DNA of 64,000 bases. It comes from an uncultured Dehalococcoidales bacterium (GTDB lineage: Bacteria > Chloroflexota > Dehalococcoidia > Dehalococcoidales > BS750m-G39). The notes beneath the pieces were generated by a model that was given only the letters and a program-made list of their open reading frames with translations, ran no database searches and was not told where the DNA came from. The stretch lies in NCBI GenBank assembly GCA_964505425.1, contig CAZDHX010000005.1:3726-67725 (forward strand), given 5' to 3'. Positions 1-64,000 of this stretch are shown piece by piece (position 1 is the first letter of the stretch; every line of letters starts with the position of its first letter). Both the position numbers and the translations under genes were made by a program.

Positions 1-761
1 AGCATCAAGAAAAGTAATGCTGCGTTTATTTCTAGTCCCCCGTGTCCGCTACCCAATATTGGCATCCGGATCTTCGAAATCTTTTTATCTGAAGTAATCA
101 TAAATATATGCCGGATGCATTCGCAAATGCTACTCGGCTCTGCTCTGATACCAGTAGTTTCCCTCCTTATAGTAGCTGCCGTGATCAAAACGTTAACAGG
201 AATGTTCCAAGGTGAAGGTAAAGCTATGGTAGTCCCCGGAAGGTATGTACCGTCGCTATTTTTTAAAGCTCGCGATGTTTCCAATGTCTTCCCAATGACT
301 TTCCCAATTTCTGGAATTTTAGCGGGGTATCTGTCCAACATAAATGCGCCAAGGGCGCTATTTTTATCTGTTATACAATCATCAATAAATGCCGTATTTG
401 CAGGAAGCACCACAGCCGCAGTTTCATCCATCCCCGATATTTCTTGAATTTTACCGACTCTTAAATTGACTGAAGCCCCCCCCAATTTAACAGACAGACC
501 ATCTATAACTTTTACTTTCTTTACTTTCTTTTTCCCTTTTTCAATTAATACATAGATTGCTACACCGCCCAAGGTTAGCACACATCCAACTATAAACATT
601 ATCCACTTGGGGCTTGCGGTCAGTGTAAAGTTTTTTAGACCATCAAAACTGCAAAATGAGAGGAAAATAAGGACTAAACCGCAGATGACCAGAATATTAA
701 CTGTTGGTGCGTTAAATATGTATCTTATATTTTCAGCCGTTTCCTTGAGATCCTTAATCAT
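1..761 (-). CDS. Partial CDS (first 253 codons; C-terminus lies beyond the window edge): two predicted TM helices followed by an alpha/beta domain with macro-like motifs
   Basis: Absent from the ORF track because it runs off the window. Hand translation of the minus strand from ATG at 761 (SD-like AAAGGGGAAGA upstream) stays open to position 1: MIKDLKETAENIRYIFNAPTVNILVICGLVLIFLSF...WIMFIVGCVLTLGGVAIYVLIEKGKKK...AAVVLPANTAFIDDC...RMPILGSGHGGLE. It supersedes antisense track ORF 115..447. Visibly AT-rich. Confidence 0.6.
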   Translation of the reverse strand, partial: MIKDLKETAENIRYIFNAPTVNILVICGLVLIFLSFCSFDGLKNFTLTASPKWIMFIVGCVLTLGGVAIYVLIEKGKKKVKKVKVIDGLSVKLGGASVNLRVGKIQEISGMDETAAVVLPANTAFIDDCITDKNSALGAFMLDRYPAKIPEIGKVIGKTLETSRALKNSDGTYLPGTTIALPSPWNIPVNVLITAATIRRETTGIRAEPSSICECIRHIFMITSDKKISKIRMPILGSGHGGLEINAALLFLM

Positions 762-769
762 CTTCCCCT

Positions 770-1273
770 TTACTTATACCTCCTCACCTCAAATCGGTAC
801 AGTTTTACCGGCTCCTTGGCACCAATGCCTGCCTTCTGGCGGCAAATATCAAGCTGCTCATTCACCGTGTCCACCCCCCCAAGGTCGGGGAGGAGTAAAC
901 CCTTCCGCCACCCCGCCTCAACAATAACTCCGTACCTCTTCGGGTCTAGCTGTTTCTTGCTCTTTACCGGCTGGGGGGTGGTGAGGACGTCCACGCTGTT
1001 TTCAAGGTCTTTGAGCTCATCGGGGGTGATGGGGAGGAAGCGGGGGTCTCTGGTCGCCGAGCTGATGGCATTGAGGATAATCTCCTCAGCAACGTTGCTC
1101 TTTCGCGGCTCAATGGTGCCGATGCAACCTCTCAGTTCGCCGAGCTTGTGGATGGAGACAAAGGTTCCAGCCCTCTCCTTCATCTGGAGGGTGAGCTTTT
1201 GCGGCTTGAAGACCCTGCCCTCTTTGATATAAGCCTCCACTGTTTTCTTGGCTAATTTCACCAGCGAGTGCAC
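770..1273 (-). CDS. AMMECR1-domain protein (AmmeMemoRadiSam system protein A)
   Basis: Track ORF of 167 aa with the LRGCIGT motif typical of AMMECR1. It is adjacent to MEMO-like and radical SAM partners. Confidence 0.85.
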
Positions 1274-1274
1274 C

Positions 1275-2084
1275 TCATCCCCCCTTTATTATTATGCCGG
1301 CATAGCCCACCACGCTTGAGTAATCGCCGGTGGTATCTCCGCTGGTCTGGTATTTAACCAGCTCCGCCCCCTTCGCCCCCAGTTCCTTGGCGGCAACGAT
1401 AAGGCTCACCGCCGGGGCAAAGCCGCACATGGTGATATCAAATTTATCAACCCGCCTTAATAGCTCGTCCTCATCTAAGGCGAGTACCGCTTCTATGGCT
1501 TGATTGTCCTTCTTCTGGGCTGAGGCTTGCGGCTCATAGTGGGTCATGTCGCTGGAGGCGATAATTACCGCCTTCCCGCCCGATTCTTTAACCGCCCTGG
1601 CGAGCGCCTTGCCGATTTCCTTATAGATGGCGCCGCCGGCGTAGGCAAGCACGATTGGTACCAGCTTAAACTCCGTGTTGAAGTATTGCAGAAAGGGGAG
1701 CTGGACCTCAATGGAGTGCTCGCCGAGGTGGGCTGAATAGTCCTCCTCCAGGTATCTGGAGTTGGCTAGGATTTTCTTTGCCATCTCGGAGTCAATTTCT
1801 ACCTCGCCTAGCGGTGTTTGCCAGCTGCCTTCGGTCATGATGCTGAACGGTCTTCCCCTCCCGGTATGGTTCGGCCCCATGATGATAAAGGTGTCCTTAA
1901 ATTTAATCCGAGAGATGGTTGCCCCCGCCACCGCCCCCGAATATATATAGCCGGCGTGAGGAGAAATCAGCCCGATTACCTCTTGTTTTTTTGCTTTCTC
2001 CGCCACCATCCCCTTGAGCATCCGCTTAAGCTCCGAGGCTGATGCCGGATAGAACTGCCCCGCGACCACCGGGTTCCTGATCAT
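1275..2084 (-). CDS. MEMO1-family protein (AmmeMemoRadiSam system protein B)
   Basis: 269 aa with [11 protein letters not shown] and SSDMTHY motifs characteristic of the MEMO/extradiol-dioxygenase-like family. Tightly packed between the A and rSAM genes. Confidence 0.85.
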
Positions 2085-2086
2085 CT

Positions 2087-3121
2087 TTACCTCCCCTCCG
2101 TCCCCCGCGTTCTGAAATTAAGCTCTGTCCCGCAGAACTTGCACCTTGGGCCGGCAAGCCCGATTACGTTAGCCTGGTAGCCTGACCTCTGCACAACAAG
2201 CCGCCCGCAGGAAAAGCAGATGGTAGATTCGGTTTTATGCCCGGGGACATTACCGGCATAGACGAACTTGAGCCCGGCCTCCTTCCCGATGTCATAGGCA
2301 TGCTCTATGGTGGATACCGGGGTCGGGGGCAGGTGCGCCATATGGTGGTGGGGATAAAAGCGGGTCACATGCCACGGCGTTAGCTCGCCGAGTTCGTCCC
2401 TTATCCAGCGGGCGATGCCCCCCAGTTGCTCGTCGTCGTCGTTCATGGTTGGTATAATGTTGGTGACGACCTCAACATGCATGTTCCATCTCTCCTTAGC
2501 CCGCTTGGCAACCTCAAGTATCCCCCGCCACTGGGTTACCTTTGCCAGGTTGCGGTAGAGGGCGTCGCTAAAGCCCTTGATATCAACCCGCCAGGCATCA
2601 AGGTAGGGCCCGATGGTGTCCAGGGCTTCGGGGGTGAGAAAGCCGTTGGTCACATAAACGGTATAGAGGTTATTCTTCTTCGCCAGCCGGGCGGAGTCAA
2701 AGGTATATTCAAACCAGATGCTGGGTTCATTATATGTCCAGGCAATGCCGTCACAATGATAGTGCCTTGCCAGTTCCACGGCGGTCTTGGGCTGGATTTC
2801 CTGGGAGTTAGCCCATGGTTCGTCCTCCGTGGGGCAGGAGATTTCCCAGTTCTGGCAGTCCTGGCAGTGAAAGTTGCATCCCCACCCCCCTATAGAAAAA
2901 GCCAGGGTGGCGGGGTAGAAGTGGAAGAGGGGTTTCTTTTCAATGGGGTCGGGGGCTACCGAGGACGCCTTGGCGTAGTTCATGTTGTAGAGGACGCCGT
3001 CTTTATTGTAATAGACGCGGCAGACGCCGTACTTGCCGGGGGCGATATTACAGCGCCACTGGCAGGTAGCACATTTTACCCTGGAGTTGGGCAGTTTTTC
3101 ATAGAGCATTGCCTCGCGCAT
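2087..3121 (-). CDS. AmmeMemoRadiSam system radical SAM enzyme
   Basis: 344 aa with the CNFHCQDCQNW (CxxxCxxC) radical SAM cluster motif plus an N-terminal Cys-rich segment (CATCQWRC). First gene of the trio. Confidence 0.85.
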   Translation of the reverse strand: MREAMLYEKLPNSRVKCATCQWRCNIAPGKYGVCRVYYNKDGVLYNMNYAKASSVAPDPIEKKPLFHFYPATLAFSIGGWGCNFHCQDCQNWEISCPTEDEPWANSQEIQPKTAVELARHYHCDGIAWTYNEPSIWFEYTFDSARLAKKNNLYTVYVTNGFLTPEALDTIGPYLDAWRVDIKGFSDALYRNLAKVTQWRGILEVAKRAKERWNMHVEVVTNIIPTMNDDDEQLGGIARWIRDELGELTPWHVTRFYPHHHMAHLPPTPVSTIEHAYDIGKEAGLKFVYAGNVPGHKTESTICFSCGRLVVQRSGYQANVIGLAGPRCKFCGTELNFRTRGTEGR

Positions 3122-3167
3122 GATGCTCCTTCACCCCATTATAACACTCGGCTAGTGCGAGTTACAC

Positions 3168-3246
3168 CCTCACCCCCTGTGTCCCCCTCTCCCTTGAGGG
3201 AGAGGGGGAGGACAATAAAAAAGAGGTGAGCATACCAACTCACCAC
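3168..3246. repeat. Composite GC-rich hairpin intergenic repeat, copy A (module A hairpin plus degenerate module B)
   Basis: CCCTCACCCCCTGTGTCCCCCTCTCCC-TTGA-GGGAGAGGGGGAGG followed by AAGAGGTGAG-N8-CTCACC. Same family as the copies at 7182, 42549, 50506 and 61843. Confidence 0.8.
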
Positions 3247-3277
3247 ATATTGTCTCAACAATGTATATGTTATAATT

Positions 3278-4330
3278 ATGTATAATATGGCGTGGGAAAT
3301 ACCGAAATACACTCTTGCAGATGTAGATAATGCAGGGGAACTTCTTGTTCATAAACACCGAGATGAACAAGAGTATACTCTTGCCCTTAAAGTCATTGAT
3401 AATTGGCGTGCCGTGCATGCTTTCCCATTGAATACCATGCAGGTGTACTTACGAAAAAAGGCCAGCATTATAGACCATAATGCTATTGTGGCTCAACGCA
3501 TCAAACGACTTACTTCAATAGAATTAAAGTTGCGACATATGCCTGAGTTAAAACTCTCAGAAATGCAGGATATTGGTGGTTGTAGGGCTGTGGTTAGATC
3601 GGTAGCAGCAGTTAAAAAGTTAGTAAAAGCTTATCATGATAGTGATATTAAGCATAAACTTGATGATTGGGATGATTACATTAAAGAGCCAAAGCTAAGT
3701 GGATACCGTAGTTATCATCTCATATATCGCTACTATAGCGATAAAAAGTCTACCTATAATGATAGAAAAATTGAAATGCAGTTACGCTCCAAACTCCAAC
3801 ATGTTTGGGCTACAGCAGTAGAAACAGTCGGTACATTCACGGGGCAAGCACTAAAGTCAAGCATTGGCGCAAGAGAGTGGTTACGTTTTTTCCAGCTAAT
3901 GGGGACGGTTATTGCCCTGAAAGAGGGTACCGCCCCTGTTCCTAATACACCAACAGACAATAATAGTCTACTGCGAGAGTTACGGGATTGTGCAACTAGC
4001 TTGCAAGTGGAGACTAAATTGTCTGCTTATGGGGCTGCATTGCATGAACTAACAAGGGAAAGGCACAAAGCGCACTTTTATCTTCTAGCACTAAACCCAG
4101 TCGCAAAGACTATTAGGGTTCGAGAGTATAAAAAAGGAGAGTTAAGTAGGGCACTTCGAGACTATACGCCAACAGAACAGGGTATTCGGAAGAAACCTGG
4201 TGGGGAAGCCGTTCTTGTGTCTGTTGACTCAATGGCAGCGTTGCGAAGCGCATATCCTAATTACTTTCTTGATACTGTTAAATTCCGTGAAGAATTGCAG
4301 TCCGCTCTCAGTGGGAAAATCGGCAAGTAA
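3278..4330 (+). CDS. RelA/SpoT-domain nucleotidyltransferase (small alarmone synthetase-like) with a ~150-aa C-terminal extension; toxSAS/CapRel-like architecture
   Basis: 350 aa with synthetase-fold motifs DIGGCRAVV, SGYRSYHLIY and IEMQLRSKLQHVWA. No hydrolase domain. AT-rich, monocistronic, and flanked by repeat copies at 3168 and 4344. The alternative ATG at 3287 is equally possible. Confidence 0.8.
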   Translation: MYNMAWEIPKYTLADVDNAGELLVHKHRDEQEYTLALKVIDNWRAVHAFPLNTMQVYLRKKASIIDHNAIVAQRIKRLTSIELKLRHMPELKLSEMQDIGGCRAVVRSVAAVKKLVKAYHDSDIKHKLDDWDDYIKEPKLSGYRSYHLIYRYYSDKKSTYNDRKIEMQLRSKLQHVWATAVETVGTFTGQALKSSIGAREWLRFFQLMGTVIALKEGTAPVPNTPTDNNSLLRELRDCATSLQVETKLSAYGAALHELTRERHKAHFYLLALNPVAKTIRVREYKKGELSRALRDYTPTEQGIRKKPGGEAVLVSVDSMAALRSAYPNYFLDTVKFREELQSALSGKIGK

Positions 4331-4343
4331 TGGAACTTGCTCA

Positions 4344-4369
4344 AGGGGAGGGGGATAAAGGGGGAGGGT
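4344..4369. repeat. Partial (one-arm) copy of the GC-rich repeat family, reverse orientation
   Basis: GGGGAGGGGGATAAAGGGGGAGGG matches the GGAGAGGGGGATAAAGGGGGTGAGG arm of the other copies. Confidence 0.55.
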
Positions 4370-4411
4370 TTTCCTTGACTACATAGCTACCAAAGGCTAG
4401 ACTTGAGTTAG

Positions 4412-5029
4412 ATGAAGGTTATCGGTCTTACCGGCGGCATTGGCAGCGGCAAGAGCACCGTCTCCGGCTTCTTAGCGGAGCTGGGGGCGACGGTTATTGA
4501 CTTGGACAAGGTGTGGCATGAGGCGCTCAAGCCTGATACCGAGGTGGGGCGGGTGGTGGCGGCTGCCTTCGGCAAGGTGATTGTCACTCCGGAGGGCGAG
4601 ATTGACCGCAAGAGGCTGGGGAAGATAGTCTTTGCCAATCCCGATGCCCTGGCCCGCCTGAATAATATAATGCACCCGTGGATGTATGACACGGTGAAGG
4701 ATCAGCTTGATGAATATCGGCGGCAGGGGGTAGGGGTGGTGGTGCTGGAAGCCCCCCTCCTCATTGATATGCCTCTTCGTTTGAAAAAAGGTACGCCTTC
4801 ATTGCTGGACGAAGTGGACGAGGTCTGGGTAACTTTAGCCCCGGAGCCGGTGGTGCTCAAACGCCTGAAGAAAAAGAGCGGCATGCCCGAAGAGCAGGCG
4901 CTGGCTCGCATCCGCTCCCAGCTGTCTTCCGAGGAGAGAAACAAGCACGCCGATGTAGTCATAGATACCGATTGCCGTCTTAATGAGCTCAAGGCTAAGG
5001 TAAAGAAGCTATGGCAGAGGCTTGCTTGA
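4412..5029 (+). CDS. coaE: Dephospho-CoA kinase
   Basis: 205 aa with the N-terminal P-loop IGLTGGIGSGKST, typical of CoaE. Confidence 0.9.
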   Translation: MKVIGLTGGIGSGKSTVSGFLAELGATVIDLDKVWHEALKPDTEVGRVVAAAFGKVIVTPEGEIDRKRLGKIVFANPDALARLNNIMHPWMYDTVKDQLDEYRRQGVGVVVLEAPLLIDMPLRLKKGTPSLLDEVDEVWVTLAPEPVVLKRLKKKSGMPEEQALARIRSQLSSEERNKHADVVIDTDCRLNELKAKVKKLWQRLA

Positions 5030-5055
5030 CACCTAGCTAGAGCAATTGCTACAAT
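5026..5055 (+). promoter_or_regulatory. Putative sigma70-type promoter for rplU-rpmA-rpmE
   Basis: TTGACA (5026-5031), 18-nt spacer, TACAAT (5050-5055). Lies 24 nt upstream of the rplU start. Confidence 0.5.
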
Positions 5056-5078
5056 AATCTGTTTACGGAGGTTTTAAG

Positions 5079-5459
5079 ATTTACGCTATTATTGAGACCG
5101 GGGGCAAGCAGTATAAGGTAAACCCCGGTGAGACCATAGATGTAGAACGCCTGGACGTGGCTGAGGGCAAGACCGTCGAGCTGGATAGGGTGTTGCTTAT
5201 CGCCGATGGCGAGCGGGTAATTGTCGGTACGCCCACTGTTGACGGGGCAAAGGTGGTTGCCACCGCGCAGGGGGAGGGCAAGGGCAAGAAGGTTATCGTC
5301 TTTAAGTACAAGCCCAAGGTCCGTTACCGCAAGAAGACCGGGCATCGCCAGCTTTACACCAGGCTGGTTATAGATAAGATAGTTGAGCCGGGAGCGGCTG
5401 AGGTCAAGCCGGTCAAGAAAGCCCGGCGCAAAAAAGAGGTGAAGGAAAGTGGCGCATAA
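5079..5459 (+). CDS. rplU: 50S ribosomal protein L21, apparent ATT start codon
   Basis: The conserved L21 N-terminus (I)[13 protein letters not shown] is encoded from 5079, upstream of the track start (GTG at 5157). The frame is closed by TAA at 5055-5057, with no ATG/GTG/TTG between. GGAGG at 5067-5071 lies 7 nt before ATT. Confidence 0.85.
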
Positions 5460-5703
5460 AAAGGGAGGCGGCAGCACTCGTTGCGGTCGCGATAGCAAGT
5501 CAAAGCGGCTCGGCGTTAAAAGATTTGACGGTCAGCGTGTAAATGCCGGCACGATTATCGTCCGCCAGCGCGGCACCCGCATCCACCCCGGCAGCAACGT
5601 CGGCGTGGGCAAGGACTATACCATTTACGCCCTGATTGACGGCGTGGTCAAGTTTGAGCCGACAACTAACAACCGGAGGAAGGTTAGCGTTCGCGCTAGC
5701 TAA
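5449..5703 (+). CDS. rpmA: 50S ribosomal protein L27
   Basis: [24 protein letters not shown] is the canonical L27 N-terminus. Confidence 0.95.
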
Positions 5704-5708
5704 TTATT

Positions 5709-5918
5709 ATGAAGCCTAAGATTCATCCCGAGTATTATAACGATGCCCAGGTAGTCTGTGCCTGTGGCAATACCTTTACCATCGGCTCGACCAAGAAGAT
5801 GATGAAGGTCGAGCTTTGCAGTAAGTGCCACCCCTTTTACACCGGTGAGCAGAGGGTGGTGGATACCATGGGGCGGGTGGAGCGCTTTAAGCGGCGCTAT
5901 AAGAAGGTGGAAGGTTAA
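5709..5918 (+). CDS. rpmE: 50S ribosomal protein L31
   Basis: [10 protein letters not shown] start and Cys pairs (CACGN...[10 protein letters not shown]), typical of zinc-type L31. Confidence 0.95.
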
Positions 5919-5931
5919 ATAGACAGGGTTA

Positions 5932-6855
5932 ATGGGGAAGGAGCGGGCGAGTACCGCTCCTTTTTGTTTGCTGATGGGCGATAGGTTTTATTATGGCGGG
6001 CAGGCGGTTATTGATGGGGTGATGATGCGGGGGCGGAAGGCGATGGTTACCGCCGTGCGTCGCCCCGGCGGTGGGGTGGCGGTAGATGCCCAGCCCCTGA
6101 CCGGTATCTATTCCGGCTGGGTGAGGCGGACCCCGCTACTGCGAGGCATTATTGTTTTTCTTGAGGTCCTGGTGCTGGGTATCAAGAGCCTGCTCTACTC
6201 GGCTAACGTCTCCCTGGAGGAGGAAGAGGCGCAAATTTCCGGATGGTTTGTCTGGCTCCTGTTAGCTGTTTCACTGGGTTCGGGGGTGGCTCTTTTCTTT
6301 ATGGCTCCCCTTTTCCTTACCAAATTGCTTGCCCCGCATGTCACTTCGTCCCTGGTGTTTAACCTGATAGAGGGCGTTATTCGGGTGGCTATCTTCGTTG
6401 CTTACCTTAAGCTAATCACCCTCATGCCTGACATCAAGCGGGTATTTGCCTATCACGGTGCTGAGCATAAGGCGGTGCATGCCTACGAAGCCGGTGTGCC
6501 GCTGGAGGTGGCAGAGGTCAGAAAATACAATACCGCCCATGTTCGCTGTGGCACCAGCTTTCTCTTTGTCGTCTTGATTATCGCCATCATCGTTTTTGCC
6601 CTTGTTGGCTTGCCCTCGCTTTGGCTCATGGTCCTGTCGCGAATCGTGCTCATGCCGCTCATTGCCGCCCTCAGTTATGAGGTCATCTATTTTGGCAATA
6701 GACATACTGATAACTGGATGGTCAGGGCGGTTCTCGCCCCGGGGCTGTGGTTACAGTCGCTGACGACGAGGGAGCCAGATGATGCTCAGCTAGAAGTAGC
6801 CCTATCGGCTTTGCGGAGGGTGGTGGAGATTGACCAGGCTGAGGAGACGGCTTAA
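5932..6855 (+). CDS. DUF1385-family membrane protein (YqhQ-like)
   Basis: YHGAEHKAVHAYE motif with several TM segments, in the common position after rpmE. The start may instead be the internal ATG at 5974 (MGDRFYYGGQAVIDGVMMRG). Confidence 0.8.
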   Translation: MGKERASTAPFCLLMGDRFYYGGQAVIDGVMMRGRKAMVTAVRRPGGGVAVDAQPLTGIYSGWVRRTPLLRGIIVFLEVLVLGIKSLLYSANVSLEEEEAQISGWFVWLLLAVSLGSGVALFFMAPLFLTKLLAPHVTSSLVFNLIEGVIRVAIFVAYLKLITLMPDIKRVFAYHGAEHKAVHAYEAGVPLEVAEVRKYNTAHVRCGTSFLFVVLIIAIIVFALVGLPSLWLMVLSRIVLMPLIAALSYEVIYFGNRHTDNWMVRAVLAPGLWLQSLTTREPDDAQLEVALSALRRVVEIDQAEETA

Positions 6856-6857
6856 TT

Positions 6858-7181
6858 TTACGTGTCCTCTTTGGTTAGCTCTTGGAAGAAGCAGGTCTTG
6901 TTGCCGGTGTGGCACACCGGACCGGAGGCTTTACCTTTAATCAGAATGGTATCGCTATCGCAGTCCTTCCATATTGATTTGACCTTGATGATACTGCCCG
7001 AGGTCTCGCCCTTGTGCCACAGCTCCTGGCGGCTGCGGCTGTAGAACCACGCCTCCCCGCTATTCAGTGTCCGGCGCAGCGCCTCCTCGTTCATGTAGGC
7101 GAGCATCAATACCTCGCCGGTATCAGCATCCTGAGCGATAGCCGGGACAAGACCCTTTTCGTTGAATTTTATATCTTTCAT
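6858..7181 (-). CDS. hisI: Phosphoribosyl-AMP cyclohydrolase
   Basis: [31 protein letters not shown]...CHTG is the HisI signature. The 26 codons the track adds upstream (to 7259) translate the intergenic repeat ([14 protein letters not shown]) and are rejected. Confidence 0.85.
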
Positions 7182-7267
7182 CAACCTCACCCCCTTTGTC
7201 CCCCTCTCCACTCTTGGAGAGGGGGAAGTGAGGGTTTTGAAGGGGCGAAGCCCCTTCAAACTACCCC
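7182..7267. repeat. Composite GC-rich hairpin intergenic repeat, copy B
   Basis: CAACCTCACCCCCTTTGTCCCCCTCTCCACTCTTGGAGAGGGGGAAGTGAGGG followed by TTGAAGGGGCGAAGCCCCTTCAAACTACCCC. It fills the whole hisA-hisI spacer, and its arm GGGGGTGAGG is positioned as the SD of hisI. Confidence 0.85.
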
Positions 7268-7269
7268 AT

Positions 7270-8022
7270 TTAGCTAGTAGCTAGCGCCTGCTTTAAATCT
7301 ATGTCCCCGGTATAGAGCGCCTTGCCGATTATGGCGCCCTCGGCGCCCAGTGCTTTGAGCATGTTTAAATGGTTCAGCGACGATATTCCGCCGGAGGCAA
7401 TGACCGGCGTTCTGACGGCATTAATAAGCTCGGCGATAGCGGAAAAATTTGGCTCGGTGAGGGTGCCGTCGCGGTTAATATCGGTATAGATAAAGCGACT
7501 CACCCCCAGCTCTACCATAGACTGGGCAAGTTCCACCGCCTCAAGTTGCGTCTCCTGGCGCCAGCCGTGGGTAGAGATATAGCCGTCTCTGGCGTCAATG
7601 CCGACGATAATAGATTCCCGGAAGCGCTGGCATGCCCGCTTAACCAGCCCCTGGTCCTCAACGGCGGCGGTGCCCAGAATGACCCGCTCTACGCCCGCCT
7701 TTAGCAGTTGCTCAATGGTCTCAAGCTGGCGGATGCCGCCACCCAGTTGAGTCGGCACCAGGGCGGCGCTGGCTATCTCGGTGATAATATCCAGATTATA
7801 GACCTCGCCGCCAAAGGCACCATCAAGGTCAACGATATGCAGTCTTGGCGCCCCCAGCGATTGCCACTCCAGTGCCACCTCTACCGGGTCGTCGGAGAAG
7901 ACCGTTTCCTGGTCAAAGTCACCCTGATAGAGGCGGACGCACCGGCCGTCTCTGATATCTATGGCGGGGATGATTTCTATATTAACCCACCTTATAGGTT
8001 GATATTGGAATACTTTCGCCAC
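7270..8022 (-). CDS. hisA: 1-(5-phosphoribosyl)-5-[(5-phosphoribosylamino)methylideneamino]imidazole-4-carboxamide isomerase
   Basis: [25 protein letters not shown] and ASGGIS motifs. ATG at 8022 gives a 14-aa N-terminal extension overlapping the upstream gene. An ATA at 7980 preceded by AAGGTGG would give the typical (M)EIIPAID N-terminus. Confidence 0.85.
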
Positions 8023-9563
8023 GGGCGGGCGAGGAATGCCTTGTTGTCCTTATTCTTGTTCTCCAGGAAGTCCAGCGCCTGATTTATGACCTTCCTGGTA
8101 TCGCTGGGCATTATTATATCGTCGGTGTAGCCTCGCTCGGCACTGCAATATGGGTTCTCGTAGATTTCATCGTATTCTTGTATTCTCTTGGCTTGTGTCT
8201 CTTTCGGGTTTTCCGATTCCTTTATCTCCTTGGCGAAGATGACGCTGGCGGCAGTCTCGGCACCAACGATGGTGATGCGAGCCGTGGGCCAGGCAAAGAC
8301 AAGGTCGGCACCAATGCCCTTGTCCAGCATGCCGTAATGGGCGCCGGCGTAGGACTTGCGGAGAATGACTGAGATTAGGGGCACGGTGGCGTCAGCCCAG
8401 GCAAAGAGCATCTTGGCGCCGTGGCGCAGGATGCCCTTCCAGTCCTGCTCCGAGCCAATCATATAGCCGGGGCAGTCCTGAAGGGTGACCACCGGGATGT
8501 TGAACAGGTCGCAGAACCTGACGAACCTCGCTCCCTTGTCTGAGGCATCAACATCAATAACCCCGGCGGCCCACATTGGCTGGTTTGTCCAGATGCCAAC
8601 CGGGCGCCCGTTAAAGCGGGCAAAGCCGGTGATGACACTCTTGGCATGGTCTTTCAGTGTCTCAAGGAAATAGCCATCATCAACGATGGCTTTGATTAGC
8701 TTGTACATGTCATAGGGTTGGGTTGGGTTGTCGGGTATTATACTGTCAAGCTCGGGGCAGGTGCGGTGTGGGTCATCCTGGCACTCAATACGGGGCGGCA
8801 TCTCCCGGTTGTTTAACGGGAAGAAGGACAGGAGCTCCTTAGCCTTGTCTATGGCATCTTTGTCGTCCTCGGCGACAATATGGGTCTGTCCTGATTTAAC
8901 GGCATGAGCCTTCCACCCCGAGAGCTCCTCAAGGGAGATTTCCTCCCCGAGCTGGGTCTTAACAAAGGCCGGACCGGCAATTCCCATGAAGCCGGTATTC
9001 CGACATTGAATAAGGAAGTCCTGCATTATGGGGTGGTAAGCCTGCCCGCCAAGGCAGGGACCCATGAGCAGGGCTATCTGGGGGACTATGCCTGAAGCCA
9101 GGATTTGGGAGCGGAATAGCCAGCCGTAGGCTTCCAGGGTATCCATTCCTTCCTGGAGGCGGGCGCCGCCGGAGTCATTCATGCCGATAAGCGGCCACCC
9201 CATTTCCTTGGCCAGATTGATAGCCCGGATTTCCTTCAAGCCGTGATACTCGCCGAAAGTCCCCGCCATCGCCATAAAATCCTCGGCAAAGGCAACAACC
9301 GGTCTGCCATTGACCAGACCGTAACCGGTTACCACTCCTTCGGCGGGCACTTCTCTCTTGTCCATGCCAAAATGCACCGTTCGGTGCTTAACGAACAGCC
9401 CTATCTCGGTGAAGGTGCCGGGGTCAAATAGGTAGTCTATCCTTTCCCTGGCTGTCCACTGTCCCCTCTGGTGGCGCTTTTCAATAGTCTCGGGGGGCGC
9501 CATCTGCAATATTTTTTTTCTCTTCTTTTTATATTCCTCAATCAGCTTTTTGGTCGTTGCCAT
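7992..9563 (-). CDS. Acyl-CoA carboxylase carboxyltransferase subunit (propionyl-CoA carboxylase beta / methylmalonyl-CoA decarboxylase alpha family)
   Basis: 523 aa with two carboxyltransferase halves (GGARLQEG..., GAHYGM...), typical of the family. No biotin carboxylase or BCCP gene is in the window. Confidence 0.9.
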   Translation of the reverse strand: MATTKKLIEEYKKKRKKILQMAPPETIEKRHQRGQWTARERIDYLFDPGTFTEIGLFVKHRTVHFGMDKREVPAEGVVTGYGLVNGRPVVAFAEDFMAMAGTFGEYHGLKEIRAINLAKEMGWPLIGMNDSGGARLQEGMDTLEAYGWLFRSQILASGIVPQIALLMGPCLGGQAYHPIMQDFLIQCRNTGFMGIAGPAFVKTQLGEEISLEELSGWKAHAVKSGQTHIVAEDDKDAIDKAKELLSFFPLNNREMPPRIECQDDPHRTCPELDSIIPDNPTQPYDMYKLIKAIVDDGYFLETLKDHAKSVITGFARFNGRPVGIWTNQPMWAAGVIDVDASDKGARFVRFCDLFNIPVVTLQDCPGYMIGSEQDWKGILRHGAKMLFAWADATVPLISVILRKSYAGAHYGMLDKGIGADLVFAWPTARITIVGAETAASVIFAKEIKESENPKETQAKRIQEYDEIYENPYCSAERGYTDDIIMPSDTRKVINQALDFLENKNKDNKAFLARPWRKYSNINL

Positions 9564-9629
9564 CTAAGCCTTTCTCCTTTCGGGTTTATTATAGCATTAT
9601 TATTGCGGGGACAACAACGCCGTTGTTTC

Positions 9630-9658
9630 TTGACACTACTAGGTCAGGTTGTTAAACT
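9630..9658 (+). promoter_or_regulatory. Putative promoter of the cobO-fbp-rdgB-moaA operon
   Basis: TTGACA (9630-9635), 17-nt spacer, TAAACT (9653-9658). Confidence 0.3.
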
Positions 9659-9694
9659 TATCTTACTACAGCCAGCTCTCGCTTAGGTGTTTCA

Positions 9695-10258
9695 TTGGTT
9701 AAAGAGGTATCATTTAGTCCCTCGTCACCACAACCGCCGCGCCGGGGTCTGGTTCAGGTCTTCACCGGCGATGGTAAGGGGAAGACCTCGGCAGCCATCG
9801 GGGCCGTCGTCCGAGCCCTGGGTCACGGTCTCAGGGTCTATATTGGCTTCTTCATGAAGGGCGACCGTCCCTCCGGTGAGCGCGATATCCTCTCCCGGCT
9901 ACCGAATGTCACCATGGAGAGCTTTGGCGCTGGCGGATTTGTTGACCCGGCGAATATTAAGTCAGGGGAAAGGGAGCAGGCAAAAAGAGGCCTGGTCGCG
10001 GCTCGCAAGGCGATGCTCAGCGGCAACTATGACCTGGTGGTCCTTGACGAGCTTAACCTTGCCCTAGCCTGGAAGCTGGTTGAGCTGGATGAGGTGCTCA
10101 GGCTTATTGATGAAAAGCCCGAGGGGGTGGAACTTATCCTTACCGGTCGCCAGGCTGATAGCCAGCTGGTTAAATCGGCTGACCTAGTTACCGAGATGTT
10201 GAAGATTAAGCACCCCTACGATGAGGGGGTGAGGGCGCGGGAGGGGATTGAATATTAA
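9695..10258 (+). CDS. cobO: Cob(I)yrinic acid a,c-diamide adenosyltransferase (CobA/CobO/BtuR family)
   Basis: GLVQVFTGDGKGKTSAAIG P-loop and family-typical length. TTG start. Confidence 0.85.
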   Translation: MVKEVSFSPSSPQPPRRGLVQVFTGDGKGKTSAAIGAVVRALGHGLRVYIGFFMKGDRPSGERDILSRLPNVTMESFGAGGFVDPANIKSGEREQAKRGLVAARKAMLSGNYDLVVLDELNLALAWKLVELDEVLRLIDEKPEGVELILTGRQADSQLVKSADLVTEMLKIKHPYDEGVRAREGIEY

Positions 10259-10273
10259 CTGCAAGGAGGAATT

Positions 10274-11371
10274 ATGAAGGTCACATTAAGTGTCATCAAG
10301 GCGGATATTGGCGGTTATGTCGGGCATTCTGAGTCTCATCCTGATATTTTAGCCAGGGCGGGGGAGCTTATGGCCAAGGCTAAGAAACAGGGGTTGCTGG
10401 TTGATTTTCATGTAACCAAGTGCGGAGATGACCTGCAACTGATTATGACCCACCAGCACGGCACGGAGAATGAAAAAATCCACAAGCTTGCCTGGGATAC
10501 CTTTGTTGACTGCACCAACGTAGCCAGGGAACTGAAACTTCATGGCGCTGGGCAGGACTTACTCTCCGATGCTTTCTCGGGCAACGTCAGGGGGATGGGT
10601 CCGGGGGTAGCCGAGATGGAATTTGAGGAGCGGGGGTCTGAGCCTGTAATTGTGTTTATGGCAGATAAAACGTCATCTGGGGCGTGGAATCTGCCGCTAT
10701 ATAAGATGTTTGCCGACCCGTTTAATACCATCGGGCTGGTTATTGCCCCCAATATGCACGCCGGTTTTACCTTTGAGGTACATGACATAAAGGAACACAA
10801 GAAGATAACCTTTAACGCCCCTGAGGAGATTTACGACTTGCTTGTTTTTATCGGCGCGCCGTCACGCTATATGGTGAAGGCGGTCTACCACCAGGAGACC
10901 AAAAATATAGCCGCCGTATCCTCTACCCAGCGTCTGGCGTTAATTGCCGGACGATATGTGGGCAAGGATGACCCGGTGTGTATCGTCCGTGCCCAGGGTG
11001 AGTTCCCGGCAGTGGGTGAGGTGATGGAGCCGTTCACCCTGCCTTTGTTGGTGGAGGGGTGGATGCGGGGCTCGCATAATGGTCCCCTTATGCCGGTGTC
11101 GGTTGAGGATAGCACCCCCACCCGCTTTGACGGGCCGCCACGGGTGATAGCACTTGGTTTCCAGCTCGCCGAAGGCAGGCTGGTGGGACCCAGGGATATG
11201 TTTGCCGATAAGTCATTTGACGACGCCCGTCGGCAGGCAAATGAGGCTGCCGATTTTATGCGCCGCCACGGTCCCTTTGAGCCGCATCGCCTCCCCCTTG
11301 AGGAGATGGAATATACCACCATGCCCCAGATTTTAAAGAAGCTGGAGGGAAGGTTTAGCAAGCTTGAGTGA
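10274..11371 (+). CDS. fbp: Bifunctional fructose-1,6-bisphosphate aldolase/phosphatase (class V FBPase)
   Basis: MKVTLSVIKADIGGYVGHSESHP N-terminus and ~365-aa length, characteristic of the archaeal/deep-branching bacterial FBP A/P. Confidence 0.9.
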   Translation: MKVTLSVIKADIGGYVGHSESHPDILARAGELMAKAKKQGLLVDFHVTKCGDDLQLIMTHQHGTENEKIHKLAWDTFVDCTNVARELKLHGAGQDLLSDAFSGNVRGMGPGVAEMEFEERGSEPVIVFMADKTSSGAWNLPLYKMFADPFNTIGLVIAPNMHAGFTFEVHDIKEHKKITFNAPEEIYDLLVFIGAPSRYMVKAVYHQETKNIAAVSSTQRLALIAGRYVGKDDPVCIVRAQGEFPAVGEVMEPFTLPLLVEGWMRGSHNGPLMPVSVEDSTPTRFDGPPRVIALGFQLAEGRLVGPRDMFADKSFDDARRQANEAADFMRRHGPFEPHRLPLEEMEYTTMPQILKKLEGRFSKLE

Positions 11372-11960
11372 ACTCCTCCTGGCAACGAATAATAAAGGCA
11401 AGGTGCGTGAATATAAGCATATGCTCAAGGACTTACCCTTTGAATTGGTCTCTCCGGCGGAGGTGGGTATCAATACCGAGGTTGATGAAGTAGGGGAGAG
11501 CCTTGAGGAGAATGCCAGACTTAAGGCGACCACTTCGGCTCGGCAGAGCCGGTTGCTGACGCTGGCTGATGACTCCGGGCTTGAGGTTGATGTGCTGGGT
11601 GGTGAGCCGGGCAGGCTTTCGGCTCGTTATGCCGGTGAGGGTGCTTCCGATAGGGACAGGGTTGACTACCTCCTGTCCCGGCTCAAGGATGTGCCCGAGG
11701 AGAAGCGCTCGGCTCGCTTCCGGTGCGTTATTGCCATCGCCACCCCTGACGGCGAGGTAGAGTTTTGTTCTGGGGAATGCCCTGGTGTTATCACCCTTGA
11801 GCCGAGGGGAGAAGAGGGCTTTGGCTATGACCCCATATTCTACCTCCCTGAGCTTGGAAAGACGATGGCGGAGCTAACCCTGGAAGAAAAGAATCGGGTC
11901 AGCCACCGGGGGCGGGCGGCCAGGGAGGCAATCGAGCTGCTCAGGAGCAAATATCTATGA
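11364..11960 (+). CDS. rdgB: dITP/XTP pyrophosphatase (RdgB/HAM1 family)
   Basis: LLATNNKGKVREY, DDSGLEVD, FGYDPIF and SHRG motifs. Confidence 0.9.
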   Translation: MSELLLATNNKGKVREYKHMLKDLPFELVSPAEVGINTEVDEVGESLEENARLKATTSARQSRLLTLADDSGLEVDVLGGEPGRLSARYAGEGASDRDRVDYLLSRLKDVPEEKRSARFRCVIAIATPDGEVEFCSGECPGVITLEPRGEEGFGYDPIFYLPELGKTMAELTLEEKNRVSHRGRAAREAIELLRSKYL

Positions 11961-12940
11961 CCGGACTATCTGATTCATATCAGCGCCCGATAAACTATCT
12001 GCGCATATCGGTGACCGACCGCTGTAACCTGCGCTGTGTTTACTGTATGCCGGCGGAGGGCATCAACCTGATGTCGCATGAGGATATTCTCAGCTACGAG
12101 GAGATTTACACCGTAGCCCGGGCGGCTGCCGGGCTGGGGATAAATAAGCTCAGGCTCACCGGCGGCGAGCCCCTGGTAAGGCTGGGCTTGCCCGAGCTGG
12201 TAAAGATGCTGGCTCAGATAGAGGGCATAGATGATATTTCCCTGACGACAAACGGCGTCTTGCTCAGCCGCTATGCCGCCGAGCTGAAAGATGCCGGCTT
12301 GCGGCGAATTAACGTTAGTCTGGATACCCTTAAACCGGAGAGGTTTAAGCTGATTACCCGCCTCGGCGATAACCTTGACGAAGTGCTGGAAGGCATTGAG
12401 GTCGCCAAGAAGGTGGGGCTTGAGCCGGTCAAGCTTAATACGGTGGTCATGGCGGGCATCAACGATGATGAGCTCCTTGATTTCGCCAGTAAGACCGTCG
12501 CCGAGGGGTGGCATGTCCGCTTTATTGAGCTTATGCCCCTGGTCGGCAAGGATACTACCCCGCGTTTTGTCCCTGCAAGCGAGATGAAGCGGCGGCTTGA
12601 GCCGTTGGGGGAGCTTACCCCCTGCCTGCCCAGCGTGGGTAATGGGCCAGCCAAGTATTTCCGCCTTCCCCGGACCAAGGGCGATATCGGCTTTATTACC
12701 CCTATCAGCGAACATTTCTGCTTTCAGTGCAACCGGATGCGGCTGACGGCTGACGGCAAGCTCCGCCCCTGCCTATTAAGCGACTACGAGGTTGACCTCA
12801 AGCAGCCTTTGCGCGGCGGTATATCTTTAGGCGGGCTGAGGAAGCTGATTAAGCAGGCGGTAGCTAATAAGCCGCAGCGCCATCAGCTAGCCGAAGGTTC
12901 CGTCCCTAAACGGCGCCCGTTCTCTCAGGTTGGGGGATAA
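11957..12940 (+). CDS. moaA: GTP 3',8-cyclase (molybdenum cofactor biosynthesis protein A)
   Basis: YLRISVTDRCNLRCVYCMP radical SAM motif and C-terminal CxxCNRxRLTADG. ATGA overlap with rdgB. Confidence 0.9.
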   Translation: MTGLSDSYQRPINYLRISVTDRCNLRCVYCMPAEGINLMSHEDILSYEEIYTVARAAAGLGINKLRLTGGEPLVRLGLPELVKMLAQIEGIDDISLTTNGVLLSRYAAELKDAGLRRINVSLDTLKPERFKLITRLGDNLDEVLEGIEVAKKVGLEPVKLNTVVMAGINDDELLDFASKTVAEGWHVRFIELMPLVGKDTTPRFVPASEMKRRLEPLGELTPCLPSVGNGPAKYFRLPRTKGDIGFITPISEHFCFQCNRMRLTADGKLRPCLLSDYEVDLKQPLRGGISLGGLRKLIKQAVANKPQRHQLAEGSVPKRRPFSQVGG

Positions 12941-12943
12941 AAA

Positions 12944-13837
12944 ATGATTAAAATATACACTGACGGTGCTTACAACCCGGTTCCTGGTCAAGGGGGGTGG
13001 GGGGCGGTTATCGTTGAGGGCAAGCAGAAGCGGGTCTTCTCCGGCACGGCGCAGAAAACGACCTCTAACCGCATGGAGATTGCCGCTGCCCTTGAGGGCA
13101 TTCTCAAGACCAAGCCCGGCGCCGAGATAACCCTATATACCGATAGCCAGTACCTCTTCGGCTGCATGGCTTCGGGGTGGCAGAGAAAAGCCAACCGCGA
13201 CCTGTGGCAGCAGCTGGACAAGGCGGCCAACCAGCGTCAGGTGAGGTGGGAGTGGATTGATGAGGATTCAAGGAATGCCTTCCATAAGGAAGCCCATGAC
13301 CTGGCGAACAGTTCGGCCAGCCAGGGTGGGGCAGTGAAAAAGGGAGCCGCCAAGACCGCAGCCAAAGAATTGACCCATGTAGATGCTGCCGGTCACCCGC
13401 GCATGGTGGATATTTCGGGGAAACCTGATACCCAGCGTGAGGCGGTGGCTAAGGGGGTGGTCAGGATGCAGCCCTCAACCCTTGCCCGGCTGAAGAAGGG
13501 TATGATGGCCAAGGGGGACGTGCTGACGGCAGCCCAGCTCGCCGGCGTTATGGCTGCCAAGCAGACGCCTAGTTTAATACCCCTCTGCCACCCGATTCTT
13601 ATCGGGGATATCAAGGTTGAGTTCAGCCTTGATGAGGCAAATAGCGTGGTGGAGATTACCACCACGGTGAAGAGTTTGGGTAAGACCGGGGTGGAGATGG
13701 AGGCGCTCACCGCCACCGCCGTTACCGCCCTCACCATCTATGATATGTGCAAGGCGATAGACCGGGGTATGAGGATAGAGAATATCCGTCTGGTCAAAAA
13801 AAGTGGTGGCAAAAGCGGCACAATTAGTCTTGAGTAA
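12944..13837 (+). CDS. moaC: Fusion protein: N-terminal RNase HI-like domain plus C-terminal cyclic pyranopterin monophosphate synthase (MoaC)
   Basis: Residues 1-125 carry IYTDGA, GGWG, NRMEIAA, YTDSQY and HDLA (RNase H DEDD pattern). Residues 135-297 carry LTHVD...MVDISGK...PLCHPI...EMEALTA...YDMCKA (MoaC). Confidence 0.85.
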
Positions 13838-13893
13838 AGATAGTTATTGGTATATACTACCTTCACTACCACTAAACATGTTGGGGGTGTGCC

Positions 13894-15006
13894 ATGAAGC
13901 TCTCATGTCTTCAGGAGAACCTGAATCGAGGACTTGGTGTGGTGGGGAAGGCGGTGGCTACCCGAACCACCCTTCCCATAACCAATAACGTCCTCTTAGC
14001 TACTGAAAAGTCCCGCCTGAAGTTAGTTGCCACCAATCTTGAGATGGCTATCAGCTGCTGGATTGGGGCCAAGGTGGAGGAGGAGGGGGCAATCACCGTT
14101 CCCGCCCGCCTTCTAACCGAGTTTGTCAGCTCCCTCCCCAGCGAGAAGGTTGACATCGCCCTTTCCCCTCAGACCAAGACCCTGGGGCTGAAGTGTGCCC
14201 GCTTTGAGGCGCGAATCAGCGGCATTGATGCCAAGGACTTTCCACCGATACCCAAGGTGGCTGATGGTATCACTACCAAGGTTGAGGTAGAGGAACTGCG
14301 TCAGGGGATTACTCGGGTCGCCTTTGCCGCTGCCACTGAGGAGTCCCGCCCCGTGCTCACCGGCGTTGACGCCAAGTTTGAGGGTGATTCATTGACGCTG
14401 GCGGCGGCTGATGGCTTTAGGTTAGCCGTCTATAAGCTACCCCTTGCCTCCCCGGTCAGTAAAGAGACCGAGGCTATTATTCCCGCCCGCGCCCTCTCTG
14501 AGCTAAGTCGGCTTATAGCGGACGAGGAGGCGGTGGAGATAACGGTGAACCCGAGTAAGGGTCAGGCTCTATTTCGCCTGAAGAATATTGAGCTGGTTTC
14601 CCAGCTGGTTCAGGGCACCTTCCCCAATTATGCTCAGCTTATCCCCCAGGGCTACACCACCCGAGCCGTGGTCAGTGTCGGTGATTTCCTGAGGGCGACC
14701 AAGACCGCCTCCATATTTGCCCGCGACGGCAGCGGTATCGTCCGCCTGATGATAGCCCCGGGCAAGCTGGTAGTTTCCGCCCGCTCGGAGGAGATTGGCG
14801 ATGATGTTGGCGAGATTGATGCCGAGGTTGAGGGGGAGGAGGCGAAGATTGCCTTCAACGGCAAGTACCTCACCGATGTCCTGGGCGTCCTTGGTGAAGC
14901 CCAGGTAGCCCTGGAGGCTACCAACCCGTCAAGCCCTGGCGTTGTCCGCCCGGTGGGGGTGGATAACTATATCCACGTCGTCATGCCCATGTTTGTGCAG
15001 TGGTAG
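13894..15006 (+). CDS. dnaN: DNA polymerase III beta sliding clamp
   Basis: 370 aa with MKLSCLQENLNRGL, NVLL, PVLTGV, FNGKYL and VVMPM, typical of DnaN. The last 26 nt overlap the convergent serine recombinase ORF. Confidence 0.9.
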   Translation: MKLSCLQENLNRGLGVVGKAVATRTTLPITNNVLLATEKSRLKLVATNLEMAISCWIGAKVEEEGAITVPARLLTEFVSSLPSEKVDIALSPQTKTLGLKCARFEARISGIDAKDFPPIPKVADGITTKVEVEELRQGITRVAFAAATEESRPVLTGVDAKFEGDSLTLAAADGFRLAVYKLPLASPVSKETEAIIPARALSELSRLIADEEAVEITVNPSKGQALFRLKNIELVSQLVQGTFPNYAQLIPQGYTTRAVVSVGDFLRATKTASIFARDGSGIVRLMIAPGKLVVSARSEEIGDDVGEIDAEVEGEEAKIAFNGKYLTDVLGVLGEAQVALEATNPSSPGVVRPVGVDNYIHVVMPMFVQW

Positions 15007-16462
15007 GTAATTCTAGGGGAATCACGCCTTGAATCTCTACTCTCTCAGTGCTGGCATAAACTTTGATGTCTAGCGCATCCAGAGCCAGCTTTATAATCTC
15101 CGGCGTGCTATCTTGTAGGTTCTTCAATACTCGGTCATAAAGCTGACCTAACCTAATTTTGGCCTCCGCAAGGTTCGCAATATTGTCCCTAGTATTGAGA
15201 AAGTCATTCAGTTTGGCTTCATCTTCATGGCGCAGGCGTTTGAGATTATTCAAGCGGTCTAAGACTTCGTCCTTTCCAAACTCTCCCAACTCTAGAGCTT
15301 GAAGTAAATTGGTTCGACGTTGCTCATAGTTCCGCAAGTTCTTTTCTAGTTCCTTAATCTCAGCCTCTATTGCATCCAAGTTTCCAATGTCGCTTGCTTC
15401 GGCAAGTTGACTCAGTATGATTTCAGGGTTCGCTAATACCGTTTTAGTCTTACTCCAGACTATTTCTTCAAGTTCTCCAGCTCGTACGTACCGGGCTTGG
15501 CATTTCTTACTGGTATTCTCATGGGGTCTGGCACTACTGCACTGGTAATAACGGTATTTTTTATTCAGACAGTGTCCAACAAGTGGCTTTCCGCAAATCG
15601 CACAGTAGGCATGACCTGTAAGCAGGTATTCATGTTTTGGCCGTCCCATTCTTACCCTCGGCCTATTGAGCTGTTCATTGGCGGCTTGGAATATATCTTC
15701 GCTTACTATAGCTGGGGTCACGTTCGGCAATAGGGTATTCTTGAAGTAGGTATTACCGATATAGCCGGAATTGCGGACAATTCGCCTGATAGTGAGGCTA
15801 TGCCATAATTTACGCTTGCTTTCATCGTTTTTGGTGGCTTTGGTGTGCACTCCGCTCTGGTTCAGTCTACGTGCTATTGATACCAAGCTTTCCCCGATTG
15901 CTACCCGGTTGAAAATCTCTCGTACTATAACGGCTTCAACCTGGTTTACCTCACGCCTTTTTGTCTCTTTATTCCAGTCATAACCGTACATGCCGACACC
16001 GGTACCCTGGGGCATTATGCCGCCATTCAGCTTTGCACGTTTCCCTCGCATGGTGCGTTCTCGTATTTTTTCCGCTTCCAGCTTTGAGGCAAAGCCCCGA
16101 ATGTAACTAATCAACTTGCCAAGCTCTGAACTATCTACCGTCTCAGTAACAGCCTCAAGTCTGACGCTGTGCTTTTCAAGTTCCTGAGTAAGTATGACGC
16201 CGTGAGTAGGGTCACGTGATAGCCGATCCAAGCAGTAAACCACTACAATGTCAATATCCCCGATTCGTATCAATTCCCGTAGCTCGTTTAGCTTGGGACG
16301 TTCAAGTGTTAGCCCTGAGTATGCCTCAGAAAAGCGGTAGGCTACGTTATAGCCCTTATCTTGGCAATATGCAAGGCAAGCCTCAAGCTGTGTGTGTAGA
16401 CTAGTTCCTTCCTGTTCTTGGTCTTCGGTGCTTACTCTACAATAGGTAGCTGCGGTTTTCAT
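14981..16462 (-). CDS. Large serine recombinase
   Basis: YCRVSTEDQ catalytic-Ser motif, a resolvase N-domain, a recombinase domain, a Zn-ribbon (CAICGKPLVGH...YYQC) and a C-terminal coiled coil. The start is taken at ATG 16462 (ATGA overlap with the upstream small ORF, GGGGG SD) rather than the track start 16483. Confidence 0.9.
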   Translation of the reverse strand: MKTAATYCRVSTEDQEQEGTSLHTQLEACLAYCQDKGYNVAYRFSEAYSGLTLERPKLNELRELIRIGDIDIVVVYCLDRLSRDPTHGVILTQELEKHSVRLEAVTETVDSSELGKLISYIRGFASKLEAEKIRERTMRGKRAKLNGGIMPQGTGVGMYGYDWNKETKRREVNQVEAVIVREIFNRVAIGESLVSIARRLNQSGVHTKATKNDESKRKLWHSLTIRRIVRNSGYIGNTYFKNTLLPNVTPAIVSEDIFQAANEQLNRPRVRMGRPKHEYLLTGHAYCAICGKPLVGHCLNKKYRYYQCSSARPHENTSKKCQARYVRAGELEEIVWSKTKTVLANPEIILSQLAEASDIGNLDAIEAEIKELEKNLRNYEQRRTNLLQALELGEFGKDEVLDRLNNLKRLRHEDEAKLNDFLNTRDNIANLAEAKIRLGQLYDRVLKNLQDSTPEIIKLALDALDIKVYASTERVEIQGVIPLELPTTAQTWA

Positions 16463-16608
16463 TTCTTCTTTACCCCCTTCCACTTTGGCTTATTCCAGTA
16501 GGGAGACCGGCACTTAGGACAGGTCTTAGGTTCTTTTGGCTGGCGCGGTACCCAAATATGCCCGCAACGTAGGCATTTAAGTATCGGCAGTTCAAAGCTC
16601 TTGTTCAT
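16459..16608 (-). CDS. Small zinc-ribbon protein, translationally coupled to the recombinase
   Basis: MNKSFELPILKCLRCGHIWVPRQPKEPKTCPKCRSPYWNKP has two CxxC pairs. Its stop overlaps the recombinase ATG. The track start at 16644 is probably too far upstream because it overlaps the promoter. Confidence 0.55.
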   Translation of the reverse strand: MNKSFELPILKCLRCGHIWVPRQPKEPKTCPKCRSPYWNKPKWKGVKKK

Positions 16609-16614
16609 ACACTG

Positions 16615-16644
16615 ATTATATACGTATAAACATATAATTGTCAA
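16615..16644 (-). promoter_or_regulatory. Putative promoter giving a leaderless Zn-ribbon/recombinase mRNA
   Basis: On the minus strand: TTGACA (16644-16639), 18-nt spacer, TATAAT (16620-16615), then 6 nt (CAGTGT) and ATG at 16608. Confidence 0.35.
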
Positions 16645-16824
16645 TACCTCTTGAGTGATTTTTGCCTAAAATTGGGCATTGTGTATGGTATTTATAGGCG
16701 ATAACAAAGGTATCATTGTTGGTCATTCCTCACCTCTATTATTAGTTTCCACCAGAATTTGTGCCACGCCTGCTTTTGCGCCGGTGAAGCTGGCCCTAGC
16801 TTAATAACCGCTTTGACCTGTGGC

Positions 16825-17031
16825 TCAACTCTTGTCTTCCCCAACTTCAGCCTCACTACTAGGTGGGGTTAACCACCTCTCCCTCTTGGGCCAAACCGTC
16901 AACACCCTGCTGCATACCACCTTAAGCACGTCCCCGCGCCTGATCCTATGAAACCAAGTCCAAGTTTTCGGCAATGAGATGGCGAGGCTGTAGCCCAGAG
17001 CTATAATTTTTTGCATTTCCAAACTCAGCAT
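16825..17031 (-). CDS. AbrB/MazE (SpoVT-AbrB)-like small DNA-binding protein
   Basis: ALGYSLAISLPKTWTWFHRIRRGDVLKV resembles the swapped-hairpin AbrB motif (x-IPK-x...GD-x-V). GGAAGG SD lies 5 nt before the ATG. Confidence 0.45.
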   Translation of the reverse strand: MLSLEMQKIIALGYSLAISLPKTWTWFHRIRRGDVLKVVCSRVLTVWPKRERWLTPPSSEAEVGEDKS

Positions 17032-17166
17032 GCTTGCCTTCCCACGATTTTCCTGCTTATACTGGAACTATAACAGAACGATTGTGCACAAAGTCTCTAG
17101 TGGCATTACACAAATTCGCCAAACCTGAGCAGGGCAAAGCACAAACAAAGCTGTCAAGAGGGCTCG

Positions 17167-17688
17167 ATGGGAAAACGAGGCAAAAAAGTTAGCGATAAGA
17201 CAAAGAAAGAAGTCCTGAAGTTAAGCAAGCAATACGGCGTCAATTACTTGACGAGTCACTTTAACCTGAGTAAGAGCGAAATCTACAAAATTCTCAGGCA
17301 GGAGAGGGCAAAACCGGCTCATTTTGCTGAGCTTTCAGCTACTGCTCTAAAACTAGCAGAAATATTGGACTGGTATTATAAAAATCGTTGTTTAACTATT
17401 GACCCGTTAATATCATCAGACTTCCCTTATACAACGCACACGCCGGAGTCGCCGATGTTGAATGAGCGGGAGCTTTCAAATCTTATCGCTCACTTGGGCG
17501 GTGAGATACCTGAGCTGGTACCTATTGGTGAATACCCAAAAGCTTGTGAGCAGTGGTTTGCCCTCGGTGATATGAAGCGGGAGAAGCAAACACCAAGCGC
17601 TACGATTACCGGAGACCTAATCTTGAAACTTAAACTGAAGGCAAATCAAATGGACTTCATAGGTAAGTGCCCCGACTGTCCTCGCTAA
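17167..17688 (+). CDS. Hypothetical protein with N-terminal HTH-like segment
   Basis: 173-aa track ORF. The basic N-terminus (KKEVLKLSKQYGVNYLTSHFNLSKSEIYKIL) looks like an HTH, and the C-terminus ends in CPDCPR. No family recognised. Confidence 0.5.
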   Translation: MGKRGKKVSDKTKKEVLKLSKQYGVNYLTSHFNLSKSEIYKILRQERAKPAHFAELSATALKLAEILDWYYKNRCLTIDPLISSDFPYTTHTPESPMLNERELSNLIAHLGGEIPELVPIGEYPKACEQWFALGDMKREKQTPSATITGDLILKLKLKANQMDFIGKCPDCPR

Positions 17689-17869
17689 TCAGGACAACTT
17701 TGGAGAAGGGATTTGGCTGTTGGGGGGCAAGAGTATCGATCCGCTAGAAGGTGCAACATGGGCTCACCGAGCAAAACGAGCTACTATTGCACAAAAGCCT
17801 CTTTTGTGATATCTGATAACCTAGCTGGTTGAACAAACCAAGTTTGATCCCTAGAAGCTAGAAAGGCTA

Positions 17870-17898
17870 TTGACAACCTTTCCACTTTGTGGTATTGT
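17870..17898 (+). promoter_or_regulatory. Putative promoter of the Rrf2-led sulfur supercluster
   Basis: TTGACA (17870-17875), 17-nt spacer, TATTGT (17893-17898) preceded by TGG (extended -10-like). Confidence 0.45.
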
Positions 17899-17905
17899 AT
17901 ACTAA

Positions 17906-17924
17906 GTTGATAGTATTAGTCAAC
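17906..17924. promoter_or_regulatory. Imperfect palindrome, candidate Rrf2 operator
   Basis: GTTGATAGTATTAGTCAAC (GTTGA-N9-TCAAC) sits immediately downstream of the -10 element and 17 nt before the Rrf2 gene ATG. Confidence 0.35.
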
Positions 17925-17940
17925 AAAGGAGTACACTATA

Positions 17941-18384
17941 ATGAAGCTTTCAACTAGAGGGCGTTACGGAACCAGAGCACTCCTGGACCTAGCTCTCCAT
18001 CAGGGGGAGGAACCGGTACTGTTAAAAGACATTGCCGGCAGGGAGCAGATTTCAGTACGTTATCTAGACCATCTGATCACCCCCCTTATAGCTGGAGGCA
18101 TAGTGCGGACTACCCGAGGCGCCAGAGGTGGGGTTTCGCTGGCTAAATCTCCTAAGGAGATAAAGCTGAGCGAAATCGTGCGACTTCTTGAAGGTTCCAT
18201 TGCCCCTGTGGAGTGTGTTAGCAGTCCGGGAATATGCAGTCGCTCTAAATTATGCGTCACCCGCGATATATGGAGTGAACTGAAGCAGGCAATGGATGGG
18301 ATTTTGGAGTCCACCACCCTGCAGGACTTGGTGGAACGGCACAAGAGAAAAGAGCAGCCCGAAGAGACTATCTACCACATCTAA
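17941..18384 (+). CDS. Rrf2-family transcriptional regulator (IscR/CymR-like, three-Cys cluster ligands)
   Basis: MKLSTRGRYGTRALLDLA wHTH start and the Cys triad ECVSSPGICSRSKLC. Confidence 0.9.
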   Translation: MKLSTRGRYGTRALLDLALHQGEEPVLLKDIAGREQISVRYLDHLITPLIAGGIVRTTRGARGGVSLAKSPKEIKLSEIVRLLEGSIAPVECVSSPGICSRSKLCVTRDIWSELKQAMDGILESTTLQDLVERHKRKEQPEETIYHI

Positions 18385-18434
18385 GCTTGCCGCTAATAAC
18401 TCCAACGTCATACGTAAGAGGAGAGAGTATTTCC

Positions 18435-19445
18435 ATGGTTGACAGGTATTCCAGACAGGTTCTTTTCCCAGGCATAGGTGAAGAAGGGCAGAGGAAACTG
18501 GGCAGCAGCAGTGTGGTGCTTATTGGCTGTGGAGCCCTGGGGACTGTCATTGCCACATCGTTGGTGCGTGCTGGCGTGGGCAGGATTAAGGTCATAGACA
18601 GGGATTTTATTGAGTACCACAACCTGCAGCGGCAGGTCCTCTTTGATGAAGAGGATGTAAAGGCTCAACTGCCCAAGGCGATAGCCGCCGAGCGCCATCT
18701 AAAGAAGGTCAACTCTTCAATTGAAATTGAAGGGATAGTGACCGATGTGAACCATACGAATATTGAACGGCTTGTCGCCGGTGCCGATGTAATCCTGGAC
18801 GGGCTGGACAACTTTGAGACCCGCCTCCTTATAAACGATGTTTCCCTGAAGCATAAGATTCCGTGGGTATATGGCGGAGCCATAGCGGCATCGGGGATGA
18901 CCATGAACATAATTCCGGGGCAAACGCCTTGCTTGCGGTGTTTTCATCCTGAAGTACCCCGTGAAGCGAGGATTCGCACCTGTGAAACGGCGGGGGTAAT
19001 CAATCCTGCCCCTTTTATTGTTGGCTCTCTGCAGTCTGCTGAGGCAATGAAGATATTAATCGGCGCTGAGGAAGTCAATCGGGACCTGATAATAATAGAT
19101 GTTTGGAAGGGCAAATTCAGCCGCCTGAAGGTTGGCTTTCGTGCCGATTGTCCAGCCTGTGGGGGCGAATATGAGGCTCTGGAGGGAAAGTTTGGCACGA
19201 GAACCACCTCACTTTGCGGGCAAAATGCGGTTCAGGTCATAAATCCCGACGTAAAGGAGGTCTCCTTTGAGAGGCTGGCGAAACAACTCAGGCTGATAGG
19301 CAAAGCCAGTTACAACGAGTTCATGCTACAAGCCAACGTTGACGGTCATGAAATGTTCTTTTTTCCTGACGGACGGGCAATTATTAAGAACACCACTGAT
19401 GAGTCATTAGCACGAGGGCTTTACGCCAAATACATCGGTGTTTAA
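18435..19445 (+). CDS. ThiF/MoeB/HesA-family E1-like adenylyltransferase with a ~90-aa C-terminal domain and no rhodanese domain
   Basis: RYSRQVLFPGIGEEGQRKL, VLIGCGALGT (nucleotide loop), two CxxC pairs (CLRC, CPAC) and RTCETAGV. The start is taken at ATG 18435 (AAGAGGAGAGAG SD) instead of track 18387. Confidence 0.85.
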   Translation: MVDRYSRQVLFPGIGEEGQRKLGSSSVVLIGCGALGTVIATSLVRAGVGRIKVIDRDFIEYHNLQRQVLFDEEDVKAQLPKAIAAERHLKKVNSSIEIEGIVTDVNHTNIERLVAGADVILDGLDNFETRLLINDVSLKHKIPWVYGGAIAASGMTMNIIPGQTPCLRCFHPEVPREARIRTCETAGVINPAPFIVGSLQSAEAMKILIGAEEVNRDLIIIDVWKGKFSRLKVGFRADCPACGGEYEALEGKFGTRTTSLCGQNAVQVINPDVKEVSFERLAKQLRLIGKASYNEFMLQANVDGHEMFFFPDGRAIIKNTTDESLARGLYAKYIGV

Positions 19446-19454
19446 GGTGGTTTT

Positions 19455-20624
19455 ATGATTTACTTAGATAATGCAGCCACATCGTGGCCCAAGCCAGAAA
19501 GCGTCTACCAGACCATGGATGAGTTCCTGAGAACGAAGGCGGGCAATCCCGGTCGTGGTAGCCATAGCATGGCAACGGCTGCCAGCGGAACAGTTGAAGA
19601 GACAAGGCTGCTCCTGGCACGGCTGATTAACGCCCCGGACAAAGAGCGGGTTATATTTACCTTCAACTGCACCGATTCGCTGAACATAGGACTCAAGGGA
19701 CTGCTCAAGCCCGGTGACCACGTCATCACCAGCAGCATTGAGCATAATTCTGTGGTTCGTCCCTTGAGGAAACTTGAACAGCAGGGGGTCAAACTAACAT
19801 GGCTTTCCCCTCATGCGGGGGATGGATTTGTCTCTCCCCAAGATGTGGAAAAGGCGATAATCAGGAAAACAAGGCTGGTGGTGATGACCCATGCTTCCAA
19901 CGTGAGCGGGGTCATGCAGCCAATTGATGAATATGGGGCAATCGCCAGGCGGCATAACCTGGTTTTCATGGTAGACGCTGCCCAGACCGCCGGCAAGTAC
20001 CCTCTTGATGTCCAGGCAAATCATATTGACCTGCTTGCCTTTTCCGGGCATAAAGGCTTGTTCGGTCCGCCGGGTACGGGGGTGCTCTATATTGGAGAGC
20101 GTGTTAACCTTGATTCGCTGCGCGAGGGCGGCACCGGCTCACACTCGGAACGGGAAGAACAGCCACTTGACCTGCCCTATAGATATGAGGCCGGGACACT
20201 AAATAGCGTCGGCATCGCTGGGCTGGGTGCCGGGCTGAAGTTTATTTTTAAAGAAGGAATGGGAAAAATCTTAGCACATGAGAAATCCCTGACCGATAGG
20301 CTAACCGAAGGTTTATCACCTATCCCGGGAGTAACTCTTTATACGGCTAAGGATAGCTCCAAGCAAGCACCTGTCATCTCCCTTAACATCAACGGCTATG
20401 AGCCAGGGGAGGTGGGAACCATCCTTGACCAGGCGTTTGACATCAAGGTAAGGACGGGGCTTCACTGCGCCCCGGCAGCCCATAAGACGCTGGGTAGCTA
20501 TCCCTTGGGCACTGTCCGCCTAAGTCCGGGATATTTTAATACTGCCGAGGAGATTGAGGTAACGCTTCAGGCACTAGACAGGATCGCGAGGACGGCGGCT
20601 ACTAAAGCCGCTGTCCTTCACTAA
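19455..20624 (+). CDS. Class V aminotransferase, cysteine desulfurase / selenocysteine lyase family (short-N-terminus subgroup)
   Basis: IYLDNAATSWPKP N-terminus, SGHKGLFGPPGTG (PLP-Lys region) and RTGLHCAP. From memory it resembles the EF2568-type subfamily; an HMM search is needed to confirm. Confidence 0.85.
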   Translation: MIYLDNAATSWPKPESVYQTMDEFLRTKAGNPGRGSHSMATAASGTVEETRLLLARLINAPDKERVIFTFNCTDSLNIGLKGLLKPGDHVITSSIEHNSVVRPLRKLEQQGVKLTWLSPHAGDGFVSPQDVEKAIIRKTRLVVMTHASNVSGVMQPIDEYGAIARRHNLVFMVDAAQTAGKYPLDVQANHIDLLAFSGHKGLFGPPGTGVLYIGERVNLDSLREGGTGSHSEREEQPLDLPYRYEAGTLNSVGIAGLGAGLKFIFKEGMGKILAHEKSLTDRLTEGLSPIPGVTLYTAKDSSKQAPVISLNINGYEPGEVGTILDQAFDIKVRTGLHCAPAAHKTLGSYPLGTVRLSPGYFNTAEEIEVTLQALDRIARTAATKAAVLH

Positions 20625-20636
20625 AGGAGAATCGGA

Positions 20637-21098
20637 ATGGCGAAGACAAATATGCTCTGCCCGTTTAGTAATAGGTTATGCAGTGAGTGCCCCCTCTACA
20701 GAGGCAGGCATTACTACCTCAGTTTGTGCCAGCAATACCGGGGTCACATTGGCAAGTCACAGGAGAAAACTAAAGCTGGTGCTGACCACAATTCGGTTGA
20801 CTTCCAGGCTATGTGGAAGATGGTGCAGCCGTGGGCTGGAGCTGCCCCCCAGCCGGAGGCTGAGACCAAGATTAAGCTGAGGCTCATAGATGTGGAAGAT
20901 GAAACAAGCAGATTTTTTGACCTTGAGGAAGCCAAGGCTTGGGACTGGAGCGACCCAACGATTATGAGAGTAATCGGTGACCTGCAAGTCACCAGCTGGG
21001 ATAATCTGGTTGAGATCGTACGCTTCAAAGCCAAGAAAGGCCATCGGCAGCTAGATGTTTACGAAGCCCCCCGTTTCATGCTGCTGGGAGGAGGATAA
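20637..21098 (+). CDS. Cys-rich protein with a C-terminal domain ending LLGGG-stop; candidate atypical ThiS/MoaD/CysO-like sulfur carrier
   Basis: 153-aa track ORF in tight operon context. The N-terminus is [12 protein letters not shown]...C (4 Cys). The C-terminal ~75 aa ([11 protein letters not shown]...[16 protein letters not shown]) ends in a free Gly-Gly-Gly. The function is inference only. Confidence 0.55.
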
Positions 21099-21105
21099 AT
21101 TCAAG

Positions 21106-22104
21106 ATGGTCAAGAGCCAAAAAGTAGACACCCTTCAATACAAGACGATAGAGATACCCAAGTTAACCAGGGGCATAGCCAGGGACTCTGCTGAGCTCAT
21201 CGGGAATACACCTTTGGTCAGACTGAACCGAATAACCAGGGGCGCAAGGGCAGAGGTGGTCGCCAAGCTTGAGTCCTTTAATCCCGTAGGCAGTGTGAAG
21301 GACAGGATTGGGGTCGCCATGATTGTGGAGGCTGAAGAAAGGGGACTTATTAAAAAAGATACGGTTATCGTCGAGCCCACCAGTGGCAACACCGGTATTG
21401 CCCTTGCCTTCGTCTGCGCCGCCCGGGGGTATCAGCTTATTCTCACCATGCCCGATACCATGTCCCTGGAGCGCCGGCAACTCCTCTCCATCTTGGGCGC
21501 TGAGCTGGTACTTACCCCCGGGGCAGAGGGGATGTCAGGGGCAGTAAGAAAGGCGGAACAGCTAGTTGCGGAAAACCCTGGATACTTTATGCCCCAACAG
21601 TTCAAGAACCCGTCAAATCCAGAGATACACCGGCTGACCACCGCCGAGGAGATATGGAGGGATACTGACGGCAGGGTGGATATTCTGGTTGCTGGCATAG
21701 GCACTGGTGGAACGATTACCGGAGTTGCTGAGGTAATAAAGTCTCGGAAGCCCGAATTTAAGGCTATCGCTGTTGAGCCGGTTGATTCTCCGGTGCTTTC
21801 CGGGGGGAAACCGGGCTCGCACAAGATTCAGGGCATCGGGGCGGGTTTTATTCCCGATGTCCTGATAACTGACCTGATTGACGAAATTATCAAGGTCACT
21901 AATGAGGATGCCGGCATAATGGCAAGAAGATTAGCCAAGGAAGAAGGAATCCTGGCGGGCATATCCTCGGGGGCAGCCACCTGGGCAGCCCTGGAGGTGG
22001 CTAAAAGACAGAAAAATAAAGGCAAGCTTATCGTGGTAGTCCTGCCTGACACCGGCGAGCGCTATCTTTCTACCTGGCTATTTCAGGAACAAAAACAGGA
22101 TTAA
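21106..22104 (+). CDS. cysK: Cysteine synthase (O-acetylserine sulfhydrylase, CysK/CysM family)
   Basis: [17 protein letters not shown] (PLP-Lys), TSGNTG and GIGAGFIP motifs. The start is taken at ATG 21106, using the GGAGGAGG that also encodes the upstream GGG tail. Confidence 0.9.
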
Positions 22105-22125
22105 ATAAAAGGGAGAGGTACTATC

Positions 22126-22839
22126 TTGTTTAAGACCTTAAAAGAGGACATTCAAGCAATATTTGCCAAGGATCCGGCGGCGAGGAACTCGCTGGAGGTC
22201 ATCTTCTGCTATCCTGGATTGCACGCCCTCTGGCTTCACCGCCTGGCTCACTATCTCTGGCGGCACAAGCTCCGCTTTCTGGCTCGCTTCCTCTCCCATG
22301 TCAGCCGCTTTCTAACCGCCATTGAAATCCACCCCGGAGCCAAAATTGGCAAGCGCTTCTTTATTGACCACGGCGCTGGGGTGGTCATTGGGGAGACGGC
22401 AGAGGTAGGCGATGACGTACTGCTCTATCAAGGGGTGGTTCTGGGTGGAACCAGCCTAAAGAAAGAAAAGCGTCACCCCACGGTGGGTAATAGTGTGGTA
22501 ATTGGAACCGGGGCGGTAGCCCTGGGTGCCATCACCATAGGTGAGGGAGCCAGAATTGGCTCCGGCTCGGTGGTGGTAAAGTCAGTGCCGCCAGGGGCTA
22601 CGGTGGTGGGAATACCGGGGAGGATAGTGGAGGATAAGAAGCCCCTCATGGACTTAGAGCACGGCAAATTACCCGACCCGGTGGCAGAGGCGATAAGGCT
22701 GGTCTTAAAGGAGCAGGATAGGTTAGAGGAGCGATTGAGGAAGCTTGAGAGCTTGGGCGGGGTAGCGGTCTCTAAGGATGAGTTGGCGGAGATGAAGAAG
22801 GAAATCGAGCGCGAATTCAGCCAGGGCGAGGGAATATAA
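22126..22839 (+). CDS. cysE: Serine O-acetyltransferase
   Basis: [28 protein letters not shown] and [13 protein letters not shown] hexapeptide repeats, with a C-terminal coiled-coil extension. Confidence 0.9.
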
Positions 22840-23664
22840 ATGCCGAGGAAGCTATCTGAGCTTACAGTGTTAATCAGGGGTGGCGGAGAGGTAGCCAGCG
22901 CCATAGCTCACCGGTTACACCGCAGCCATTTCCGGGTTTGCCTCACGGAGATAGCCAACCCCCTGGCCGTCAGCCGCAGCACTAGCTTCTCGGAGGCGGT
23001 TTTTGGCGGGGTAAAGACCATTGAAGGAGTGACAGCCGAGCTTGCTCTCGCCTCGCCAGAGGAAATCTACCGGCTCTGGGGGCAAGGAAAGATACCCGTA
23101 GTAATAGACCCTCAGGCATCAGCGAAGGAGGGGTTACAGCCCGATGTGCTGGTTGATGCCATCATGGCCAAACGAAATACCGGCACCAGGATTACTGATG
23201 CCCCACTGGTAATTGGCATGGGGCCCGGCTTTCACGCTGGCAGGGATGTGCATATCGTAGTAGAGACCAACCACAGCAATAACCTGGGCAAGGTGATACT
23301 TAAAGGAGAGGCTGAGAAGAATACGGGAACCCCGGTAGCCATAGGCAGACTTACTAGGGAGAGGGTGGTCTGGGCACCCAAGGCAGGCGTCTTTACCACA
23401 GATAGGGAGATTGGCGACTCGGTAACTGCTAAGGGGGTTGTGGGGCAGGTTGGGAACCTAAGGCTGCAGGCGCCGATAGGCGGCATACTGCGCGGGCTAC
23501 TAAGGAGCGGGGTAAAGGTATCCAAGGGTACCAAGCTTATTGAGGTTGACCCGGTAAATGATAAGGCTGTCTGCTATGCCATCAGGGACAAGATGAGAGT
23601 TATAGCTTGGGGAGCTCTTGAAGCCATAATACTGAAATTCAAAGTAGGGGAAAAGGAATGTTAG
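22840..23664 (+). CDS. YqeB/EF2563-like protein (family linked to selenium-dependent molybdenum hydroxylase maturation)
   Basis: VLIRGGGEVASAIAHRLHRSHFRV Rossmann-like start followed by PLAVSRSTSFSEAVFGG. The match to the EF2563/YqeB C-domain family is from memory and needs HMM confirmation. Confidence 0.55.
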   Translation: MPRKLSELTVLIRGGGEVASAIAHRLHRSHFRVCLTEIANPLAVSRSTSFSEAVFGGVKTIEGVTAELALASPEEIYRLWGQGKIPVVIDPQASAKEGLQPDVLVDAIMAKRNTGTRITDAPLVIGMGPGFHAGRDVHIVVETNHSNNLGKVILKGEAEKNTGTPVAIGRLTRERVVWAPKAGVFTTDREIGDSVTAKGVVGQVGNLRLQAPIGGILRGLLRSGVKVSKGTKLIEVDPVNDKAVCYAIRDKMRVIAWGALEAIILKFKVGEKEC

Positions 23665-24446
23665 AGATTTATCAGGAGTTAGCCAATATAACTTCAAAAG
23701 GGGAGCAGGCAGTATTAGCCACGGTCATCTCCAGTCGCGGCTCTGCGCCGAGGAAAGCGGGGGCAAAGATGCTCATTAGGAGAGACGGCAGTTTTATCGG
23801 CACCGTAGGCGGCGGGGGCGTTGAACAGCAGGTGAGGGGAAAAGCTAGTGAGGTAATGGATTCAGGTGAGCCGCAAATAGTGCACCTTGACCTTTCTGGC
23901 TCTGGGGAAAATGCAGCCATGATTTGCGGCGGGCAGATGGACGTCTTCCTGGAGCCAATCCTGCCCCCGGAAACACTTTATCTCTTTGGCGCGGGGCATA
24001 TCTCCCAGAGCACAGCCGCCATGGGCAAGATGTTGGGGTTCCGGGTGGTAGTTATAGACCCGCGCCCCGAATATAACAACATTGACCGATTCCCTGATGC
24101 CGATTCACTGGTAGTTGAAGAATATGATAACGCCTTTTCTAAATTGGAAGTGGACGGAAACGGTTACATCGTCATCTATACCACAGGGCATATCCTTGAC
24201 GAACAATGCCTGCGGTTTGCTGTTGACACCAAAGCAAAGTATATCGGGATGATTGGCAGCAAAAAGAAGGTTATGGAAGTTAAGGAGCGCTTAGTGCAAA
24301 AGGGGGTGTCCCAACAGCAGTTGGACAGGGTCAATGCCCCAATAGGAATAAAAATCGGTGCTGAGACCCCGGAAGAGATTGCTATAAGCATCCTTGCCGA
24401 GATAATCAAGGCTAAGAGAATTGGAGGGAAGAGCTATGCAGTTTGA
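23658..24446 (+). CDS. XdhC/CoxI-family molybdenum cofactor insertion/sulfuration accessory protein
   Basis: ATVISSRGSAPRKAGAKMLI...GTVGGG (XdhC N-domain) and LYLFGAGHIS...VVVIDPRPE (Rossmann C-domain). Overlaps the previous gene by 7 nt. Confidence 0.8.
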   Translation: MLEIYQELANITSKGEQAVLATVISSRGSAPRKAGAKMLIRRDGSFIGTVGGGGVEQQVRGKASEVMDSGEPQIVHLDLSGSGENAAMICGGQMDVFLEPILPPETLYLFGAGHISQSTAAMGKMLGFRVVVIDPRPEYNNIDRFPDADSLVVEEYDNAFSKLEVDGNGYIVIYTTGHILDEQCLRFAVDTKAKYIGMIGSKKKVMEVKERLVQKGVSQQQLDRVNAPIGIKIGAETPEEIAISILAEIIKAKRIGGKSYAV

Positions 24447-25578
24447 GACCATAGCTATTCACGCCGGAGAGAGACCGGATAGAGCCTTTGGCGCTATATC
24501 AGTACCTATCTATCAGACGTCAACTTTTGTCTTTGAGGATGTGGGTAAGACGAAGGGCTATGATTACTCACGTACGGCAAACCCAACACGGAAGGTTCTG
24601 GAGGATACAATTGCCCAGCTTGAAGGCGGGAAGGCGGGGTTTGCCTTTGCCACCGGGATAGCTGCTGAGACCACGGTTATGCACCTGCTTAAGGCTGGAG
24701 ACCACGTAATATCAGGAGATGATGTTTACGGGGGAACCTACCGGCTATTTCAGAATGTAATGTGTGACTTTGGGCTGGAGTTTACCTTTTTAAGAATGGG
24801 TAGCAGAGAGACGATTGAGCAGGCGATAAAGCCCAATACCAGAATGTTATGGCTGGAGACACCGTCCAATCCATTGCTAAACATCGTTGATATTGAGATG
24901 GCGGTTGATGTGGCTAAGAAGCATAAATTGCTGACAGTAATAGATAATACCTTCGCCACCCCTTATTTCTTAAGACCAATTGAGTATGGAGTCGACCTTG
25001 TTGTCCATTCCACAACTAAGTACCTAAATGGGCACTGTGATGTGGTTGGTGGAGCTGTAGTAACCACTACTGACGAGCTAACTGAGAGGATTCAGTTTCT
25101 GCTCAATGCTATGGGGACTTGTGCCTCCCCATTTGATTGCTGGCTGGTGCTTCGGGGAATTGAGACCCTCCCGGTGCGGATGAGGCAGCATGAAGAAAAT
25201 GCCATTGCAGTGGCGAACTATCTTAGCCAAGATCCTGCGGTAAAAAAGGTATTCTATCCTGGGCTTAAGTCTCACCCCGGCCATGAAATCGCTAGGAGGC
25301 AGATGAAGGGATTTGGCGGAATGGTCTCACTTGAACTAAACGGCGGGATTGAAGCGGTTAACGGCTTTCTAAAAAGGATTAAGGTCTTTCCCCTAGCAGA
25401 GTCGCTGGGGGGAGTTGCTTCACTTGTTGAACACCCAGCAACAATGAGCCATGCCTCAATGCCCGAGAACTACAGAAAAAAGGTGGGAATTACTGACCAA
25501 TTAATCCGGTTATCAGTCGGTTTAGAGAATATTGACGATTTGATTGAAGATTTACGTCAGGCGCTTGAGCCTGGCTGA
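24436..25578 (+). CDS. Cys/Met-metabolism PLP enzyme (cystathionine gamma-synthase / gamma-lyase / O-acylhomoserine sulfhydrylase family)
   Basis: FETIAIHAG, YSRTANPT and HSTTKYLNGHCDVVGG (PLP-Lys). The start is taken at ATG 24436 (GGAGGGA SD). Confidence 0.85.
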   Translation: MQFETIAIHAGERPDRAFGAISVPIYQTSTFVFEDVGKTKGYDYSRTANPTRKVLEDTIAQLEGGKAGFAFATGIAAETTVMHLLKAGDHVISGDDVYGGTYRLFQNVMCDFGLEFTFLRMGSRETIEQAIKPNTRMLWLETPSNPLLNIVDIEMAVDVAKKHKLLTVIDNTFATPYFLRPIEYGVDLVVHSTTKYLNGHCDVVGGAVVTTTDELTERIQFLLNAMGTCASPFDCWLVLRGIETLPVRMRQHEENAIAVANYLSQDPAVKKVFYPGLKSHPGHEIARRQMKGFGGMVSLELNGGIEAVNGFLKRIKVFPLAESLGGVASLVEHPATMSHASMPENYRKKVGITDQLIRLSVGLENIDDLIEDLRQALEPG

Positions 25579-25589
25579 AGGAGTGGGAC

Positions 25590-26813
25590 GTGTCTTATGC
25601 CAGAGCGTTACGATGCCGAAAATGCGGGCAGGAATATCCCCTGCAACCCATTAACCTGTGCGATTTCTGTCTCAGCCCGCTTGAGGTCAGCTATGACTAT
25701 AAAGGCATGGCTAAGGTGGTAAGCCGTGAGAAAATTAGCGGTGGTCCTCTAAGCATGTGGCGTTATCGTGATATGCTGCCGGTGGAGGGTAAGGAGATAG
25801 ACATTGGCACCGGCTTTACCCCCCTCATCAGAGCCGACAACCTGGGGCGTGAACTGGGGCTGGACCATCTCTATATCAAAAACGACTGCCTTAATCCAAC
25901 TTACTCCTTCAAGGACAGGGTAGTCTCGGTAGCCATTACCAAGGCACGGGAATTCGGCTTTACTGCCGTAGCCTGTGCCTCAACCGGTAACCTGGCGGCT
26001 AGCGTCGCCGCCCACGCCGCCAAGGCGAATGTGAAAGCCTATGTTTTCGTTCCTGCTGATGTAGAGTCCGGCAAGCTGATAGGGGCGGCAATCTACAAGT
26101 CGGTTCTGATGACTGTTGAGGGGGACTATGATGATGTCAACCGCCTCTGTGCTGAGGTGGCACGAAGATACAAATGGGGATTTATTAACATCAACCTCAG
26201 ACCGTACTACGCCGAGGGGAGCAAGACCCTGGGCTACGAGGTAGCTGAGCAGCTGGGATGGCGTGCCCCTGATTGTGTGGTGGCTCCGGCGGCTTCAGGG
26301 CTTCTCTTCACCCGAATATGGAAGGGGCTGGATGAGCTAGCCATGCTGGGCTTAATTGAGCCGGTTAACACCCATATGTATGTTGCCCAGGCTGCCGGCA
26401 GCTCGCCCATTGTCAATGCCTTTCAGGCGGGCACTCTCCACGTGCACCCGGTGGAGCCAGAGACCATTGCCAAATCCATAGCCATTGGTAACCCGGCTGA
26501 TGGCTATTACGCCTTGATGGTTGCCCGACAGTCGGGTGGTAGCGCCTGCGCTGTAAGTGACGAAGAAGCCATTGCCGGGGTGAAGTTGCTGGCTCAGACC
26601 GAGGGCATCTTTGCCGAAGCCGCCGGCGGGGTGGTGATTGGCGCATTAAGAAAGGTGGTAGCTTCGGGGTTGATTAAGAGGAATGAGCTTACGGTGGCTT
26701 TCATTACCGGAGCCGGACCAAGGACGCAGGAGGTAGTGGCGGACATTGTGCAACCACTTACTGTCCGTCCCACCCTGGAGTCAGTGGAGGAGGTGCTCAA
26801 AGTCCCTGTCTGA
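25590..26813 (+). CDS. Threonine synthase-family PLP enzyme with N-terminal zinc ribbon
   Basis: CRKCGQEY...CDFC ribbon, NPTYSFKDR (PLP-Lys) and ASTGNLA. Sequence alone cannot separate a bona fide ThrC from a sulfur-incorporating paralogue. Confidence 0.8.
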   Translation: MSYARALRCRKCGQEYPLQPINLCDFCLSPLEVSYDYKGMAKVVSREKISGGPLSMWRYRDMLPVEGKEIDIGTGFTPLIRADNLGRELGLDHLYIKNDCLNPTYSFKDRVVSVAITKAREFGFTAVACASTGNLAASVAAHAAKANVKAYVFVPADVESGKLIGAAIYKSVLMTVEGDYDDVNRLCAEVARRYKWGFININLRPYYAEGSKTLGYEVAEQLGWRAPDCVVAPAASGLLFTRIWKGLDELAMLGLIEPVNTHMYVAQAAGSSPIVNAFQAGTLHVHPVEPETIAKSIAIGNPADGYYALMVARQSGGSACAVSDEEAIAGVKLLAQTEGIFAEAAGGVVIGALRKVVASGLIKRNELTVAFITGAGPRTQEVVADIVQPLTVRPTLESVEEVLKVPV

Positions 26814-26839
26814 AATGTAATAACCCAGAGGAGGCTGAA

Positions 26840-27082
26840 ATGGCTAAGAAGCAGGTAATGTTTACCTTTCCCCAGGAGCTAATCCAGGAGCCCGTCATCT
26901 ATAGCCTGGGGCACAAGTTTAAGGTGGTGACTAATATCCGCCGTGCCGACGTCTCGGAGAATAGAGGCTGGGTGGTGCTGGAGCTGGAGGGGGAGGAGAA
27001 GGAGATTGAGCAGGGCATCGCCTGGGTGAGAAGCAAAGGGGTAAGGGTTGACCCGGTTATGGGCGATATTGTGGAGGGATAA
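26840..27082 (+). CDS. Stand-alone NIL-domain protein
   Basis: 80 aa. FPQELIQEPVIYSLGHKFKVVTNIRRADVSENRGWVVLELEG matches the NIL (MetN C-terminal-like) pattern. Confidence 0.7.
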   Translation: MAKKQVMFTFPQELIQEPVIYSLGHKFKVVTNIRRADVSENRGWVVLELEGEEKEIEQGIAWVRSKGVRVDPVMGDIVEG

Positions 27083-27085
27083 ACA

Positions 27086-28252
27086 ATGAAACGGATATAC
27101 CTTGATTATGCGGCCACTACGCCGACCCACCATGAGGTGGTAAAGGCAATGCTTCCCTACTTTAGCGATGTCTTCGGCAACCCTTCAAGCATCCATTCCT
27201 ACGGGCAGGAGGCAAAGGGGGCTATTGAAGAAGCCAGGGCTAGGGTTGCCGACCTCATCGGTGCCCGGGATGGGGAAATCGTCTTCACCAGCGGCGGCAC
27301 CGAGGCGGATAACTTTGCCCTTAAGGGGGTGGCTTTCGCCAACGAGGGCAGGGGCAACCATATAATTACCAGCCCCATTGAGCACCACGCCGTTGTAGAA
27401 ACATGTAAATTTCTGGAGAGACGGGGGTTTAAGATAACCTACCTCCCGGTGGATGGGTATGGCTTGGTTGCCCCTGATGATGTCAGAAAGGCTATCACTG
27501 ATAAGACCATCCTAATTTCGGTGATGCACGCTAGCAATGAAGTCGGCACCATACAGCCAATAGCCGAGATAGGCAAGGTTGCCAGGGAAGCCGGCGTCTA
27601 TTTCCACACTGACGCCGTGCAAACAGCGGGGCACATTCCAGTGGATGTGAACGAGCTTGGGGTGAACCTGCTATCTATGTCAGCCCATAAGTTATACGGT
27701 CCCAAGGGGACGGGGGCGCTGTATATCAGAAAAGGCACCAGGCTAACCCGCTTTATGCATGGCGGTGACCAGGAAAGAAGGCGGCGGGCGGGTACGGAGA
27801 ATACCCCCGCCATTGTGGGCTTTGGCAAAGCGGCGGAAATTGCCCAACAGGAAATGGGGGAAGAAGCAAAACGGCTGACCTATCTTCGTGACAAACTCAT
27901 CAGTGGTCTGTTGGAACGGATTGACCATACCCGCCTAAATGGTCATCCCACAATGAGGCTGCCCAACAATGTTAATATAAGCGTTGATTATGTCGAAGGA
28001 GAATCAATGCTTCTGAATCTAGACCTGGAAGGCATTTGCGCTTCTACCGGCTCTGCCTGCAGCTCATCAAGCCTTGAGCCCTCCCACGTGCTCCTGGCAC
28101 TGGGGCTTTCCCCTGAGCAGGCACACGGTTCGCTCAGGTTTAGTCTGGGTAAGTGGACCACCGAGGAGGAGATAGAGCGAGTTTTAGACATTCTGCCCAG
28201 AGTTGTTACCAAGCTCAGGGCTATGTCACCGCTCTTAAAGAGCCAGAGATAG
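27086..28252 (+). CDS. iscS: Cysteine desulfurase (NifS/IscS type)
   Basis: [25 protein letters not shown] (PLP-Lys) and the active-site loop STGSACSS. Confidence 0.9.
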
Positions 28253-28263
28253 GAGAGGAAAAC

Positions 28264-28665
28264 ATGCGTGACGTTTGGTCGCTATATAGTGAGAAGGTGA
28301 TGGAGCACTTCAGGAACCCGAGGAATGTGGGGGAGATGGGAAACCCTGATGGCATCGGCCATGTGGGAAACCCGGTGTGCGGCGACGTCATGGAGCTTTA
28401 CATCAAGGTGGATGACAGCACCATTACTGACGCCAAGTTCAAGACCTTCGGCTGTGGCGCTGCCATCGCCACCAGCTCCATTCTCACCGAGATGGTAAAA
28501 GGAAAGAGCATAAGTGAGGCGCTGGAAATCTCCAATCGGGCGGTGGCTGAAGCCCTGGACGGGCTGCCCCCGGTTAAGATGCACTGCTCGGTTTTAGCTG
28601 AGGAAGCACTTAAATCAGCCGTTGAGGACTACCTTGCTAAAAGCAAGAGTAAGGAAAGGAGGTAA
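28264..28665 (+). CDS. iscU: Fe-S cluster scaffold (IscU / NifU N-terminal type)
   Basis: [20 protein letters not shown] and [12 protein letters not shown] (three Cys ligands). The start is ATG 28264; the longer track ORF from 28153 overlaps iscS. Confidence 0.9.
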
Positions 28666-28667
28666 AA

Positions 28668-29126
28668 ATGGTACGCAGGCTAGCCATAATGGTGCTACTT
28701 CTGGGTGCGGTGGGTATAGTCATGGGGAGTGTGTTTATTGGTTTGGGTGTGGCTAGGAACAATGAACTGAAGGAGGCAATGCGGGTAGAACATGTAACTC
28801 TTGGCATTGAAGACGTGGTGACCAAAGGTCAGGTAATTGATTCCTTGGAGGAAGCGAAAGACGCTGGTGACACCATGAGGGAGCATCGCCGTGGAATAGC
28901 GGCGACATATGAAGACCTATTAGGCGAGGGGCACTTTGACCCAACAAAGCCAGAGCACTTGACCTACGCACAGGCGTTGAACCTGGAGAACTACCTGTAC
29001 CTTGCCGTTGTTGCCTTTGGTCTTACTCAATCGGTCATTGGTAGTGGCGTCTTTATGGTGGTCACCGGGGCTGCCATTGGCGGGATTGGACTAGCCCTGC
29101 TCGCCTTAGCAAGAGCATCCAAGTGA
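28668..29126 (+). CDS. Hypothetical membrane protein (N- and C-terminal TM segments)
   Basis: 152-aa track ORF with hydrophobic termini (LAIMVLLLGAVGIVMGSVFIGLGV; VFMVVTGAAIGGIGLALLAL). No family recognised. Confidence 0.5.
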   Translation: MVRRLAIMVLLLGAVGIVMGSVFIGLGVARNNELKEAMRVEHVTLGIEDVVTKGQVIDSLEEAKDAGDTMREHRRGIAATYEDLLGEGHFDPTKPEHLTYAQALNLENYLYLAVVAFGLTQSVIGSGVFMVVTGAAIGGIGLALLALARASK

Positions 29127-29175
29127 GCTAAGCGTGAGTCATGGGATCTGATGGGCTACTCTAGCAGGAGGGACA

Positions 29176-30240
29176 GTGGAAGTAAACCAAATACCTGAGA
29201 TTGGCAAAATCTCGCCGGCAATCTTCAGCGAGCTGATATTTCCCCGCCTGGGGGCTAAGAGTGAAAAAATCCTGGTCGGGCCGCAGCACGGGGTGGACGT
29301 GGGGATAGTGGAAATCGGGGACAAGGCGGTCTCGTTTACCTGCGACCCGGTGTTTATCGTCCCTGAGTACGGCTGGGAGAGGGCTGCCTGGTTTGCCATT
29401 CATATTCTTGCCTCTGACGCCGTGACCTGCGGGCTTAAGCCCAAGTTTCTGTCCATAGACCTGAACCTGTCCATGGAGATGACCAAGGACGAGCTGCAGA
29501 TAGTCTGGGATACCATGCACCGGGAGTGCGAGCGGCTGGGAATCTCGGTCATCTGCGGGCACACCGCCAGGTACGAGAACTGCCATTACCCCATGGTGGG
29601 CGGGGCTACCATAATCGGGGTTGGGGAGAAAGAGGAATATGTCACCCCCAGAATGGCAGGAGCTGGCGATAGGATAATTATTACCAAGGGGCCGGCTATT
29701 GAGGCGACAGGCATCTTGGCTACCATGTTTCCCCAGCTTATTGAGAAGGAGTTCGGGCTTGACTTTAGCCAGAGGGCACAGCAGATATTCTATAAGATGT
29801 CAGTGGTGGAGGACGCCATGACAGCGGTAGGCGTTGGCATTAGAGACAATGGCGTTACCGCCATGCATGATGCCACCGAGTGCGGGATATGGGGCGGACT
29901 TTATGAACTGGCTCAGTCGGCTGGTCTGGGGGTGAGGATAGAAAAGGAGCAGATTGTAGCTGAGGACTGTGTTGAAGAAATATGCCGCTTTTTTGGCATT
30001 GACCCCTACGCCTCAATAAGCGAAGGGACGCTAATCATTGCCTGCCGTGAGCATAAAGCCAGGGAAGTGGTGGAGGCTTTGTCTCAAAAGGGTATTAAAT
30101 CTTCTATTGTCGGAGAGCTGACTAGACTAGATAAAGGAATGGTTCTAGTAGAAGGAGGAAACGAAAAGAAACTTGAGCACCCTATCGTTGACCCCTTCTG
30201 GAAGGCTTTCTACCATGCCCTTGAGAAATACAAATCATGA
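29176..30240 (+). CDS. PurM-superfamily (AIR synthase-related / HypE-SelD-ThiL-like) ATP-dependent enzyme
   Basis: GVDVGIVEIGDKAVSFTCDP, HILASDAVTCG and VICGHTA, the typical PurM-like N and C domains. It lacks the SelD N-terminal Cys/Sec loop and the HypE C-terminal PRIC. GTG start with an AGGAGGG SD. Confidence 0.7.
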   Translation: MEVNQIPEIGKISPAIFSELIFPRLGAKSEKILVGPQHGVDVGIVEIGDKAVSFTCDPVFIVPEYGWERAAWFAIHILASDAVTCGLKPKFLSIDLNLSMEMTKDELQIVWDTMHRECERLGISVICGHTARYENCHYPMVGGATIIGVGEKEEYVTPRMAGAGDRIIITKGPAIEATGILATMFPQLIEKEFGLDFSQRAQQIFYKMSVVEDAMTAVGVGIRDNGVTAMHDATECGIWGGLYELAQSAGLGVRIEKEQIVAEDCVEEICRFFGIDPYASISEGTLIIACREHKAREVVEALSQKGIKSSIVGELTRLDKGMVLVEGGNEKKLEHPIVDPFWKAFYHALEKYKS

Positions 30241-30279
30241 GAGTAAACGGTGAACTAAATATATGCTCAGAGGAGATAG

Positions 30280-31281
30280 ATGATAGCTCAGTTCTTCATC
30301 ACATTTAAGGATTATCTCATTGCAGTATTGCCCTTCCTGGTAACAGGGTTTTTCCTGAGTGGTTTAATCTATGAGTTTGTCCCCACTAGCTGGGTTGAGA
30401 GACACCTTGGCGGGAAGGGGATAAAGCCCCTGATCTACTCCACCCTTATCGGGACAGCCCTCCCTATCTGCTGCCTAGGCTCTCTCCCGGTGGCGGTGAG
30501 CCTCCACCAGAAAGGGGCGAGATTGGGTTCAGTTTTGGCCTTTCTGGTGGCAACACCAGCTACCTCTATTACTGCTCTCCTGGTGTGCTATGCTCTGCTC
30601 GGCATAAAGTTCACCGCCTTCATATTCTTTGCCGTGATAGCGATGGGATTGAGCATGGGTTTTATCGGGAATTTGCTCAGGGTCAAGCCGAAAGCCTCCC
30701 TTTCCCGGGATAAACAGCTAGCTACTGACCCCGTATGCGGAATGAGTGTAGAGACAGGCAAGGCAGTGAAAACAGAATACCGAGGGGATGCTTATTATTT
30801 CTGCTGTTCCCACTGCCAGCAGGCGTTTGAAAGTAGACCCCAAAAATATCTGGGGATTTATCCCAGGAACATTGCTCACCGGATGAAGCATGTTTTCAAA
30901 TACGCCTTCGTGGATATGGTTAAGGAGATGGGCCCCGAGCTGCTTTTAGGCTTGGCTTTAGCAGCACTGGTGGCCACCATTACCCCGGTCGGGGAGTTCA
31001 TAGGAGATTATTTTAGCGGGGGTTTAGGCTATCTATTCAGCCTTGTCTTCGGTCTCATGATGTATATCTGCTCTACAGCTAGCGTTCCTCTAGTTCACGC
31101 CTTCCTATCCCAGGGAATGAATATTGGGGCGGGAATGGTATTGCTAATAGTCGGCCCAGTTACTAGCTGGGGGACAATTCTAGTCTTACGCAAGGAGTTT
31201 GGTGGCAGGACATTGCTTATCTATTTGGCAATCATCTGTGTAATGGCTCTGGCTCTGGGCTATTTCTTTTCCCTGATATAA
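30280..31281 (+). CDS. DUF318/ArsP-like permease with an embedded YHS (TRASH-type) metal-binding domain
   Basis: Multi-TM protein with LPICCLGSLP and ICSTASVPL permease motifs. The central loop is DPVCGMSVETGKAVKTEYRGDAYYFCCSHCQQAF (YHS). Confidence 0.75.
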   Translation: MIAQFFITFKDYLIAVLPFLVTGFFLSGLIYEFVPTSWVERHLGGKGIKPLIYSTLIGTALPICCLGSLPVAVSLHQKGARLGSVLAFLVATPATSITALLVCYALLGIKFTAFIFFAVIAMGLSMGFIGNLLRVKPKASLSRDKQLATDPVCGMSVETGKAVKTEYRGDAYYFCCSHCQQAFESRPQKYLGIYPRNIAHRMKHVFKYAFVDMVKEMGPELLLGLALAALVATITPVGEFIGDYFSGGLGYLFSLVFGLMMYICSTASVPLVHAFLSQGMNIGAGMVLLIVGPVTSWGTILVLRKEFGGRTLLIYLAIICVMALALGYFFSLI

Positions 31282-31297
31282 AGAATAAAGAGATGAC

Positions 31298-31732
31298 ATG
31301 GCGAAAATAATTGCCGTCTGTAAGAGTGAGAAAAAGGGCACTAAAAAGGAAGTTGTGACGGAAGGATTTCTTCGGGAGGACTTTGGTCTTATTGGTGATG
31401 CCCATGCCGATTGCTGCACGCATCGTCAGGTAAGCCTGCTGGCGATTGAGAGTATTAATAAAATGCGAAGTCTAGGCTTCGATATAGGCCCAGGGGATTT
31501 TGCCGAGAATATTACCTGTGAAGGGGTAGAGCTGGTCTCATTGCCGGTGGGGACGCGGCTCTTAATAGGAAAAGAAGTTATCTTAGAGGTTACTCAGATC
31601 GGAAAGGAGTGCCATAGCAGGTGTGCTATCTATCGTCAGATAGGCAAATGCATCATGCCCAGAGAAGGGGTATTCGCCAAGGTAATCGGCGGTGGATTGG
31701 TTAGGGCTGGAAACACGATAAAAATAAAATGA
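31298..31732 (+). CDS. MOSC-domain protein
   Basis: 144 aa. HRQVSLL...GDFAENITCEG...G is typical of the small MOSC beta-barrel family. Confidence 0.75.
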   Translation: MAKIIAVCKSEKKGTKKEVVTEGFLREDFGLIGDAHADCCTHRQVSLLAIESINKMRSLGFDIGPGDFAENITCEGVELVSLPVGTRLLIGKEVILEVTQIGKECHSRCAIYRQIGKCIMPREGVFAKVIGGGLVRAGNTIKIK

Positions 31733-31742
31733 TAGAGATAAA

Positions 31743-32753
31743 ATGGCAAAAAGATTACTTGCTTCATTTCTGATCGGGGCTTTAGTAATTATTACCTTAA
31801 TGGTAGGTGGCTGTTATTATAAAAACGCTGAAAAACCGGTTGGCATAGCTGTTGAATTCAATAATCATGCTGCCTGTGCTTATATAGCCGACGCTAAGGG
31901 CTGGTTCGAAGAGGAAGGGCTGGAGCTAGAGCCTGTCTTCCAGATTTACGAGTCAGGGGCGGCTGTTGCCGCCGCTTTAGCCCGGGGAGATATTCAAATT
32001 GGCTATATGGGGTTGACAGGAGCCATTATGACCTATGCTCAAGGAGTACCAATAAAGGTGATAGCCGGAATTCATAAGTACGGTTATGGTCTCGTTGCAA
32101 AACCAGAAATAAAAGAGATAGAAGATTTGCACGGCAAGACCATTGGCTGTCTAAGGGAGGGTACTGTGACCGACCTCCTGCTTAACCTTATGATAGACAA
32201 ATATCAGCTTAAGAATGTAACCATTCTCCGCATGAATCCCACCGAAGAGGTCATTGCTTTAATTACTGGGAGACTAGATGCTGCATTCCTTCCTGAACAA
32301 CACGCCACCATGGCTGAACTCCAAGGATTTCCTATGCTCATTAACAGCCAAGACTTATGGTCTGGGATGCAGGGGGACGTTTTGGTAGTTAGGGCTGAGG
32401 TTATAGAGGACAATCCTGAGCGGGTAGAGCGATTAATGGGAGTTACCCAACAGGCAACAGCTTGGGTAAACGAGCACCCCGCTGAGACAGCGGAAATTAT
32501 GGCTGGGCAATTACAAGCTGCTGGGGAGAGTATCTTTCCCATCGAGGAAGCAGGGCTTGCCGCAAGCCTAGAAATCACCCCCCAAGTTATATCCCGCTCC
32601 ATGGATAGGATTGAATATACCATGAGTATTGACCCAAAGGTAGTTCAAGATACGATAGACTATATGGTGGAGTTAGGCTATATAAAAGAGGGGATCAAGG
32701 CTGCAGACATCCTAGATTTAGCCTATCTCCGGGAGGGAGGGCAAGATGGTTAA
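31743..32753 (+). CDS. NMT1/THI5-like (SsuA/TauA-type) substrate-binding lipoprotein, orphan
   Basis: Signal/lipobox-like N-terminus (LMVGGCYY) and a periplasmic-binding fold pattern (GDIQIGYMG...). No ABC permease or ATPase gene is adjacent. Confidence 0.7.
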   Translation: MAKRLLASFLIGALVIITLMVGGCYYKNAEKPVGIAVEFNNHAACAYIADAKGWFEEEGLELEPVFQIYESGAAVAAALARGDIQIGYMGLTGAIMTYAQGVPIKVIAGIHKYGYGLVAKPEIKEIEDLHGKTIGCLREGTVTDLLLNLMIDKYQLKNVTILRMNPTEEVIALITGRLDAAFLPEQHATMAELQGFPMLINSQDLWSGMQGDVLVVRAEVIEDNPERVERLMGVTQQATAWVNEHPAETAEIMAGQLQAAGESIFPIEEAGLAASLEITPQVISRSMDRIEYTMSIDPKVVQDTIDYMVELGYIKEGIKAADILDLAYLREGGQDG

Positions 32754-32877
32754 AAATGAAGTAGAGAGATTTCCTGTATTACGGCTTACCAGGGAAGGCA
32801 CAGCCACCGGTGCTCTCCAAAGTGCCCTGATTACCTGTCCGTAGCTAGAGCCGAAAGAATAAAAAGGGAGGGAGAGT

Positions 32878-33174
32878 ATGCCTATCAAGTGGAGCACCGT
32901 CAGGGTGAGCGAGACTGTGGATGAGATTGAGGAGCTTATGAACTCCATCAGACCGACCTTGTGGCGGATGCGTGAGAAGGCGGGAGAGCTGAGACGGAAA
33001 CCCAACCTACCGGGGTATATTGACCAGCCCACTGTCACGATGACCTCTAAGGTGGATAACTTCAACACCTATATAAAGGGCTACATTGAGCGTATCCGCA
33101 ACCTCATACCCAAAGAGACACTGGAGGAGGAGCGCAAGGCTTTGGAGTATGGCAGACAGCAATCGCTAATCTAA
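32878..33174 (+). CDS. Hypothetical protein
   Basis: 98-aa track ORF with a GGGAGGGAG SD, followed by a strong terminator. No family recognised. Confidence 0.45.
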   Translation: MPIKWSTVRVSETVDEIEELMNSIRPTLWRMREKAGELRRKPNLPGYIDQPTVTMTSKVDNFNTYIKGYIERIRNLIPKETLEEERKALEYGRQQSLI

Positions 33175-33238
33175 AAACTGCCGGGAATTGAAAGGGTAAC
33201 TATGCCCAAAATTAGCTTCTAGTGGTTAACCAAGTATA

Positions 33239-33273
33239 AGAGGGTCGAGACGAAGTCTCGACCCTCTCTTTTT
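33239..33273 (+). terminator. Rho-independent terminator
   Basis: A perfect 13-bp stem AGAGGGTCGAGAC-GAA-GTCTCGACCCTCT followed by CTTTTT. Confidence 0.75.
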
Positions 33274-33362
33274 AACCTCTGTGGCTGCACAAAGCAAGCT
33301 TTCGTGCGGTAAGACGCCCTTGATGATATAATCAAATTGCTGATAATTCAAAGCGGTAACAA

Positions 33363-34031
33363 ATGAATTATAAATTAAGCCCATCAGACCTTACGTTCCT
33401 TTATGAAGGTTGCAAGCGGTGTTTCTACCTAAAGATGGTCCACAACATAGCTCAACCTTCAATTCCTTTACCCTCTATCTTTGCCCAAATCGCTGGGCTC
33501 TTAAAGAACCATTATGATGGCAAACAAACGAGCGAATTACACGTTGACATTCCTCCGGGAACGGTGAGTCACGGTGAGAAGAGCGTCCGGTCTCAGATTA
33601 TCCAATTACCAAAGCATAATGATACCTGCTATATAAGTGGGAGATTTGACATTGTTGTTAGTTTTGAAGACGGAACCTATGGCGTCATAGACTTCAAGAC
33701 CAGTAATCCAAATACGGAATCCGCCAATCTTTACAGCCGGCAGCTACACGCCTATGCGTATGCCTTGGAACACCCCGACCCTGGTGCACTTGCTTTGTAC
33801 CCTGTTACAAAGCTAGGATTGTTGTATTTCTACCCCTCTAGAGTTGATCAGCAAAGTATTGAGCAGCTTTCCTACGAAGCTGATATTACTTGGGTTGAAA
33901 TCAAAAAGGACGAGCCAAGTTTCCTAAACTTCATAGATGAGTTATTGGATGTACTTGAATCGCCCCTAGCGCTGGAACATTCCCCTGATTGCCCATGGTG
34001 CAAGTATACCCAGAAATTGAGTAGCATTTAG
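33363..34031 (+). CDS. PD-(D/E)XK nuclease, Cas4/RecB-like, with terminal Cys pairs
   Basis: GRFDIV ... GVIDFKTS (D / DxK), QLHAYAYAL (QxxxY), N-terminal CKRC and C-terminal CPWC. Confidence 0.7.
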   Translation: MNYKLSPSDLTFLYEGCKRCFYLKMVHNIAQPSIPLPSIFAQIAGLLKNHYDGKQTSELHVDIPPGTVSHGEKSVRSQIIQLPKHNDTCYISGRFDIVVSFEDGTYGVIDFKTSNPNTESANLYSRQLHAYAYALEHPDPGALALYPVTKLGLLYFYPSRVDQQSIEQLSYEADITWVEIKKDEPSFLNFIDELLDVLESPLALEHSPDCPWCKYTQKLSSI

Positions 34032-34097
34032 TGGAGCCTCGGCTTAACAAAATGAGTTTTTGTGCAACAGAACAGAAGATCGCAGAAACGTAGTAAT

Positions 34098-34883
34098 TCA
34101 CAGCCAACGTCGCAAGTGCTTGAAAAAGGTTATCAGCGCAGAGGTCAAAGACAACCAAAGATGGAGCCGAACTTTATTCAGAGGACTCAAAGGCAGAGGG
34201 TCGCCTAAAATGAATGTCTCCCTATTACTGTAGAAGCGGTCGACAAATTCCTTTCTTAAGACTGGTCTTTGCTGAGCAGGATACAGCTTATTGGTTACTT
34301 GGCTCTCATATTGCCAAATAGCAGCCTTCTTGGCTTTCAACACATCTGAAATATCAACCACAAGTAATTTCGGTGCAACGTTGGGGGTGGGAATTGCCCA
34401 AACAAAATATTGGTAAAGCAACGTCTTTCTTCCCAATTTACGAAGCGCACTACGCACAATAAGGTGAGTTGCCACATGGTCAGGGTGTCTGTCCCCAATA
34501 TATGGAAGAAAGACTTCCGAGGGCTCGAATTGCTCCAAAATTTTTATTACGTCCGACATAGCTTCTCGTCTGTGCTTATACAGTGCGCCATCCTCTATGC
34601 CTAGAAAGAGGAGCCTACCTTTGTCAAGGCCTAACTTATGCATAGCTCGTTCTTCCTCAAGTTTCCTTTGCTTTGCCAGTTCGTCCGGAGTGGGATTTTG
34701 CTTGATTCCAAATGTCAGCAGGTGAGAATTTCTGCCATCGGTCATGCATACGACAAAAACTTCTTTCCCGGCTTTCGTTCTTAGCGCTATCGTTCCTCCA
34801 CAACCAAATGTCGCATCATCCTTATGTGGGGCAAAAACCACGGAACGCGCCACTGTACTAAGTTCGACGTCCGAGTAGCTCAA
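34098..34883 (-). CDS. PIG-L/LmbE-family N-deacetylase
   Basis: VFAPHKDDATFGCGG (PHxDD-type motif) and GDRHPDHVATH (HPDH). TTG start with a GAGGTGAAG SD. Confidence 0.8.
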   Translation of the reverse strand: MSYSDVELSTVARSVVFAPHKDDATFGCGGTIALRTKAGKEVFVVCMTDGRNSHLLTFGIKQNPTPDELAKQRKLEEERAMHKLGLDKGRLLFLGIEDGALYKHRREAMSDVIKILEQFEPSEVFLPYIGDRHPDHVATHLIVRSALRKLGRKTLLYQYFVWAIPTPNVAPKLLVVDISDVLKAKKAAIWQYESQVTNKLYPAQQRPVLRKEFVDRFYSNRETFILGDPLPLSPLNKVRLHLWLSLTSALITFFKHLRRWL

Positions 34884-34999
34884 CTCTTTACTTCACCTCA
34901 CAAAGCTGTCTTCAAATTGCACTACGCAACGCATTAGACTCTGGGCCAAGGTGCAACTCTAACAACTTCAAAATCGCTCGGCAATATGGGTTCATGTTC

Positions 35000-35788
35000 T
35001 CAATGAGGCGGAAAGATGAAGCGAACTACCGCTTGAAAATTCTTGCCCAAGCATTGAGCTTTGCTGACTTCTTTGTACAGTTCGATCAAGGGTTCTGAGT
35101 TAGTCGTCACCCAGCTTACTCCGACCGTACCTTCGCCGTGGCATCCTGAAAGAGCGACTGCAGTTTTTCCCGATCCGAACGGGCTTTCTGCTTTTGTGAT
35201 AATAGCTAGGTCCAAGGCCCAAGTGCCACTCTTACCCCCTGGGCTAGGCTTTTCACCTACCATCTGTTGAGATACCACGTCAAATACCACCCAGTTAACC
35301 CTTTCATAAGGATTTAGTCTTATCAGGTTTAGTCTGGCCAAATCTGGAACGACAGGCCCCTGCTCAGTGAACTCGGCAAAAATGAACCGCCCCTGTCTCA
35401 GCAAGGGCTCTACTGGCAGCAAGGGGCGCCATCCTCCCACAAACAATGGGTGCTTCCCAGTATCTAGTGCAATTGGGAGCTTGCGTAGCCTCGTGCGGAG
35501 CGTCTTGCGGAAAGCAGCTACTACGGGGTGCACAAAGGCGTTGCTCCATGCGAAGGTATCCATAGGGGACGGCGCCATCCCGTATCTAAATCCAATCACT
35601 GCTTGACTTAATTCTTTTCGGTCCAAGAATATTTCTCGGTTGTAGCCGTCTACGGCATCCCAATCTTTCTTTTTTGCCAGTGCGGTTCTTACTGCCTTAG
35701 CAACTGCGATAGTCCCACCAACTATCTCAACAACCGTGATTACACCGCTGGGCAATAGTTGCGCTGCCACAGCTACGGTTTCCCACAT
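35000..35788 (-). CDS. Hypothetical protein with N-terminal hydrophobic helix
   Basis: Track ORF trimmed to ATG 35788 (AGGAGGG SD 6 nt upstream): MWETVAVAAQLLPSGVITVVEIVGGTIAVAKAV... No family recognised. Confidence 0.55.
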   Translation of the reverse strand: MWETVAVAAQLLPSGVITVVEIVGGTIAVAKAVRTALAKKKDWDAVDGYNREIFLDRKELSQAVIGFRYGMAPSPMDTFAWSNAFVHPVVAAFRKTLRTRLRKLPIALDTGKHPLFVGGWRPLLPVEPLLRQGRFIFAEFTEQGPVVPDLARLNLIRLNPYERVNWVVFDVVSQQMVGEKPSPGGKSGTWALDLAIITKAESPFGSGKTAVALSGCHGEGTVGVSWVTTNSEPLIELYKEVSKAQCLGKNFQAVVRFIFPPH

Positions 35789-36290
35789 TTTTGTCCCTCC
35801 TGTACCCCCCAACCCTTTGTGTCCGCATAGGTCTACCCTACTTTTGTGCCTAGAAGCCTATCAGCTTATCCTACAGGGTGTGTCGCCTAAGACCCCCCGA
35901 GTACTCAACATTCTACGCCTTGACCGACTCCGTTTCAATCCTCTTTAACTAACGCTTCTCGCCGGAGCATATCTAATTCCCGTAATAGGATTGATCCCAA
36001 TCTTGCTCCCCGTCAACTCGCAGCGACCTAGAAAGCGGCAAATCAGTCCCCTCTGGGGGCGGGCAAGCCCAGCTACTGCAAACAGAGTCATCGTAGCTCT
36101 CATCAGCTTAACCCGCAACCATCTTGGAACTGATTATATCAGATGCCAACAGCCAATCGCGAAACCGGTCACGTCGTCTAGAACCCAAGCAGCATGCCAT
36201 AGGGAATGAGACAGCATAGCTCAACAATAGTCAGTTTTGTGCAACGATAATTCAGCACATCGCATGGAGCGCTAGCTTATTACGTGCAGC

Positions 36291-39200
36291 CTAGTCTTGG
36301 CCTTCTACTACAGCTATTTCGGCCTCAGTTAATCCGTACAACTTGTAGACTATCTGGTCGATGAGCTTGTCGGTCAGTTCAATGCGCTCCAGCAGGGGCC
36401 TTAGCTTGGTTACGGATGCCTGAAACTCACCCCGGATGTTCTCCTGTGGCCCCCGGCGAGTCACATCAATGTCTTTGGCTGCCTGGATTGCCCGTCTGTT
36501 TTGCTCCAGAGCGCCAAAGAAGCCCTCCCACCCCACGTCTGTTTTCCAGTATTCCCTCACCTTAGTCTTATTTTTAAGATCCTCAACATTAACGGCAAGA
36601 TAACTCTCCAACCAAGAAAGAAATCCCTTTATCTCCACCTGCTTCTCCTTGTGAAGCCTGGTCATCTCTTCTGCTAGGTAAGCGAGCAGGTCATGGATAA
36701 CGTCTGACTGCTCCTTCTCTGTCTCTGGGGAGCTATCGGGCTTGTGGGGTAGACGCTGGCTGACGAAGGACATGAGTTGGCCCCAATCTTCACTTTTAAC
36801 GTATTCCTGATAAAGCCTTTGTTCGTCTTCCATGAGCTGCTTGCGCTCTGGCTTTGGTGTTGAAAATTTTATCTGACGAATAGGGAGTACCTCTAGTTGT
36901 GGAGCTTGGAATTGGAAATATCCGCCGCCCATTCGCAGGGCACCAAAATACTCGCAATAAATCATGTTCATGAGGGATGAGTTCAGTACTGCACCTAGGT
37001 ATCCTAGGCTATATCTACCACCATAAGCGCAGTTTGTATTCGCTGAAGCAAACTCTCTGGCAAAGTCAGTGAATCCTTCGAGACGCAGTGCCATTTTAGC
37101 AAAAATAATCTTAGGCTGTTTGTATAGTTCACGACGAGACTCCGAGACTGCACTGTTAGCAGTATCAAGATAAGGTTCTAAGTAGCGTGAACCTCTGTGG
37201 TCAAGAGGCTCGACGCCCCAGAGTGAGCAATATCTATCAATAAGGCCAGTGTTAATAAATTTTTGTTTGTGCGGTCCCGGCTTTCCGCTGATAGCAGGTG
37301 TAAACTCGTCTGATTCAGCTGCTGTGCTAGTTGCCTGAACTGTTGCTATCGCTGAAAGTGGTTGAGATTTTGCACCAACTTTCACTACCAATTCGAAGTT
37401 AGATGATAAAAGAAATCCCCACAGCAAGTCGGGTAAGGCTGTAAGATTCGCGCTCTCATGGACGGCAACCTTGCCAATCATCTTTTCGTTACTCTCAGCA
37501 GTAAAAATCTTCACCGAGTAATCACCTGCTTTTCCGCTCCCACGCTTAAAGACGGAGACAACAGGATAAACGAAGGGATCTTCAAAGACCTTTACCTGCG
37601 AACAATCATAGAGACTCACAAGTTCATGTTGCGAAACAATCATATTCCGAAATGCAACAGCATATGGAGCTGATAAGAACTTATTTGGAGTAATTAAAGC
37701 AGTCATCCTTTCCCTGGCAACCAGTGAGAGGCCTAGTTCGAAGAATAAAAGATAAATGTCGTAAGCACCAGCGGCACTGGTAAACTTAGTTTTCCAAAAA
37801 GGTTTCTCATATGGCGACAAAATTCGATTCAATTCTATTGCATTCACATACGGCGGATTCCCTACTACGGCACTAAAGCCTGGATTCGGCAGCCGCTGTC
37901 CGTTTCGGTCAAAGAACACTTCAGGGAACTCCAGCTCCCACTGAAAAAATTGTCGCTCCTCACCTATCTTCATACTACTAGCAAACCAGGGTTGCTTTTC
38001 TATCTTTGCCCACTCTGGTTCTGGAGCACGGATGTTGGTAAGGAGATTGTCGTAATCTTGAGACTCCACCTCATTCCCAAAGTAGGTGCTGGTCCAGATG
38101 TGTGCCACTTCCTTATAGCGTTTCAAAATATCACGGGCGATGCCATAAAGTTTTTCCTTCTCCTGGATATCCTGAATTTTGTCAGAGGATATGGCGGCGA
38201 TGCGGAAGTAATTGTCTACCGCCGTAGCGACATTCTGGACAAACCAAGCTTCCCACATCGTGGTGGGCTGGACTTCCGGCAGTTTCTTTCCCAAGCCCTT
38301 CATCTTAAGCTCTTTACCCGGCAAAGCACCCAGCTCTGAAATCCTGGCTCCAATCAGAGAGTTGCCACAGCGCAAATGGTGGTCTAAGAAGCTTAGTGGT
38401 TTGTCAACTGAGACAGTGGAAAGCCACAAGGACAGCTTGGCAAGATCGACCACTAAGGGATTGAGATCAACGCCGTAAATGCAGCGCTCTACTACCTCGC
38501 GGCGTGCCCATCGTATCTCGTCCTCCTCCATTTCCCTGGGGTCTTCACCTAAAGCCTCGACAAGGGCTCGTGCCAGAAAGTCCGTCGCCTCCACCAAGAA
38601 ATGCCCTGACCCCATTGCCGGGTCAAGGACTCTCATGGAAAGGATGGTATCAATCAAATTCCCATCGGAAGCCTTCGCCTCTTCAATAAGAGGCCCGACA
38701 GTATTACTGACTATGTATTTGACGATGTAGTCGGGGGTGTAATAGGAGCCGGTAGCTTTACGCTCTCCCTTGTCAGTTTCCAGATAAACAGAGCCAGCAC
38801 GATAGGTCTTAAGTGCCTTGCGATCACCCAGTTCCGTAATGGGGATGAACTTCTCCCGCTTAGCATCTTTTATTACCGCAATATCCTTAGCGGCGTAGTG
38901 AGGCTGGTGCTCAAGAAGCCCCTCGTATATGGAGCCCAGCTCCCTTACGCCCAGATCTCTATAGCTTACGAAGCCACGTCCAGTGCGTCCGGCAGCCCGT
39001 GCCCGCGCTAGTTGGTCGATAGCTGCTGCCAGGTAGGAGTCACCTATCTTCCATGCAGCAAGCTTCTGGTGTTCTTTCTGGTCATCGAAGAGCCTGCCGT
39101 TATAAGGTGGAATATGCAGGAAATCGTCGCCATTGTTGATAAGGTTGAACAGCTCCCTAAGCCGTGACCAATACATAGTAGTGGTTGGGCTAAGCTGGGA

Positions 39201-39890
39201 CTCGAATGGCTCCTTCGCAGCTATCTCGTGTGTTAAAGCCCGCAGGCTATAGGTGCCCCAGTAAGTAGGGTTAGTCACCGGCAGGAATTCTCTGGCCTCA
39301 GCATAGAGAGTAAAGAGCAAGCGACGCTCGTAATGGGCCTTACCCTTGACACACTCCAGCTCTTGATTTGGAGCTAACATTTCCGCATTTCCGGTCCGCT
39401 TATAAGATACGGTAAATTTACCGTTATCTGCCACGTTACTAATTGGAGCGCCACGCATCGGCATGATCCTAACGTTAGCATCAGCTATCTGAACATTCCC
39501 ATCTTTGATTTCGGGCTTAGGCATTTTGCGGAATTCTGAATCAATGGAGTAAATTAACGGGTCTTCCTTTATCCATTTAGCATAGGCACCCGAAACAGAG
39601 CCATGCCAATCTTCTGGAAGAGGAATAGAAGGATAGACTTGGCCCTGGCCATTAACATGAGCGATTACGAAACAATTTATCGTCTCCGAAGGAATAATAC
39701 ACCCGGAAAATCCCATACCTCCTTTGGCAGGTTTCCACCTTGTTATTTCTTTTGCATTTGGGTCTAGCCATAGTCTGTCTTCCCCCGACCAAGCTTGTTG
39801 TGCTCTTTTTAGATCGCGGATATAGGCTTCGTCAAAGGGGCTTTTCCAGAAATACGAAGTCCAGACTTGTACCGGAAGACGCATCATCAA
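36291..39890 (-). CDS. Type IIG / PglX-like gamma-class N6-adenine DNA methyltransferase (1199 aa) with an unrecognised ~185-aa N-terminal domain
   Basis: IPPYNGRLFD, TGSYYTPDYIV, DPAMGSGHFL (motif I), VVGNPPYV (motif IV) and the C-terminal IVYKLYGLTEAEIAVVE tail, typical of Eco57I/MmeI/PglX-type enzymes. No obvious PD-(D/E)XK motif at the N-terminus. Confidence 0.85.
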   Translation of the reverse strand: MMMRLPVQVWTSYFWKSPFDEAYIRDLKRAQQAWSGEDRLWLDPNAKEITRWKPAKGGMGFSGCIIPSETINCFVIAHVNGQGQVYPSIPLPEDWHGSVSGAYAKWIKEDPLIYSIDSEFRKMPKPEIKDGNVQIADANVRIMPMRGAPISNVADNGKFTVSYKRTGNAEMLAPNQELECVKGKAHYERRLLFTLYAEAREFLPVTNPTYWGTYSLRALTHEIAAKEPFESQLSPTTTMYWSRLRELFNLINNGDDFLHIPPYNGRLFDDQKEHQKLAAWKIGDSYLAAAIDQLARARAAGRTGRGFVSYRDLGVRELGSIYEGLLEHQPHYAAKDIAVIKDAKREKFIPITELGDRKALKTYRAGSVYLETDKGERKATGSYYTPDYIVKYIVSNTVGPLIEEAKASDGNLIDTILSMRVLDPAMGSGHFLVEATDFLARALVEALGEDPREMEEDEIRWARREVVERCIYGVDLNPLVVDLAKLSLWLSTVSVDKPLSFLDHHLRCGNSLIGARISELGALPGKELKMKGLGKKLPEVQPTTMWEAWFVQNVATAVDNYFRIAAISSDKIQDIQEKEKLYGIARDILKRYKEVAHIWTSTYFGNEVESQDYDNLLTNIRAPEPEWAKIEKQPWFASSMKIGEERQFFQWELEFPEVFFDRNGQRLPNPGFSAVVGNPPYVNAIELNRILSPYEKPFWKTKFTSAAGAYDIYLLFFELGLSLVARERMTALITPNKFLSAPYAVAFRNMIVSQHELVSLYDCSQVKVFEDPFVYPVVSVFKRGSGKAGDYSVKIFTAESNEKMIGKVAVHESANLTALPDLLWGFLLSSNFELVVKVGAKSQPLSAIATVQATSTAAESDEFTPAISGKPGPHKQKFINTGLIDRYCSLWGVEPLDHRGSRYLEPYLDTANSAVSESRRELYKQPKIIFAKMALRLEGFTDFAREFASANTNCAYGGRYSLGYLGAVLNSSLMNMIYCEYFGALRMGGGYFQFQAPQLEVLPIRQIKFSTPKPERKQLMEDEQRLYQEYVKSEDWGQLMSFVSQRLPHKPDSSPETEKEQSDVIHDLLAYLAEEMTRLHKEKQVEIKGFLSWLESYLAVNVEDLKNKTKVREYWKTDVGWEGFFGALEQNRRAIQAAKDIDVTRRGPQENIRGEFQASVTKLRPLLERIELTDKLIDQIVYKLYGLTEAEIAVVEGQD

Positions 39891-40021
39891 ACTCCTGTCA
39901 TACGAATTGTCATCGCAACTTCAAGCCTCTCATTTTAGTATAAGCTTATTATGTGGAAATAAAAAGATCCCGCTGCCGGGCAGAAGCCGCCGAGGAACCC
40001 CGAGGAAGCAGGATTCCAGGC

Positions 40022-40213
40022 ATGAACATGAGCAGCAATCAATTACCTCTTCCTAACAACGATCCGGCGCGGAAGAATGTTGACTATTCTGTTCCGCCAG
40101 AGCCAATATGTGACTCTGACGCCGATGCCGAACTGGCCCAGGCCGATATTGACCACCTGTGTCGGGTCTGGGCCGGGGTGGGACGGGCGATCCTTCTCAG
40201 GAGGAGCAGTTAA
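40022..40213 (+). CDS. Small acidic hypothetical protein directly upstream of the recombinase (possible accessory/directionality factor)
   Basis: Within track ORF 39953..40213, the stop TAA lies immediately 5' of the recombinase ATG (TAAGATG). No family recognised. Confidence 0.3.
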   Translation: MNMSSNQLPLPNNDPARKNVDYSVPPEPICDSDADAELAQADIDHLCRVWAGVGRAILLRRSS

Positions 40214-40214
40214 G

Positions 40215-41786
40215 ATGATTAGCAGAGAGAAGCCTACGATTGGCAAAGGTAACCGGACTGCGACCATCATCAGGGTATCGGACGAGAGCCAGGTGGAGGG
40301 ACACTCACTGGAAGCCCAACGGTTAGGAATTGAGCACTGGTGTCAGCAACGAGGATACGTTCTGTTCAAGGAATACACCGAGGCTGGGGTATCCGCCCAC
40401 ACCGACGAGATCGAGAAGCGGCCGGAACTCCTCCGGCTCCTCCAAGATGCGGAACAAGGGGAGTTCGACATCGTGGTAGTGCACACACTCGACCGATTGG
40501 CCCGGAAACTAAGCATTCAGATGCAAGCCCTATCGCGTTTAGCTAAGGCCGGCGTTGGTTTCGCGAGCGTGAACGACCCTTTTGACGCCACCACTCCTCA
40601 AGGCCGCCTGATGCTCAACCAAATGGGCTCTTACAACGAGTTCTTCTCCGAACTCTTGGGCATCCACGTCAGCAAGACCTTCCGATTCATGGCTGAGTCG
40701 GGGTTGACAGTCGGGCCGGTACCCTTCGGATATCGGCGCCAAGAAAAGCAGCTTCCGCCTGTGAAGGAGGAGCGGGAAGCGGAAGCTGTGAAAGAAGTAT
40801 TTCAACGTCGGGCGGGAAGTCAGTCCACAGGCGAAATCGCTGCCTGGCTCAATGCCCAGGGTTTTTGCACCAGAGAGGGCCATGCCTTCACAGCCCATGC
40901 GGTGAAAGATATCCTGAATAATCGCTATTACTGCGGGTATGTGAAGTACCACGGCGAAGAGTATCCCGGTAAGCACGCCGTCATCATCTCGGAAGACCTG
41001 TTCCAGCGTGTACAAGCCCGAAGGCAACGGCGGCAGCAGGTACGCTCGGTACACGGACCGAAGGGTTTACTCCAGGGGATCATAGCTTGCTGGCACTGCG
41101 GTAATCGGCTTCAGTCAGATCGCCACCGTCAGCTGGTACCCCTCTATCGGGAACGGCATGCTCACGAGTGTCCCACGAACAATTCGTCTATTGTGGCGGA
41201 GGTCATTGATAAGCAGATGGCAACGATTATCCATTCCCTGGGATTGCATCCGAAATGGAGGCAAAGGATGGCCGAGCTTGCCGCAGCAAACTATGACGGG
41301 CCAGACCCAAAAGCGCTAAAAGAGAAGCGCCGTCGCCTCGGCCGGGCTTACGCCGACGGGGCATTTACCGATGAGGAGTATCAAAGACGACTGGCGGAGA
41401 TCAATCATCATCTTGATCAGGCGTGCACCGTAACACCACCCGCTGTCGAAGCAGCTGTAGAACTCTTTACGAATATCCCCATGCTCTGGGCAGAGGCAAC
41501 TCCGGATGAGAGAAGACAGTTGGTGAACCCACTCGTCGAGCTGGTTTACGTAGATCTTGAGACAAAGCGCGTTGCCGCGTTCAAGCCGGCACCGGCATTC
41601 CGGGTGCTGTTTGGTACAGGGATAGAGGTGGCCCCAAACGCACCGGTGCTATTGCTACCCTCGGGAAGAGAAACCCGAGAGAATGTTGGAGATGGTGGAG
41701 ACGGGGGAGAGTTGAACTCCCCGTCCAAAGGAAGCTGCCCAGAATATACTACAAGCTTAGTCAGCTCTTTAATCTCACCCGGCTAG
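40215..41786 (+). CDS. Large serine recombinase whose 3' end overlaps ssrA
   Basis: IIRVSDESQ catalytic motif, FDIVVVHTLDRLAR, a recombinase domain and a Zn-ribbon (CWHCGNRL...HEC). The start is ATG 40215 (AGGAGGAG SD). The last 94 nt read antisense through the tmRNA 3' end. Confidence 0.9.
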   Translation: MISREKPTIGKGNRTATIIRVSDESQVEGHSLEAQRLGIEHWCQQRGYVLFKEYTEAGVSAHTDEIEKRPELLRLLQDAEQGEFDIVVVHTLDRLARKLSIQMQALSRLAKAGVGFASVNDPFDATTPQGRLMLNQMGSYNEFFSELLGIHVSKTFRFMAESGLTVGPVPFGYRRQEKQLPPVKEEREAEAVKEVFQRRAGSQSTGEIAAWLNAQGFCTREGHAFTAHAVKDILNNRYYCGYVKYHGEEYPGKHAVIISEDLFQRVQARRQRRQQVRSVHGPKGLLQGIIACWHCGNRLQSDRHRQLVPLYRERHAHECPTNNSSIVAEVIDKQMATIIHSLGLHPKWRQRMAELAAANYDGPDPKALKEKRRRLGRAYADGAFTDEEYQRRLAEINHHLDQACTVTPPAVEAAVELFTNIPMLWAEATPDERRQLVNPLVELVYVDLETKRVAAFKPAPAFRVLFGTGIEVAPNAPVLLLPSGRETRENVGDGGDGGELNSPSKGSCPEYTTSLVSSLISPG

Positions 41787-42046
41787 CCTCAACTGACCGA
41801 GTCTAGCCAGACCAGCCGATTCTTCTTTCACCACCCTCATCGGCGTTGGGGTGGTGGCACCTCAACTCTTCGGCACCCGGTCCCCGCCCGTTGAGGAGAG
41901 GCTTGGGTGGGCGCGCCGCCTATTTAATTAGGCTGCGTAAGCGAATTCAGGTTCGCCAGTTATTTTTACCACTTGTTTTATGAGGTTAGCGGCACCTCAG
42001 CCTGCAATCCTGTAGCCTACCTCCCCTGTCGAACCCACGCGTCCCC
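41693..42046 (-). ncRNA. ssrA: tmRNA (transfer-messenger RNA)
   Basis: Minus strand reads 5' GGGGACGCGTGGGTTCGACAGG ... GGACGGGGAGTTCAACTCTCCCCCGTCTCCACCA 3'. The acceptor stem pairs with a G3:U wobble (Ala identity), and there is a T-arm and CCA. The likely tag ORF at 41928-41957 is GGC GAA CCT GAA TTC GCT TAC GCA GCC TAA (GEPEFAYAA). Lies 16 nt downstream of smpB. Confidence 0.85.
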
Positions 42047-42062
42047 ATCTATTAAAAGTAAA

Positions 42063-42527
42063 CTACCTCCTTCTCAGCCGGCGGTTTTTCATGGCTCGCT
42101 CCATTTCCCTTTCCGTCTCCCGGCGGGTTATTGCCTCCCGCTTATCGTAGAGCCTTTTACCCCTGCCCAGCGCCACCTCAACCTTAGCCCGGCTATCTTT
42201 AATATATAACTTAACCGGCACCAAAGTAAAGCCCCGCTCCACCACCCGGCTGGTAAGCTCGTTAATCTGCTTGCGATGCAGCAAAAGCTTGCGGGGTCGG
42301 GTCGGCTGGTGGCTCATGTGGCTGCCCGCCTCGTAGCGGGCGATATGGGCGCCAACCAGCCACAATTCACCCTTCTCCGGTCTAACATAGGCATCAGACA
42401 GGCTTACCCTCCCCGCCCGGATTGACTTTATCTCGGTACCGGTAAGGGCAATGCCGGCTTCCACGCCCTCGCTCAGATTATAATTGTGGTACGCCTTACG
42501 ATTGGTAGCGACTGTCTTTATGACCAC
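42063..42527 (-). CDS. smpB: SsrA-binding protein
   Basis: NRKAYHNYNL...GTEIKSIR...LLLHRKQI is the canonical SmpB pattern. Confidence 0.95.
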   Translation of the reverse strand: MVIKTVATNRKAYHNYNLSEGVEAGIALTGTEIKSIRAGRVSLSDAYVRPEKGELWLVGAHIARYEAGSHMSHQPTRPRKLLLHRKQINELTSRVVERGFTLVPVKLYIKDSRAKVEVALGRGKRLYDKREAITRRETEREMERAMKNRRLRRR

Positions 42528-42548
42528 AGCTAAATTATAGCATATTAG

Positions 42549-42681
42549 TCACCCCATCCCCCTTTATCCCCCTTTGATAGTGAGCTAACTTAATAGGGTG
42601 TTTAAGAGAAGCACCAGCCCCTCTTTTATTTTATCTTCCCCCTCTCCAAGAATGGAGAGGGGGATACAGGGGGTGAGGTTG
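42549..42681. repeat. Composite GC-rich hairpin repeat, copy D (reverse orientation) plus an extra forward arm
   Basis: The forward arm is TCACCCCATCCCCCTTTATCCCCC (42549-42576). It is followed by GGGTGTTTAAGAGAAGCACCAGCCCCTCTT and TTCCCCCTCTCCAAGAATGGAGAGGGGGATACAGGGGGTGAGGTTG. Confidence 0.8.
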
Positions 42682-42691
42682 ATAATCTCTA

Positions 42692-42720
42692 TTGTCGCCC
42701 AAGGGCTAGTATGCTATACT
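42692..42720 (+). promoter_or_regulatory. Putative promoter of rpsB-tsf-pyrH-frr
   Basis: TTGTCG (42692-42697), 17-nt spacer, TATACT (42715-42720). Confidence 0.4.
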
Positions 42721-42757
42721 GTTAAGCTACTGATGAAAATTAGAAAGGGGTCCAAGC

Positions 42758-43578
42758 TTGCCGGAACAAGTCACCATTAAGGAGCTATTAGAAGCCGGCG
42801 CCCACTTCGGGCACCAGACCAGCCGCTGGCACCCAGCAATGAAGAAATACGTCTTCACCAAGCGTGAGGGAATCCATATTATTGACCTGGAACAGACGGC
42901 CGCCATGCTGGAAAGGGCGTGCCAGTTTGCCAAGGAGGTAGCCGCAGAGGGTGGTATTATCCTCTTTGTTGGCACCAAAAAGCAGGCTCAGGAAGCCGTA
43001 GAACAAGAGGCAACGCGCTGTGGCATGTATTATGTCAATCAACGCTGGCTGGGAGGGGTGCTGACCAATTTTGCCACCATACAGGCTCGTATTGACCAGC
43101 TAGTCCGCCTGGAAGACCAAAAATCCAGGGGGGACTTTGAGCGCCTGCCGAAAAAGGAGGCACTGAAGCTGGAGGATGGAATTTTGCGCCTCAACCGGCA
43201 GATGGGCGGCTTTAAGGAGATGACAAGCCTGCCCAACGCCCTGTTCATTATTGACCCCACCAAGGAAAAGATTGCCCTGGCTGAAGCCCAGCGCATGGGG
43301 ATACCGGTTATCGCCATCGTTGATACCAACTGCAACCCCAATGAGATAGACTACCCCATCCCCGCCAACGACGATGCCATAAAAGCCATCAGGCTGGTGT
43401 GCACTAAAATTGCCGACGCCATCATTGAAGGTAAGACCGGCGAGGCAGCAGCCCCCGCTGAGGCTGGCGAGGCAGGGAGTCTGGAAATCACCGAGACCTT
43501 TACCTTCACCCCTGACGAAGATAAAGTGCCCGCTGAAGATAAAGCCGACGAAGATAAAGACAAAGAAGGAGACGAGGG

Positions 43579-43582
<4 letters not shown>
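42758..43582 (+). CDS. rpsB: 30S ribosomal protein S2 (acidic C-terminal extension)
   Basis: [23 protein letters not shown] start. Confidence 0.95.
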
Positions 43583-44819
<1,237 letters not shown>

Positions 44820-44820
44820 C

Positions 44821-45378
44821 ATGTCCAGCTCCAGCCTACAGAACACTGAAGCCAAGATGCAAGCCTCGGTTGAGGGTTTAAAGCGGGAACTGGCTTCCAT
44901 CCGCACCGGGCACGCCACACCTGCCCTGGTAGAACACCTCAAGGTAGAATACGCCGGCGCTTTAATGCCGCTTAATCAAATCGCGGGCATCTCCGCACCT
45001 GAGGCAAGGCTCCTCGTCATCCAGCCCTGGGACCGAACCACCATACCCAATATAGAGAAGGCTATCCTCAAGTCCGAGCTGGGGCTAAACCCTGCCGTCA
45101 GCGGCAATGTAATCCGCCTCGCCCTGCCCCCCTTGAGCGTCGAGCGGCGACAGGAGCTAACCAAGGTGGTGCGCAAGAGGGTTGAGGAAAGAAAGATTAT
45201 GATACGCAACCTGAGGCGTGACGTCATGACCGAACTTAAAGGGCTGGAGAAGAAAAAGGATATATCGCAGGACGAGCAAAAGCGTGCCCTAGACCAGTTG
45301 CAGAGGCTCACCGATAAGTTCATCGCCGATACTGAGCAGATAGCCCGGGATAAAGAAGCCGAACTGATGGAGGTCTAG
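44821..45378 (+). CDS. frr: Ribosome recycling factor
   Basis: 185 aa with LKRELASIRTGHATPALVEHLKVEY, typical of RRF. Confidence 0.95.
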   Translation: MSSSSLQNTEAKMQASVEGLKRELASIRTGHATPALVEHLKVEYAGALMPLNQIAGISAPEARLLVIQPWDRTTIPNIEKAILKSELGLNPAVSGNVIRLALPPLSVERRQELTKVVRKRVEERKIMIRNLRRDVMTELKGLEKKKDISQDEQKRALDQLQRLTDKFIADTEQIARDKEAELMEV

Positions 45379-45379
45379 T

Positions 45380-46087
45380 ATAACTAAAGGCGAAAGAAAT
45401 GCTGTTCTCCCCACCCACATAGCCATTGTCCCCGACGGCAATGGTAGATGGGCAGAACAGCGTGGGCTACCCCGCCTTGAAGGCCACCAGGCAGGAGCCG
45501 AAAACCTGAGCACCGTAATTGAGTACCTCAACGACTGCCAGATAAAGTATGTCACCGTTTATACCTTCTCCACCGAAAACTGGAATCGCCCTGAAGATGA
45601 GGTCGCTGGCTTACTTCACCTCGCGGAGGAGCTGATAGACAAGGAGGCCCGCGAACTTCATAAAAAGGGCATCAGACTTCTTCACCTCGGTCGCCTCCAG
45701 GGGCTACCGCCAGGGCTCCAGCGAGCAATAAACAGAGGGGTGGAGCTGACCAAAAATAATACCGGCATGACCTTCAGCCTCGCCTTCAACTACGGGGGGC
45801 GGGCTGAGATTTTAGACGCCGTCGGCAGAATTATCGCCGATGGCATCCCCCCGGAAAAACTGGATGAAAAACTGTTTGCTAGCTATCTTTACATCGCCGA
45901 TTTGCCTGATGTTGACCTGTTAATTCGCACCGCCAATGAACTCCGCCTGAGTAACTTTTTGCTCTGGCAGACGGCTTACAGCGAATACTACTTCACCAAG
46001 GTTCTATGGCCTGACTTCGATAAGAAAGAGGTTGACCAGGCGCTGCTCGCCTACAGCCGGCGGCAGAGGCGCTTCGGTGGGCTATAA
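45380..46087 (+). CDS. uppS: Undecaprenyl-diphosphate synthase, apparent ATA start codon
   Basis: The catalytic N-terminal half (PTHIAIVPDGNGRWA...YTFSTENWNRP) is encoded upstream of the only canonical start (ATG 45740). The frame opens after TGA at 45365-45367 with no ATG/GTG/TTG. ATA at 45380 lies 6 nt after GGAGG (45369-45373). Confidence 0.8.
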   Translation: MTKGERNAVLPTHIAIVPDGNGRWAEQRGLPRLEGHQAGAENLSTVIEYLNDCQIKYVTVYTFSTENWNRPEDEVAGLLHLAEELIDKEARELHKKGIRLLHLGRLQGLPPGLQRAINRGVELTKNNTGMTFSLAFNYGGRAEILDAVGRIIADGIPPEKLDEKLFASYLYIADLPDVDLLIRTANELRLSNFLLWQTAYSEYYFTKVLWPDFDKKEVDQALLAYSRRQRRFGGL

Positions 46088-46091
46088 TTAT

Positions 46092-46883
46092 ATGTTGAAG
46101 AAAAGGATTATAACCGGGCTGTGGGGCATCCCTCTCTTAGTGGCGGCTGTCTGGTTTGATAAGCCCCTCCCCTGGCTCACCGTCCTGGTGGCTATCTGGG
46201 GGGCGCTGGCGGTCTTTGAATTCTACAAGCTCGCCGCCGGGAAAGGGGTACAACCTCTCACCTACTTCGGGCTGGCGTGGACGGTTTTATTTATCATCAG
46301 CCCGCATTTTAAGTATGACTTCACCCTGCCACTCCTCTTAACCTCAGGGGTGGTGATATCTCTCATCTGGCTCCTCGGGCGTCCCAAAAAGGAGGGGGCT
46401 TTCCTCGACTGGGCGTGGACATTGGGCGGAATCCTCTACCTCGGCTGGCTGCTGAGTTACTTTGTGGCGCTAAGGGGTCTGGAGGACGGCCGGAACTGGG
46501 TATTCTTCGCCCTGTTCGCCACCTTCGCCTCGGATACCGCCGCCTTCTTCGTCGGCAGGGCGCTGGGCAGGCACAAGCTCGCCCCCCGCATCAGCCCAGG
46601 AAAGACCTGGGAGGGGACTATCGCCGGCGTCTTGGGGGCTATTATCGTCAGCCTGCCCTTCACCCTGCTGATACCAATCCCGTACTGGCAGGCGATAGTC
46701 CTCGGCATATTAGTCAGCATCTTCGGGCAGCTCGGCGACCTGGCGGAGTCCCTGCTCAAGCGCAACATGGGGGTAAAGGACTCGGGCAGGCTGATTCCGG
46801 GGCACGGCGGTTTTCTGGACAGGATAGACAGCGTTGTCTTTACCGGCGTAGTAGTATACTATTACGTTATATGGGCGATATAA
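46092..46883 (+). CDS. cdsA: Phosphatidate cytidylyltransferase
   Basis: Multi-TM protein with the SxxKRxxGVKDSGxLIPGHGGxLDRIDS signature. The start is taken at ATG 46092. Confidence 0.85.
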   Translation: MLKKRIITGLWGIPLLVAAVWFDKPLPWLTVLVAIWGALAVFEFYKLAAGKGVQPLTYFGLAWTVLFIISPHFKYDFTLPLLLTSGVVISLIWLLGRPKKEGAFLDWAWTLGGILYLGWLLSYFVALRGLEDGRNWVFFALFATFASDTAAFFVGRALGRHKLAPRISPGKTWEGTIAGVLGAIIVSLPFTLLIPIPYWQAIVLGILVSIFGQLGDLAESLLKRNMGVKDSGRLIPGHGGFLDRIDSVVFTGVVVYYYVIWAI

Positions 46884-48001
46884 AGCGGGTAGCTGTCCTC
46901 GGTTCCACCGGCTCCATCGGTCGTCAAACCCTGGAAATAATCGGCGCCCACCCCAAAAATTTCGGCATTATAGGGCTGGCGGCGGGTAAGAACCTTGCCT
47001 TGCTCACCAGCCAAATCAAACAGTTCCAGCCGAGGTTTGTCTATTCCCAGGATAAAAAGGCTAACCTCCAAGGCGAGTTCCTCTCGCTGGAAGAAATGGC
47101 CAGCCACCCCGAGGTAGATATGGTGGTTATGGCCACCTCGGGGAGGTGGGGGCTAAAGCCGACGCTGGCGGCAGCGAGAGCCGGTAAGAGAATCGCCCTG
47201 GCCAACAAGGAATCGCTGGTCATGGCGGGGGAGACTATTATTGCTGAGGCAAAGAGAAACAAGGCAAGGGTTCTGCCCGTTGACAGCGAACACAGCGCCA
47301 TATGGCAGTGCCTTGAGGGTGAACAGGACAAGCCGACTAAGATTATCCTCACCGCCTCCGGCGGGCCGTTTTATGGTTATTCACCGGCTAAGCTGGATAA
47401 GGTTACCGCGGAGCAGGCGCTGAAACACCCGTCGTGGCGGATGGGGAAAAAGGTCACCATTGACTCGGCGACCCTGATGAACAAGGGGCTGGAGGTAATT
47501 GAAGCCCACTGGCTTTTTGATATTCCCATTGACAGCATTGATGTCCTTGTCCACCCCCAGAGCATAATTCACTCCATGGTTGAGTTCAGCGACGGCTCGG
47601 TTAAAGCCCAGCTCGGCTGCCCCGACATGCGCCTGCCCATTCAATACGCCCTATCTTATCCTGAACGCCTGCCCAACCCCGAACTCCCCAGGCTTGACTG
47701 GGAGAACATTAAAGAGCTGAACTTTGCCCCGCCTGATTTCGATAGCTTCCCCTGCCTCAGGCTCGCCATTGAGGCGGGAAGGAAGGGAGGGACCTATCCC
47801 GCCGTCCTCTGCGGCGCCGATGAGGTCGCCGTTGATCTGTTTTTATCCGGGCACATCAAGTTTACCGATATTGCCCGGCTCGTTGAGCCGGTGCTGGAGA
47901 AGCACCACCCTATCCCCTCCCCCACACTGGAGGAGATTCTGGCGGCGGATAGCTGGGCGAGGGAAGAGGTCAAACGATTGGCTGGCGGAGATAAGCGATG
48001 A
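46871..48001 (+). CDS. dxr: 1-deoxy-D-xylulose 5-phosphate reductoisomerase
   Basis: VAVLGSTGSIGRQTL, LANKESLV, DSEHSAI and HPSWRMG. The first ~150 codons of track ORF 46415..48001 overlap cdsA in another frame and are rejected. Confidence 0.9.
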   Translation: MGDIKRVAVLGSTGSIGRQTLEIIGAHPKNFGIIGLAAGKNLALLTSQIKQFQPRFVYSQDKKANLQGEFLSLEEMASHPEVDMVVMATSGRWGLKPTLAAARAGKRIALANKESLVMAGETIIAEAKRNKARVLPVDSEHSAIWQCLEGEQDKPTKIILTASGGPFYGYSPAKLDKVTAEQALKHPSWRMGKKVTIDSATLMNKGLEVIEAHWLFDIPIDSIDVLVHPQSIIHSMVEFSDGSVKAQLGCPDMRLPIQYALSYPERLPNPELPRLDWENIKELNFAPPDFDSFPCLRLAIEAGRKGGTYPAVLCGADEVAVDLFLSGHIKFTDIARLVEPVLEKHHPIPSPTLEEILAADSWAREEVKRLAGGDKR

Positions 48002-49050
48002 TAATTACCATATTAGCCTTTCTGGGTGTGCTGGCGCTGCTTATCATTGCCCATGAGCTGGGGCATTTTGCCACTGCCAAAGCCTATAAAATAAAGGTGG
48101 AGGAGTTCGGGGTGGGCTTCCCGCCGAGGTTATTCGGCATAAAAAGGGGAGAAACGCTATATTCACTGAACGCCATACCACTGGGCGGATTTACCAAGAT
48201 GGCGGGCGAGGAAGACCCCAAGGTTAAGGGGAGCTTCGCCGGTAAGGGTGTTGGCGCCCGGCTAATCGTGCTCAGCGCCGGCTCAATAATGAACCTCCTG
48301 CTGCCCATACTCTTATTTTCCATCGCCTTCATGATTCCCCACCAGGTGGTAATGGAACCGACGGTAGTGGCAGTAGTGAACCCTGGTTCACCCGCCGCCA
48401 GCGCCGGCATTGAAGTTGGCGATACCATTCTTGAGGTAAATGGGGAACCAATAAATAATTTCAGCGAACTCCAACGTTATACCGCGCTCAACCTGGGTCA
48501 GGAAATTACCATATTGGTTGAGCACAGCGATTCAACCAGAGAAGAGGTCCAACTGATACCCAGGTGGAAGCCGCCGGAGAATGAAGGGGCGATTGGCATT
48601 GAGCGTGATATGGAGTTTGCCCTGGCCAACAGGACTACTGCTAGCCAGCATGAGCCCTTCTGGGAGGCAATACCCATGGGAGTCAGCGAATGCGTGGAGG
48701 TCTTCGCCGTAATCAAGAATGAGGTGTTGAGGTGGGTCAGCGGGGCAACCGCCCCCCAGGTGACCGGTCCGGTTGGCATCGCCCAGATAACCGGCGAGGC
48801 GGCTAAAGCCGGGGTTAGCCCGCTTCTGGAACTTACCGGCTTTATCAGCATAAACCTGGGCATAATAAACCTCCTCCCCCTCCCCGCCCTGGACGGTGGC
48901 AGGATTGTCTTCGTCCTCCTGGAGTGGGCGCGGCGGGGCAAGCGGGTATCGCCCAAGAAGGAGGGGCTGGTGCACCTTATCGGCTTCGCTATGCTGATGG
49001 CGCTGATTCTAGTAATCACCTACCAGGATATAATACGTATTATAAGTTGA
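47998..49050 (+). CDS. rseP: Site-2 (M50) zinc metalloprotease RseP/RasP family with PDZ domain
   Basis: HELGHF (HExxH) in TM1, a central PDZ (GDTILEVNG) and NLLPLPALDGG. Confidence 0.85.
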   Translation: MIITILAFLGVLALLIIAHELGHFATAKAYKIKVEEFGVGFPPRLFGIKRGETLYSLNAIPLGGFTKMAGEEDPKVKGSFAGKGVGARLIVLSAGSIMNLLLPILLFSIAFMIPHQVVMEPTVVAVVNPGSPAASAGIEVGDTILEVNGEPINNFSELQRYTALNLGQEITILVEHSDSTREEVQLIPRWKPPENEGAIGIERDMEFALANRTTASQHEPFWEAIPMGVSECVEVFAVIKNEVLRWVSGATAPQVTGPVGIAQITGEAAKAGVSPLLELTGFISINLGIINLLPLPALDGGRIVFVLLEWARRGKRVSPKKEGLVHLIGFAMLMALILVITYQDIIRIIS

Positions 49051-49056
49051 GAGAGT

Positions 49057-50103
49057 ATGAACCCAAGACGAAGGTCTAAACCAATCGAGATTGGCAAGGT
49101 GACCGTCGGCGGTGACGCCCCTATCGTGGTGCAGTCCATGACCAAGACCGACACCCGTGACGTAAAGGCGACCATCGCCCAGATAAGGGAGCTTGAGGAC
49201 TGCGGCTGCGAGCTGGTGCGGGTGGCGGTGCCCGATATGAAAGCCGCCGAGGCAATCTCGCCCATCAAACAGGGCGTTTCTATCCCCATAGTCGCCGATA
49301 TCCACTTTGACTATCGCCTTGCCCTGATGGCGCTGGTAGCCGGGGCTGACGGGCTGCGGCTAAATCCGGGCAATATCAGCCAGCCGGAGGAGGTTAAAAA
49401 AATAGTCCAAGCCGCCAAAGAAAGAGGTGTCCCCATCCGCATCGGGGTAAACGCCGGCAGCCTGCCCGAATCCAAAAAACCAAAACTGACCGTTGCCGAG
49501 CAGATGGTTGAGGCGGCGCTGGAGCAGGTAAGACTACTGGAAAGCCTGGACTTTGACCTCATAAAGGTCTCGCTCAAAGCCTTTGATGTCCCCACCACCA
49601 TAGAGGCTTACCAGAGTATCGCTCAGAGGATACCCTATCCATTGCACATCGGCGTTACCGAAGCCGGTCCCCCCCGTACCGGCATTATCCGCAGTACGGT
49701 GGGCATAGGCACCCTTTTATATCAGGGCATCGGCGATACTATCCGGGTCTCGCTCACCGCCCACCCCAGGGAGGAGGTCATCGCCGGCTATGAAATTCTG
49801 AAGAGCCTGAATCTGCACCAGCATGGTCCGGTACTGGTTTCCTGCCCCTCCTGCGGGCGGGCTGAGGTTGATATAATAAGATTAGCCGAGGCGGTGGAGA
49901 AGGAGCTGCTAAAAATTACCAAGCCGATAAAGGTGGCGGTGATGGGCTGTGTGGTCAACGGGCCGGGGGAAGCCAAAGACGCCGATATCGGCATCGCCTG
50001 CGGCAAGGGCAGAGCCGTTTTGTTCAAGAAGGGCAAGAAGGTTAAGACTATAGAAGAGAAGGATTTTATAACTGCGCTGATGAGAGAAGTAGAAGGGATA
50101 TAA
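49057..50103 (+). CDS. ispG: 4-hydroxy-3-methylbut-2-enyl-diphosphate synthase
   Basis: VQSMTKTDT, VRVAVP, ADIHFD, and SCPSCGR / GCVVNGPGE Cys ligands. Confidence 0.9.
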   Translation: MNPRRRSKPIEIGKVTVGGDAPIVVQSMTKTDTRDVKATIAQIRELEDCGCELVRVAVPDMKAAEAISPIKQGVSIPIVADIHFDYRLALMALVAGADGLRLNPGNISQPEEVKKIVQAAKERGVPIRIGVNAGSLPESKKPKLTVAEQMVEAALEQVRLLESLDFDLIKVSLKAFDVPTTIEAYQSIAQRIPYPLHIGVTEAGPPRTGIIRSTVGIGTLLYQGIGDTIRVSLTAHPREEVIAGYEILKSLNLHQHGPVLVSCPSCGRAEVDIIRLAEAVEKELLKITKPIKVAVMGCVVNGPGEAKDADIGIACGKGRAVLFKKGKKVKTIEEKDFITALMREVEGI

Positions 50104-50116
50104 AGAGGAGGTCTCA

Positions 50117-50494
50117 ATGGAGAAATGCGCAATTTGCGGCTGCAGGATTCATCGTAAAGGGGACGACTACGCAAAACCAAATAGTAAAGGACGCTCCCAT
50201 GCCACGAAACATCACAATATAGCCAAACGTTTTCTCAACGGTGACAATCCTATTTTTCCGAAGTGCCCGTGGCCGGAGGAACAAAAAAGCCCAAAAGAGT
50301 TCTGTTACGAATGCCATGAAGAACTACTACATAACCCCATATTTTTGTCTGCTGATATTAGCGGATTTGCCAAGCTAGTTGAACGAAGGAACCTAAACGA
50401 AACTAATAAAACCGATAATAGGAGTAAAATAGCTGGACGAATTAAGCTTTTACATGAGGTGATAGAGGAAGGAATAAGGACACTACTTGGGTAG
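50117..50494 (+). CDS. Small Cys/His-rich protein, possibly HNH-like
   Basis: CAICGCRIH...HATKHHNIAKRF...CYECHEELLHN resembles an HNH/zinc-finger layout. AT-rich. Lies between ispG and a repeat copy. Confidence 0.4.
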   Translation: MEKCAICGCRIHRKGDDYAKPNSKGRSHATKHHNIAKRFLNGDNPIFPKCPWPEEQKSPKEFCYECHEELLHNPIFLSADISGFAKLVERRNLNETNKTDNRSKIAGRIKLLHEVIEEGIRTLLG

Positions 50495-50505
50495 AAAAAG
50501 GAAGT

Positions 50506-50596
50506 GGGTGTCCAAGAGGGGCGCTTTCTCCTCTTCTATATCCTCCCCCTCTCCTTTGAAGCCTTGAAGGAGAGGGGGATAAAGGGGGTGAGGTAG
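50506..50596. repeat. Composite GC-rich hairpin repeat, copy E (reverse orientation)
   Basis: GGGTGTCCAAGAGGGGCGCTTTCTCCTCTT followed by TCCTCCCCCTCTCCTTTGAAGCCTTGAAGGAGAGGGGGATAAAGGGGGTGAGGTAG. Confidence 0.85.
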
Positions 50597-50605
50597 ATAA
50601 ATAAA

Positions 50606-51010
50606 ATGAAAAAGCTAATTGTTTTAGGCGCTGTAGCTCTAATGGCTCTGCTACTCATAACCTCGGTAGCCAGCTGTCAGCAGCAGCCTCAGCCAGAAGA
50701 GCCGCCCAGCTTGGCGATTATGGTTGAGTCCAATGTCGTTGACGCCGGCTCTTCTTTCATGATCTCAGGCTCAAACCTAGATCCTTATCAGAAGGTATGG
50801 GCTGAGTTCAACTATAAAGCGAGTGACCGGGGAGAGGATGTATCAGTCTACGGTGAGCCCGATGAAGAGGGCACGATTCATGCTGTAATACCCGTTCCAG
50901 AGGATATAGTCCCTGGCGACTATGAGGTCGAGATTTATGTAGGTAAGCACCTTGATGACCGGGAGCTAATAGCTACCCTCCCTATTCATATCCAGGCGAA
51001 GGAAAAATGA
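50606..51010 (+). CDS. Putative lipoprotein
   Basis: Signal peptide with lipobox MKKLIVLGAVALMALLLITSVASC. No family recognised. Confidence 0.6.
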   Translation: MKKLIVLGAVALMALLLITSVASCQQQPQPEEPPSLAIMVESNVVDAGSSFMISGSNLDPYQKVWAEFNYKASDRGEDVSVYGEPDEEGTIHAVIPVPEDIVPGDYEVEIYVGKHLDDRELIATLPIHIQAKEK

Positions 51011-51044
51011 AGAAACTTGTTACTGTATCCGCTGGGGAAATCTG

Positions 51045-51065
51045 AAGGGGGTGAGGTAGATAAAT
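51045..51065. repeat. Solo arm of the repeat family; 21-nt exact duplicate of 50582-50602
   Basis: AAGGGGGTGAGGTAGATAAAT occurs identically upstream of both lipoprotein genes. Confidence 0.8.
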
Positions 51066-51117
51066 GTAAACGGAGTAAAAAACGCGCATATCAAATATAT
51101 CAGGAGGTCGTAAACCG

Positions 51118-51618
51118 ATGAAAAAAGTTATTGTGATAGGTATAGCACTAGTTCTGGGACTTCTTCTATTACCCGCTTGCGCTGGTGGCGGGGTATCTCA
51201 GGCAGAGTATGACAAGATAAGTAGCGACCTTGCCACGGCTCAAACGCAAATTCAATCATTGCAGGCTGACTTAGCGACAGCGCAGGCAGAAGTCCAATCA
51301 TTGCAGGGTGATTTAGCGGCAGCGCAAGCACAAGTCCAGTCTCTACAGGCAACTGCAGGGGCAAACGCCGCTGAAACGCTGGCTTACGCTGAGTTTCTTG
51401 ACGTACTTATGTCCCCCGATTACAAGAAGGTCGCTATCATTCCCCGCTTTGATTTTGCGAACGAGCTTGCGTGGCTGGCAGAGCTGGAGAATAGAGCCAC
51501 GGACTTAGGCGACACAAGGCTGAGCGACTATATTGAGGCAATGCAGAAAGGCAGCGCCGCTGCCAAACCCTCGGCATGGGATTATTGCCTCGGAATAATA
51601 GAGGAGAACTCGCAGTAA
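51118..51618 (+). CDS. Putative lipoprotein with a triple 14-aa coiled-coil repeat
   Basis: Lipobox MKKVIVIGIALVLGLLLLPAC, then DLATAQTQIQSLQA / DLATAQAEVQSLQG / DLAAAQAQVQSLQA. Confidence 0.6.
   Translation: MKKVIVIGIALVLGLLLLPACAGGGVSQAEYDKISSDLATAQTQIQSLQADLATAQAEVQSLQGDLAAAQAQVQSLQATAGANAAETLAYAEFLDVLMSPDYKKVAIIPRFDFANELAWLAELENRATDLGDTRLSDYIEAMQKGSAAAKPSAWDYCLGIIEENSQ
51226..51351 (+). repeat. 3 x 42-bp in-frame tandem repeat
   Basis: The units are 51226-51267, 51268-51309 and 51310-51351, and have diverged mostly at synonymous or conservative positions. Confidence 0.85.
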
Positions 51619-51681
51619 GGGAATTAAGGGGAGTAGAATAAACCTGCTCAATGTGGTTTAATACATAAAACCTCTAAACAA

Positions 51682-53385
51682 ATGCGCATATCAAAGCTCT
51701 TCGGCAAGACACAAAAGGAGACGCCGGCTGAGGCGGAGACAATCAGCCACCGCCTACTGCTGAGGGCGGGGATGATTCATCAGGTGGCGGCGGGCGTCTA
51801 TTCCTACCTGCCCCTGGGGTGGCGGGTGCTCAAAAAGATAGCCAGTATAATCCGCGACGAGATGGATAAAGCCGGGGGACAGGAACTATCCATGCCCGTC
51901 CTCCAGCCATTAGAGCTGTGGCAGGAAACAGGGAGAGACCAAGCCTTCGGCAAGGGGCTCTTTACCCTCACCGACCGCCGGGAGAGAAACTTGGTTCTGG
52001 GACCAACCCACGAAGAGGTCATCACCGAGCTGGTCAAGTATAACGTCCAGAGCTACCGCGACCTGCCCCTTCTCCTGTATCAAATACAGTCCAAGTTCCG
52101 CGACGAGCCCCGCCCCCGCGGCGGCTTAATCAGAATCCGCGAGTTCACCATGAAAGACCTCTATAGCTTTGACACCAGCGAAGACGGCTTAGACCAGAGC
52201 TATAGTAAGATGCTCCAGGCGTATAAAAATATCTATGACCGCTGCGGGCTGCCCAGCCGGCTGGTTGAGGCGGATAGCGGCGCCATCGGCGGCAAGGAGT
52301 CCCACGAGTTCATGGTCATCACCGAGGGCGGGGAGGACGAGATTATCTACTGCGACAAATGCAAATACGCAGCTAATGTGGAGAAGGCGGAGAGCAAAAA
52401 GAGCAAGATAGAAGCCGGGAAGCCGTTGCCCGTGGAAGAAGTGGCTACCCCCGGCACCGCCACCATTGAGCAGGTCGCCGAGTTCTTCAAGATACCCAAA
52501 AGCCATACCCTCAAAGCCGTGTTCTACATCGCCGACGGCAAGCTGGTCTTCGTCGTTATCAGGGGGGACATTGAGGTGAACGAGGTCAAGCTAAAGAACG
52601 CCCTTGGCGGCGCTGACCTCAGCCTCGCCACCGAGGCTGAGATTATCAAAGCCGGCATCGTCGCCGGGGCGGCTTCGCCCATCGGCATAAAGGGCATTAA
52701 AATCGTCGCTGACGATTCCATAACCCTGGGGGCAAACTTCGTCGCCGGCGCCAATAAAGCCGAGACCCACCTTAAAAATGTCAACTACCCCAGGGACTTT
52801 AAGGCTGACATGGTGACCGATATCGCCCAGGCTAGTGCCGGGGAGGAGTGCCCGAGGTGTGAGGGCAAGCTGCTATCAACGCGGGGCATTGAGGTGGGGC
52901 ACATCTTCAAGCTGGGCACCTTCCTCAGCCAAAAACTGGGCGCCCTCTTTATTGACCCCAGCGGCACAACTCACCCCATCATCATGGGGTGCTACGGCAT
53001 CGGGCTTGACCGCCTGCTAGCCGCCGCCATAGAGCAGAACCACGATGATAAGGGCATTATCTGGCCAACGTCCATCGCCCCCTATCAGGTCTATCTCTGC
53101 CCCATATCTATGGAAAACCAAAAGGTGACTGATGCCGCCGAAAGCCTCTACGCTGAGCTAGAGGCACAGGGCTTAGAAGTCCTCTATGACGACCGCAGAG
53201 AATCGGCGGGGGTAAAGTTCAACGACGCCGACCTCCTGGGGATACCAATCAGGGTTACCATAAGCCCGCGCACTCTAGAAAAAGATAACGTGGAGATAAA
53301 GCGGCGCTCGGAGAAAGAAGCCGAGCTGGCGCCGCTTAAGGGGATAGCGGGGAAGCTCAAGGAACTTATTGGGAAAACTGTCTAG
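51682..53385 (+). CDS. proS: Prolyl-tRNA synthetase (bacterial type with INS editing domain)
   Basis: 567 aa with RAGMIHQVAAGVYSYLPLG, FRDEPRPRGGLIRIREF and GCYGIG. Confidence 0.95.
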   Translation: MRISKLFGKTQKETPAEAETISHRLLLRAGMIHQVAAGVYSYLPLGWRVLKKIASIIRDEMDKAGGQELSMPVLQPLELWQETGRDQAFGKGLFTLTDRRERNLVLGPTHEEVITELVKYNVQSYRDLPLLLYQIQSKFRDEPRPRGGLIRIREFTMKDLYSFDTSEDGLDQSYSKMLQAYKNIYDRCGLPSRLVEADSGAIGGKESHEFMVITEGGEDEIIYCDKCKYAANVEKAESKKSKIEAGKPLPVEEVATPGTATIEQVAEFFKIPKSHTLKAVFYIADGKLVFVVIRGDIEVNEVKLKNALGGADLSLATEAEIIKAGIVAGAASPIGIKGIKIVADDSITLGANFVAGANKAETHLKNVNYPRDFKADMVTDIAQASAGEECPRCEGKLLSTRGIEVGHIFKLGTFLSQKLGALFIDPSGTTHPIIMGCYGIGLDRLLAAAIEQNHDDKGIIWPTSIAPYQVYLCPISMENQKVTDAAESLYAELEAQGLEVLYDDRRESAGVKFNDADLLGIPIRVTISPRTLEKDNVEIKRRSEKEAELAPLKGIAGKLKELIGKTV

Positions 53386-53386
53386 G

Positions 53387-53539
53387 TTACTTCTTCTTCG
53401 GCGCTACTAGAAGCACTATGCCGAAAGCTAAGACCAGAGCCCCCAACACGATGCTTGACCAAAGCGAGGGGCACATAAAGGCAGCAATGACCAGCACCCC
53501 CAGGACTATGTTAATGATGGCGACAGTTTTAACTTTCAT
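53387..53539 (-). CDS. Small (50 aa) two-TM membrane protein
   Basis: Below the track length cutoff and translated by hand: MKVKTVAIINIVLGVLVIAAFMCPSLWSSIVLGALVLAFGIVLLVAPKKK, with a GAGGGGGAG SD. Replaces antisense track ORF 53418..53624. Confidence 0.45.
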   Translation of the reverse strand: MKVKTVAIINIVLGVLVIAAFMCPSLWSSIVLGALVLAFGIVLLVAPKKK

Positions 53540-53612
53540 ATCTCCCCCTCAAATTTTTTATCTTACCCCCACATTATACAGGCTGGTGTCAAGGGTTGTT
53601 ATGGGGTTAAAG

Positions 53613-56012
53613 TCAGCTGCGTAGAGTCGCCCCAAGCTCTTTAGATAGCTTATCTATAATCTTCTGCTGGACCTTATTGACCTCGTCATCGGTCAGGGTA
53701 TGGGACGGCGACTGGAAGGTAATCCGGTAGGCGAGGGACTTCTTGCCCGACGGCAGCTTTGCCCCGGTATACAGGTCAAACAGGGCAACCTGGCTCACCA
53801 GGGGAAAGCTCTTAACAATATCCTGCACCTGGCGATTGGTTACCCCCCCATCAACCACCAGGGCAATATCCCTGACGATGGCGGGGAAGCGGGGTATGGG
53901 TTGAAATAGTTTATGCCCTAAAGTAAGGGGCAGGAGCGCCTCCATATTTATCTCAAACAGATAGACCGCCCCGGAAAGCTCGAAGGCATCGGCGACCTTA
54001 GGGTGCAGCTCACCGACAACGCCCAGCTTCTTGCCCGCCACAACGATGGCTGCCTGCTTACTGGGGTGCAGGCTCTCATCCCCGTCCGCTTCAAAGCTGG
54101 CTCCCACCCCCAAATTACTTAATAAGCCGTCAACCACCCCCTTGGCATCAAAGAAATCAAGCGCCTCACCCTCGCCGTGCCACGATTCATCAAATCTGGG
54201 ACCGCTCAGCAGTCCGCAGACCACCTCTGGCTCATTGGGCAGGTCTTTCGGGCGCGGCAGATATACCCTGCCCAGCTCAAACAGCCTGATACCGCCGGCT
54301 TCATACCTCCGATTGGCCGCCAGGGCAGCCAGCAGGTTAGCCCGCAAGCTGGGGCGCAGATATTCCTGGTCAGCGGTCATGGGGTTAGCCACCCGCAGCG
54401 GTTCAGGCTTAAGAGGGTGGGGCTTGGGCAACAGCTTATTTATCAGCTCCAGGCTGGTCAATGAATAGGTGACTATCTCCTGGAAGCCATAGCCGGTAAG
54501 GCTGCGCCTCACCCCCCGCTTGAGGTTGATGGCGGGGTCGGGGGTATGGTGGGGCAAAGGCTCACTGAGCATGGTGGTTGGAATCCGGTCATAGCCGATG
54601 ATACGGGCTACTTCCTCAACAAGGTCCTCCGCCAGCGTTATATCGCTCCGCCAGTAAGGAGAAGTGACCAGAAAGCCGGAACCCGTTGGCTTAACCTCGA
54701 AGCCCAAAGAGACTAACGCCTCTTTCATCTGCTCAGGGGTGAAGTCAGCCCCCAGAAAAGCATTTACCCTGTCGGTTGATAGCGCTATCGGCTCAGGCTT
54801 TTTTCTTCCCGGATAGGCGTCAACTATACCCTTAGCCGCCTTGCCGCCAGCTAACTCGCCGATGAGCTGGGTAGCCCGTTCGAGGGCGGGAATAGTCAGC
54901 TCGGGGCTGATGCCCCGCTCAAAACGCATCCTGGCCTCGCTGGGCAGGCCCAGGGTATTGCCGGTGTGATAGATGCTCGCCGGGTTAAAGTTAGCCGCCT
55001 CAAGCAGTATTGCCGTCGTCTCGTCGGTTACCTCGCTGTCGGCGCCGCCCATCACCCCGGCGATAGCCACCGCCCGCTCCTCATCGGCGATAACCAGCGT
55101 CTCCCCGGAAAGGGTCCGTTTCACACCGTCTAAAGTAACCATAATCTCGCCCTCGCCAGCGCGGCGGACGATAATCTTCTTACCTCCGACCTGACTATAG
55201 TCAAAGGCGTGGAGGGGCTCGCCGTACTCCAGCATGACATAGTTGGTAACATCAACGATGTTGTTTATCGGGCGCATGCCGCAAGCCAGAAGGCGCTGCT
55301 GCATCCACGCCGGGGACTCGCCTATCTTTATGCCGGTAATCAGGCTGGCGCTATACCGGGGGCAGAGGTCGGGGGCTTTGATTTCTATTGATATTTGCTC
55401 CTCTATCGGCGGCGATACTTCCGCATAGCTGGCTTCGGGGAGACGTATTTTTTTGCCGGTAAGGGCAGCCGCCTCCCTGGCGACCCCGATTACCGAGAGG
55501 CAGTCGGGGCGGTTGGGGGTGATATCAAGGTCAAATATAACGTCGCCGAGATAATCAGCCAGGGGGGTGCCAAGCGGGGCATCAGCGGGTAAGACCATGA
55601 TTCCCTCGTGGCTATCGGAGATGCCCAGCTCCTTCTCCGAACAGACCATGCCGCTGGAGGCAACACCGCGAATCTTGGCTGCCTTCAGGCGAAACGCCTC
55701 GCCGGTGTGCCCGTCTACAAGCTGAGCGCCAACATGGGCGAAGACGACCTTATCACCAAGTTTTAAATTTGGCGCCCCGCAGACAACGGTCTGCTGCTCG
55801 GTGCCTAAATCCACGGTGGGCAGGGTGAGGCGGTCAGCATTGGGGTGGGGGTCGATGGCTACAATCTGCCCGACAACGACGTTCTCCCAGCTCCCCCCAA
55901 CGACCTGCCACCCCTTGACCTCGCTGCCAGCCATGGTCAATTTCCCGGCTAGCTCAGCCGGAGACAGGCCGACATCCACATACTCCTTAAGCCAATTAAG
56001 CGGGACTTTCAT
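53613..56012 (-). CDS. pheT: Phenylalanyl-tRNA synthetase beta subunit
   Basis: 799 aa with an MKVPLNWLKEYV start and tRNA-binding, B3/4, B5 and FDX-ACB domains, as judged from the sequence pattern. Confidence 0.95.
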   Translation of the reverse strand: MKVPLNWLKEYVDVGLSPAELAGKLTMAGSEVKGWQVVGGSWENVVVGQIVAIDPHPNADRLTLPTVDLGTEQQTVVCGAPNLKLGDKVVFAHVGAQLVDGHTGEAFRLKAAKIRGVASSGMVCSEKELGISDSHEGIMVLPADAPLGTPLADYLGDVIFDLDITPNRPDCLSVIGVAREAAALTGKKIRLPEASYAEVSPPIEEQISIEIKAPDLCPRYSASLITGIKIGESPAWMQQRLLACGMRPINNIVDVTNYVMLEYGEPLHAFDYSQVGGKKIIVRRAGEGEIMVTLDGVKRTLSGETLVIADEERAVAIAGVMGGADSEVTDETTAILLEAANFNPASIYHTGNTLGLPSEARMRFERGISPELTIPALERATQLIGELAGGKAAKGIVDAYPGRKKPEPIALSTDRVNAFLGADFTPEQMKEALVSLGFEVKPTGSGFLVTSPYWRSDITLAEDLVEEVARIIGYDRIPTTMLSEPLPHHTPDPAINLKRGVRRSLTGYGFQEIVTYSLTSLELINKLLPKPHPLKPEPLRVANPMTADQEYLRPSLRANLLAALAANRRYEAGGIRLFELGRVYLPRPKDLPNEPEVVCGLLSGPRFDESWHGEGEALDFFDAKGVVDGLLSNLGVGASFEADGDESLHPSKQAAIVVAGKKLGVVGELHPKVADAFELSGAVYLFEINMEALLPLTLGHKLFQPIPRFPAIVRDIALVVDGGVTNRQVQDIVKSFPLVSQVALFDLYTGAKLPSGKKSLAYRITFQSPSHTLTDDEVNKVQQKIIDKLSKELGATLRS

Positions 56013-56014
56013 CT

Positions 56015-57049
56015 TTAGAACTGCCTCAAAAATCTAAGGTCGCTGCCATAGAACAACCTCATATCATCAATCCCGTAGCGCAACATGGGGAGACGTTCCA
56101 CGCCCATGCCAAAGGCAAAGCTGGGATAGACATCGGGGTCAATCCCTCCTCGCCGCAGCACCTCGGGGTGGGTCATGCCCGCCCCCAGTATCTCAATCCA
56201 GCCGCTACCACCGCAGAGCCGGCAGCCCTTTCCGCCGCAGACGAGGCAATCTATCGCCATCTCCACGCCGGGCTCAACGAAGGGGAAATAGTCGCAGCGG
56301 AAGCGCACCTTCCTGTCTTCGCCGAAGAAACGGCGGGCAAACTCGTAGAGCGTGCCCTTAAGCTCGGCCATGGTGATGCCCTTGTCCACGACAACGCCGT
56401 CAATCATATGGAATACGGAAAGGTGGGTGGCATCAGTGGCTTCATAGCGGTAGACTCGCCCCGGCTCAATGGCTCTAATCGGCGGTTCCATGGTATCAAT
56501 AACGCGGGCACTTATGGCGGTACAGTGGGTACGCAGCAGCTGCGGTCTTTCCCCCTTTGCGGTCTCCACCCAGAAGGTTGACATACTTTCGCGGGCGGGG
56601 TGGTGCTCGGGAACATTCAGCATCTCAAAGTTGTAATAGTCCCACTCCGCCTCCGGCCCCTCCACCACCTGAAAGCCCATGGAGACAAAGATGTCGCAGA
56701 TTTCATCAATGGTCTGGGTTATGGGGTGCAAACGACCTTGAGGGAGAGGACGCCCGGGGAGAGTGATATCAATCTGCTCCTTACCGACGGCGGTTACCAG
56801 CCTCTCCTCTCCCAGAAGTTTTCTTTTTTGCTCAAGGCTGTTCTCTAGCGTGGCTTTAATTTCGTTGGCCAGGGCGCCGACCTGCTTCCTCTCGTCAACG
56901 GGTAATGAAGCTAAACTGCGCAGGGCTTTGGTCAGCTCGCTCTTCTTCCCCAGATAGCGCACCCGCCACCCCTCCAGCTCCTTAACATCAGCGACGGCTT
57001 CTAACTCTTGGGCGGCTTTTTGCTTTAACTCCTCGAGCTGCTTTAACAT
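56015..57049 (-). CDS. pheS: Phenylalanyl-tRNA synthetase alpha subunit
   Basis: 344 aa with [22 protein letters not shown] and GMGVERL class II motifs. Confidence 0.95.
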
Positions 57050-57060
57050 GGTTGTCTTGG

Positions 57061-57089
57061 ATTATAGGTTATCAAAGGAGAAGGGTCAA
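57061..57089 (-). promoter_or_regulatory. Putative pheST promoter giving a near-leaderless mRNA
   Basis: On the minus strand: TTGACC (57089-57084), 17-nt spacer, TATAAT (57066-57061). Only 11 nt lie between the -10 element and the pheS ATG (57049), with no SD. Confidence 0.55.
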
Positions 57090-57090
57090 G

Positions 57091-57119
57091 AAAAAAGAAA
57101 GAGGGGCTGACGCCCCTCT
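57091..57119 (-). terminator. Rho-independent terminator downstream of the R-M methyltransferase (a module-B-type hairpin of the repeat family)
   Basis: On the minus strand: AGAGGGGC-GTCA-GCCCCTCT followed by TTCTTTTTT. Confidence 0.65.
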
Positions 57120-57149
57120 TAGACACCCTTACTGGTTTGATCATTTTCC

Positions 57150-58058
57150 TTAAGGCTCGAACAACTTCGGAGACTTGAATTCCAGCAAAAAGTCTTTGAT
57201 TCGCCTCTCTGCCAGTTTTACATATTCCTGACTTATGTCATACCCAATATAGTGACGATTTGTCTTTATGGCTGCTATTGCCGCTTGCCCACTCCCTATA
57301 AAGGGGTCTAGAATCACTTCCTCAGCAAATGTATAAAGCTGGATTAATCTATAAGGTAGTTCTACGGGGAAAGGCGCCGGGTGACCTACCTTGCGTGCCG
57401 ACTCAGCAGAGAAAGTCCAAACGCTTTTAGTGAACTCCAAAAACTCCTCCTGTGATATGGTGTTCTGCCGTTTATGGACGTTTCTTCTGCTGAACATGCC
57501 CTTGGAAAAAATCAGAATATACTCATGAATATCCCTTAAGGTCGGATTGGCTGCACTCAGCCAGCTTCCCCAAGCCGTAGAAGGACTAGAACTAGAAGCC
57601 TTATTCCAGATAATTTCCCCTCTCATTAGAAAGCCCAACTCTAACATATCCTCCACAATAAAAGCATGGAGGGGAATATAAGGTTTTCTGCCTAAATTGG
57701 CAATATTTACACAAGCTCTCCCCCCAGGGACAAGAACTCTATAAACTTCTTTCCATACTCGCTTCAGAAATTCACGATATTGTTCCAGCGTCAGGTTCTC
57801 GTCATACTCTTTCCCCACATTATAAGGTGGTGAGGTAACCATCAGATGAACGCTATCGTCTGGGAGTTCCAGCATGTTCTCACTGGTTCTACAAAAGATT
57901 CTATCTAAAAATTGAGGTGGGACAGAAGCTTCAACATATTCAGCCCTTTGTTCTGCCGGCAAGCCTTCGTACAACTTGCTGGTATAAAAGGCGGTTGAGT
58001 CATGATTTATCCTCCCCGGGGAGCCAAAGGGACTTGTTTGTGTACCTCTTCTCCTCAT
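57150..58058 (-). CDS. Beta-class N4-cytosine/N6-adenine DNA methyltransferase (SPPY motif IV, so probably N4-C)
   Basis: Motif IV TSPPYNVGKEY precedes motif I DPFIGSGQAAIAA (beta permutation; N6_N4_Mtase type). The start is ATG 58058, in an ATGA overlap with the upstream ORF. Confidence 0.85.
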   Translation of the reverse strand: MRRRGTQTSPFGSPGRINHDSTAFYTSKLYEGLPAEQRAEYVEASVPPQFLDRIFCRTSENMLELPDDSVHLMVTSPPYNVGKEYDENLTLEQYREFLKRVWKEVYRVLVPGGRACVNIANLGRKPYIPLHAFIVEDMLELGFLMRGEIIWNKASSSSPSTAWGSWLSAANPTLRDIHEYILIFSKGMFSRRNVHKRQNTISQEEFLEFTKSVWTFSAESARKVGHPAPFPVELPYRLIQLYTFAEEVILDPFIGSGQAAIAAIKTNRHYIGYDISQEYVKLAERRIKDFLLEFKSPKLFEP

Positions 58059-58687
58059 TCCTCCCTCCAGTAGTCTACCCATCTCTGGTAAGGATGATAG
58101 TCTATCTCTGGCTTTTGCCAGCTTATTTCAATAACTTTAGCTTCCTTGCTTTGTATTAAGGACAACAGAGCTTCTTTTGTAATCTCAGCACCGCGAGGGT
58201 TGGTGCCTGGCTTGGGTAATTTGATATATCTTTCACTACCCATCTTCTCAAGCAAATGACGCTGTGTTTCCACTGGTATGAAATAAAGCCCACCCTTACC
58301 ACCCCAAAAAATCTGTACAAATATAATATCGCTTGAAGGATAATAACTTTCCTGAAATTCTTTTGCGTTTTGGGCATCAACTGTCCATACTAATTTAACC
58401 CCACCGAACCCTTTGCCAGTAATTGTTTTTATAGAAACAGGCTGCCCAAATAACTTAACATCTACCTCAGGCTCGGTGATAGGAATATCTGTCTGCACAT
58501 TGCTCTCGCCAAATTTGTAGATAAGCAAGGAGACTATAATGTTTTCACGAACAGAGCCTACTTGCATACCTATCTTTCCAGCCCTTGAGCACTCTAACTC
58601 GGCAATTCTAAAAAGTTGGGGTAAGCGCTTTTTAATTTTAAGTTTAAGTGCTTCATCCTCAAATAGTTCAACCAAGTGACTGCTCAT
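58055..58687 (-). CDS. Putative type II restriction endonuclease (partner of the adjacent methyltransferase)
   Basis: 210 aa, AT-rich and translationally coupled to the MTase. The TEPEVDVKL segment could be a (D/E)xK motif. The family was not identified by eye. Confidence 0.5.
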   Translation of the reverse strand: MSSHLVELFEDEALKLKIKKRLPQLFRIAELECSRAGKIGMQVGSVRENIIVSLLIYKFGESNVQTDIPITEPEVDVKLFGQPVSIKTITGKGFGGVKLVWTVDAQNAKEFQESYYPSSDIIFVQIFWGGKGGLYFIPVETQRHLLEKMGSERYIKLPKPGTNPRGAEITKEALLSLIQSKEAKVIEISWQKPEIDYHPYQRWVDYWREE

Positions 58688-58807
58688 CTTACCCCCATTC
58701 TACCACCTTATTTGCCAACAATCTAGAGTGGGGAAGAAAGTCTCAAGAGCGCAGCTTATGAGGGCGGGCGGGTGGGAAAAAAGACGCACGGGGAGTGGGG
58801 CGAGGCG

Positions 58808-58838
58808 GGGAAAACAAAAAAGGGGGCGAAGCCCCCTT
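58808..58838 (-). terminator. Rho-independent terminator of the thrS-infC-rpmI-rplT unit
   Basis: On the minus strand: AAGGGGGC-TTC-GCCCCCTT followed by TTTTTGTTTT. Lies 20 nt after the rplT stop. Confidence 0.7.
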
Positions 58839-58858
58839 GAAAATCCCCCTAAACTATC

Positions 58859-59218
58859 TCAGCTCTGAATTTTGCCCTTAGCTATTGTCACCAGATTAGC
58901 AAAAGCCTCCGGCTCTTTAACCGCCATATCAGCCAGCATCTTGCGGTTAATCTCAACCCCCGCCTTCTTCAAGCCGTCCATAAACTGGCCATAGGTAAGA
59001 CCCTGGGAGCGGCTGGCGGCGCTGACCCGCAAAATCCAAAGCCTTCTCATATCACCCTTCCGCTCCCGGCGGTGGAAATAGGCATAGCTCAAGGCATGCA
59101 GCATAGACTCGCGCGCCCGTTTGATAAGAGAATGTCTCGTTGCCCGGTGACCCTTGGTCAGGGCGAGCACCTTTTTATGTCGTCTGTGGGCGGTTATTCC
59201 CCTCTTTACGCGTGGCAA
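58859..59218 (-). CDS. rplT: 50S ribosomal protein L20
   Basis: MPRVKRGITAHRRHKKVL is the canonical start. Confidence 0.95.
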   Translation of the reverse strand: MPRVKRGITAHRRHKKVLALTKGHRATRHSLIKRARESMLHALSYAYFHRRERKGDMRRLWILRVSAASRSQGLTYGQFMDGLKKAGVEINRKMLADMAVKEPEAFANLVTIAKGKIQS

Positions 59219-59227
59219 AATAGCCTC

Positions 59228-59425
59228 CTATCCGTAGGGTACAAGCCTCTTTATCCGAGCCCTATCAGCAGGAGCTGCTGGTATGGTCTCATCAAAAAGC
59301 CGCCTCGTCCGCTTAGCCTTTCGGCGGCGCAGATGGCTCTTACCAATCTTGAGCCGCATAATCTTGCCGCTACCGGTGATATGGAAGCGGCTCTTGGCTC
59401 CCTTATGAGTTTTGATTTTCGGCAT
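59228..59425 (-). CDS. rpmI: 50S ribosomal protein L35
   Basis: MPKIKTHKGAKSRFHITGSGK is the canonical start. Confidence 0.95.
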   Translation of the reverse strand: MPKIKTHKGAKSRFHITGSGKIMRLKIGKSHLRRRKAKRTRRLFDETIPAAPADRARIKRLVPYG

Positions 59426-59426
59426 T

Positions 59427-59981
59427 CTAAGACTCTTTTACCCCCTCCCCGGTCTTAATCTGGGTGCTCTTTTGCCCCATCGGCGCCAGGATTACGGTCA
59501 TGCTCCTCCCCTCCACCACCGGCTGCCGGGCAATAGCCACCGCCCCCTCCAACGCCTCCGACACCCTCTGAAGTAGCCTCCAGCCAAGTTCAGGGTGGGT
59601 GATTTCACGCCCCCTGAACCTTACCGTTACCTTAACCTTGTCCCCCTCATCCAGCAACTTCCTAATTGTTCTAATCTTCGCCTCAAAGTCGTGGTCATCA
59701 ATGTTGGGGCGAAACCTGACCTCCCTCAGCAGCGAGACCCGCTGGCTCTTCTTAAGCTCTCGCTCCTTCTTAGCCTGCTCGTACTTATACTTCCCGTAGT
59801 CAAGAAGCCGGCACACCGGGGGGACGGCGGTGGGAGCTACCTCAACCAGGTCAAAGCCATGCTTCCTCGCCGTTTCCAGGGCTTGCAGTCGGGGCATAAT
59901 CCCCAACTGCTCCCCCTTTTCCCCTACCAGCCGGACTTCTCTGGCGAAAATCCTCTCGTTTATCCGAAGTAGTTTAGCTAT
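59427..59981 (-). CDS. infC: Translation initiation factor IF-3, apparent ATA start codon
   Basis: The conserved N-terminus (I)AKLLRINERIFAREVRLVGEKGEQLGIM lies upstream of the track ATG (59906). The frame opens after TAG, with ATA at 59981 and GGAGG about 10 nt upstream. An unusual infC start codon is a known autoregulatory feature. Confidence 0.9.
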   Translation of the reverse strand: MAKLLRINERIFAREVRLVGEKGEQLGIMPRLQALETARKHGFDLVEVAPTAVPPVCRLLDYGKYKYEQAKKERELKKSQRVSLLREVRFRPNIDDHDFEAKIRTIRKLLDEGDKVKVTVRFRGREITHPELGWRLLQRVSEALEGAVAIARQPVVEGRSMTVILAPMGQKSTQIKTGEGVKES

Positions 59982-60041
59982 TCCCTATTTACCTCCGCTA
60001 CGAGCAAAAAAATATAACATAAGCCATTAGGCGTAGTCAAG

Positions 60042-61763
60042 TTAGAGCTCACTTGTCCGGCTCGCTATCGCCGCCTTGAGGTCTTCTTTAAAGCTAGCAA
60101 AGGGCATCACCTCAAGCTTTTCCTCCCTGCGCCGACGGACGGAGACGGTGGAGGCTTGAACTTCTTTATCCCCGACAACCAGCATATAGGGTATCTTATC
60201 AAGCTGGGCGCGGCGAATCTTGAGGTTTACCGTTTCCGAGCGCTCGTCAACCTCCACCCTCACCCCCTCGTTCTTAAGCTCCGCCTCCAGCTTGCGGGCA
60301 TAGTCCAGGTGGCGGTCGGCAACCGGGATGATAATTGCCTGCACTGGCGCCAGCCAGACGGGGAAGGCGCCCCCGTAGTGCTCAATCAACGAGGCAAGAA
60401 AGCGCTCCATACTGCCCAGCACGGTGCGATGCACCATGGCGACCAGATGCTCCTGCCCGTCCTCGCCGGTATAGGTAACATTGAAGCGGGAGGGGAGGTT
60501 AAAATCAACCTGAATGGTCGGGCCCTGCCACCCCTCAAACTTGATGTCTATCTTGGGTCCGTAAAACACACCCTCCCCCGGGTCTATTTCATAGGCAAGT
60601 CCCTGGCGGGTAAGAGCCCGGCTCAAGGTCTCGGTCGCCTCCTCCCAGACCTTGGCATCGCCGGCATATTTTTCGGGTCGGGTGGAGAGAAATATCTGAT
60701 AGCCGCTAAAGCCAAAGGCATCCATCATAAAGCGGGCTAAATCCAGAACCCCCGCCACCTCGTCCTCCAGCTGGTCAAAGCGGCAGAAGATATGGGCGTC
60801 GTCCTGAGTAAAACCTCTGACACGGGACAGCCCGTGCAGCACCCCGGAGCGCTCATAGCGATATACCGTGCCCAGCTCGGCATAACGCAGCGGTAGCTCA
60901 CGGTAGCTGTGGTGGGAGGTCTTATAAATCAAAATATGCCCCAGGCAGTTCATCGGCTTGATGATATACTCCTGCCCCTCCACCTCCATCGGGCTATAAA
61001 GGTAATCACGGTAAAACTCCCAGTGACCGCTGGTCTTCCACAAGTCCAGCTTGGCGAGGTGGGGGGTATAGACGATGTCATAGCCGCGCTTGATGTGCTC
61101 CTCCTTCCAGAAGTCCTCAATGATGCGCCGTATCACCGCTCCCTTGGGGTGCCAGTGAACCAGCCCCGGACCAGCCTCCTCATGGAGGCTGAAGAGGTCA
61201 AGCTCTTTGCCCAATTTTCTGTGGTCGCGCTTTGCCGCCTCATCAAGCTTTTTCAGGTGCTCAGCCAGAGCCTCCTCGGTGTCAAAGGCAACGCCGTACA
61301 CCCGTTGCAACATGGGACGCCTCTCGTCCCCCCGCCAGTAGGCACCGGCAATGCTGAGGAGCTTAAACGCCCCTATCTCGCCGGTAGAACCGACATGGGG
61401 CCCGCGACATAAATCAAGGAACGCACCCTCCTGATATAAGCTAACCTTCTCATCGGGGATTTCATCAATCAGCTCCAGCTTATAGGGCTGAGGGGCAAAG
61501 AGGGCTTTCGCCTTCTTCTTGGTAACCTCCTGGCGGCTAAAGGGGACATTGGCGGCGATTATCTCCCTCATCTTAGCCTCAATAACCGGCAGGTCCTCGG
61601 GGGTCAGGGGGCGGGGCAAATCAAAGTCATAGTAGAAGCCGTCTTGAATAGCCGGGCCGATGCCGAATTTAGCCTCGGGGAAGATAGATAGCACCGCCTC
61701 CGCCAGAACATGAGCTGCGGAATGGCGCATTATCTCCAATTTTTCACTGTCTTTAGAAGCCAT
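60042..61763 (-). CDS. thrS: Threonyl-tRNA synthetase (573 aa, starts at the editing domain; no N-terminal TGS domain)
   Basis: HSAAHVLAEA editing-domain His motif, class II core FRxE-type motifs (YRYERSG) and a C-terminal anticodon-binding domain. Confidence 0.95.
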   Translation of the reverse strand: MASKDSEKLEIMRHSAAHVLAEAVLSIFPEAKFGIGPAIQDGFYYDFDLPRPLTPEDLPVIEAKMREIIAANVPFSRQEVTKKKAKALFAPQPYKLELIDEIPDEKVSLYQEGAFLDLCRGPHVGSTGEIGAFKLLSIAGAYWRGDERRPMLQRVYGVAFDTEEALAEHLKKLDEAAKRDHRKLGKELDLFSLHEEAGPGLVHWHPKGAVIRRIIEDFWKEEHIKRGYDIVYTPHLAKLDLWKTSGHWEFYRDYLYSPMEVEGQEYIIKPMNCLGHILIYKTSHHSYRELPLRYAELGTVYRYERSGVLHGLSRVRGFTQDDAHIFCRFDQLEDEVAGVLDLARFMMDAFGFSGYQIFLSTRPEKYAGDAKVWEEATETLSRALTRQGLAYEIDPGEGVFYGPKIDIKFEGWQGPTIQVDFNLPSRFNVTYTGEDGQEHLVAMVHRTVLGSMERFLASLIEHYGGAFPVWLAPVQAIIIPVADRHLDYARKLEAELKNEGVRVEVDERSETVNLKIRRAQLDKIPYMLVVGDKEVQASTVSVRRRREEKLEVMPFASFKEDLKAAIASRTSEL

Positions 61764-61791
61764 ACTTAAAATTCTCTCTACTGTGAATTTG

Positions 61792-61820
61792 ATTATATCA
61801 GCTACCAGCTACCTGTGCAA
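61792..61820 (-). promoter_or_regulatory. Putative thrS promoter
   Basis: On the minus strand: TTGCAC (61820-61815), 17-nt spacer, TATAAT (61797-61792). Lies 28 nt upstream of the thrS ATG. Confidence 0.55.
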
Positions 61821-61842
61821 TTTATTCAGATAGAATGCTTAT

Positions 61843-61929
61843 CAACCTCACCCCCTTTATCCCCCTCTCCAATCTTGGAGAGGGGGAAAGATATTAAAAA
61901 GAGGGGCTTGCGCCCCTCTTAAACACCCC
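61843..61929. repeat. Composite GC-rich hairpin repeat, copy G (best-preserved, type copy)
   Basis: CAACCTCACCCCCTTTATCCCCCTCTCCAATCTTGGAGAGGGGGAAAG (module A) followed by AAAAAGAGGGGCTTGCGCCCCTCTTAAACACCCC (module B). Confidence 0.85.
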
Positions 61930-61938
61930 GCTTTCGGG

Positions 61939-61967
61939 TTGCTAGATTTAAGGCGAACCTCTATAAT
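61939..61967 (+). promoter_or_regulatory. Putative promoter of the MFS transporter gene
   Basis: TTGCTA (61939-61944), 17-nt spacer, TATAAT (61962-61967). The ATG follows 15 nt downstream without an SD. Confidence 0.5.
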
Positions 61968-61982
61968 GCTCAAGATACCCAG

Positions 61983-63131
61983 ATGATAAAGAGGATTTTC
62001 CCCATCCTCGCCCTAGCCATCTTCTCCTCAATGCTTGGGGTAGGGATAATATCTCCCCTGCTGCCCATTTACGCCGAGAATATGGGAGCCACAGGAATAT
62101 GGATAGGTATAATCTTTGCTGGCTATTCTATCTCGCGAAGCATAATTATGCCTATGACTGGCAGGCTTTCCGACCGCAGTGGACGAAAGCTGTTTATCGC
62201 CATCGGTCTTATCATCACCTCAATTATGTCACTGGGCTATATATGGGCAAATAGCCCCTCCCAGCTAATCTTAGTCCGCTTTCTTCACGGTGCTGCCTCG
62301 GGCATGATTCAGCCCATCGCCCAGGCTTATATCGGCGATGTCGCCCCGGAGGGCGAGGAGGGAAAATGGATGGGCTACTTCAACACTGCCTTCTTCGCCG
62401 GTTTTGGCTGTGGTCCCCTGATGGGTGGGGTATTAACCGACCATTTTGGTATGGCCGTTGCCTTCGGTACTATGGGTGCTCTTAATCTGCTGGCCTTTTT
62501 GACCGTGGTTTTTTACCTTCCCGAGGTTAGACTGAGCAAGAGTGCAGCCGGCGCCCCTCCATCATTTAAAGAGATGAGCACCAGTGACATGGTGAAGGGT
62601 CTTTTTGGTTTTCAGCTAGCCTTTTCCGTCGGCAGGGGAACCTTCGCTACCTTTCTCCCCATCTTTGCCGCTATATACTTTGGCTTGAACCTGACCCACA
62701 TCGGGATACTATTGGCAGTTAATATCTTGATGATGGCATTCCTCCAAATATATGGTGGTAATATTGCCGATAGGTTCAATAGAAAAGCCTTGGTAATCAT
62801 TGGCGGTCTTGTTAATATCAGCTACTTGGCTCTGATTCCCCTGGGGGGCAACTTCTGGTATCTATTAGGGATATGTGCCCTCGGTGGTGTTGCTGGCGCA
62901 ATTTCGACACCAGCTCTCTCAGCCCTGACTGTGGAGGAGGGCAGAAGGTTCGGTATGGGCTCGACGGTGGCTATTATAGCTATGTCATTAAGCATGGGCA
63001 TAGCCATAGGACCACTGCTGGGTGGGGTGATATATGACTTTATAAACGTTAATTCCGTATTCTACTTCGCGGCGATTGTTGGCGTTATCGGAACCGGCTT
63101 ATTTGCCTGGCTTGCCCGCTTGAGGGGTTAA
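61983..63131 (+). CDS. MFS transporter
   Basis: 382 aa with ~12 TM segments and the MFS loop motif GRLSDRSGRK between TM2 and TM3. Confidence 0.8.
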   Translation: MIKRIFPILALAIFSSMLGVGIISPLLPIYAENMGATGIWIGIIFAGYSISRSIIMPMTGRLSDRSGRKLFIAIGLIITSIMSLGYIWANSPSQLILVRFLHGAASGMIQPIAQAYIGDVAPEGEEGKWMGYFNTAFFAGFGCGPLMGGVLTDHFGMAVAFGTMGALNLLAFLTVVFYLPEVRLSKSAAGAPPSFKEMSTSDMVKGLFGFQLAFSVGRGTFATFLPIFAAIYFGLNLTHIGILLAVNILMMAFLQIYGGNIADRFNRKALVIIGGLVNISYLALIPLGGNFWYLLGICALGGVAGAISTPALSALTVEEGRRFGMGSTVAIIAMSLSMGIAIGPLLGGVIYDFINVNSVFYFAAIVGVIGTGLFAWLARLRG

Positions 63132-63135
63132 ATGC

Positions 63136-63369
63136 CTACTTCTCACCCCGCAACTGCTTCCACCTCTCCTCCCCCAGGCACTTACGGGCGGAAGCACACC
63201 ACTCAATACATGAGGGGAGCTTCTCCCTAAAGACATTCTTACCGCACTTGGGGCACTTGACCCTATTTTCATCGGAGAAGATTTCAACCTCGGCGCCGCA
63301 GTGGGGGCACTTATATAATTCCACCCGCAGATTTCTGAATTCCTGACCCGGACACTTGTTATACACCAC
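63136..63369 (-). CDS. Small zinc-ribbon protein
   Basis: CPHCGAEV...CPKCGKNV (two CxxC pairs) plus extra Cys residues. GTG start. Confidence 0.5.
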   Translation of the reverse strand: MVYNKCPGQEFRNLRVELYKCPHCGAEVEIFSDENRVKCPKCGKNVFREKLPSCIEWCASARKCLGEERWKQLRGEK

Positions 63370-63397
63370 CCTAACCTCCCAGACTAAGAGGATAGTG

Positions 63398-63571
63398 CTA
63401 CAGGCTCTTGCCTGCCTTGAGTCGCTCTATCATCGACGGAAAGATATCCGAATAAACGGTGCGGTAGGGACCCTCTAGCATATTGGCTTCAAGCCACTTC
63501 CCCAGCTCTTTTCTAGCCTCTATCTTTCCTGCCTCCCGTGCTTCCGCCAGTTCAGACTTTTTGCCGTCCAT
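63398..63571 (-). CDS. Small hypothetical protein (57 aa)
   Basis: Below the track cutoff and translated by hand: MDGKKSELAEAREAGKIEARKELGKWLEANMLEGPYRTVYSDIFPSMIERLKAGKSL. GAGGGAGAAG SD. Directly upstream of the Zn-ribbon ORF. Confidence 0.35.
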   Translation of the reverse strand: MDGKKSELAEAREAGKIEARKELGKWLEANMLEGPYRTVYSDIFPSMIERLKAGKSL

Positions 63572-63597
63572 ATCGCTCTTCTCCCTCAGCTTTCTTA

Positions 63598-63674
63598 TGG
63601 TGGGCCATTCTGGACTCGAACCAGAGACCCCAGTCTTATCAGGACTGTGCTCTAACCAACTGAGCTAATGGCCC
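63598..63674 (-). tRNA. tRNA-Ile (anticodon GAU), CCA encoded
   Basis: Minus strand reads GGGCCAT-TA-GCTC-AGTTGGTT-AGAGC-A-CAGTC-CTGATAA-GACTG-GGGTC-TCTGG-TTCGAGT-CCAGA-ATGGCCC-ACCA, a full cloverleaf with all stems paired. Not linked to any rRNA gene in the window. Confidence 0.9.
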
Positions 63675-63727
63675 AAAAGACATTCTATTTTACGATAGAG
63701 CGGCCTGATAAATCAACCGCTTAAATA

Positions 63728-64000
63728 TCATGCGCAAAAGGCTTTAACAATGGCTAGGACTATCATGAATGAAAATATTAATATAGGTAAAAGTAAAGTT
63801 ATTTGGAACCAATCACGTATACCCAAACAGCAAGGTTTTGTAAAAACGTATTTCAGCAATTCTTCTATACGCAGGTTTGCTTCACGCCTTGCTTTTGCCC
63901 AATCTTTGACCTTTGTATCTGAGTTAGGTATAAGTATTTTATTGAAACCAGACTCAGTTTCTATACGTTGGTTAAGACCGATTGCGCAGTTCAGACGATT
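63728..64000 (-). CDS. Partial CDS (C-terminal 90 codons; N-terminus beyond window edge) ending in a TM segment
   Basis: Hand translation of the minus strand entering from position 64000: ...KDWAKARREANLRIEELLKYVFTKPCCLGIRDWFQITLLLPILIFSFMIVLAIVKAFCA-stop (TGA at 63728-63730). AT-rich. No family recognised. Confidence 0.35.
   Translation of the reverse strand, partial: NRLNCAIGLNQRIETESGFNKILIPNSDTKVKDWAKARREANLRIEELLKYVFTKPCCLGIRDWFQITLLLPILIFSFMIVLAIVKAFCA

Follow-up and report, generated by a model that had tools for sequence, protein, structure and literature searches.

The question raised by this locus is what a lone RelA/SpoT-type synthetase gene with a long C-terminal extension encodes, and how it came to lie between the genes of a radical SAM enzyme and of CoaE in the 64,000-nucleotide window (the whole stretch of DNA that was analysed). 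We propose that its product combines toxin and antitoxin in one polypeptide, as a fused member of the CapRel subfamily of toxic small alarmone synthetases (toxSAS), and that the gene was horizontally acquired and works by a mechanism like that of CapRel-SJ46, the fused toxSAS toxin-antitoxin of Salmonella prophage SJ46 (PDB 7ZTB, 9ERV; Zhang et al. 2022, PMC9712102). To this reading as a whole we give a probability of about 0.8.

The open reading frame at 3278-4330 on the plus strand has 350 codons and contains all of the motifs that the initial annotation had quoted for it, namely DIGGCRAVV, SGYRSYHLIY, EMQLRSKLQHVWA, HFYLLALNP and AVLVSVDSMAALRSAYPNYFLD. It is likely that translation truly starts at ATG 3287, giving 347 aa, with ATG 3278 as an alternative start, because the former is favoured both by the 347-aa protein of the public annotation (P0001) and by the 'MAW...' with which the family consensus begins. 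It is noted that residue numbers are nevertheless counted from ATG 3278 throughout. The gene had been called monocistronic, and its surroundings agree with this: the gene upstream, at 2087-3121, is that of the AmmeMemoRadiSam radical SAM enzyme and points the other way; coaE, downstream at 4412-5029, is served by a conserved promoter-like site of its own; and the 1.29-kb interval between them holds no further credible open reading frame. No candidate antitoxin gene adjoins the CapRel gene, and Rfam gives no match in the interval. The features of the gene and of the edges of the interval are as follows.

3122..3164, minus strand: conserved leader/promoter region of the radical SAM gene, common to relatives without an insert; left edge of the hotspot described below.
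3250..3276, plus strand: candidate promoter TTGTCT-N15-TATAAT, ending 10 nt before ATG 3287; putative, read by eye.
3287..4330, plus strand: coding sequence of the CapRel-family fused toxSAS, from homology, Pfam, PADLOC and the family alignment.
4375..4403, plus strand: conserved promoter-like site of coaE, TTGACT-17-TAGACT, common to relatives without an insert; right edge of the hotspot.

The candidate promoter ahead of the CapRel gene went unreported by the promoter scan because the scan needs a spacer of 16-18 nt. No Shine-Dalgarno sequence is visible ahead of the gene, so that its mRNA may be leaderless or near-leaderless, and no convincing intrinsic terminator lies 3' of it.

We consider now the protein. 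The sole Pfam match is RelA_SpoT, at residues 73-179; HD, TGS and ACT domains, which had been noted as missing, are indeed not found by Pfam, and the NCBIfam models of long RSH proteins give weak, local matches. From the family alignment and the AF2 model the chain divides into the following parts.

3278..3481, plus strand: N-terminal extension of helices, residues 1-68, with homology to those at the N-terminus of CapRel-SJ46.
3482..3922, plus strand: toxSYNTH (RelA_SpoT) catalytic domain, residues ~69-215, with R74 and R103 (coordination of the ATP adenine), the G-loop S141-G-Y143 and the invariant D98 and E166.
3923..4042, plus strand: helical linker, or anchor 1, residues 216-255, joining toxSYNTH to the sensor domain.
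4043..4225, plus strand: pseudo-zinc-finger sensor/antitoxin domain, residues 256-316, beta-beta-alpha-beta, with no cysteines.
4226..4312, plus strand: C-terminal anchor helices with the switch region, residues 317-345.
4253..4264, plus strand: YXXY neutralisation motif Y326-P327-N328-Y329, equivalent to Y352-P-N-Y355 of CapRel-SJ46.

In the AF2 model (pLDDT 93.4, pTM 0.90) the sensor domain has two strands (267-273 and 278-284), a helix (286-303) and a third strand (310-315), and a further, short helix stands apart at 327-330, over the YXXY motif. Foldseek ranks 7ZTB and 9ERV first among PDB entries for the model (probability 1.00, TM 0.68); BFVD holds no full-length fused CapRel. The pTM of 0.90 indicates a confidently predicted, fixed arrangement of the domains and, taken with the rmsd of ~10 Å to the open crystal form of CapRel at TM 0.68 (as judged from the overall scores), suggests that the modelled pose is unlike that open form.

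The homology to CapRel-SJ46 is observed directly and extends over the full length of the protein, with E 8e-42 over residues 10-338 and an identity of ~37% over 319 aligned residues; with the family profile, the match to CapRel reaches E 1.6e-71. The protein also matches, at full length and with 396 bits, the PADLOC model PDC-S33, a phage-defence candidate whose label is bioinformatic only and goes unmentioned in the literature searched. CapRel-SJ46 matches the same model with 285 bits, and PDC-S33 thus covers the fused CapRel family; since the environmental branch reaches 396 bits and the enterobacterial archetype 285, the characterised proteins are peripheral members of what is a very large family. 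This family counts more than 6,000 relatives at least, is distributed patchily over many phyla and is present in 133 viral contigs.

The functional residues of CapRel-SJ46 have been defined experimentally (PMC9712102), so that the alignment can be read residue by residue. R79, R116 and Y155 of CapRel-SJ46 are conserved here as R74, R103 and Y143; A77, V338, L339 and A351 as A72, V312, L313 and A325; and Y352-P-N-Y355 as Y326-P-N-Y329. Among 114 homologues, R74, R103, Y143, V312, L313, Y326, P327 and N328 are invariant, and Y329 and A325 are kept in 90% or more of them. Four of the five mapped residues of the YXXY scaffold are kept, the fifth, A341 of CapRel-SJ46, being S315 here, a serine at least 90% conserved in its own subfamily. 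With the anchors, the cysteine-free pseudo-zinc-finger, YPNY at 326-329 and the conserved interface residues all in place, the proposal that the long C-terminal extension is an antitoxin/sensor domain of the CapRel type is borne out.

Every invariant residue of the family is present in the protein, and this bears on the reading in which the gene is an inactive remnant, recently transferred and either unexpressed or non-functional in its host. Its codon composition, strongly unlike that of the host, and the want of a Shine-Dalgarno sequence and of a clear terminator would be expected of such a remnant, whereas the intact full-length reading frame, the complete set of invariant residues and the plausible -10/-35 pair directly upstream would not, and we find this reading scarcely credible.

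The RelA_SpoT fold and its catalytic residues are, however, common to all enzymes of this kind, and with the tools used the substrate cannot be read from sequence, so that one may ask whether the protein is instead a physiological synthetase like RelQ or RelP, or else an enzyme of the FaRel/Tas1 type that makes (pp)pApp, and in either case acts on nucleotides and not on tRNA. RelQ and RelP match the synthetase core only, at E 1e-9 and weaker (4e-17 with the profile), and the NCBIfam RelQ equivalog NF053588 gives 54 bits against a cut-off of 320. FaRel2 (8PU4) and Tas1 (6OX6), the PDB entries being those of PMC11782079, are not among the sequence matches at E<=1 or among the top 50 fold matches. 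Moreover, the gene is missing from close relatives, as described below, and neutralisation of the donor site by a YXXY-type element goes with toxSAS that target translation (PMC11782079). We therefore regard a nucleotide-acting enzyme as very unlikely. The check between CapRel and RelQ/RelP favours the fused CapRel subfamily, as judged from E-values and profile scores.

By analogy with CapRel-SJ46, the fused toxin-antitoxin would work as follows. The toxSYNTH domain would act as a pyrophosphokinase: with ATP as donor it would pyrophosphorylate tRNA at the 3' CCA end, by which translation would stop. At rest, the pseudo-zinc-finger domain at the C-terminus would fold back and place YPNY (326-329) between R74 and R103, so that the ATP site would be blocked. 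Binding of a phage protein to the variable pseudo-zinc-finger domain would stabilise the open state and release the enzyme, and the infected cell would then arrest, which would amount to abortive infection. The tRNA substrate, the autoinhibition, the phage trigger and the defence phenotype in this scheme are thus expected from the characterised protein. The trigger itself is not transferable from SJ46, because L280 of CapRel-SJ46, which is needed for activation by capsid, is T259 here; nor need the trigger be a capsid protein, because CapRel-SJ46 also senses a non-capsid phage protein (PMC11578894). Within the family the pairwise identity is 48% in the sensor domain, as compared with 69% in toxSYNTH and 74% in the YXXY anchor. 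The sensor domain is thus the most variable structured region, as in CapRel, and this raised variability, seen in the sequences, is consistent with binding of phage proteins.

We turn to how the gene came to its place. It had been described as clearly richer in AT than both neighbours and as bearing an accessory-gene signature. The frame has 41.9% GC with a GC3 of 0.35, the neighbours 56-57% GC with a GC3 of 0.69-0.72, and among the 59 long open reading frames of the window its GC3 is the lowest (median 0.61, sd 0.10). For comparison we took 80 related loci, with a radical SAM protein 77-97% identical, in 56 of which the two flanking genes were both located. The radical SAM enzyme also served to place the host, since its named relatives, at 74-78% identity, belong to Dehalococcoidales or Chloroflexota. 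By tblastn, none of the 80 related loci has a CapRel homologue. The gap between the radical SAM gene and coaE measures 98-420 bp in 31 of the 56 loci, and in the other 25 it measures 0.9-3.7 kb and holds other cargo. The cargo includes a Panacea antitoxin pair, a DUF4917/PDC-S21 protein, an NsnB-like ATPase and a NYN-domain protein; some of it is metabolic, so that location alone is no proof of a defence role. The position of the gene is therefore not conserved among relatives, and both the composition and the accessory character held up. The gene came in by horizontal transfer. It stands as a lone cassette between two promoters that point away from each other, that of the AmmeMemoRadiSam operon and that of coaE, and in a Dehalococcoidales-like lineage this site is a hotspot whose cargo varies and is partly related to defence. 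Together with the full-length homology to CapRel-SJ46 and the conserved residues, the non-conserved synteny supports the candidate fused toxSAS (CapRel-like) defence gene that the initial annotation had suggested.

We also looked at the surroundings of the CapRel homologues themselves, in 80 genome loci. There is no conserved partner gene or neighbour in these loci, and IS1595 transposases adjoin the homologues in 14 of them. The second-largest cluster of neighbours is an artefact, consisting in several loci of open reading frames that are antisense to, and overlap, the IS1595 transposase gene; by eye, the representative frame of this cluster seemed to run on into aspartate-semialdehyde dehydrogenase. 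As for the locus in the window, an island linked to tmRNA and bounded by a direct repeat of the tmRNA 3' end was considered and rejected, no repeat of at least 14 nt being found.

The mobile and accessory context, with IS1595 frequent beside the homologues, could also be read in another way, in which the gene is a selfish fused toxin-antitoxin of CapRel architecture, an addiction or stabilisation module that has no part in phage defence in its host and persists through its mobility. Such a module would sit well in a hotspot that also takes cargo unrelated to defence, and the defence role of the present gene is argued from homology. However, classic addiction, which works by differential decay of the antitoxin, is impossible for a fused protein, and the characterised members defend against phages (PMC9712102, PMC11578894). 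In addition, no structured part evolves faster than the sensor domain, which an arms race would lead one to expect, and other defence candidates occupy the same site in relatives. We thus hold the selfish module to be unlikely and retain the reading of a fused CapRel-type defence gene.

The interval is bracketed by GC-rich repeats, as follows.

3165..3245, plus strand: full copy of a dispersed GC-rich repeat, made up of module A and, after it, a second hairpin.
4345..4369, minus strand: partial copy, inverted, that covers the outer portion of module A (21 of 25 bases match) and frames the insert on its right.

Module A is CCTCACCCCC..TCCCCCTCTCCC-TTGA-GGGAGAGGGGGA, a 12-bp hairpin, and the second hairpin looks like a terminator because a T-run follows it on the minus strand. 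The 25-mer core of the repeat occurs five times in the window at no more than 3 mismatches, as compared with 0 expected by chance, and other copies lie at about 7180, 42596, 50506, 57077 and 61843. In many relatives, inverted copies of the palindromic GC-rich element (CCTCACCCCCTTTATCCCC...) frame the interval whatever lies between them, which may be nothing, one cassette or, in one locus (L089), two tandem cassettes split by a further copy of the repeat. That repeats bracket the gene was thus correctly seen, the copies at both sides being real; they are not specific to the gene. They are a dispersed intergenic palindromic family that belongs to the hotspot of the host and frames it whatever the cargo. 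The notion that they are the terminal repeats of the gene itself is rejected, since relatives show the same frames around other cargo or none, and the closest CapRel homologues (63-66% identity) lie in other contexts without the repeats. An integron cassette is likewise not supported: there is no integrase-like open reading frame in the interval or its immediate neighbours (the AmmeMemoRadiSam operon, coaE, L21 and L27), the CapRel cassette has its own promoter-like site, and the repeat that frames it, in inverted copies, is a dispersed one.

Because the same frames are found whatever the contents, the repeats might be substrates of recombination. Based on this, one could suppose that the interval is a repeat-framed cassette site specific to the Dehalococcoidales lineage, at which a recombination or capture mechanism acting on the repeats would exchange small defence and toxin-antitoxin modules, the CapRel gene being one such cassette. 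We rate this supposition as unlikely. If it is true, the site would be functionally analogous to integron cassettes, yet unrelated to them.

The finding leaves the known mechanism of CapRel unchanged. It adds a clear fused CapRel member in a Dehalococcoidales-like lineage of Chloroflexota, a phylum that the founding paper (PMC9712102) does not name in its list for the family; this lineage has no phage-host pair in culture. A sensor and effector in one gene would give a handle on the virus proteins that are detected by uncultivated, slow-growing bacteria of sediment and subsurface, and a hotspot between two housekeeping promoters could serve as a marker locus for the turnover of defence genes in metagenomes.

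Finally, we compare the CapRel protein with the known systems. With RelQ and RelP (SAS1 and SAS2) it has the synthetase core fold in common. RelQ and RelP are chromosomal core genes of ~200-230 aa with no C-terminal sensor; by contrast, the present frame has 350 aa with an extra domain, and has no homologue in the 80 related loci. FaRel2/ATfaRel2 of Coprobacillus sp. D7 (PDB 8PU4/8PU2) is a tRNA-pyrophosphorylating toxSAS that is neutralised when a pZFD-like element lodges a 3-10 helix with the YXXY motif in the ATP donor site (PMC11782079); this system is bipartite and heterotetrameric, its antitoxin is circularly permuted, and it gives no sequence match to the CapRel protein at E<=1. The unfused systems CapRel/ATcapRel and PhRel/ATphRel, the latter represented by the bicistronic gp29/gp30 of mycobacteriophage Phrann, have the toxSYNTH lineage in common with our protein, and the C-terminal domain of fused CapRel has its homologue in their antitoxin (PMC9712102), but they have separate toxin and antitoxin genes where there is one open reading frame here. 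From CapRel-SJ46 the protein differs in its identity of only ~37%, the figure that holds for the only characterised relatives, in being ~23 aa shorter, with shorter loops in both linker and sensor domain, in the replacement of A341 by Ser and of L280 by Thr, and in its setting, which is a chromosomal lone cassette in a Dehalococcoidales-like genome instead of an enterobacterial prophage. It resembles CapRel-SJ46 in the one-ORF layout throughout, from the N-terminal helices and toxSYNTH through the anchors and the cysteine-free pseudo-zinc-finger to the YXXY switch, and in the conserved residues of the ATP site, the G-loop and the autoinhibition; CapRel-SJ46 is its best match in both sequence and fold, and belongs to the same PADLOC family.

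The gene considered here had been described in the initial annotation as a monocistronic 350-aa alarmone synthetase without HD, TGS or ACT domains, clearly AT-richer than both its neighbours. The ORF is present with all the quoted motifs, and the elements around it are as follows (residue numbers count from 3278).

2087-3121, minus strand: radical SAM gene (rSAM) of the AmmeMemoRadiSam operon, upstream and divergent
3165-3245: full copy of a GC-rich repeat, carrying a 12-bp GC hairpin (z = -3.8 versus shuffles)
3250-3276, plus strand: putative promoter TTGTCT-N15-TATAAT, identified by eye, ending 10 nt 5' of ATG 3287
3278-4330, plus strand: CapRel-type ORF, 350 aa
4345-4369: inverted partial repeat copy

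In the encoded protein (the window protein) the only Pfam domain is RelA_SpoT (residues 73-179); HD, TGS and ACT are all absent. The public annotation P0001 (347 aa, 100% identical) and the 'MAW...' consensus of 114 homologues favour the ATG at 3287 and thus indicate that it is the real start. On the 3' side lie coaE, rplU and rpmA; coaE retains its own promoter-like site, TTGACT-17-TAGACT, and the 1.29-kb interval around the CapRel gene holds no further credible ORF, in agreement with a monocistronic gene. No convincing terminator was found between the CapRel gene and coaE. The ORF has 41.9% GC and GC3 of 0.35, versus 56-57% and 0.69-0.72 in both neighbours, the lowest GC3 among the 59 long ORFs of the window. 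It is speculated that transcription may start from the putative promoter, and since no Shine-Dalgarno sequence is visible before the gene, its mRNA may, again speculatively, be leaderless or near-leaderless. Two overlapping TATAAT hexamers (3271-3276 and 3281-3286) stand directly 5' of the two candidate ATGs.

Among solved structures, the window protein is closest to CapRel-SJ46 (hereafter SJ46; 7ZTB and 9ERV), a tRNA pyrophosphokinase from Salmonella; the match (E 8e-42; 37% identity across 319 aligned positions) covers residues 10-338 and hence includes the C-terminal region previously left unassigned. With the profile of the 114 homologues, the placement is with CapRel over the full length (E 1.6e-71), whereas the match to RelQ-like proteins is limited to the catalytic core (E 4e-17), and FaRel2 (8PU4) and Tas1 (6OX6), PDB entries named in PMC11782079, give no match at E<=1. 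Against the NCBIfam RelQ equivalog the window protein reaches 54 bits, where the cut-off is 320. The PADLOC candidate family PDC-S33 matches it over the full length with 396 bits, and the SJ46 sequence, as rebuilt from the PDB alignment, matches PDC-S33 (285 bits) and no other PADLOC model. As both proteins match it, PDC-S33 covers the fused CapRel family, and by bit score the window protein is closer to its centre than the archetype.

The residues on which the mechanism of SJ46 depends are also retained. In SJ46, Y155A in the G-loop abolishes defence, the C-terminal neutralisation motif YXXY (Y352, Y355) forms in the closed state a 3-10 helix intercalated between R79 and R116, the two arginines that coordinate the adenine of ATP, and substitution of the scaffold residues A77, V338, L339, A341 or A351 gives constitutive toxicity (PMC9712102). 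By alignment, Y155 corresponds to Y143, R79 to R74, R116 to R103 and Y352/Y355 to Y326-P-N-Y329, while the scaffold residues correspond to A72, V312, L313, S315 and A325, respectively. All mapped residues are invariant or >=90% conserved in the 114 homologues, including S315, where Ser differs from A341 of SJ46 and is the norm of the subfamily. D98 and E166, which by analogy with RSH synthetases are presumably the catalytic acids, are invariant too. With the homology to SJ46 reaching residue 338 and with YPNY (326-329) and four of the five scaffold residues conserved, the fused layout proposed earlier is borne out.

The AlphaFold2 model, built with the 114-sequence alignment (pLDDT 93.4, pTM 0.90), has anchor helices at residues 228-242 and 244-253, strands at 267-273 and 278-284, a helix at 286-303, a strand at 310-315, and C-terminal helices at 319-325, 327-330 and 334-344. 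The modelled 267-315 is beta-beta-alpha-beta, the topology described for the pseudo-zinc-finger (sensor) domain, and no cysteine is present in residues 256-316. In Foldseek against the PDB the top three matches are 7ZTB_B, 9ERV_A and 7ZTB_A (E 1e-23, probability 1.00, TM 0.68), with an rmsd of about 10 A over 356 columns. The crystal form of SJ46 is open, and its closed pose was also predicted by AlphaFold. The same domains, a high pTM and an overall rmsd this large from that open form would be expected of a window protein modelled in the closed pose. Mean pairwise identity is 0.48 in the sensor domain, 0.69 in toxSYNTH (the catalytic domain) and 0.74 in the YXXY anchor, so among the structured regions the sensor domain is conserved least, in line with what has been reported for CapRels.

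By homology with SJ46, it would be expected that in the resting state the C-terminal domain autoinhibits the enzyme by plugging the ATP donor site with YPNY, and that binding of a phage protein to the variable pseudo-zinc-finger domain would keep the protein in the open state. The released toxSYNTH would then pyrophosphorylate tRNA 3' ends, stopping translation and aborting the infection. Because SJ46 also senses Gp54 of phage Bas11, which is unrelated to the capsid protein (PMC11578894), the trigger of the window protein need not be a capsid protein.

Scanning metagenome contigs with the rSAM neighbour gave 80 related loci (77-97% protein identity), among which the order AMMECR1-MEMO-rSAM / coaE-L21-L27 is kept and tblastn finds a CapRel homologue in none. 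Conserved synteny, named beforehand as one observation that would refute the reading as a fused toxSAS defence gene, is thus not seen. Among the 56 loci with both flanking genes placed, the rSAM-coaE gap is 98-420 bp in 31 and 0.9-3.7 kb in 25, the latter mostly with unrelated cargo of lower GC. The window site spans 3122-4411; across the related loci L081-L160 the site is empty (~100 bp), occupied by repeats alone (280-420 bp) or filled by differing low-GC cargo of 0.9-3.7 kb (examples: L081:2020-2979; L089:2504-6000; L096:5720-6000; L106:3332-3429). The cargo includes 108 + 107-aa pairs without family match, toxin-antitoxin-like in size and arrangement only, one of them in L081, the closest relative, whose flanks are 97%/95% identical; a Panacea/SocA antitoxin next to a 138-aa partner; a DUF4917/SIR2-like protein with a hit to PADLOC PDC-S21; an AAA_15/AAA_21 ATPase with a hit to NsnB/PDC-M55A; an NYN-domain protein; a fusion of a 2'-5' RNA ligase with a metallophosphatase; an Fe-S protein with 4Fe-4S Pfam matches; and, as read from translations, apparent glycosyltransferase-, nitrilase- and threonine-dehydratase-like proteins. 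The absence of CapRel homologues and the presence of other cargo make the CapRel gene a variable cassette in a hotspot, and together with GC3 of 0.35 they uphold its accessory character.

The repeat copies said to bracket the gene are real, but the frames that they form belong to the host site rather than to the CapRel gene, because the same frames enclose different cargo or none. The repeats are modular: module A is CCTCACCCCCTTTATCCCCCTCTCC-loop-GGAGAGGGGGA, and module B is AAAGAGGGGC-loop-GCCCCTCTTAAACACCC, a GC hairpin followed by a T/A-rich run, terminator-like. In many relatives the hotspot opens with an A(+) copy at a distance of 46-85 nt from the start of rSAM and closes with A(-) roughly 50-100 nt 5' of the coaE start, around different cargo (L081, L086, L095, L112, L114, L119) or without cargo (L096, L098, L154), and L089 has two tandem cassettes with an extra A(-) between them. 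In the more distant relatives L106, L108, L121 and L148 the sites are ~100 bp and repeat-free, and the closest CapRel homologues elsewhere are without these repeats.

The 25-nt repeat core occurs five times at <=3 mismatches in the window (chance expectation, none), and the family has no Rfam match. Its dispersed intergenic copies, several of which adjoin low-GC3 ORFs, lie at 3165-3245, 4345-4369, 7180-7270, 42596-42685, 50506-50600, 51045-51065, 57077-57128 and 61843-61930. An exact 21-nt direct repeat (50582-50602 and 51045-51065) stands on both sides of ORF 50606-51010. The mechanically called hisI-like ORF 6858-7259 (minus strand) starts within the copy at 7180-7270, its first ~26 residues being translated repeat sequence, and its true start is probably a downstream Met (MKDIKF...). 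The repeats may do no more than shield the two housekeeping promoters from each other, may be remnants of MITEs, or may have a part in the exchange of cassettes.

Other loci of the window are also noted.

14981-16483, minus strand: large serine recombinase (Resolvase, Recombinase and zinc-ribbon domains)
41693-42046, minus strand: tmRNA gene
57150-58687, minus strand: type II restriction-modification pair
57150-58082, minus strand: N6/N4 DNA methylase of this pair
58055-58687, minus strand: ThaI-family endonuclease of this pair

The pair, which has low GC3 (0.38-0.44) and adjoins the module-B repeat 57077-57128, is likely a second acquired defence locus. A ~25-kb stretch of lowered GC3 (~15-40 kb) has the serine recombinase at one end and its other end near the tmRNA gene, and is therefore a possible integrated element. 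A search for direct repeats (>=14 nt) of the tmRNA 3' end found none. ORF 51118-51618 (plus strand, 166 aa) has three tandem 42-nt (14-aa) repeats at 51226-51351 and a weak, below-threshold Pfam match to phage scaffolding protein.

In its overall behaviour the CapRel family resembles mobile defence cargo. One search gave at least 6,357 relatives at E<=1e-5, patchily distributed over Acidobacteriota, Proteobacteria, Chloroflexota, Actinomycetota, Verrucomicrobiota and others, and 133 relatives are on IMG/VR viral contigs; the nearest non-self relatives (63-66% identity) lie in other genomic contexts. No conserved partner gene was found among 80 genome loci of homologues, 14 of which have IS1595-family transposase genes within a few hundred bases (L005, L011, L018, L022, L027, L031, L033, L036, L038, L039, L045, L051, L056, L063). 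Such a transposase also lies beside one of the closest homologues (L241:3797-4747), which points to repeated spread in association with IS elements.

Only the repeat-framed cassette hotspot might exceed what is known; it is probably ordinary hotspot biology, and a new exchange mechanism there is improbable. At the level of sequence and modelled fold, the window protein has every testable defining feature of a fused CapRel. It is a new, fairly divergent member (~37% identity to SJ46) of a known, already catalogued family, and would be unlikely to surprise a specialist; its Dehalococcoidales-like host lineage has not been highlighted before.

Follow-up and report, generated by a model that had tools for sequence, protein, structure and literature searches.

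Operons that join a ThiS/MoaD protein, an E1 enzyme, a JAB peptidase and cysteine synthase have already been catalogued (Iyer et al., 2006; PMC1779556). The locus analysed here lies in a 64-kb stretch of DNA from an uncultured Dehalococcoidales bacterium (hereafter, the window) and raises the question of which protein its E1 enzyme activates, and which acceptor would receive the sulfur. The earlier note on this DNA had proposed that a 153-aa ORF, flanked by genes for an E1, a cysteine desulfurase, CysK and CysE, encodes an atypical sulfur carrier. All five genes are present in the same direction and tightly packed, with intergenic gaps of 9, 12, 7 and 21 nt. The features of the unit are as follows.

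18435..19445, + strand: ThiF/MoeB-type E1 adenylyltransferase (Pfam ThiF, 249 bits, residues 21-256)
19455..20624, + strand: class-V PLP cysteine desulfurase / selenocysteine-lyase family protein (EF2568 / TIGR01977 type, by TIGR01977)
20637..21098 including the stop codon, + strand: 153-aa two-domain protein (ORF, homologues, profile search)
20637..20774, + strand: N-terminal module of the 153-aa protein, residues 1-46, a presumed metal-binding knuckle (alignment A1)
20862..21095, + strand: predicted ubiquitin-like beta-grasp domain at the C-terminus (residues 76-153), which contains a WDW loop and finishes in PRFMLLGGG (AF2, Foldseek)
21087..21095, + strand: GGAGGAGGA, the codons GGA GGA GGA for the terminal Gly-Gly-Gly, doubling as the cysK ribosome-binding site (Shine-Dalgarno)
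21106..22104, + strand: CysK, O-acetylserine sulfhydrylase A type (TIGR01139, 479.6 bits)
22126..22839, + strand: CysE serine O-acetyltransferase, ending in GEGI (TIGR01172, 246.5 bits)

The ATP loop, the two CxxC pairs and the conserved RTCETAGV segment attributed to the E1 were found in its sequence (GCGALG, CLRC, RTCETAGV, CPAC), and Pfam agreed that it has no rhodanese domain; ThiF is its only Pfam domain and about 90 C-terminal residues are unassigned. Its ATG start was chosen by homology, the ORF list offering a TTG at 18387. The E1 matches NF009123 over its full length (368 bits, below the cut-off of 510); among PDB entries, E. coli ThiF (1zud) matches it best. The desulfurase scores 472.8 bits with TIGR01977, above the cut-off of 377, and 355 bits with the SclA model, below the cut-off of 525. 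CysK, which carries a conserved N-terminal extension of about 20 residues, is best matched in the PDB by Mtb CysK1 (2q3b, 469 bits).

The 153-aa ORF is a real gene. A word-indexed search retrieved 133 homologues at E <= 1e-3 and an exhaustive profile search 216 representatives; the relatives, more than 200, are all annotated as hypothetical, and none of the family matches Pfam, NCBIfam or PDB sequences. The two-domain protein, consisting of the N-terminal module, a linker and the beta-grasp domain, defines a family that had no annotation before and occurs mostly in Dehalococcoidia. The four cysteines noted earlier in the N-terminal segment are C8, C15, C18 and C31. In alignment A1, C8, C15, C18 and H25 of the N-terminal module are invariant and accompanied by the motif YRGRHYYL. 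The module has no Pfam or NCBIfam match, is modelled by AF2 with low confidence, and also forms a separate family of stand-alone small proteins in many phyla. This Cys3-His module is probably metal-binding.

A sulfur carrier would be expected to show a beta-grasp fold in the C-terminal ~75 residues, and this fold is predicted. Modelled alone, the 78-residue domain reached an AF2 pLDDT of 89.5 and a pTM of 0.75, and its top 50 Foldseek matches in the PDB were all beta-grasp proteins (PB1, SUMO1, ubiquitin, NEDD8, UBX), with query-normalised TM-scores of up to 0.61. The AF2 model of the full-length protein likewise retrieved beta-grasp matches. The predicted helix order, with a long helix after strand 4, comes nearest to PB1 rather than to ThiS/MoaD. 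Sequence-level homology of the 153-aa protein to ThiS/MoaD or ubiquitin was not detected by Pfam, and hhalign against a ThiS clade gave 36.8% probability. Stand-alone versions of the C-terminal domain also exist (73-97 aa), one of which, 77 aa long, is encoded directly behind an E1 (L088).

The chain ends in PRFMLLGGG, and the terminal Gly-Gly is conserved at the protein level: 147 of the 161 family members carrying the C-terminal domain end exactly in Gly-Gly, and G77 and G78 are invariant among the 41 diverse C-terminal domains of alignment A3. The earlier note had cautioned that the tail might arise only as a side effect of the ribosome-binding site for cysK. That concern can be dismissed because the terminal Gly codons vary synonymously between loci (GGT GGC, GGC GGG, GGT GGT GGT and others) and the Gly-Gly terminus is retained at loci with no following gene or with one on the opposite strand. 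The other GG-ending ORFs of at least 40 aa in the 64 kb are only MoaA, a Memo-like protein and two short unconserved ORFs, and no ThiS/MoaD-family homologue was found in the window. The 153-aa ORF is the only ubiquitin-like candidate among them.

Gene neighbourhoods were counted over 23 non-redundant loci whose flanks extend for 2.5 kb or more on either side, taking neighbours within 3.5 kb. The expected co-occurrence with ThiF-like and CysK genes was observed, with a ThiF-type E1 in 14 and CysK in 19 of these loci; Rrf2 regulators were also present in 19, and class-V desulfurases in 9. In 28 of 63 loci the family gene is followed directly by CysK, although a NifS gene takes its place in L016 and L126, and an ABC transporter is inserted before CysK in L011 and L109. 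The accompanying E1s form one co-evolving subfamily, to which the window E1 belongs. In minimal Rrf2-E1-GG-CysK operons the E1 is directly upstream of the family gene, and in at least 12 loci the E1 is followed directly by the family ORF without a ThiS gene, the E1s of those loci forming their own clade. In the family tree, the window protein itself groups with the CysK/E1 clade. Furthermore, in one sub-clade (L003, L119, L120, L127, L133) a Prok-JAB (JAMM) peptidase is encoded directly upstream of the family gene, preceded by a Cys/Met PLP enzyme. Taken together, the beta-grasp model, the conserved Gly-Gly, the E1/JAMM linkage and the stand-alone domains make an E1-activated carrier well supported, and we consider it likely that the 153-aa protein is such a ubiquitin-like carrier.

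How might the carrier work? The adjacent E1 would adenylate the terminal glycine of the 153-aa protein. This E1 lacks a rhodanese domain, so the sulfur for the resulting C-terminal thiocarboxylate would be supplied either as free sulfide or as a persulfide carried by the adjacent EF2568-type desulfurase. The protein-bound sulfide could then be handed to CysK, translated immediately behind, with O-acetylserine supplied by CysE, by a logic like that of CysO/CysM and HcyS/MetY.

This route from desulfurase through thiocarboxylate to CysK, as sketched in the earlier note, is supported by the fold, the Gly-Gly and the linkage to E1 and CysK, but other observations weigh against it. The window CysK is of the CysK1 type with its own CysE, unlike the CysM-type partner of CysO, so that nothing is missing from the ordinary sulfide route. 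No Mec/JAMM hydrolase was found within the 64-kb window, nor in most family loci, and the window thus offers no hydrolase that could free cysteine from a carrier-Cys adduct. With the desulfurase as the sulfur source, the pathway would be circular for cysteine and bring no net synthesis. The reported lack of a ThiS/MoaD-sized ORF holds for the window but not for its closest sister operons (L012, L001/L015, L110, L114, L122), in which an 89-aa PF02597 ThiS-family gene with a GG end lies between the desulfurase and the family ORF; the E1 may therefore primarily serve the ThiS-family protein. Paralogues linked to molybdenum enzymes, described below, also count against it. CysK as the acceptor is thus possible rather than probable.

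The unit extends beyond the limits of 18435-22839 first assigned to it, as an Rrf2 regulator gene at 17941 precedes the E1 and genes continue in the same direction to at least 32753.

17870..17898, + strand: putative sigma-70-like promoter, the best match upstream of the Rrf2 gene, TTGACA-17-TATTGT with extended TG (consensus match only)
17941..18384, + strand: IscR/CymR-like regulator of the Rrf2 family, carrying the cluster-binding motif CX7CX5C and opening the gene cluster (Pfam Rrf2, 128.6 bits)
22840..23664, + strand: YqeB-family protein (TIGR03309, 288 bits, above the cut-off of 220)
23658..24446, + strand: XdhC-family Mo-cofactor insertion/sulfuration chaperone (Pfam XdhC_CoxI and XdhC_C)
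24436..25578, + strand: Cys/Met-metabolism PLP enzyme, cystathionine gamma-synthase/lyase type (Pfam Cys_Met_Meta_PP, 530 bits; start picked by homology to L001)
25590..26813, + strand: threonine-synthase-like PLP enzyme with an N-terminal Cys-rich ribbon (NF006050, 309 bits, cut-off 303)
26840..27082, + strand: 80-aa NIL-domain protein ending in IVEG, not GG (Pfam NIL, 53 bits)
27086..28252, + strand: NifS/IscS-type cysteine desulfurase with an SSGSACSS motif (sequence; L007 orthologue with Aminotran_5)
28264..28665, + strand: NifU/IscU-type Fe-S scaffold (L007 orthologue is NifU_N; tblastn maps across loci)
31298..31732, + strand: MOSC-domain protein, Mo-cofactor sulfurase C-terminal domain family (Pfam MOSC, 33 bits)

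The whole unit would be part of an extended operon for sulfur mobilisation under the control of the Rrf2 regulator. Several assignments fall below NCBIfam cut-offs: the regulator with CymR (125 bits) and IscR (110 bits), XdhC with NF045664 (307.5 bits, cut-off 350) and the MOSC protein with the C-terminal half of NF011069 (195 bits). The NifS/IscS-type desulfurase is 36% identical to the upstream class-V enzyme. The threonine-synthase-like enzyme is possibly a homocysteine synthase of the MetM type (MetM pathway: bioRxiv 10.1101/2024.10.14.618325), and YqeB proteins are accessory to selenium-dependent Mo hydroxylases (PMC2276186).

These neighbours suggest a different destination for the sulfur. 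The flow could run in reverse, cysteine from CysE/CysK being used by the EF2568-type desulfurase to load an E1-made thiocarboxylate or selenocarboxylate carrier, which would pass the sulfur or selenium on to the Mo cofactor on XdhC, YqeB or MOSC so that the terminal sulfido or selenido ligand of xanthine-oxidase-family enzymes is installed; the N-terminal module would recognise the Mo-enzyme maturation machinery. With such a flow, the futile cycling implied by the CysK model would not arise. In 35 of 52 loci, drawn from several phyla, a gene for the N-terminal module alone opens a Mo-hydroxylase operon with FAD_binding_5/CO_deh_flav_C, Fer2_2, MoCoBD_1/2 and CoxG genes, and a paralogous clade of the two-domain protein, with the GG end kept, lies directly upstream of xanthine-oxidase-family Mo-hydroxylase operons in at least 14 loci. 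Stand-alone C-terminal domains adjoin XdhC (L090) and a CO_deh_flav_C subunit (L089). Among the 23 family loci, XdhC occurs in 8 and YqeB in 6, and NifS-MOSC-FdhD strings are common. Together with YqeB, XdhC, the TIGR01977 desulfurase and MOSC in the window, these paralogues and operons make the Mo cofactor a serious rival to CysK as the acceptor. However, the Mo-hydroxylase-linked clade has no E1 in its flanks, the 64-kb window contains neither a Mo hydroxylase nor SelD, and known Moco sulfuration requires only a desulfurase and XdhC, FdhD or MOSC. In the clade of the window protein, moreover, CysK is the tightest and most frequent neighbour, including in minimal operons without XdhC or YqeB. 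We therefore regard delivery to the Mo cofactor as unlikely, albeit worth serious attention. It would be a new route, as the word "thiocarboxylate" does not occur in a 2026 review of Moco sulfuration (PMC13653126).

The ThiS-family gene of the sister operons could also mean that the main substrate of the E1 is a canonical carrier of the ThiS/MoaD family, whose gene is adjacent in those operons and would lie elsewhere in this genome, and that the 153-aa protein is an accessory metal-binding protein or chaperone of sulfur or metallocofactor assembly, its Gly-Gly being kept for, e.g., partner docking. Consistent with such a role, 9 of the 23 loci have no E1 nearby, the N-terminal module is also found where neither a ubiquitin-like domain nor an E1 is present, and in Dehalococcoidales its gene is found among NifU_N, Nitro_FeMo-Co and NUBPL-type genes. 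The loci with an E1 of its own clade directly before the ORF and no ThiS gene, the five upstream JAMM peptidases, the stand-alone domain adjoining an E1 and the window without a ThiS-like gene speak against it, as does the near-absolute free C-terminal Gly-Gly on a beta-grasp domain, a hallmark of E1 substrates. An accessory role is thus improbable.

SAMPs, TtuB and Urm1 serve both as sulfur carriers and as protein modifiers. A modifier of this type, conjugated by isopeptide bonds after E1 activation to targets such as CysK or cofactor-assembly proteins and removed by JAMM, would suit the predicted fold, closer to PB1, SUMO and ubiquitin than to ThiS/MoaD, and the JAB neighbour, whose best NCBIfam match is desampylase (71 bits, below the cut-off), but is very improbable, as E2-/E3-like, proteasome and Cdc48 genes were seen in no family locus, all recurrent neighbours are sulfur-metabolism or metallocofactor enzymes, and conjugation would in any case be compatible with sulfur carriage.

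We thus return to an E1-activated sulfur carrier with CysK as its favoured, though unsettled, acceptor, a combined reading that we hold tentatively and rate at slightly below an even chance. The 153-aa protein probably represents a new type of sulfur-carrier protein.

All five genes named in the earlier note, those for an E1, a desulfurase, a 153-aa ORF, CysK and CysE, are present at positions 18435-22839, run in one direction and nearly abut one another. However, the unit is larger than that span, beginning at an Rrf2 regulator gene and extending past CysE. We refer to the 153-aa product as the GG protein, to its residues 1-46 as the N-module and to residues 76-153 as the C-domain. The genes discussed here are:

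17941-18384, + strand: Rrf2 regulator, first gene of the unit, with the CX7CX5C motif ECVSSPGICSRSKLC
18435-19445, + strand: ThiF-type E1, its ATG start supported by the homologue in locus L001
19455-20624, + strand: class-V desulfurase, TIGR01977 (EF2568 family), 473 bits against a cut-off of 377
20637-21098, + strand: 153-aa ORF (GG protein), between desulfurase and CysK
21106-22104, + strand: CysK, TIGR01139, 480 bits
22126-22839, + strand: CysE, TIGR01172, 247 bits
22840-24446, + strand: YqeB (TIGR03309, 288 bits, cut-off 220) and an XdhC-family protein with XdhC_CoxI and XdhC_C domains
25590-27082, same strand: ThrC-like enzyme with an N-terminal Cys-rich ribbon, then an 80-aa NIL-domain protein ending ...IVEG
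29176-30240, same strand: PurM-superfamily protein, below all NCBIfam cut-offs (HypE 94, ThiL 66, SelD 48 bits)

The co-directional genes after CysE encode YqeB, the XdhC-family protein, a Cys/Met PLP enzyme, the ThrC-like enzyme, the 80-aa NIL protein, NifS and NifU, and the same-strand run goes on with the PurM-superfamily protein, an ArsP-type permease, a MOSC protein and a substrate-binding protein. By sequence match, the best promoter-like site of the region lies upstream of the Rrf2 gene. The Rrf2 protein scored slightly higher with the CymR model than with the IscR-type model, both below cut-off; its CX7CX5C motif suggests a cluster-binding sensor of the IscR type rather than a CymR-type one. 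The remainder of the window consists of housekeeping genes, two serine recombinases and a restriction-modification gene.

The features described for the GG protein were confirmed: C8, C15, C18 and C31 are present and the C-terminus reads PRFMLLGGG. The protein had no match in Pfam at E <= 10, in NCBIfam or, with an HMM profile, among all PDB sequences, and our literature searches did not find a description of the family. A word-indexed search returned 133 homologues from Chloroflexota/Dehalococcoidia MAGs, nearly all 145-155 aa long and all annotated as 'hypothetical' without a Pfam domain, and an exhaustive search with a profile, covering 1.8 billion representatives, gave 216 relatives. In an alignment of 32 sequences, down to 42% identity, C8, C15, C18, H25, the YRGRH motif, W102, W104, R111, G135 and F147 are invariant, and the C-terminus PRFMLL[G/A]GG is nearly so.

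The terminal Gly-Gly is conserved well beyond this set. Exactly GG stands at the end of 147 of the 161 proteins carrying the C-domain, and it is invariant in an alignment of 41 diverse C-domains; most of the remaining proteins are truncated, and four of them finish in ...GC. The three Gly codons GGAGGAGGA (21087-21095) double as the cysK ribosome-binding site, for which reason the earlier note had allowed that the tail might be a by-product of that site. This alternative fails, because the Gly codons vary synonymously between loci and because GG is retained where the next gene is on the opposite strand or absent (L003, L004, L014, L017, L019). Judged from these comparisons, the Gly-Gly end is under selection. 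The C-termini of P0158, P0189, P0219 and P0159 (locus L091) read ...FYMGC, ...FYMTC or ...HGGC, and the encoded C-terminal Cys of these proteins occupies the position where a carrier-Cys adduct would have its Cys; no E1 or CysK was found near the ...GC- and ...TC-ending members on their short contigs.

The C-domain also exists by itself. Stand-alone proteins of 73-97 aa with a Met start and a GG end were found (P0161, P0171, P0173, P0246, P0247 and others), several of them on contigs too short for gene context. One 77-aa version lies directly after an E1 (L088), others adjoin XdhC (L090) and a CO_deh_flav_C subunit (L089), and at L094 the two halves of the GG protein are separate adjacent genes.

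The C-terminal domain is predicted to be a ubiquitin-like beta-grasp, as the earlier note had anticipated, with PB1, SUMO and ubiquitin as the nearest folds rather than ThiS/MoaD. The full-length AF2 model was confident only over residues 78-150, and a domain-only model from a 58-sequence alignment reached a pLDDT of 89.5 and a pTM of 0.75. Along the chain, the model predicts two strands, a short helix, two more strands, a helix, one strand and a flexible tail. The top 50 Foldseek matches in the PDB were all beta-grasp proteins (PB1, SUMO1, ubiquitin, NEDD8, UBX, FAT10), with modest scores (query-normalised TM-score up to 0.61, best E-value 5e-3) and a consistent fold class; the full-length model gave the same picture. 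By Pfam and NCBIfam, the C-domain is a member of neither PF02597 (ThiS) nor another ubiquitin-like family model. Aligned with hhalign to the 29-member ThiS-family clade of sister operons, its profile scored 36.8% over the last strand and the GG tail only, and no similarity was found to ubiquitin or E. coli MoaD, with approximate sequences serving for both comparisons.

The neighbouring E1 carries the GCGALG, CLRC, CPAC and RTCETAG motifs reported for it and has a ThiF domain without a rhodanese domain. Pfam ThiF (PF00899) matches residues 21-256 with 249 bits, leaving about 90 C-terminal residues without an assigned domain. The full length matches NF009123 'MoeB/ThiF family' with 368 bits, below cut-off, and the MoeZ model gave 138 bits against a cut-off of 647; the closest solved structure is E. 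coli ThiF (1zud), followed by MoeB. The E1s in family loci are all about 335 aa long and form a single subfamily; within it, the E1s with the GG-protein gene immediately behind them (at least 12 loci) group as a clade of their own. The C-terminal domain (19200-19445, residues ~262-336) is kept in 33/33 E1s of family loci and had no Pfam or PDB sequence match. Three loci (L100, L101, L109) carry a second E1 paralogue after the desulfurase (Rrf2-E1-desulfurase-E1'-GG protein), and this E1' groups with the E1 of L012.

We placed the reference proteins on 19 loci from genomes and 80 from metagenomes, the metagenome scan being made with a narrow C-domain alignment, and counted neighbours within 3.5 kb in the 23 non-redundant loci having at least 2.5 kb on both sides. 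CysK and Rrf2 were each found in 19/23 loci, the E1 in 14/23, an EF2568-type desulfurase in 9/23, XdhC in 8/23 and YqeB in 6/23, which bears out the co-occurrence of the family with ThiF-like and CysK genes. CysK lies directly downstream of the GG protein in 28 of the 63 loci with enough downstream sequence, and the gene directly upstream is one of E1, desulfurase, ThiS, JAB or Rrf2 in 42 of 61. The gene order of the window is repeated in L103, and the minimal recurring unit is Rrf2-E1-GG protein-CysK (L007-L010, L095-L098). In one sub-clade (L003, L119, L120, L127, L133), a Prok-JAB peptidase is encoded directly upstream, after a Cys/Met PLP enzyme. Sister operons carry NifS-MOSC-FdhD strings.

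The CysKs linked to the GG protein share a conserved N-terminal extension of about 20 aa (window 21106-21170). In L011 (7460-9915) and L109, an insertion of three ABC-transporter genes separates the GG protein from CysK; a 4-codon remnant of the extension stays behind, and CysK starts without it.

Together, a beta-grasp fold, a conserved free GG end, an E1 and a JAMM peptidase are characteristic of ubiquitin-like carriers activated by an E1, and for this reason we consider that the GG protein probably is such a sulfur carrier. The E1 would adenylate Gly153, and the adenylate would be converted to a thiocarboxylate by sulfide or by a persulfide of the desulfurase, which would replace the missing rhodanese domain. 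The carrier would then hand its sulfur on, in the clade of the window protein preferably to CysK. We favour CysK because it is the tightest and most frequent neighbour, minimal operons included, and because the JAB/PLP sub-clade mirrors HcyS/HcyD/MetY. CysK as the acceptor is nevertheless a tentative assignment, and we give the combined proposal, an E1-activated carrier with CysK as the favoured acceptor, a little less than an even chance. This function is one that we infer, and adenylation, thiocarboxylation, metal binding and the acceptor are all proposals. A catalogue of operons in which ubiquitin-like carrier proteins occur with cysteine synthase has long existed (PMC1779556).

The pathway from desulfurase through thiocarboxylate to CysK, as first suggested, is supported in its carrier signature and its CysK linkage but meets four difficulties: the type of the CysK, the lack of Mec, a circular flow of sulfur and a ThiS-family gene in sister operons, described further below. 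CysK scored 480 bits with TIGR01139 cysK and 298 bits with cysM, and its best PDB match was M. tuberculosis CysK1 (2q3b, 469 bits), with no CysM-named entry among the 60 matches listed; the TIGR01139 score and the CysK1 match led us to reject a CysM-type enzyme. As CysK is an ordinary type-A enzyme with an adjacent CysE, the sulfide route is already complete. If a thiocarboxylate attacks the aminoacrylate of CysK, the expected product is a carrier-Cys adduct, which needs a Mec-type JAMM hydrolase; no such hydrolase was found in the 64-kb window, nor in most loci. With the desulfurase as the sulfur source, cysteine would be consumed to make cysteine; the desulfurase is absent from the minimal operons.

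Other contexts of the family involve molybdenum enzymes. The N-module of 46 residues also occurs as a free-standing family of 75-100-aa proteins in Aminicenantes, Anaerolineae, Bacteroidota, Syntrophorhabdaceae and others, and the four such proteins searched had no Pfam or NCBIfam match. Neighbour clustering of L020-L087 showed that, in 35 of 52 loci, the N-module-only gene heads an operon for a xanthine-oxidase-family Mo hydroxylase, with genes immediately after it for the FAD subunit (FAD_binding_5/CO_deh_flav_C), the [2Fe-2S] subunit (Fer2_2) and the Mo subunit (Ald_Xan_dh_C/MoCoBD_1/2), often with a CoxG-like protein in the same set. In Dehalococcoidales it comes instead after NifU_N, Nitro_FeMo-Co and NUBPL-type genes. 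Many seemingly isolated full-length GG proteins, mostly ending LLAGG, form a separate clade in the family tree, and in at least 14 loci their gene lies directly upstream of a Mo-hydroxylase operon. The window protein sits in the CysK/E1 clade, where this linkage does not hold.

These contexts would be explained if sulfur flowed in the reverse direction, from cysteine through the desulfurase and the carrier to the Mo cofactor on XdhC, YqeB or MOSC, which would also remove the futile cycle. However, the Mo-hydroxylase clade is without a nearby E1 and the window has no Mo hydroxylase, and we regard reverse flow as somewhat unlikely. YqeB, the XdhC-family protein (22840-24446) and the TIGR01977 lyase (19455-20624) are embedded in a Cys/Met/Fe-S operon in the window; Haft and Self tied YqeB, XdhC and the TIGR01977 enzyme, as part of an accessory set, to selenium-dependent Mo hydroxylases (PMC2276186). 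No SelD, MoaD/MoaE, JAMM or Mo-hydroxylase gene was found within the 64-kb window, and the PurM-superfamily gene was rejected as SelD (48 bits against a cut-off of 125).

On a further reading, which we consider unlikely, the family would be the carrier of a new E1-dependent maturation route for xanthine-oxidase-family Mo enzymes. The C-domain would be thio- or selenocarboxylated with sulfur or selenium mobilised by the EF2568-type lyase, the N-terminal Cys3-His module would dock the carrier on XdhC, YqeB or the apo-enzyme, and the chalcogen delivered would become the terminal sulfido or selenido ligand of the Mo cofactor. CysK and CysE would then supply the (seleno)cysteine substrate and not receive sulfur, and the N-module-only proteins ahead of Mo-hydroxylase operons would be a stripped-down docking component. 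The word 'thiocarboxylate' does not occur in a 2026 review of Moco sulfuration (PMC13653126).

A ThiS-like protein might also be the true substrate of the E1, with the GG protein as an accessory metal-binding factor. The absence of a ThiS-sized ORF held for the window, where neither tblastn at E <= 1 nor a survey of ORFs ending GG uncovered a hidden ThiS, MoaD or JAB. It did not hold for the closest sister operons, L012, L001/L015, L110, L114 and L122, which have an 89-aa PF02597 protein with a GG end, encoded between the desulfurase and the GG-protein gene. Since sister operons encode this protein, the E1 may serve two carriers, or mainly the ThiS-family one; that the GG protein has only the accessory role seems very unlikely to us. 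In L001 (7228-7762), and also in L015, the desulfurase is a 63-68-aa N-terminal remnant, and the ThiS-family gene (89 aa, ...WVGG) lies between this remnant and the GG-protein gene; in L012, an intact desulfurase and a ThiS gene are both present.

A role as a SAMP/TtuB-like protein modifier is highly improbable. SAMP1-3/UbaA (Haloferax), TtuB/TtuC (Thermus) and Urm1/Uba4 share with the GG system a beta-grasp, a GG end and a non-canonical E1, have a JAMM deconjugase and act as both sulfur carriers and protein modifiers. The GG family has no sequence similarity to them, no tRNA-thiolation partners, an N-terminal Cys-rich module and a bacterial (Chloroflexota) range.

In its logic, the E1-activated carrier system proposed here is nearest to CysO/CysM/MoeZ/Mec+ of Mycobacterium tuberculosis and to HcyS/HcyF/HcyD/MetY. 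As in the CysO system, the gene of a small beta-grasp GG protein adjoins that of a PLP-dependent cysteine synthase and travels with a ThiF/MoeB-type E1 and, in one GG-family sub-clade, with a JAMM peptidase; the proposed chemistry would likewise lead from adenylation through a thiocarboxylate to attack on the aminoacrylate. However, the GG protein is not a PF02597 member, is twice as large and has the extra N-terminal Cys3-His module. A CysK1-type enzyme with an adjacent CysE (O-acetylserine) stands here in place of the OPS-specific CysM, and the E1 has a desulfurase next to it and, instead of a rhodanese domain, the C-terminal domain of ~90 aa and no assigned family. With the CysM-type enzyme, Mec in the locus and the rhodanese-fused E1 all missing, the GG system falls outside the CysO pathway in three defining features.

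HcyS/HcyF/HcyD/MetY of Wolinella succinogenes and MetO/MetM/Mec/MoeZ of Streptomyces likewise combine a carrier, an E1, a JAMM peptidase and a PLP sulfhydrylase, and the Cys/Met PLP enzyme-JAB-GG protein order of the one sub-clade mirrors MetY-HcyD-HcyS. Unlike the GG family, which ends directly in GG, the HcyS and MetO carriers belong to the ThiS/MoaD family and often have residues after GG to trim; moreover, the GG protein is tied to both PLP enzymes by gene context. The ThrC-like enzyme of the window could be MetM-like, and with the NIL protein it may form a MetM-like homocysteine synthase module; the pair also occurs in L001/L015 and L103. The NIL protein was rejected as a carrier, its C-terminus being ...VEG and not GG.

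The C-terminal GG tail, the predicted beta-grasp and an E1 nearest to ThiF and then MoeB recall ThiS-ThiF and MoaD-MoeB. On the other hand, none of the loci has a ThiG/ThiH or MoaE partner, the sequences are not similar (hhalign 37% with the ThiS clade, nothing with MoaD), and the helices of the C-domain are predicted to lie more as in PB1, SUMO and ubiquitin.

Known Moco sulfuration systems include NifS4 with XdhC in Rhodobacter, IscS with FdhD, and eukaryotic ABA3, which joins a NifS-like and a MOSC domain; selenium-dependent Mo hydroxylases have the accessory set YqeB/YqeC/SelD/SclA. The window operon has XdhC, YqeB, the TIGR01977 desulfurase and MOSC in common with these systems, sister operons have FdhD, and genes of the paralogous clade, like those for the N-module alone, stand first in xanthine-oxidase-family operons. 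SelD, YqeC and Mo-hydroxylase structural genes are, in contrast, absent from the window, and to our knowledge no known Moco sulfuration system uses an E1 or a ubiquitin-like carrier.

Several other arrangements were seen in the window. The ArsP-type permease that follows the PurM-like gene (pair at 29176-31281) carries an inserted YHS/TRASH metal-binding domain, and in L012 and L136, too, a PurM-like gene comes after NifS-NifU. An RNase H-MoaC fusion at 12944-13837 (Pfam RNase_H at residues 3-107, MoaC at 154-289) lies directly after MoaA (11957-12940). A large serine recombinase gene (14981-16483, - strand) and the 3' end of dnaN overlap, and after the recombinase gene, at 16-18 kb and shortly before the Rrf2 operon, comes a stretch of low GC (0.46) containing small ORFs; a second serine recombinase adjoins an Eco57I-type restriction-modification gene (36291-41786). 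Both recombinase regions may be integrated mobile elements.

Ubiquitin signalling has its prokaryotic roots in E1-activated beta-grasp proteins, and these proteins also carry sulfur into thiamin, molybdopterin, thio-tRNA, cysteine and methionine. The generic features of such a carrier, namely the predicted fold, the GG end and the linkage to E1 and JAMM, are found in the GG family, which escapes Pfam, NCBIfam and PDB sequence searches. What is new is a ubiquitin-like family with a new N-terminal module, a presumed metal-binding knuckle fused to the ubiquitin-like domain, and a rhodanese-free E1 subfamily with a C-terminal domain of no assigned family. The family has two new contexts, an ordinary CysK and xanthine-oxidase-family Mo enzymes, the latter being without known precedent for ubiquitin-like carriers. 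With the Mo cofactor as acceptor, the family would stand for a new way in which the sulfido ligand essential for catalysis (or, in selenium-dependent hydroxylases, the labile selenium) is put in place; with CysK as acceptor, the range of thiocarboxylate-dependent cysteine synthesis would come to include strict anaerobes and enzymes of the CysK type. The finding reaches well beyond the window. By itself, the N-module constitutes a small-protein family, widespread and so far uncharacterised, whose genes are a marker of Mo-hydroxylase operons across many anaerobic phyla.

Follow-up and report, generated by a model that had tools for sequence, protein, structure and literature searches.

The open reading frame (ORF) at 36291..39890 on the minus strand of the window (the whole 64-kb stretch of DNA analysed here) joins an adenine methyltransferase (MTase) to an N-terminal part that a first-pass annotation, made from the sequence alone, had left unassigned, and poses the question of whether this part is a novel domain. 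Behind an "unassigned N-terminal domain" in an ORF that is large and clean there may be a chimera; before such a domain is called novel, one could routinely see where the coverage by homologues ends and then search the orphan segment alone exhaustively.

The open reading frame and its domains

The ORF is real and has 1199 codons counted from TTG, with an AGGAG ribosome-binding site 5' of its start. Translation likely starts at the second ATG, at 39884, giving a protein of 1197 amino acids, which fits P0001, the database protein identical to the window protein, as well as the gene starts in the alignment of family X (see below). The ORF contains the motifs YNGRLFD, TGSYYTP, DPAMGSGHFL (aa 422–431), NPPY (aa 677–680) and the C-terminal IVYKLYGLTEAEIAVVE, and its protein matches the Pfam domains Eco57I (1.3e-31), N6_Mtase (2.8e-08), MmeI_Mtase, and TaqI_C. 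Coordinates, translation and Pfam bear out the ORF and all motifs quoted in the first-pass annotation, and the γ-class MTase core, target-recognition region (TRD) and C-terminal helical region described there are complete according to Pfam, NCBIfam, and PADLOC. Among solved structures (PDB), relatives of the MTase core are CamA, BseCI, PglX/BrxX, TaqI, BpuSI, and DrdV. Neither Pfam nor the PADLOC profiles identify a nuclease domain in the protein. No frameshift or stop codon interrupts the 3.6 kb of the ORF, and both of its halves are well preserved, which fits a recent event and, equally, selection on the fusion. The features of the gene and its surroundings are listed in Table 1.

Table 1. 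Features of the chimeric gene and the adjacent mobility module, in window coordinates (slash, fusion point)
Feature	Position	Strand	Basis
tmRNA gene (ssrA)	41693..42046	-	ARAGORN; Rfam RF00023, 163.9 bits, full length
Large serine recombinase	40077..41786	+	Pfam Resolvase + Recombinase; PHROG integrase 1.4e-93; NCBIfam CcrB/XisF-like
X-derived segment: ~37 nt conserved leader with AGGAG ribosome-binding site, start codon (probably ATG 39884), codons 1–188	39325..39924	-	
Fusion junction R188/R189 (CGT/CGC)	39321..39326	-	Identity to type IIG relative starts at base 39324
Rest of helical connector and N-terminal MTase part, aa 189–370, with YNGRLFD	38778..39323	-	Aligned to P0002 aa 281 onwards
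γ-class N6-adenine MTase domain, aa 375–768	37584..38765	-	Pfam N6_Mtase aa 375–495, Eco57I aa 469–768
Motif I DPAMGSGHF	38598-38624	-	Family-invariant columns
Motif IV NPPY	37848-37859	-	Family-invariant columns
TRD core, TaqI_C-like, aa 905–1003	36879..37175	-	Pfam TaqI_C E=5.4e-07, 30.3 bits vs cut-off 26.5
C-terminal helical region, aa 1010–1198, and stop codon	36291..36860	-	P0002 alignment

Intact relatives of the methyltransferase body

Coverage by MTase homologues ends abruptly within the ORF: all 120 of those listed leave the first ~190 residues of the query uncovered, and most of the full-length ones have 1260–1340 amino acids. With the closest of them, P0002, the body shares 75% amino acid identity (query 189–1197, P0002 281–1282); the BLASTP homology starts at query residue 189, equivalent to P0002 residue 281, with nothing 5' of that point. 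At the DNA level, the alignment with the relative's locus (blastn; window 39324 corresponds to L001 4717) extends from 39324 to 36270, 21 nt past the stop codon. Likewise, the PADLOC type IIG profile PDLC03613 aligns with P0002 and P0008 from its position 9, and with the ORF only from position 277; since Pfam is blank in aa 1–188 as well, the view that the N-terminus carries no nuclease motif holds.

The part of the relatives that has no counterpart in the ORF carries invariant P90-D91, near-invariant D122-A123, invariant K124, and the motif TNGRxWRLY, and is modeled as an α-β-β-β-α-β core (pLDDT 83), with BpuSI and an HsdR nuclease fragment as the best fold matches (non-significant, Foldseek E about 0.1). 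Pfam MmeI_N matches this region weakly (E=0.051, below threshold), a weak match to MmeI_hel starts at residue 279 of P0002, and the profile search of PDB with the relatives detected the MTase core alone, not the nuclease region. Taken together, the motifs, the profile match and the non-significant fold matches suggest that the first 280 residues of the relatives are a PD-(D/E)XK nuclease region. These 280 residues have no tblastn match in the window. In the parent model, helices span residues 221–257 and 265–290, and the ORF keeps only the part from residue 281; besides the nuclease region, the deletion removed ~60 residues of the helical connector. A further element is missing at the level of the operon. 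At least two relatives, P0002 and P0008, directly follow a gene for a SNF2-family helicase with a PLD domain, which matches the BrxHII, HmaA, and DrmD profiles and whose PLD domain resembles that of DrmC; a PLD-SNF2 helicase is found nowhere in the window.

What has been retained is well conserved. At the highly conserved columns, two of 169 positions deviate in the body, compared with 0–17 in the intact homologues, and the MTase, TRD and C-terminal parts look intact by this measure. Five short homologues (P0028, P0039, P0043, P0087, P0088), considered as nuclease-less precedents, were rejected, being cut at the C-terminus instead; in P0024 and P0079 the start lies within or beyond the nuclease region, which may be an artefact of gene calling or of contig ends.

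Origin of the N-terminal segment

When residues 1–188 were searched alone (exhaustive phmmer), 107 matches were obtained, mostly to proteins of 370–415 amino acids over their residues 1–~187. These belong to an uncharacterised family of ~390-aa mobile-element proteins, here called X, so that aa 1–188 of the ORF correspond to X residues 1–187. The closest relative, P0121, is 52% identical (E=2.9e-59) and aligns colinearly as far as ...GKAHYER, where the match ends. The similarity includes the expression signals, the leader and first codons having 83% DNA identity to loci L003–L006; in three of them (L003, L005, L006) the nearest full-length X gene and a large serine recombinase gene are divergent neighbours, and the start of the ORF is placed in the same way. 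Conserved residues of the X N-half include Q6, W8, D24, R27, A28, W32, E35, W104, and P124 (alignments A2, A4), and of the 32 conserved X columns, 25 are kept in the ORF fragment and 24 in P0121. The C-terminal half of X, with its WLGYFWWEFYQD motif and Cys4 (CxxC...C...C) zinc-ribbon-like basic tail, was not found anywhere in the window. A genome scan with alignment A5 yielded three loci only.

X is predicted to fold as a single compact unit (pTM 0.92), and neither solved structures nor viral predicted structures gave a significant match to it. Its pLDDT dips around residues 141–170, and thus the first ~140 residues might be a separate sub-domain, in which case it would be wholly kept in the ORF. 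The proposal that the N-terminus is a novel effector or reader domain finds no support in these observations, as the segment is residues 1–187 of a ~390-residue X protein, cut in the middle of a predicted β-strand; most likely, the X-derived 188 residues are a passenger fragment rather than a functional module. An ordinary restriction–modification (R-M) fusion, in which the N-terminus would align with a type IIG nuclease domain, had been named as the alternative, and this is not what was observed either, the phmmer matches being to family X.

The fusion junction

The ORF has two origins that meet at a sharp in-frame junction, and the nuclease region, the helicase and the C-half of X are missing from the window. 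At the junction point, the X homologue reads ...YER/HTIEG. According to the models, both partners are broken within secondary-structure elements, X inside the strand 183–190 and the type IIG parent, at codon 281, inside the helix 265–290. No repeat was found at the breakpoint. The fusion is known from the assembly of the window and one other assembly; L007, an assembly from Logan, shows 100% identity along a stretch of 7434 nt that includes the junction, though it may share reads with the assembly of the window and, if so, may not confirm the junction independently. Among the 107 X-family matches and the 120 MTase homologues listed, only P0001 carries the fusion, and a contig scan of 185,579 species genomes with the chimera revealed no relative.

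Genomic context

The large serine recombinase gene, divergent from the chimeric gene, marks the mobility module of an island. The final 94 nt of the recombinase ORF overlap the 3' end of ssrA, and the island probably integrates at this tmRNA gene; its left border was not found, with neither a duplicated ssrA 3' end nor a convincing att-like repeat to mark it. On its other side, the chimeric gene is flanked by genes for a PIG-L deacetylase and a Cas4-like nuclease of the same island. The sole R-M nuclease of the window, a ThaI-like restriction endonuclease (58055-58687), has its own MTase adjacent to it (57150-58082), and neither the polypeptide itself nor a conserved neighbouring gene supplies a cognate nuclease for the ORF. 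Of the earlier suggestion of a solitary MTase with a novel N-terminal domain, the solitary part fits these observations and the novel domain gives way to the X fragment. Programmed inversion, i.e., a shufflon of 5' cassettes, was considered and rejected, as substantial inverted repeats are lacking around 39324 and an alternative nuclease cassette is absent from the window.

Interpretation and alternatives

Taking all this into account, the ORF is very probably a chimeric, restriction-dead gene that arose in a single step, a deletion or an illegitimate recombination, on the island beside the tmRNA gene. In such an event, the gene X would have supplied the 5' end (leader, ribosome-binding site, start codon, codons 1–188), and a single-chain type IIG-like R-M gene, minus its first 280 codons, the 3' end (codons 189–1198); the losses would comprise the PD-(D/E)XK nuclease region, the beginning of the helical connector and the PLD-SNF2 helicase gene, and the chimera would be translated from the expression signals of X. 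The ancestral layout, with X, then the helicase, then the type IIG gene on one element, was not observed in any contig, and so the single deletion is a step that we infer. As the front half comes from a mobile-element gene and is joined to a nuclease-less R-M enzyme, the gene appears to have arisen by a one-off rearrangement and could at best encode a solitary methylase; the protein is predicted to be unable to cleave DNA, and any activity left to it would be that of a solitary N6-adenine MTase with site specificity. The odds that it still methylates seem roughly even, and the loss of ~60 residues of the connector together with the cut helix could destabilise the enzyme.

This leads to a closely related reading, to which we assign somewhat less than an even chance, namely, that the ORF is an inactive remnant with no MTase activity, a pseudogene in all but name that is open only through recency. 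It is favoured by the loss of the nuclease domain, of part of the connector and of the helicase partner, by the possible misfolding of the strand-cut N-terminal fragment, and by the fusion being a singleton; against this, the reading frame is uninterrupted, 167 of the 169 conserved positions are kept, including those of motifs I and IV, and the expression signals are intact. The sequence data do not separate an inactive remnant from an active solitary methylase. The first-pass annotation had foreseen a pseudogenised or inactive gene as evidence against its reading, and this proves half right: the restriction half is deleted, which makes the ORF a remnant of an R-M fusion, whereas the MTase body, with its two deviating positions, looks intact. 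In contrast, we hold it to be quite unlikely that the fusion is functional and under selection, with the X-derived domain as a reader, targeting or regulatory module that protects or controls the island. The two parts are joined in frame, the fusion inherits a conserved leader and ribosome-binding site, the X fragment has degenerated no further than an intact relative (deviations at seven and eight of 32 conserved columns, respectively), the MTase body is intact, and X residues 1–~140 might form a sub-domain of their own; still, the combination occurs once in both sets of homologues and is absent from the species genomes scanned, and the breaks fall inside a β-strand and a helix, with X predicted as a single compact unit. 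A functional fusion would be expressed from the promoter facing the serine recombinase gene, and its conceivable, similarly doubtful, roles are self-protection from restriction during transfer or the control of excision by epigenetic means.

Two other explanations fare worse. One could suspect an assembly artefact uniting two metagenome contigs, as the source appears to be metagenome-derived, records of the protein exist only in NCBI and Logan, and the relatives come from MAGs. We consider this very improbable, since two assemblies, albeit perhaps built from the same reads, agree base for base across 7.4 kb, no misleading repeat lies at the breakpoint, the junction is in frame, and both flanks continue into one island. 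We give hardly more credence to the suggestion that the MTase forms an undescribed defence system with the adjacent 270-aa protein, the PIG-L deacetylase and the Cas4-like nuclease. Indeed, these genes cluster in a low-GC patch, and the Cas4-like protein is a PD-(D/E)XK nuclease, but homologues of the three neighbours are absent from the type IIG loci (L001, L002, L010–L012) and the X loci fetched, the homology to the relative's locus stops just past the stop codon, the Cas4-like gene runs in the opposite direction, and the three neighbours have no defence-specific PADLOC match, the Cas4-like protein having weak generic Cas4 matches.

One route to disarming a single-chain R-M enzyme is thus outlined, in which a deletion takes away the nuclease together with the helicase partner and the MTase half comes under the promoter and start codon of a mobile-element gene next to it. 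Should the remnant still methylate, the methylome of the organism would contain one more m6A motif, and annotation pipelines would wrongly credit such a motif to an active restriction system.

Comparison with known systems

With family X, the ORF shares the colinear N-half, a leader and ribosome-binding site close to those of L003, and the divergent position beside a serine recombinase; it differs in the absence of the entire C-half (the WLGYFWWEFYQD motif and the zinc-ribbon-like Cys tail).

The PglX/BrxX proteins of BREX have a related MTase core (PDB 8c45, 9ewz, 8zek) and a similar overall size, but the best NCBIfam model for the ORF, BREX_1_MTaseX, reaches 78.6 bits against a cut-off of 500. 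PglZ, BrxC, and BrxL are absent among the best 25 of the 93 PADLOC families matched by the 59 other ORFs of the window (down to ~E=1e-16). The BREX-related systems BR and MANTIS were rejected as the parent system, being DUF499-centred multi-gene systems, as opposed to the two-gene operon of the relatives. The best PADLOC match of the ORF is DrmMI of class 1 DISARM (E=3e-91), which covers only positions 537–935 of the 1347 in the profile, and type IIG profiles match as well. The defining core genes of DISARM are drmA, drmB (DUF1998), and drmC (bioRxiv 10.1101/2021.12.28.474362); neither DrmA, DrmB (DUF1998) nor a separate DrmC is present among the matches listed for the window, or beside the relative in L011. 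Thus, the earlier observation that BREX and DISARM partners are lacking agrees with the PADLOC matches listed for the other ORFs of the window. A SNF2 helicase, as in DISARM (DrmD), precedes the intact relatives P0002 and P0008, whereas the window has no helicase of this kind.

The closest resemblance is to type IIG enzymes of the BpuSI, MmeI, Eco57I, and DrdV type, with which the ORF shares the γ-class MTase motifs I and IV, the Eco57I Pfam signature, a TaqI_C-like TRD in the same chain, and a helical region 5' of the MTase domain; in its closest homologues (up to 75% identity), the nuclease–helical–MTase–TRD layout is complete. The difference is the replacement of 280 parental residues, comprising the nuclease region and the start of the connector, with an unrelated fragment. 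The single-chain architecture of this type has been described for BpuSI, a nuclease-dead mutant of which retains DNA methylation (PMC3185434).

Finally, like the orphan MTases derived from R-M systems, the ORF combines an MTase with a TRD and has no cognate nuclease in the chain or in a conserved neighbour. The loss of the restriction function with the modification function kept is the viable route in the decay of R-M units. Dam and CcrM, however, are orphan MTases that form conserved families with established roles, whereas the ORF, a chimera, is a singleton and its N-terminal fragment is foreign.

Methyltransferase Body and Its Intact Relatives

The open reading frame (ORF) of the chimeric gene, together with every motif that the first-pass annotation had quoted for it, was found in the sequence (see the table of features). 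An AGGAG ribosome-binding site lies upstream of two ATG codons, the second of which (39884) lines up with the starts of related genes and yields a protein of 1197 aa, identical to the database entry P0001; the frame contains no frameshifts and no internal stops. Pfam assigns Eco57I (residues 469–768), N6_Mtase, MmeI_Mtase, and TaqI_C (residues 905–1003), with no match within the first ~190 residues. The top PADLOC matches, to DrmMI and type IIG profiles, align from the helical region onward only, and scores of the NCBIfam PglX models are far under their cut-offs.

The search for methyltransferase homologues yielded 7783 proteins at E ≤ 1e-10. Among the 120 of these that were listed, and with the exception of P0001, the window's own protein, query coverage does not exceed ~84–86% and the N-terminus of the query is absent; most full-length homologues in this set are 1260–1340 aa long. 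The closest relative, P0002 (1283 aa), matches the query in BLASTP from residue 189 to the end (P0002 residues 281–1282, 75% identity), with no match upstream of residue 189, and the DNA identity to its gene in locus L001 covers window positions 39324 to 36270, the last of them 21 nt past the stop codon. At 169 alignment columns with at least 90% agreement among 49 homologues, the window protein deviates twice (A479V, H649Q), and intact homologues deviate at 0–17.

The first 280 residues of the relatives contain invariant Pro90-Asp91, near-invariant Asp122 and Ala123, invariant Lys124, and a TNGRxWRLY motif; the PADLOC type IIG profile PDLC03613 is matched by the relatives from position 9, and by the window protein from position 277 only. 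The AlphaFold model of P0002 residues 1–300 (pLDDT 83, pTM 0.80) places the PD and DAK motifs on strands of an alpha-beta-beta-beta-alpha-beta core, and long helices follow this core. The best matches of this model in the PDB are type IIG BpuSI and a nuclease fragment of type I HsdR, with RecU, Cas4, and lambda exonuclease next; at E-values of ~0.1, these fold matches support the assignment of a nuclease to the relatives' N-terminus, but not conclusively.

Directly ahead of the genes of P0002 and another intact relative, P0008, in four contigs (L001, L002, L011, L012) lies a gene for a PLD-SNF2 helicase (~1210 aa) matching the BrxHII, HmaA, and DrmD profiles; no DUF1998, PglZ, DUF499, or DrmA/B genes were found near the relative in L011. 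The two genes form a compact operon, the second one encoding a nuclease-MTase-TRD protein (~1275 aa) whose best PADLOC match is DrmMI. In two other homologues, the N-terminus lies within the nuclease region or just past it: P0079 (1194 aa) starts at ...ALAEAKAW, and P0024 (1204 aa, Bipolaricaulota) shortly before the helical connector. These could likewise be proteins whose nuclease was truncated naturally, or artefacts of gene calling or contig edges.

Family X and the First 188 Residues

Residues 1–188 were searched exhaustively with phmmer against 1.84 billion representative proteins, which gave 107 matches, mostly proteins of 370–415 aa in which the aligned part is residues 1–~187. With 52% identity (E = 2.9e-59), P0121 (391 aa) is the best of them. 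The colinear alignment ends at ...GKAHYER, and the family X proteins extend for ~200 residues beyond this point; this extension carries WLGYFWWEFYQD as a conserved motif, together with a basic tail resembling a Cys4 zinc ribbon. The X fragment of the window deviates at seven out of 32 conserved columns, compared with eight out of 32 for P0121.

Family X has no match in Pfam, PHROG, or PADLOC, and the very confident AlphaFold model of P0121 (pLDDT 93.6, pTM 0.92) has no significant fold match among solved (PDB) or predicted viral (BFVD) structures. The X genes in the retrieved loci are from metagenome-assembled genomes of Dehalococcoidia, Ktedonobacterales, and Deltaproteobacteria. In three loci (L003, L005, L006), P0121 is encoded divergently from an adjoining large serine recombinase, the same layout as in the window, where the recombinase faces the chimeric gene; more remote members of the family are found at the borders of other mobile-element-like regions, with no serine recombinase adjacent. 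Family X is a candidate recombinase accessory or directionality factor. The ~37-nt leader with the ribosome-binding site preceding the X start codon is nearly identical in the window (39888–39924) and in L003 (9962–10000), despite the 52% identity of the proteins, which makes it a candidate for a conserved operator or an RNA element; a direct ATGACA...ATGACA repeat stands in it immediately 5' of AGGAG.

Genomic Context

Coordinates of features in the window and in related loci
Feature	Location	Strand	Remarks
Chimeric ORF	36291..39890	-	1199 codons counted from TTG
Large serine recombinase	40077-41786	+	faces chimeric gene
tmRNA gene (ssrA), complete	41693-42046		3' end overlapped 94 nt by recombinase ORF (41693-41786); smpB follows
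Second recombinase	14981-16483	-	26-nt overlap (14981-15006) with end of dnaN (13894-15006)
L003 recombinase	L003:8068-8111		coordinates are those of the 44-nt overlap with a ChlI/ComM-like gene
Cas4-like PD-(D/E)XK protein	33363-34031	+	222 aa, C-terminal CPWC
PIG-L/BshB-like deacetylase	34098-34883	-	below NCBIfam equivalog cut-offs
270-aa protein	35000-35812	-	no match in Pfam, NCBIfam, PHROGs, PADLOC
ThaI-family restriction endonuclease	58055-58687	-	Pfam E=2.3e-88
N6_N4 methyltransferase of ThaI-like pair	57150-58082	-	
Helicase/type IIG operons	L001:242-7729; L002:238-7725; L011:5331-12825; L012:3-6909		
X sequences	window 39325-39924; L003:10001-11176; L008:6001-7158; L009:6001-7122; L013:5374-6516; L015:6001-7041		

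The arrangement of recombinase, tmRNA gene, and smpB is that of an island with ssrA as its integration site. The GC content is 0.44–0.53 over ~30000–40000 and ~0.54–0.57 on both sides; the left border of the island was not found. Three large serine recombinase ORFs terminate within a core gene convergent with them, in its 3'-terminal part. The pattern suggests that integration sites lie inside the ends of genes and that the codons for the C-terminus of the recombinase span the att junction.

The PIG-L and 270-aa genes, which together with the Cas4-like gene are island cargo beside the chimera, are flanked by the two copies of a 27-nt direct repeat (34042–34068, GCTTAACAAAATGAGTTTTTGTGCAAC, and 36219–36245, GCTCAACAATAGTCAGTTTTGTGCAAC; 74% identity). 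The repeat is imperfect and may be due to chance; one of its copies lies just beyond the end of the homology to the type IIG relative. In the PADLOC scan of 59 other ORFs of the window, no BREX or DISARM component was among the matches listed; strong DndA and SspA matches fall on class-V aminotransferase domains, and therefore these proteins are probably cysteine desulfurases. A separate, apparently complete type II restriction-modification (R-M) pair (57150–58687) lies between core genes of the IF3 and ThrRS region.

Fusion Junction and Origin of the Chimera

At the junction, X ...Y-E-R (GAG CGT) continues in frame into type IIG R-L-L (CGC TTG CTC), with microhomology of at most 1 nt. On the X side, the cut at residue 188 falls inside strand 183–190 of the X model, and on the type IIG side, the cut at residue 281 falls inside helix 265–290 of the parent model. 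Both cuts miss domain boundaries, which points to an accidental join rather than modular domain shuffling. As for a programmed switch, no inverted repeats or alternative cassettes that would suggest one are present in the window. The C-terminal half of X, the nuclease region, and the PLD-SNF2 helicase are all absent elsewhere in the 64 kb.

Among the 107 X matches and the 120 listed of the 7783 methyltransferase matches, only P0001 carries the fusion, and no relative of the chimera was found in a scan of 185,579 species, one genome per species. A second assembly (L007; Logan, SRR14802574) is 100% identical over 7434 nt across the junction, and may derive from the same reads.

The best-supported explanation of the ORF is an in-frame X/type IIG chimera formed by deletion or illegitimate recombination. 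Such an event on the serine-recombinase island would have placed a type IIG R-M gene, stripped of its nuclease region and helicase partner, behind X-derived expression signals and codons 1–188 of X. The well-kept body and X fragment, with no frameshift or stop, imply that the event was recent or that the product has been maintained, which the sequence alone does not separate. The interpretation in the first-pass annotation is supported in part: its proposal of a solitary protein stands, and its novel N-terminal domain architecture gives way to a fragment of X; for the suggested system with the neighbouring genes we see no evidence, as the 270-aa protein, the deacetylase, and the Cas4-like protein have no homologues in the retrieved loci of type IIG relatives and X.

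Comparison With Known Systems

Nuclease catalysis of type IIG enzymes is dispensable for methylation, since the E76A mutant of BpuSI still methylates DNA (PMC3185434); unlike this mutant, the chimera also lacks part of the helical connector. Its product is predicted to be unable to restrict DNA, and may be a solitary m6A methyltransferase or an inactive remnant, the two being about equally probable. The chimera does not belong to type IIG enzymes, as it has no defining nuclease domain, nor, given the profile scores and the absence of partner genes among the matches listed, to PglX or DrmMI; as far as can be judged from sequence, it fits the category of solitary, R-M-derived methyltransferases.
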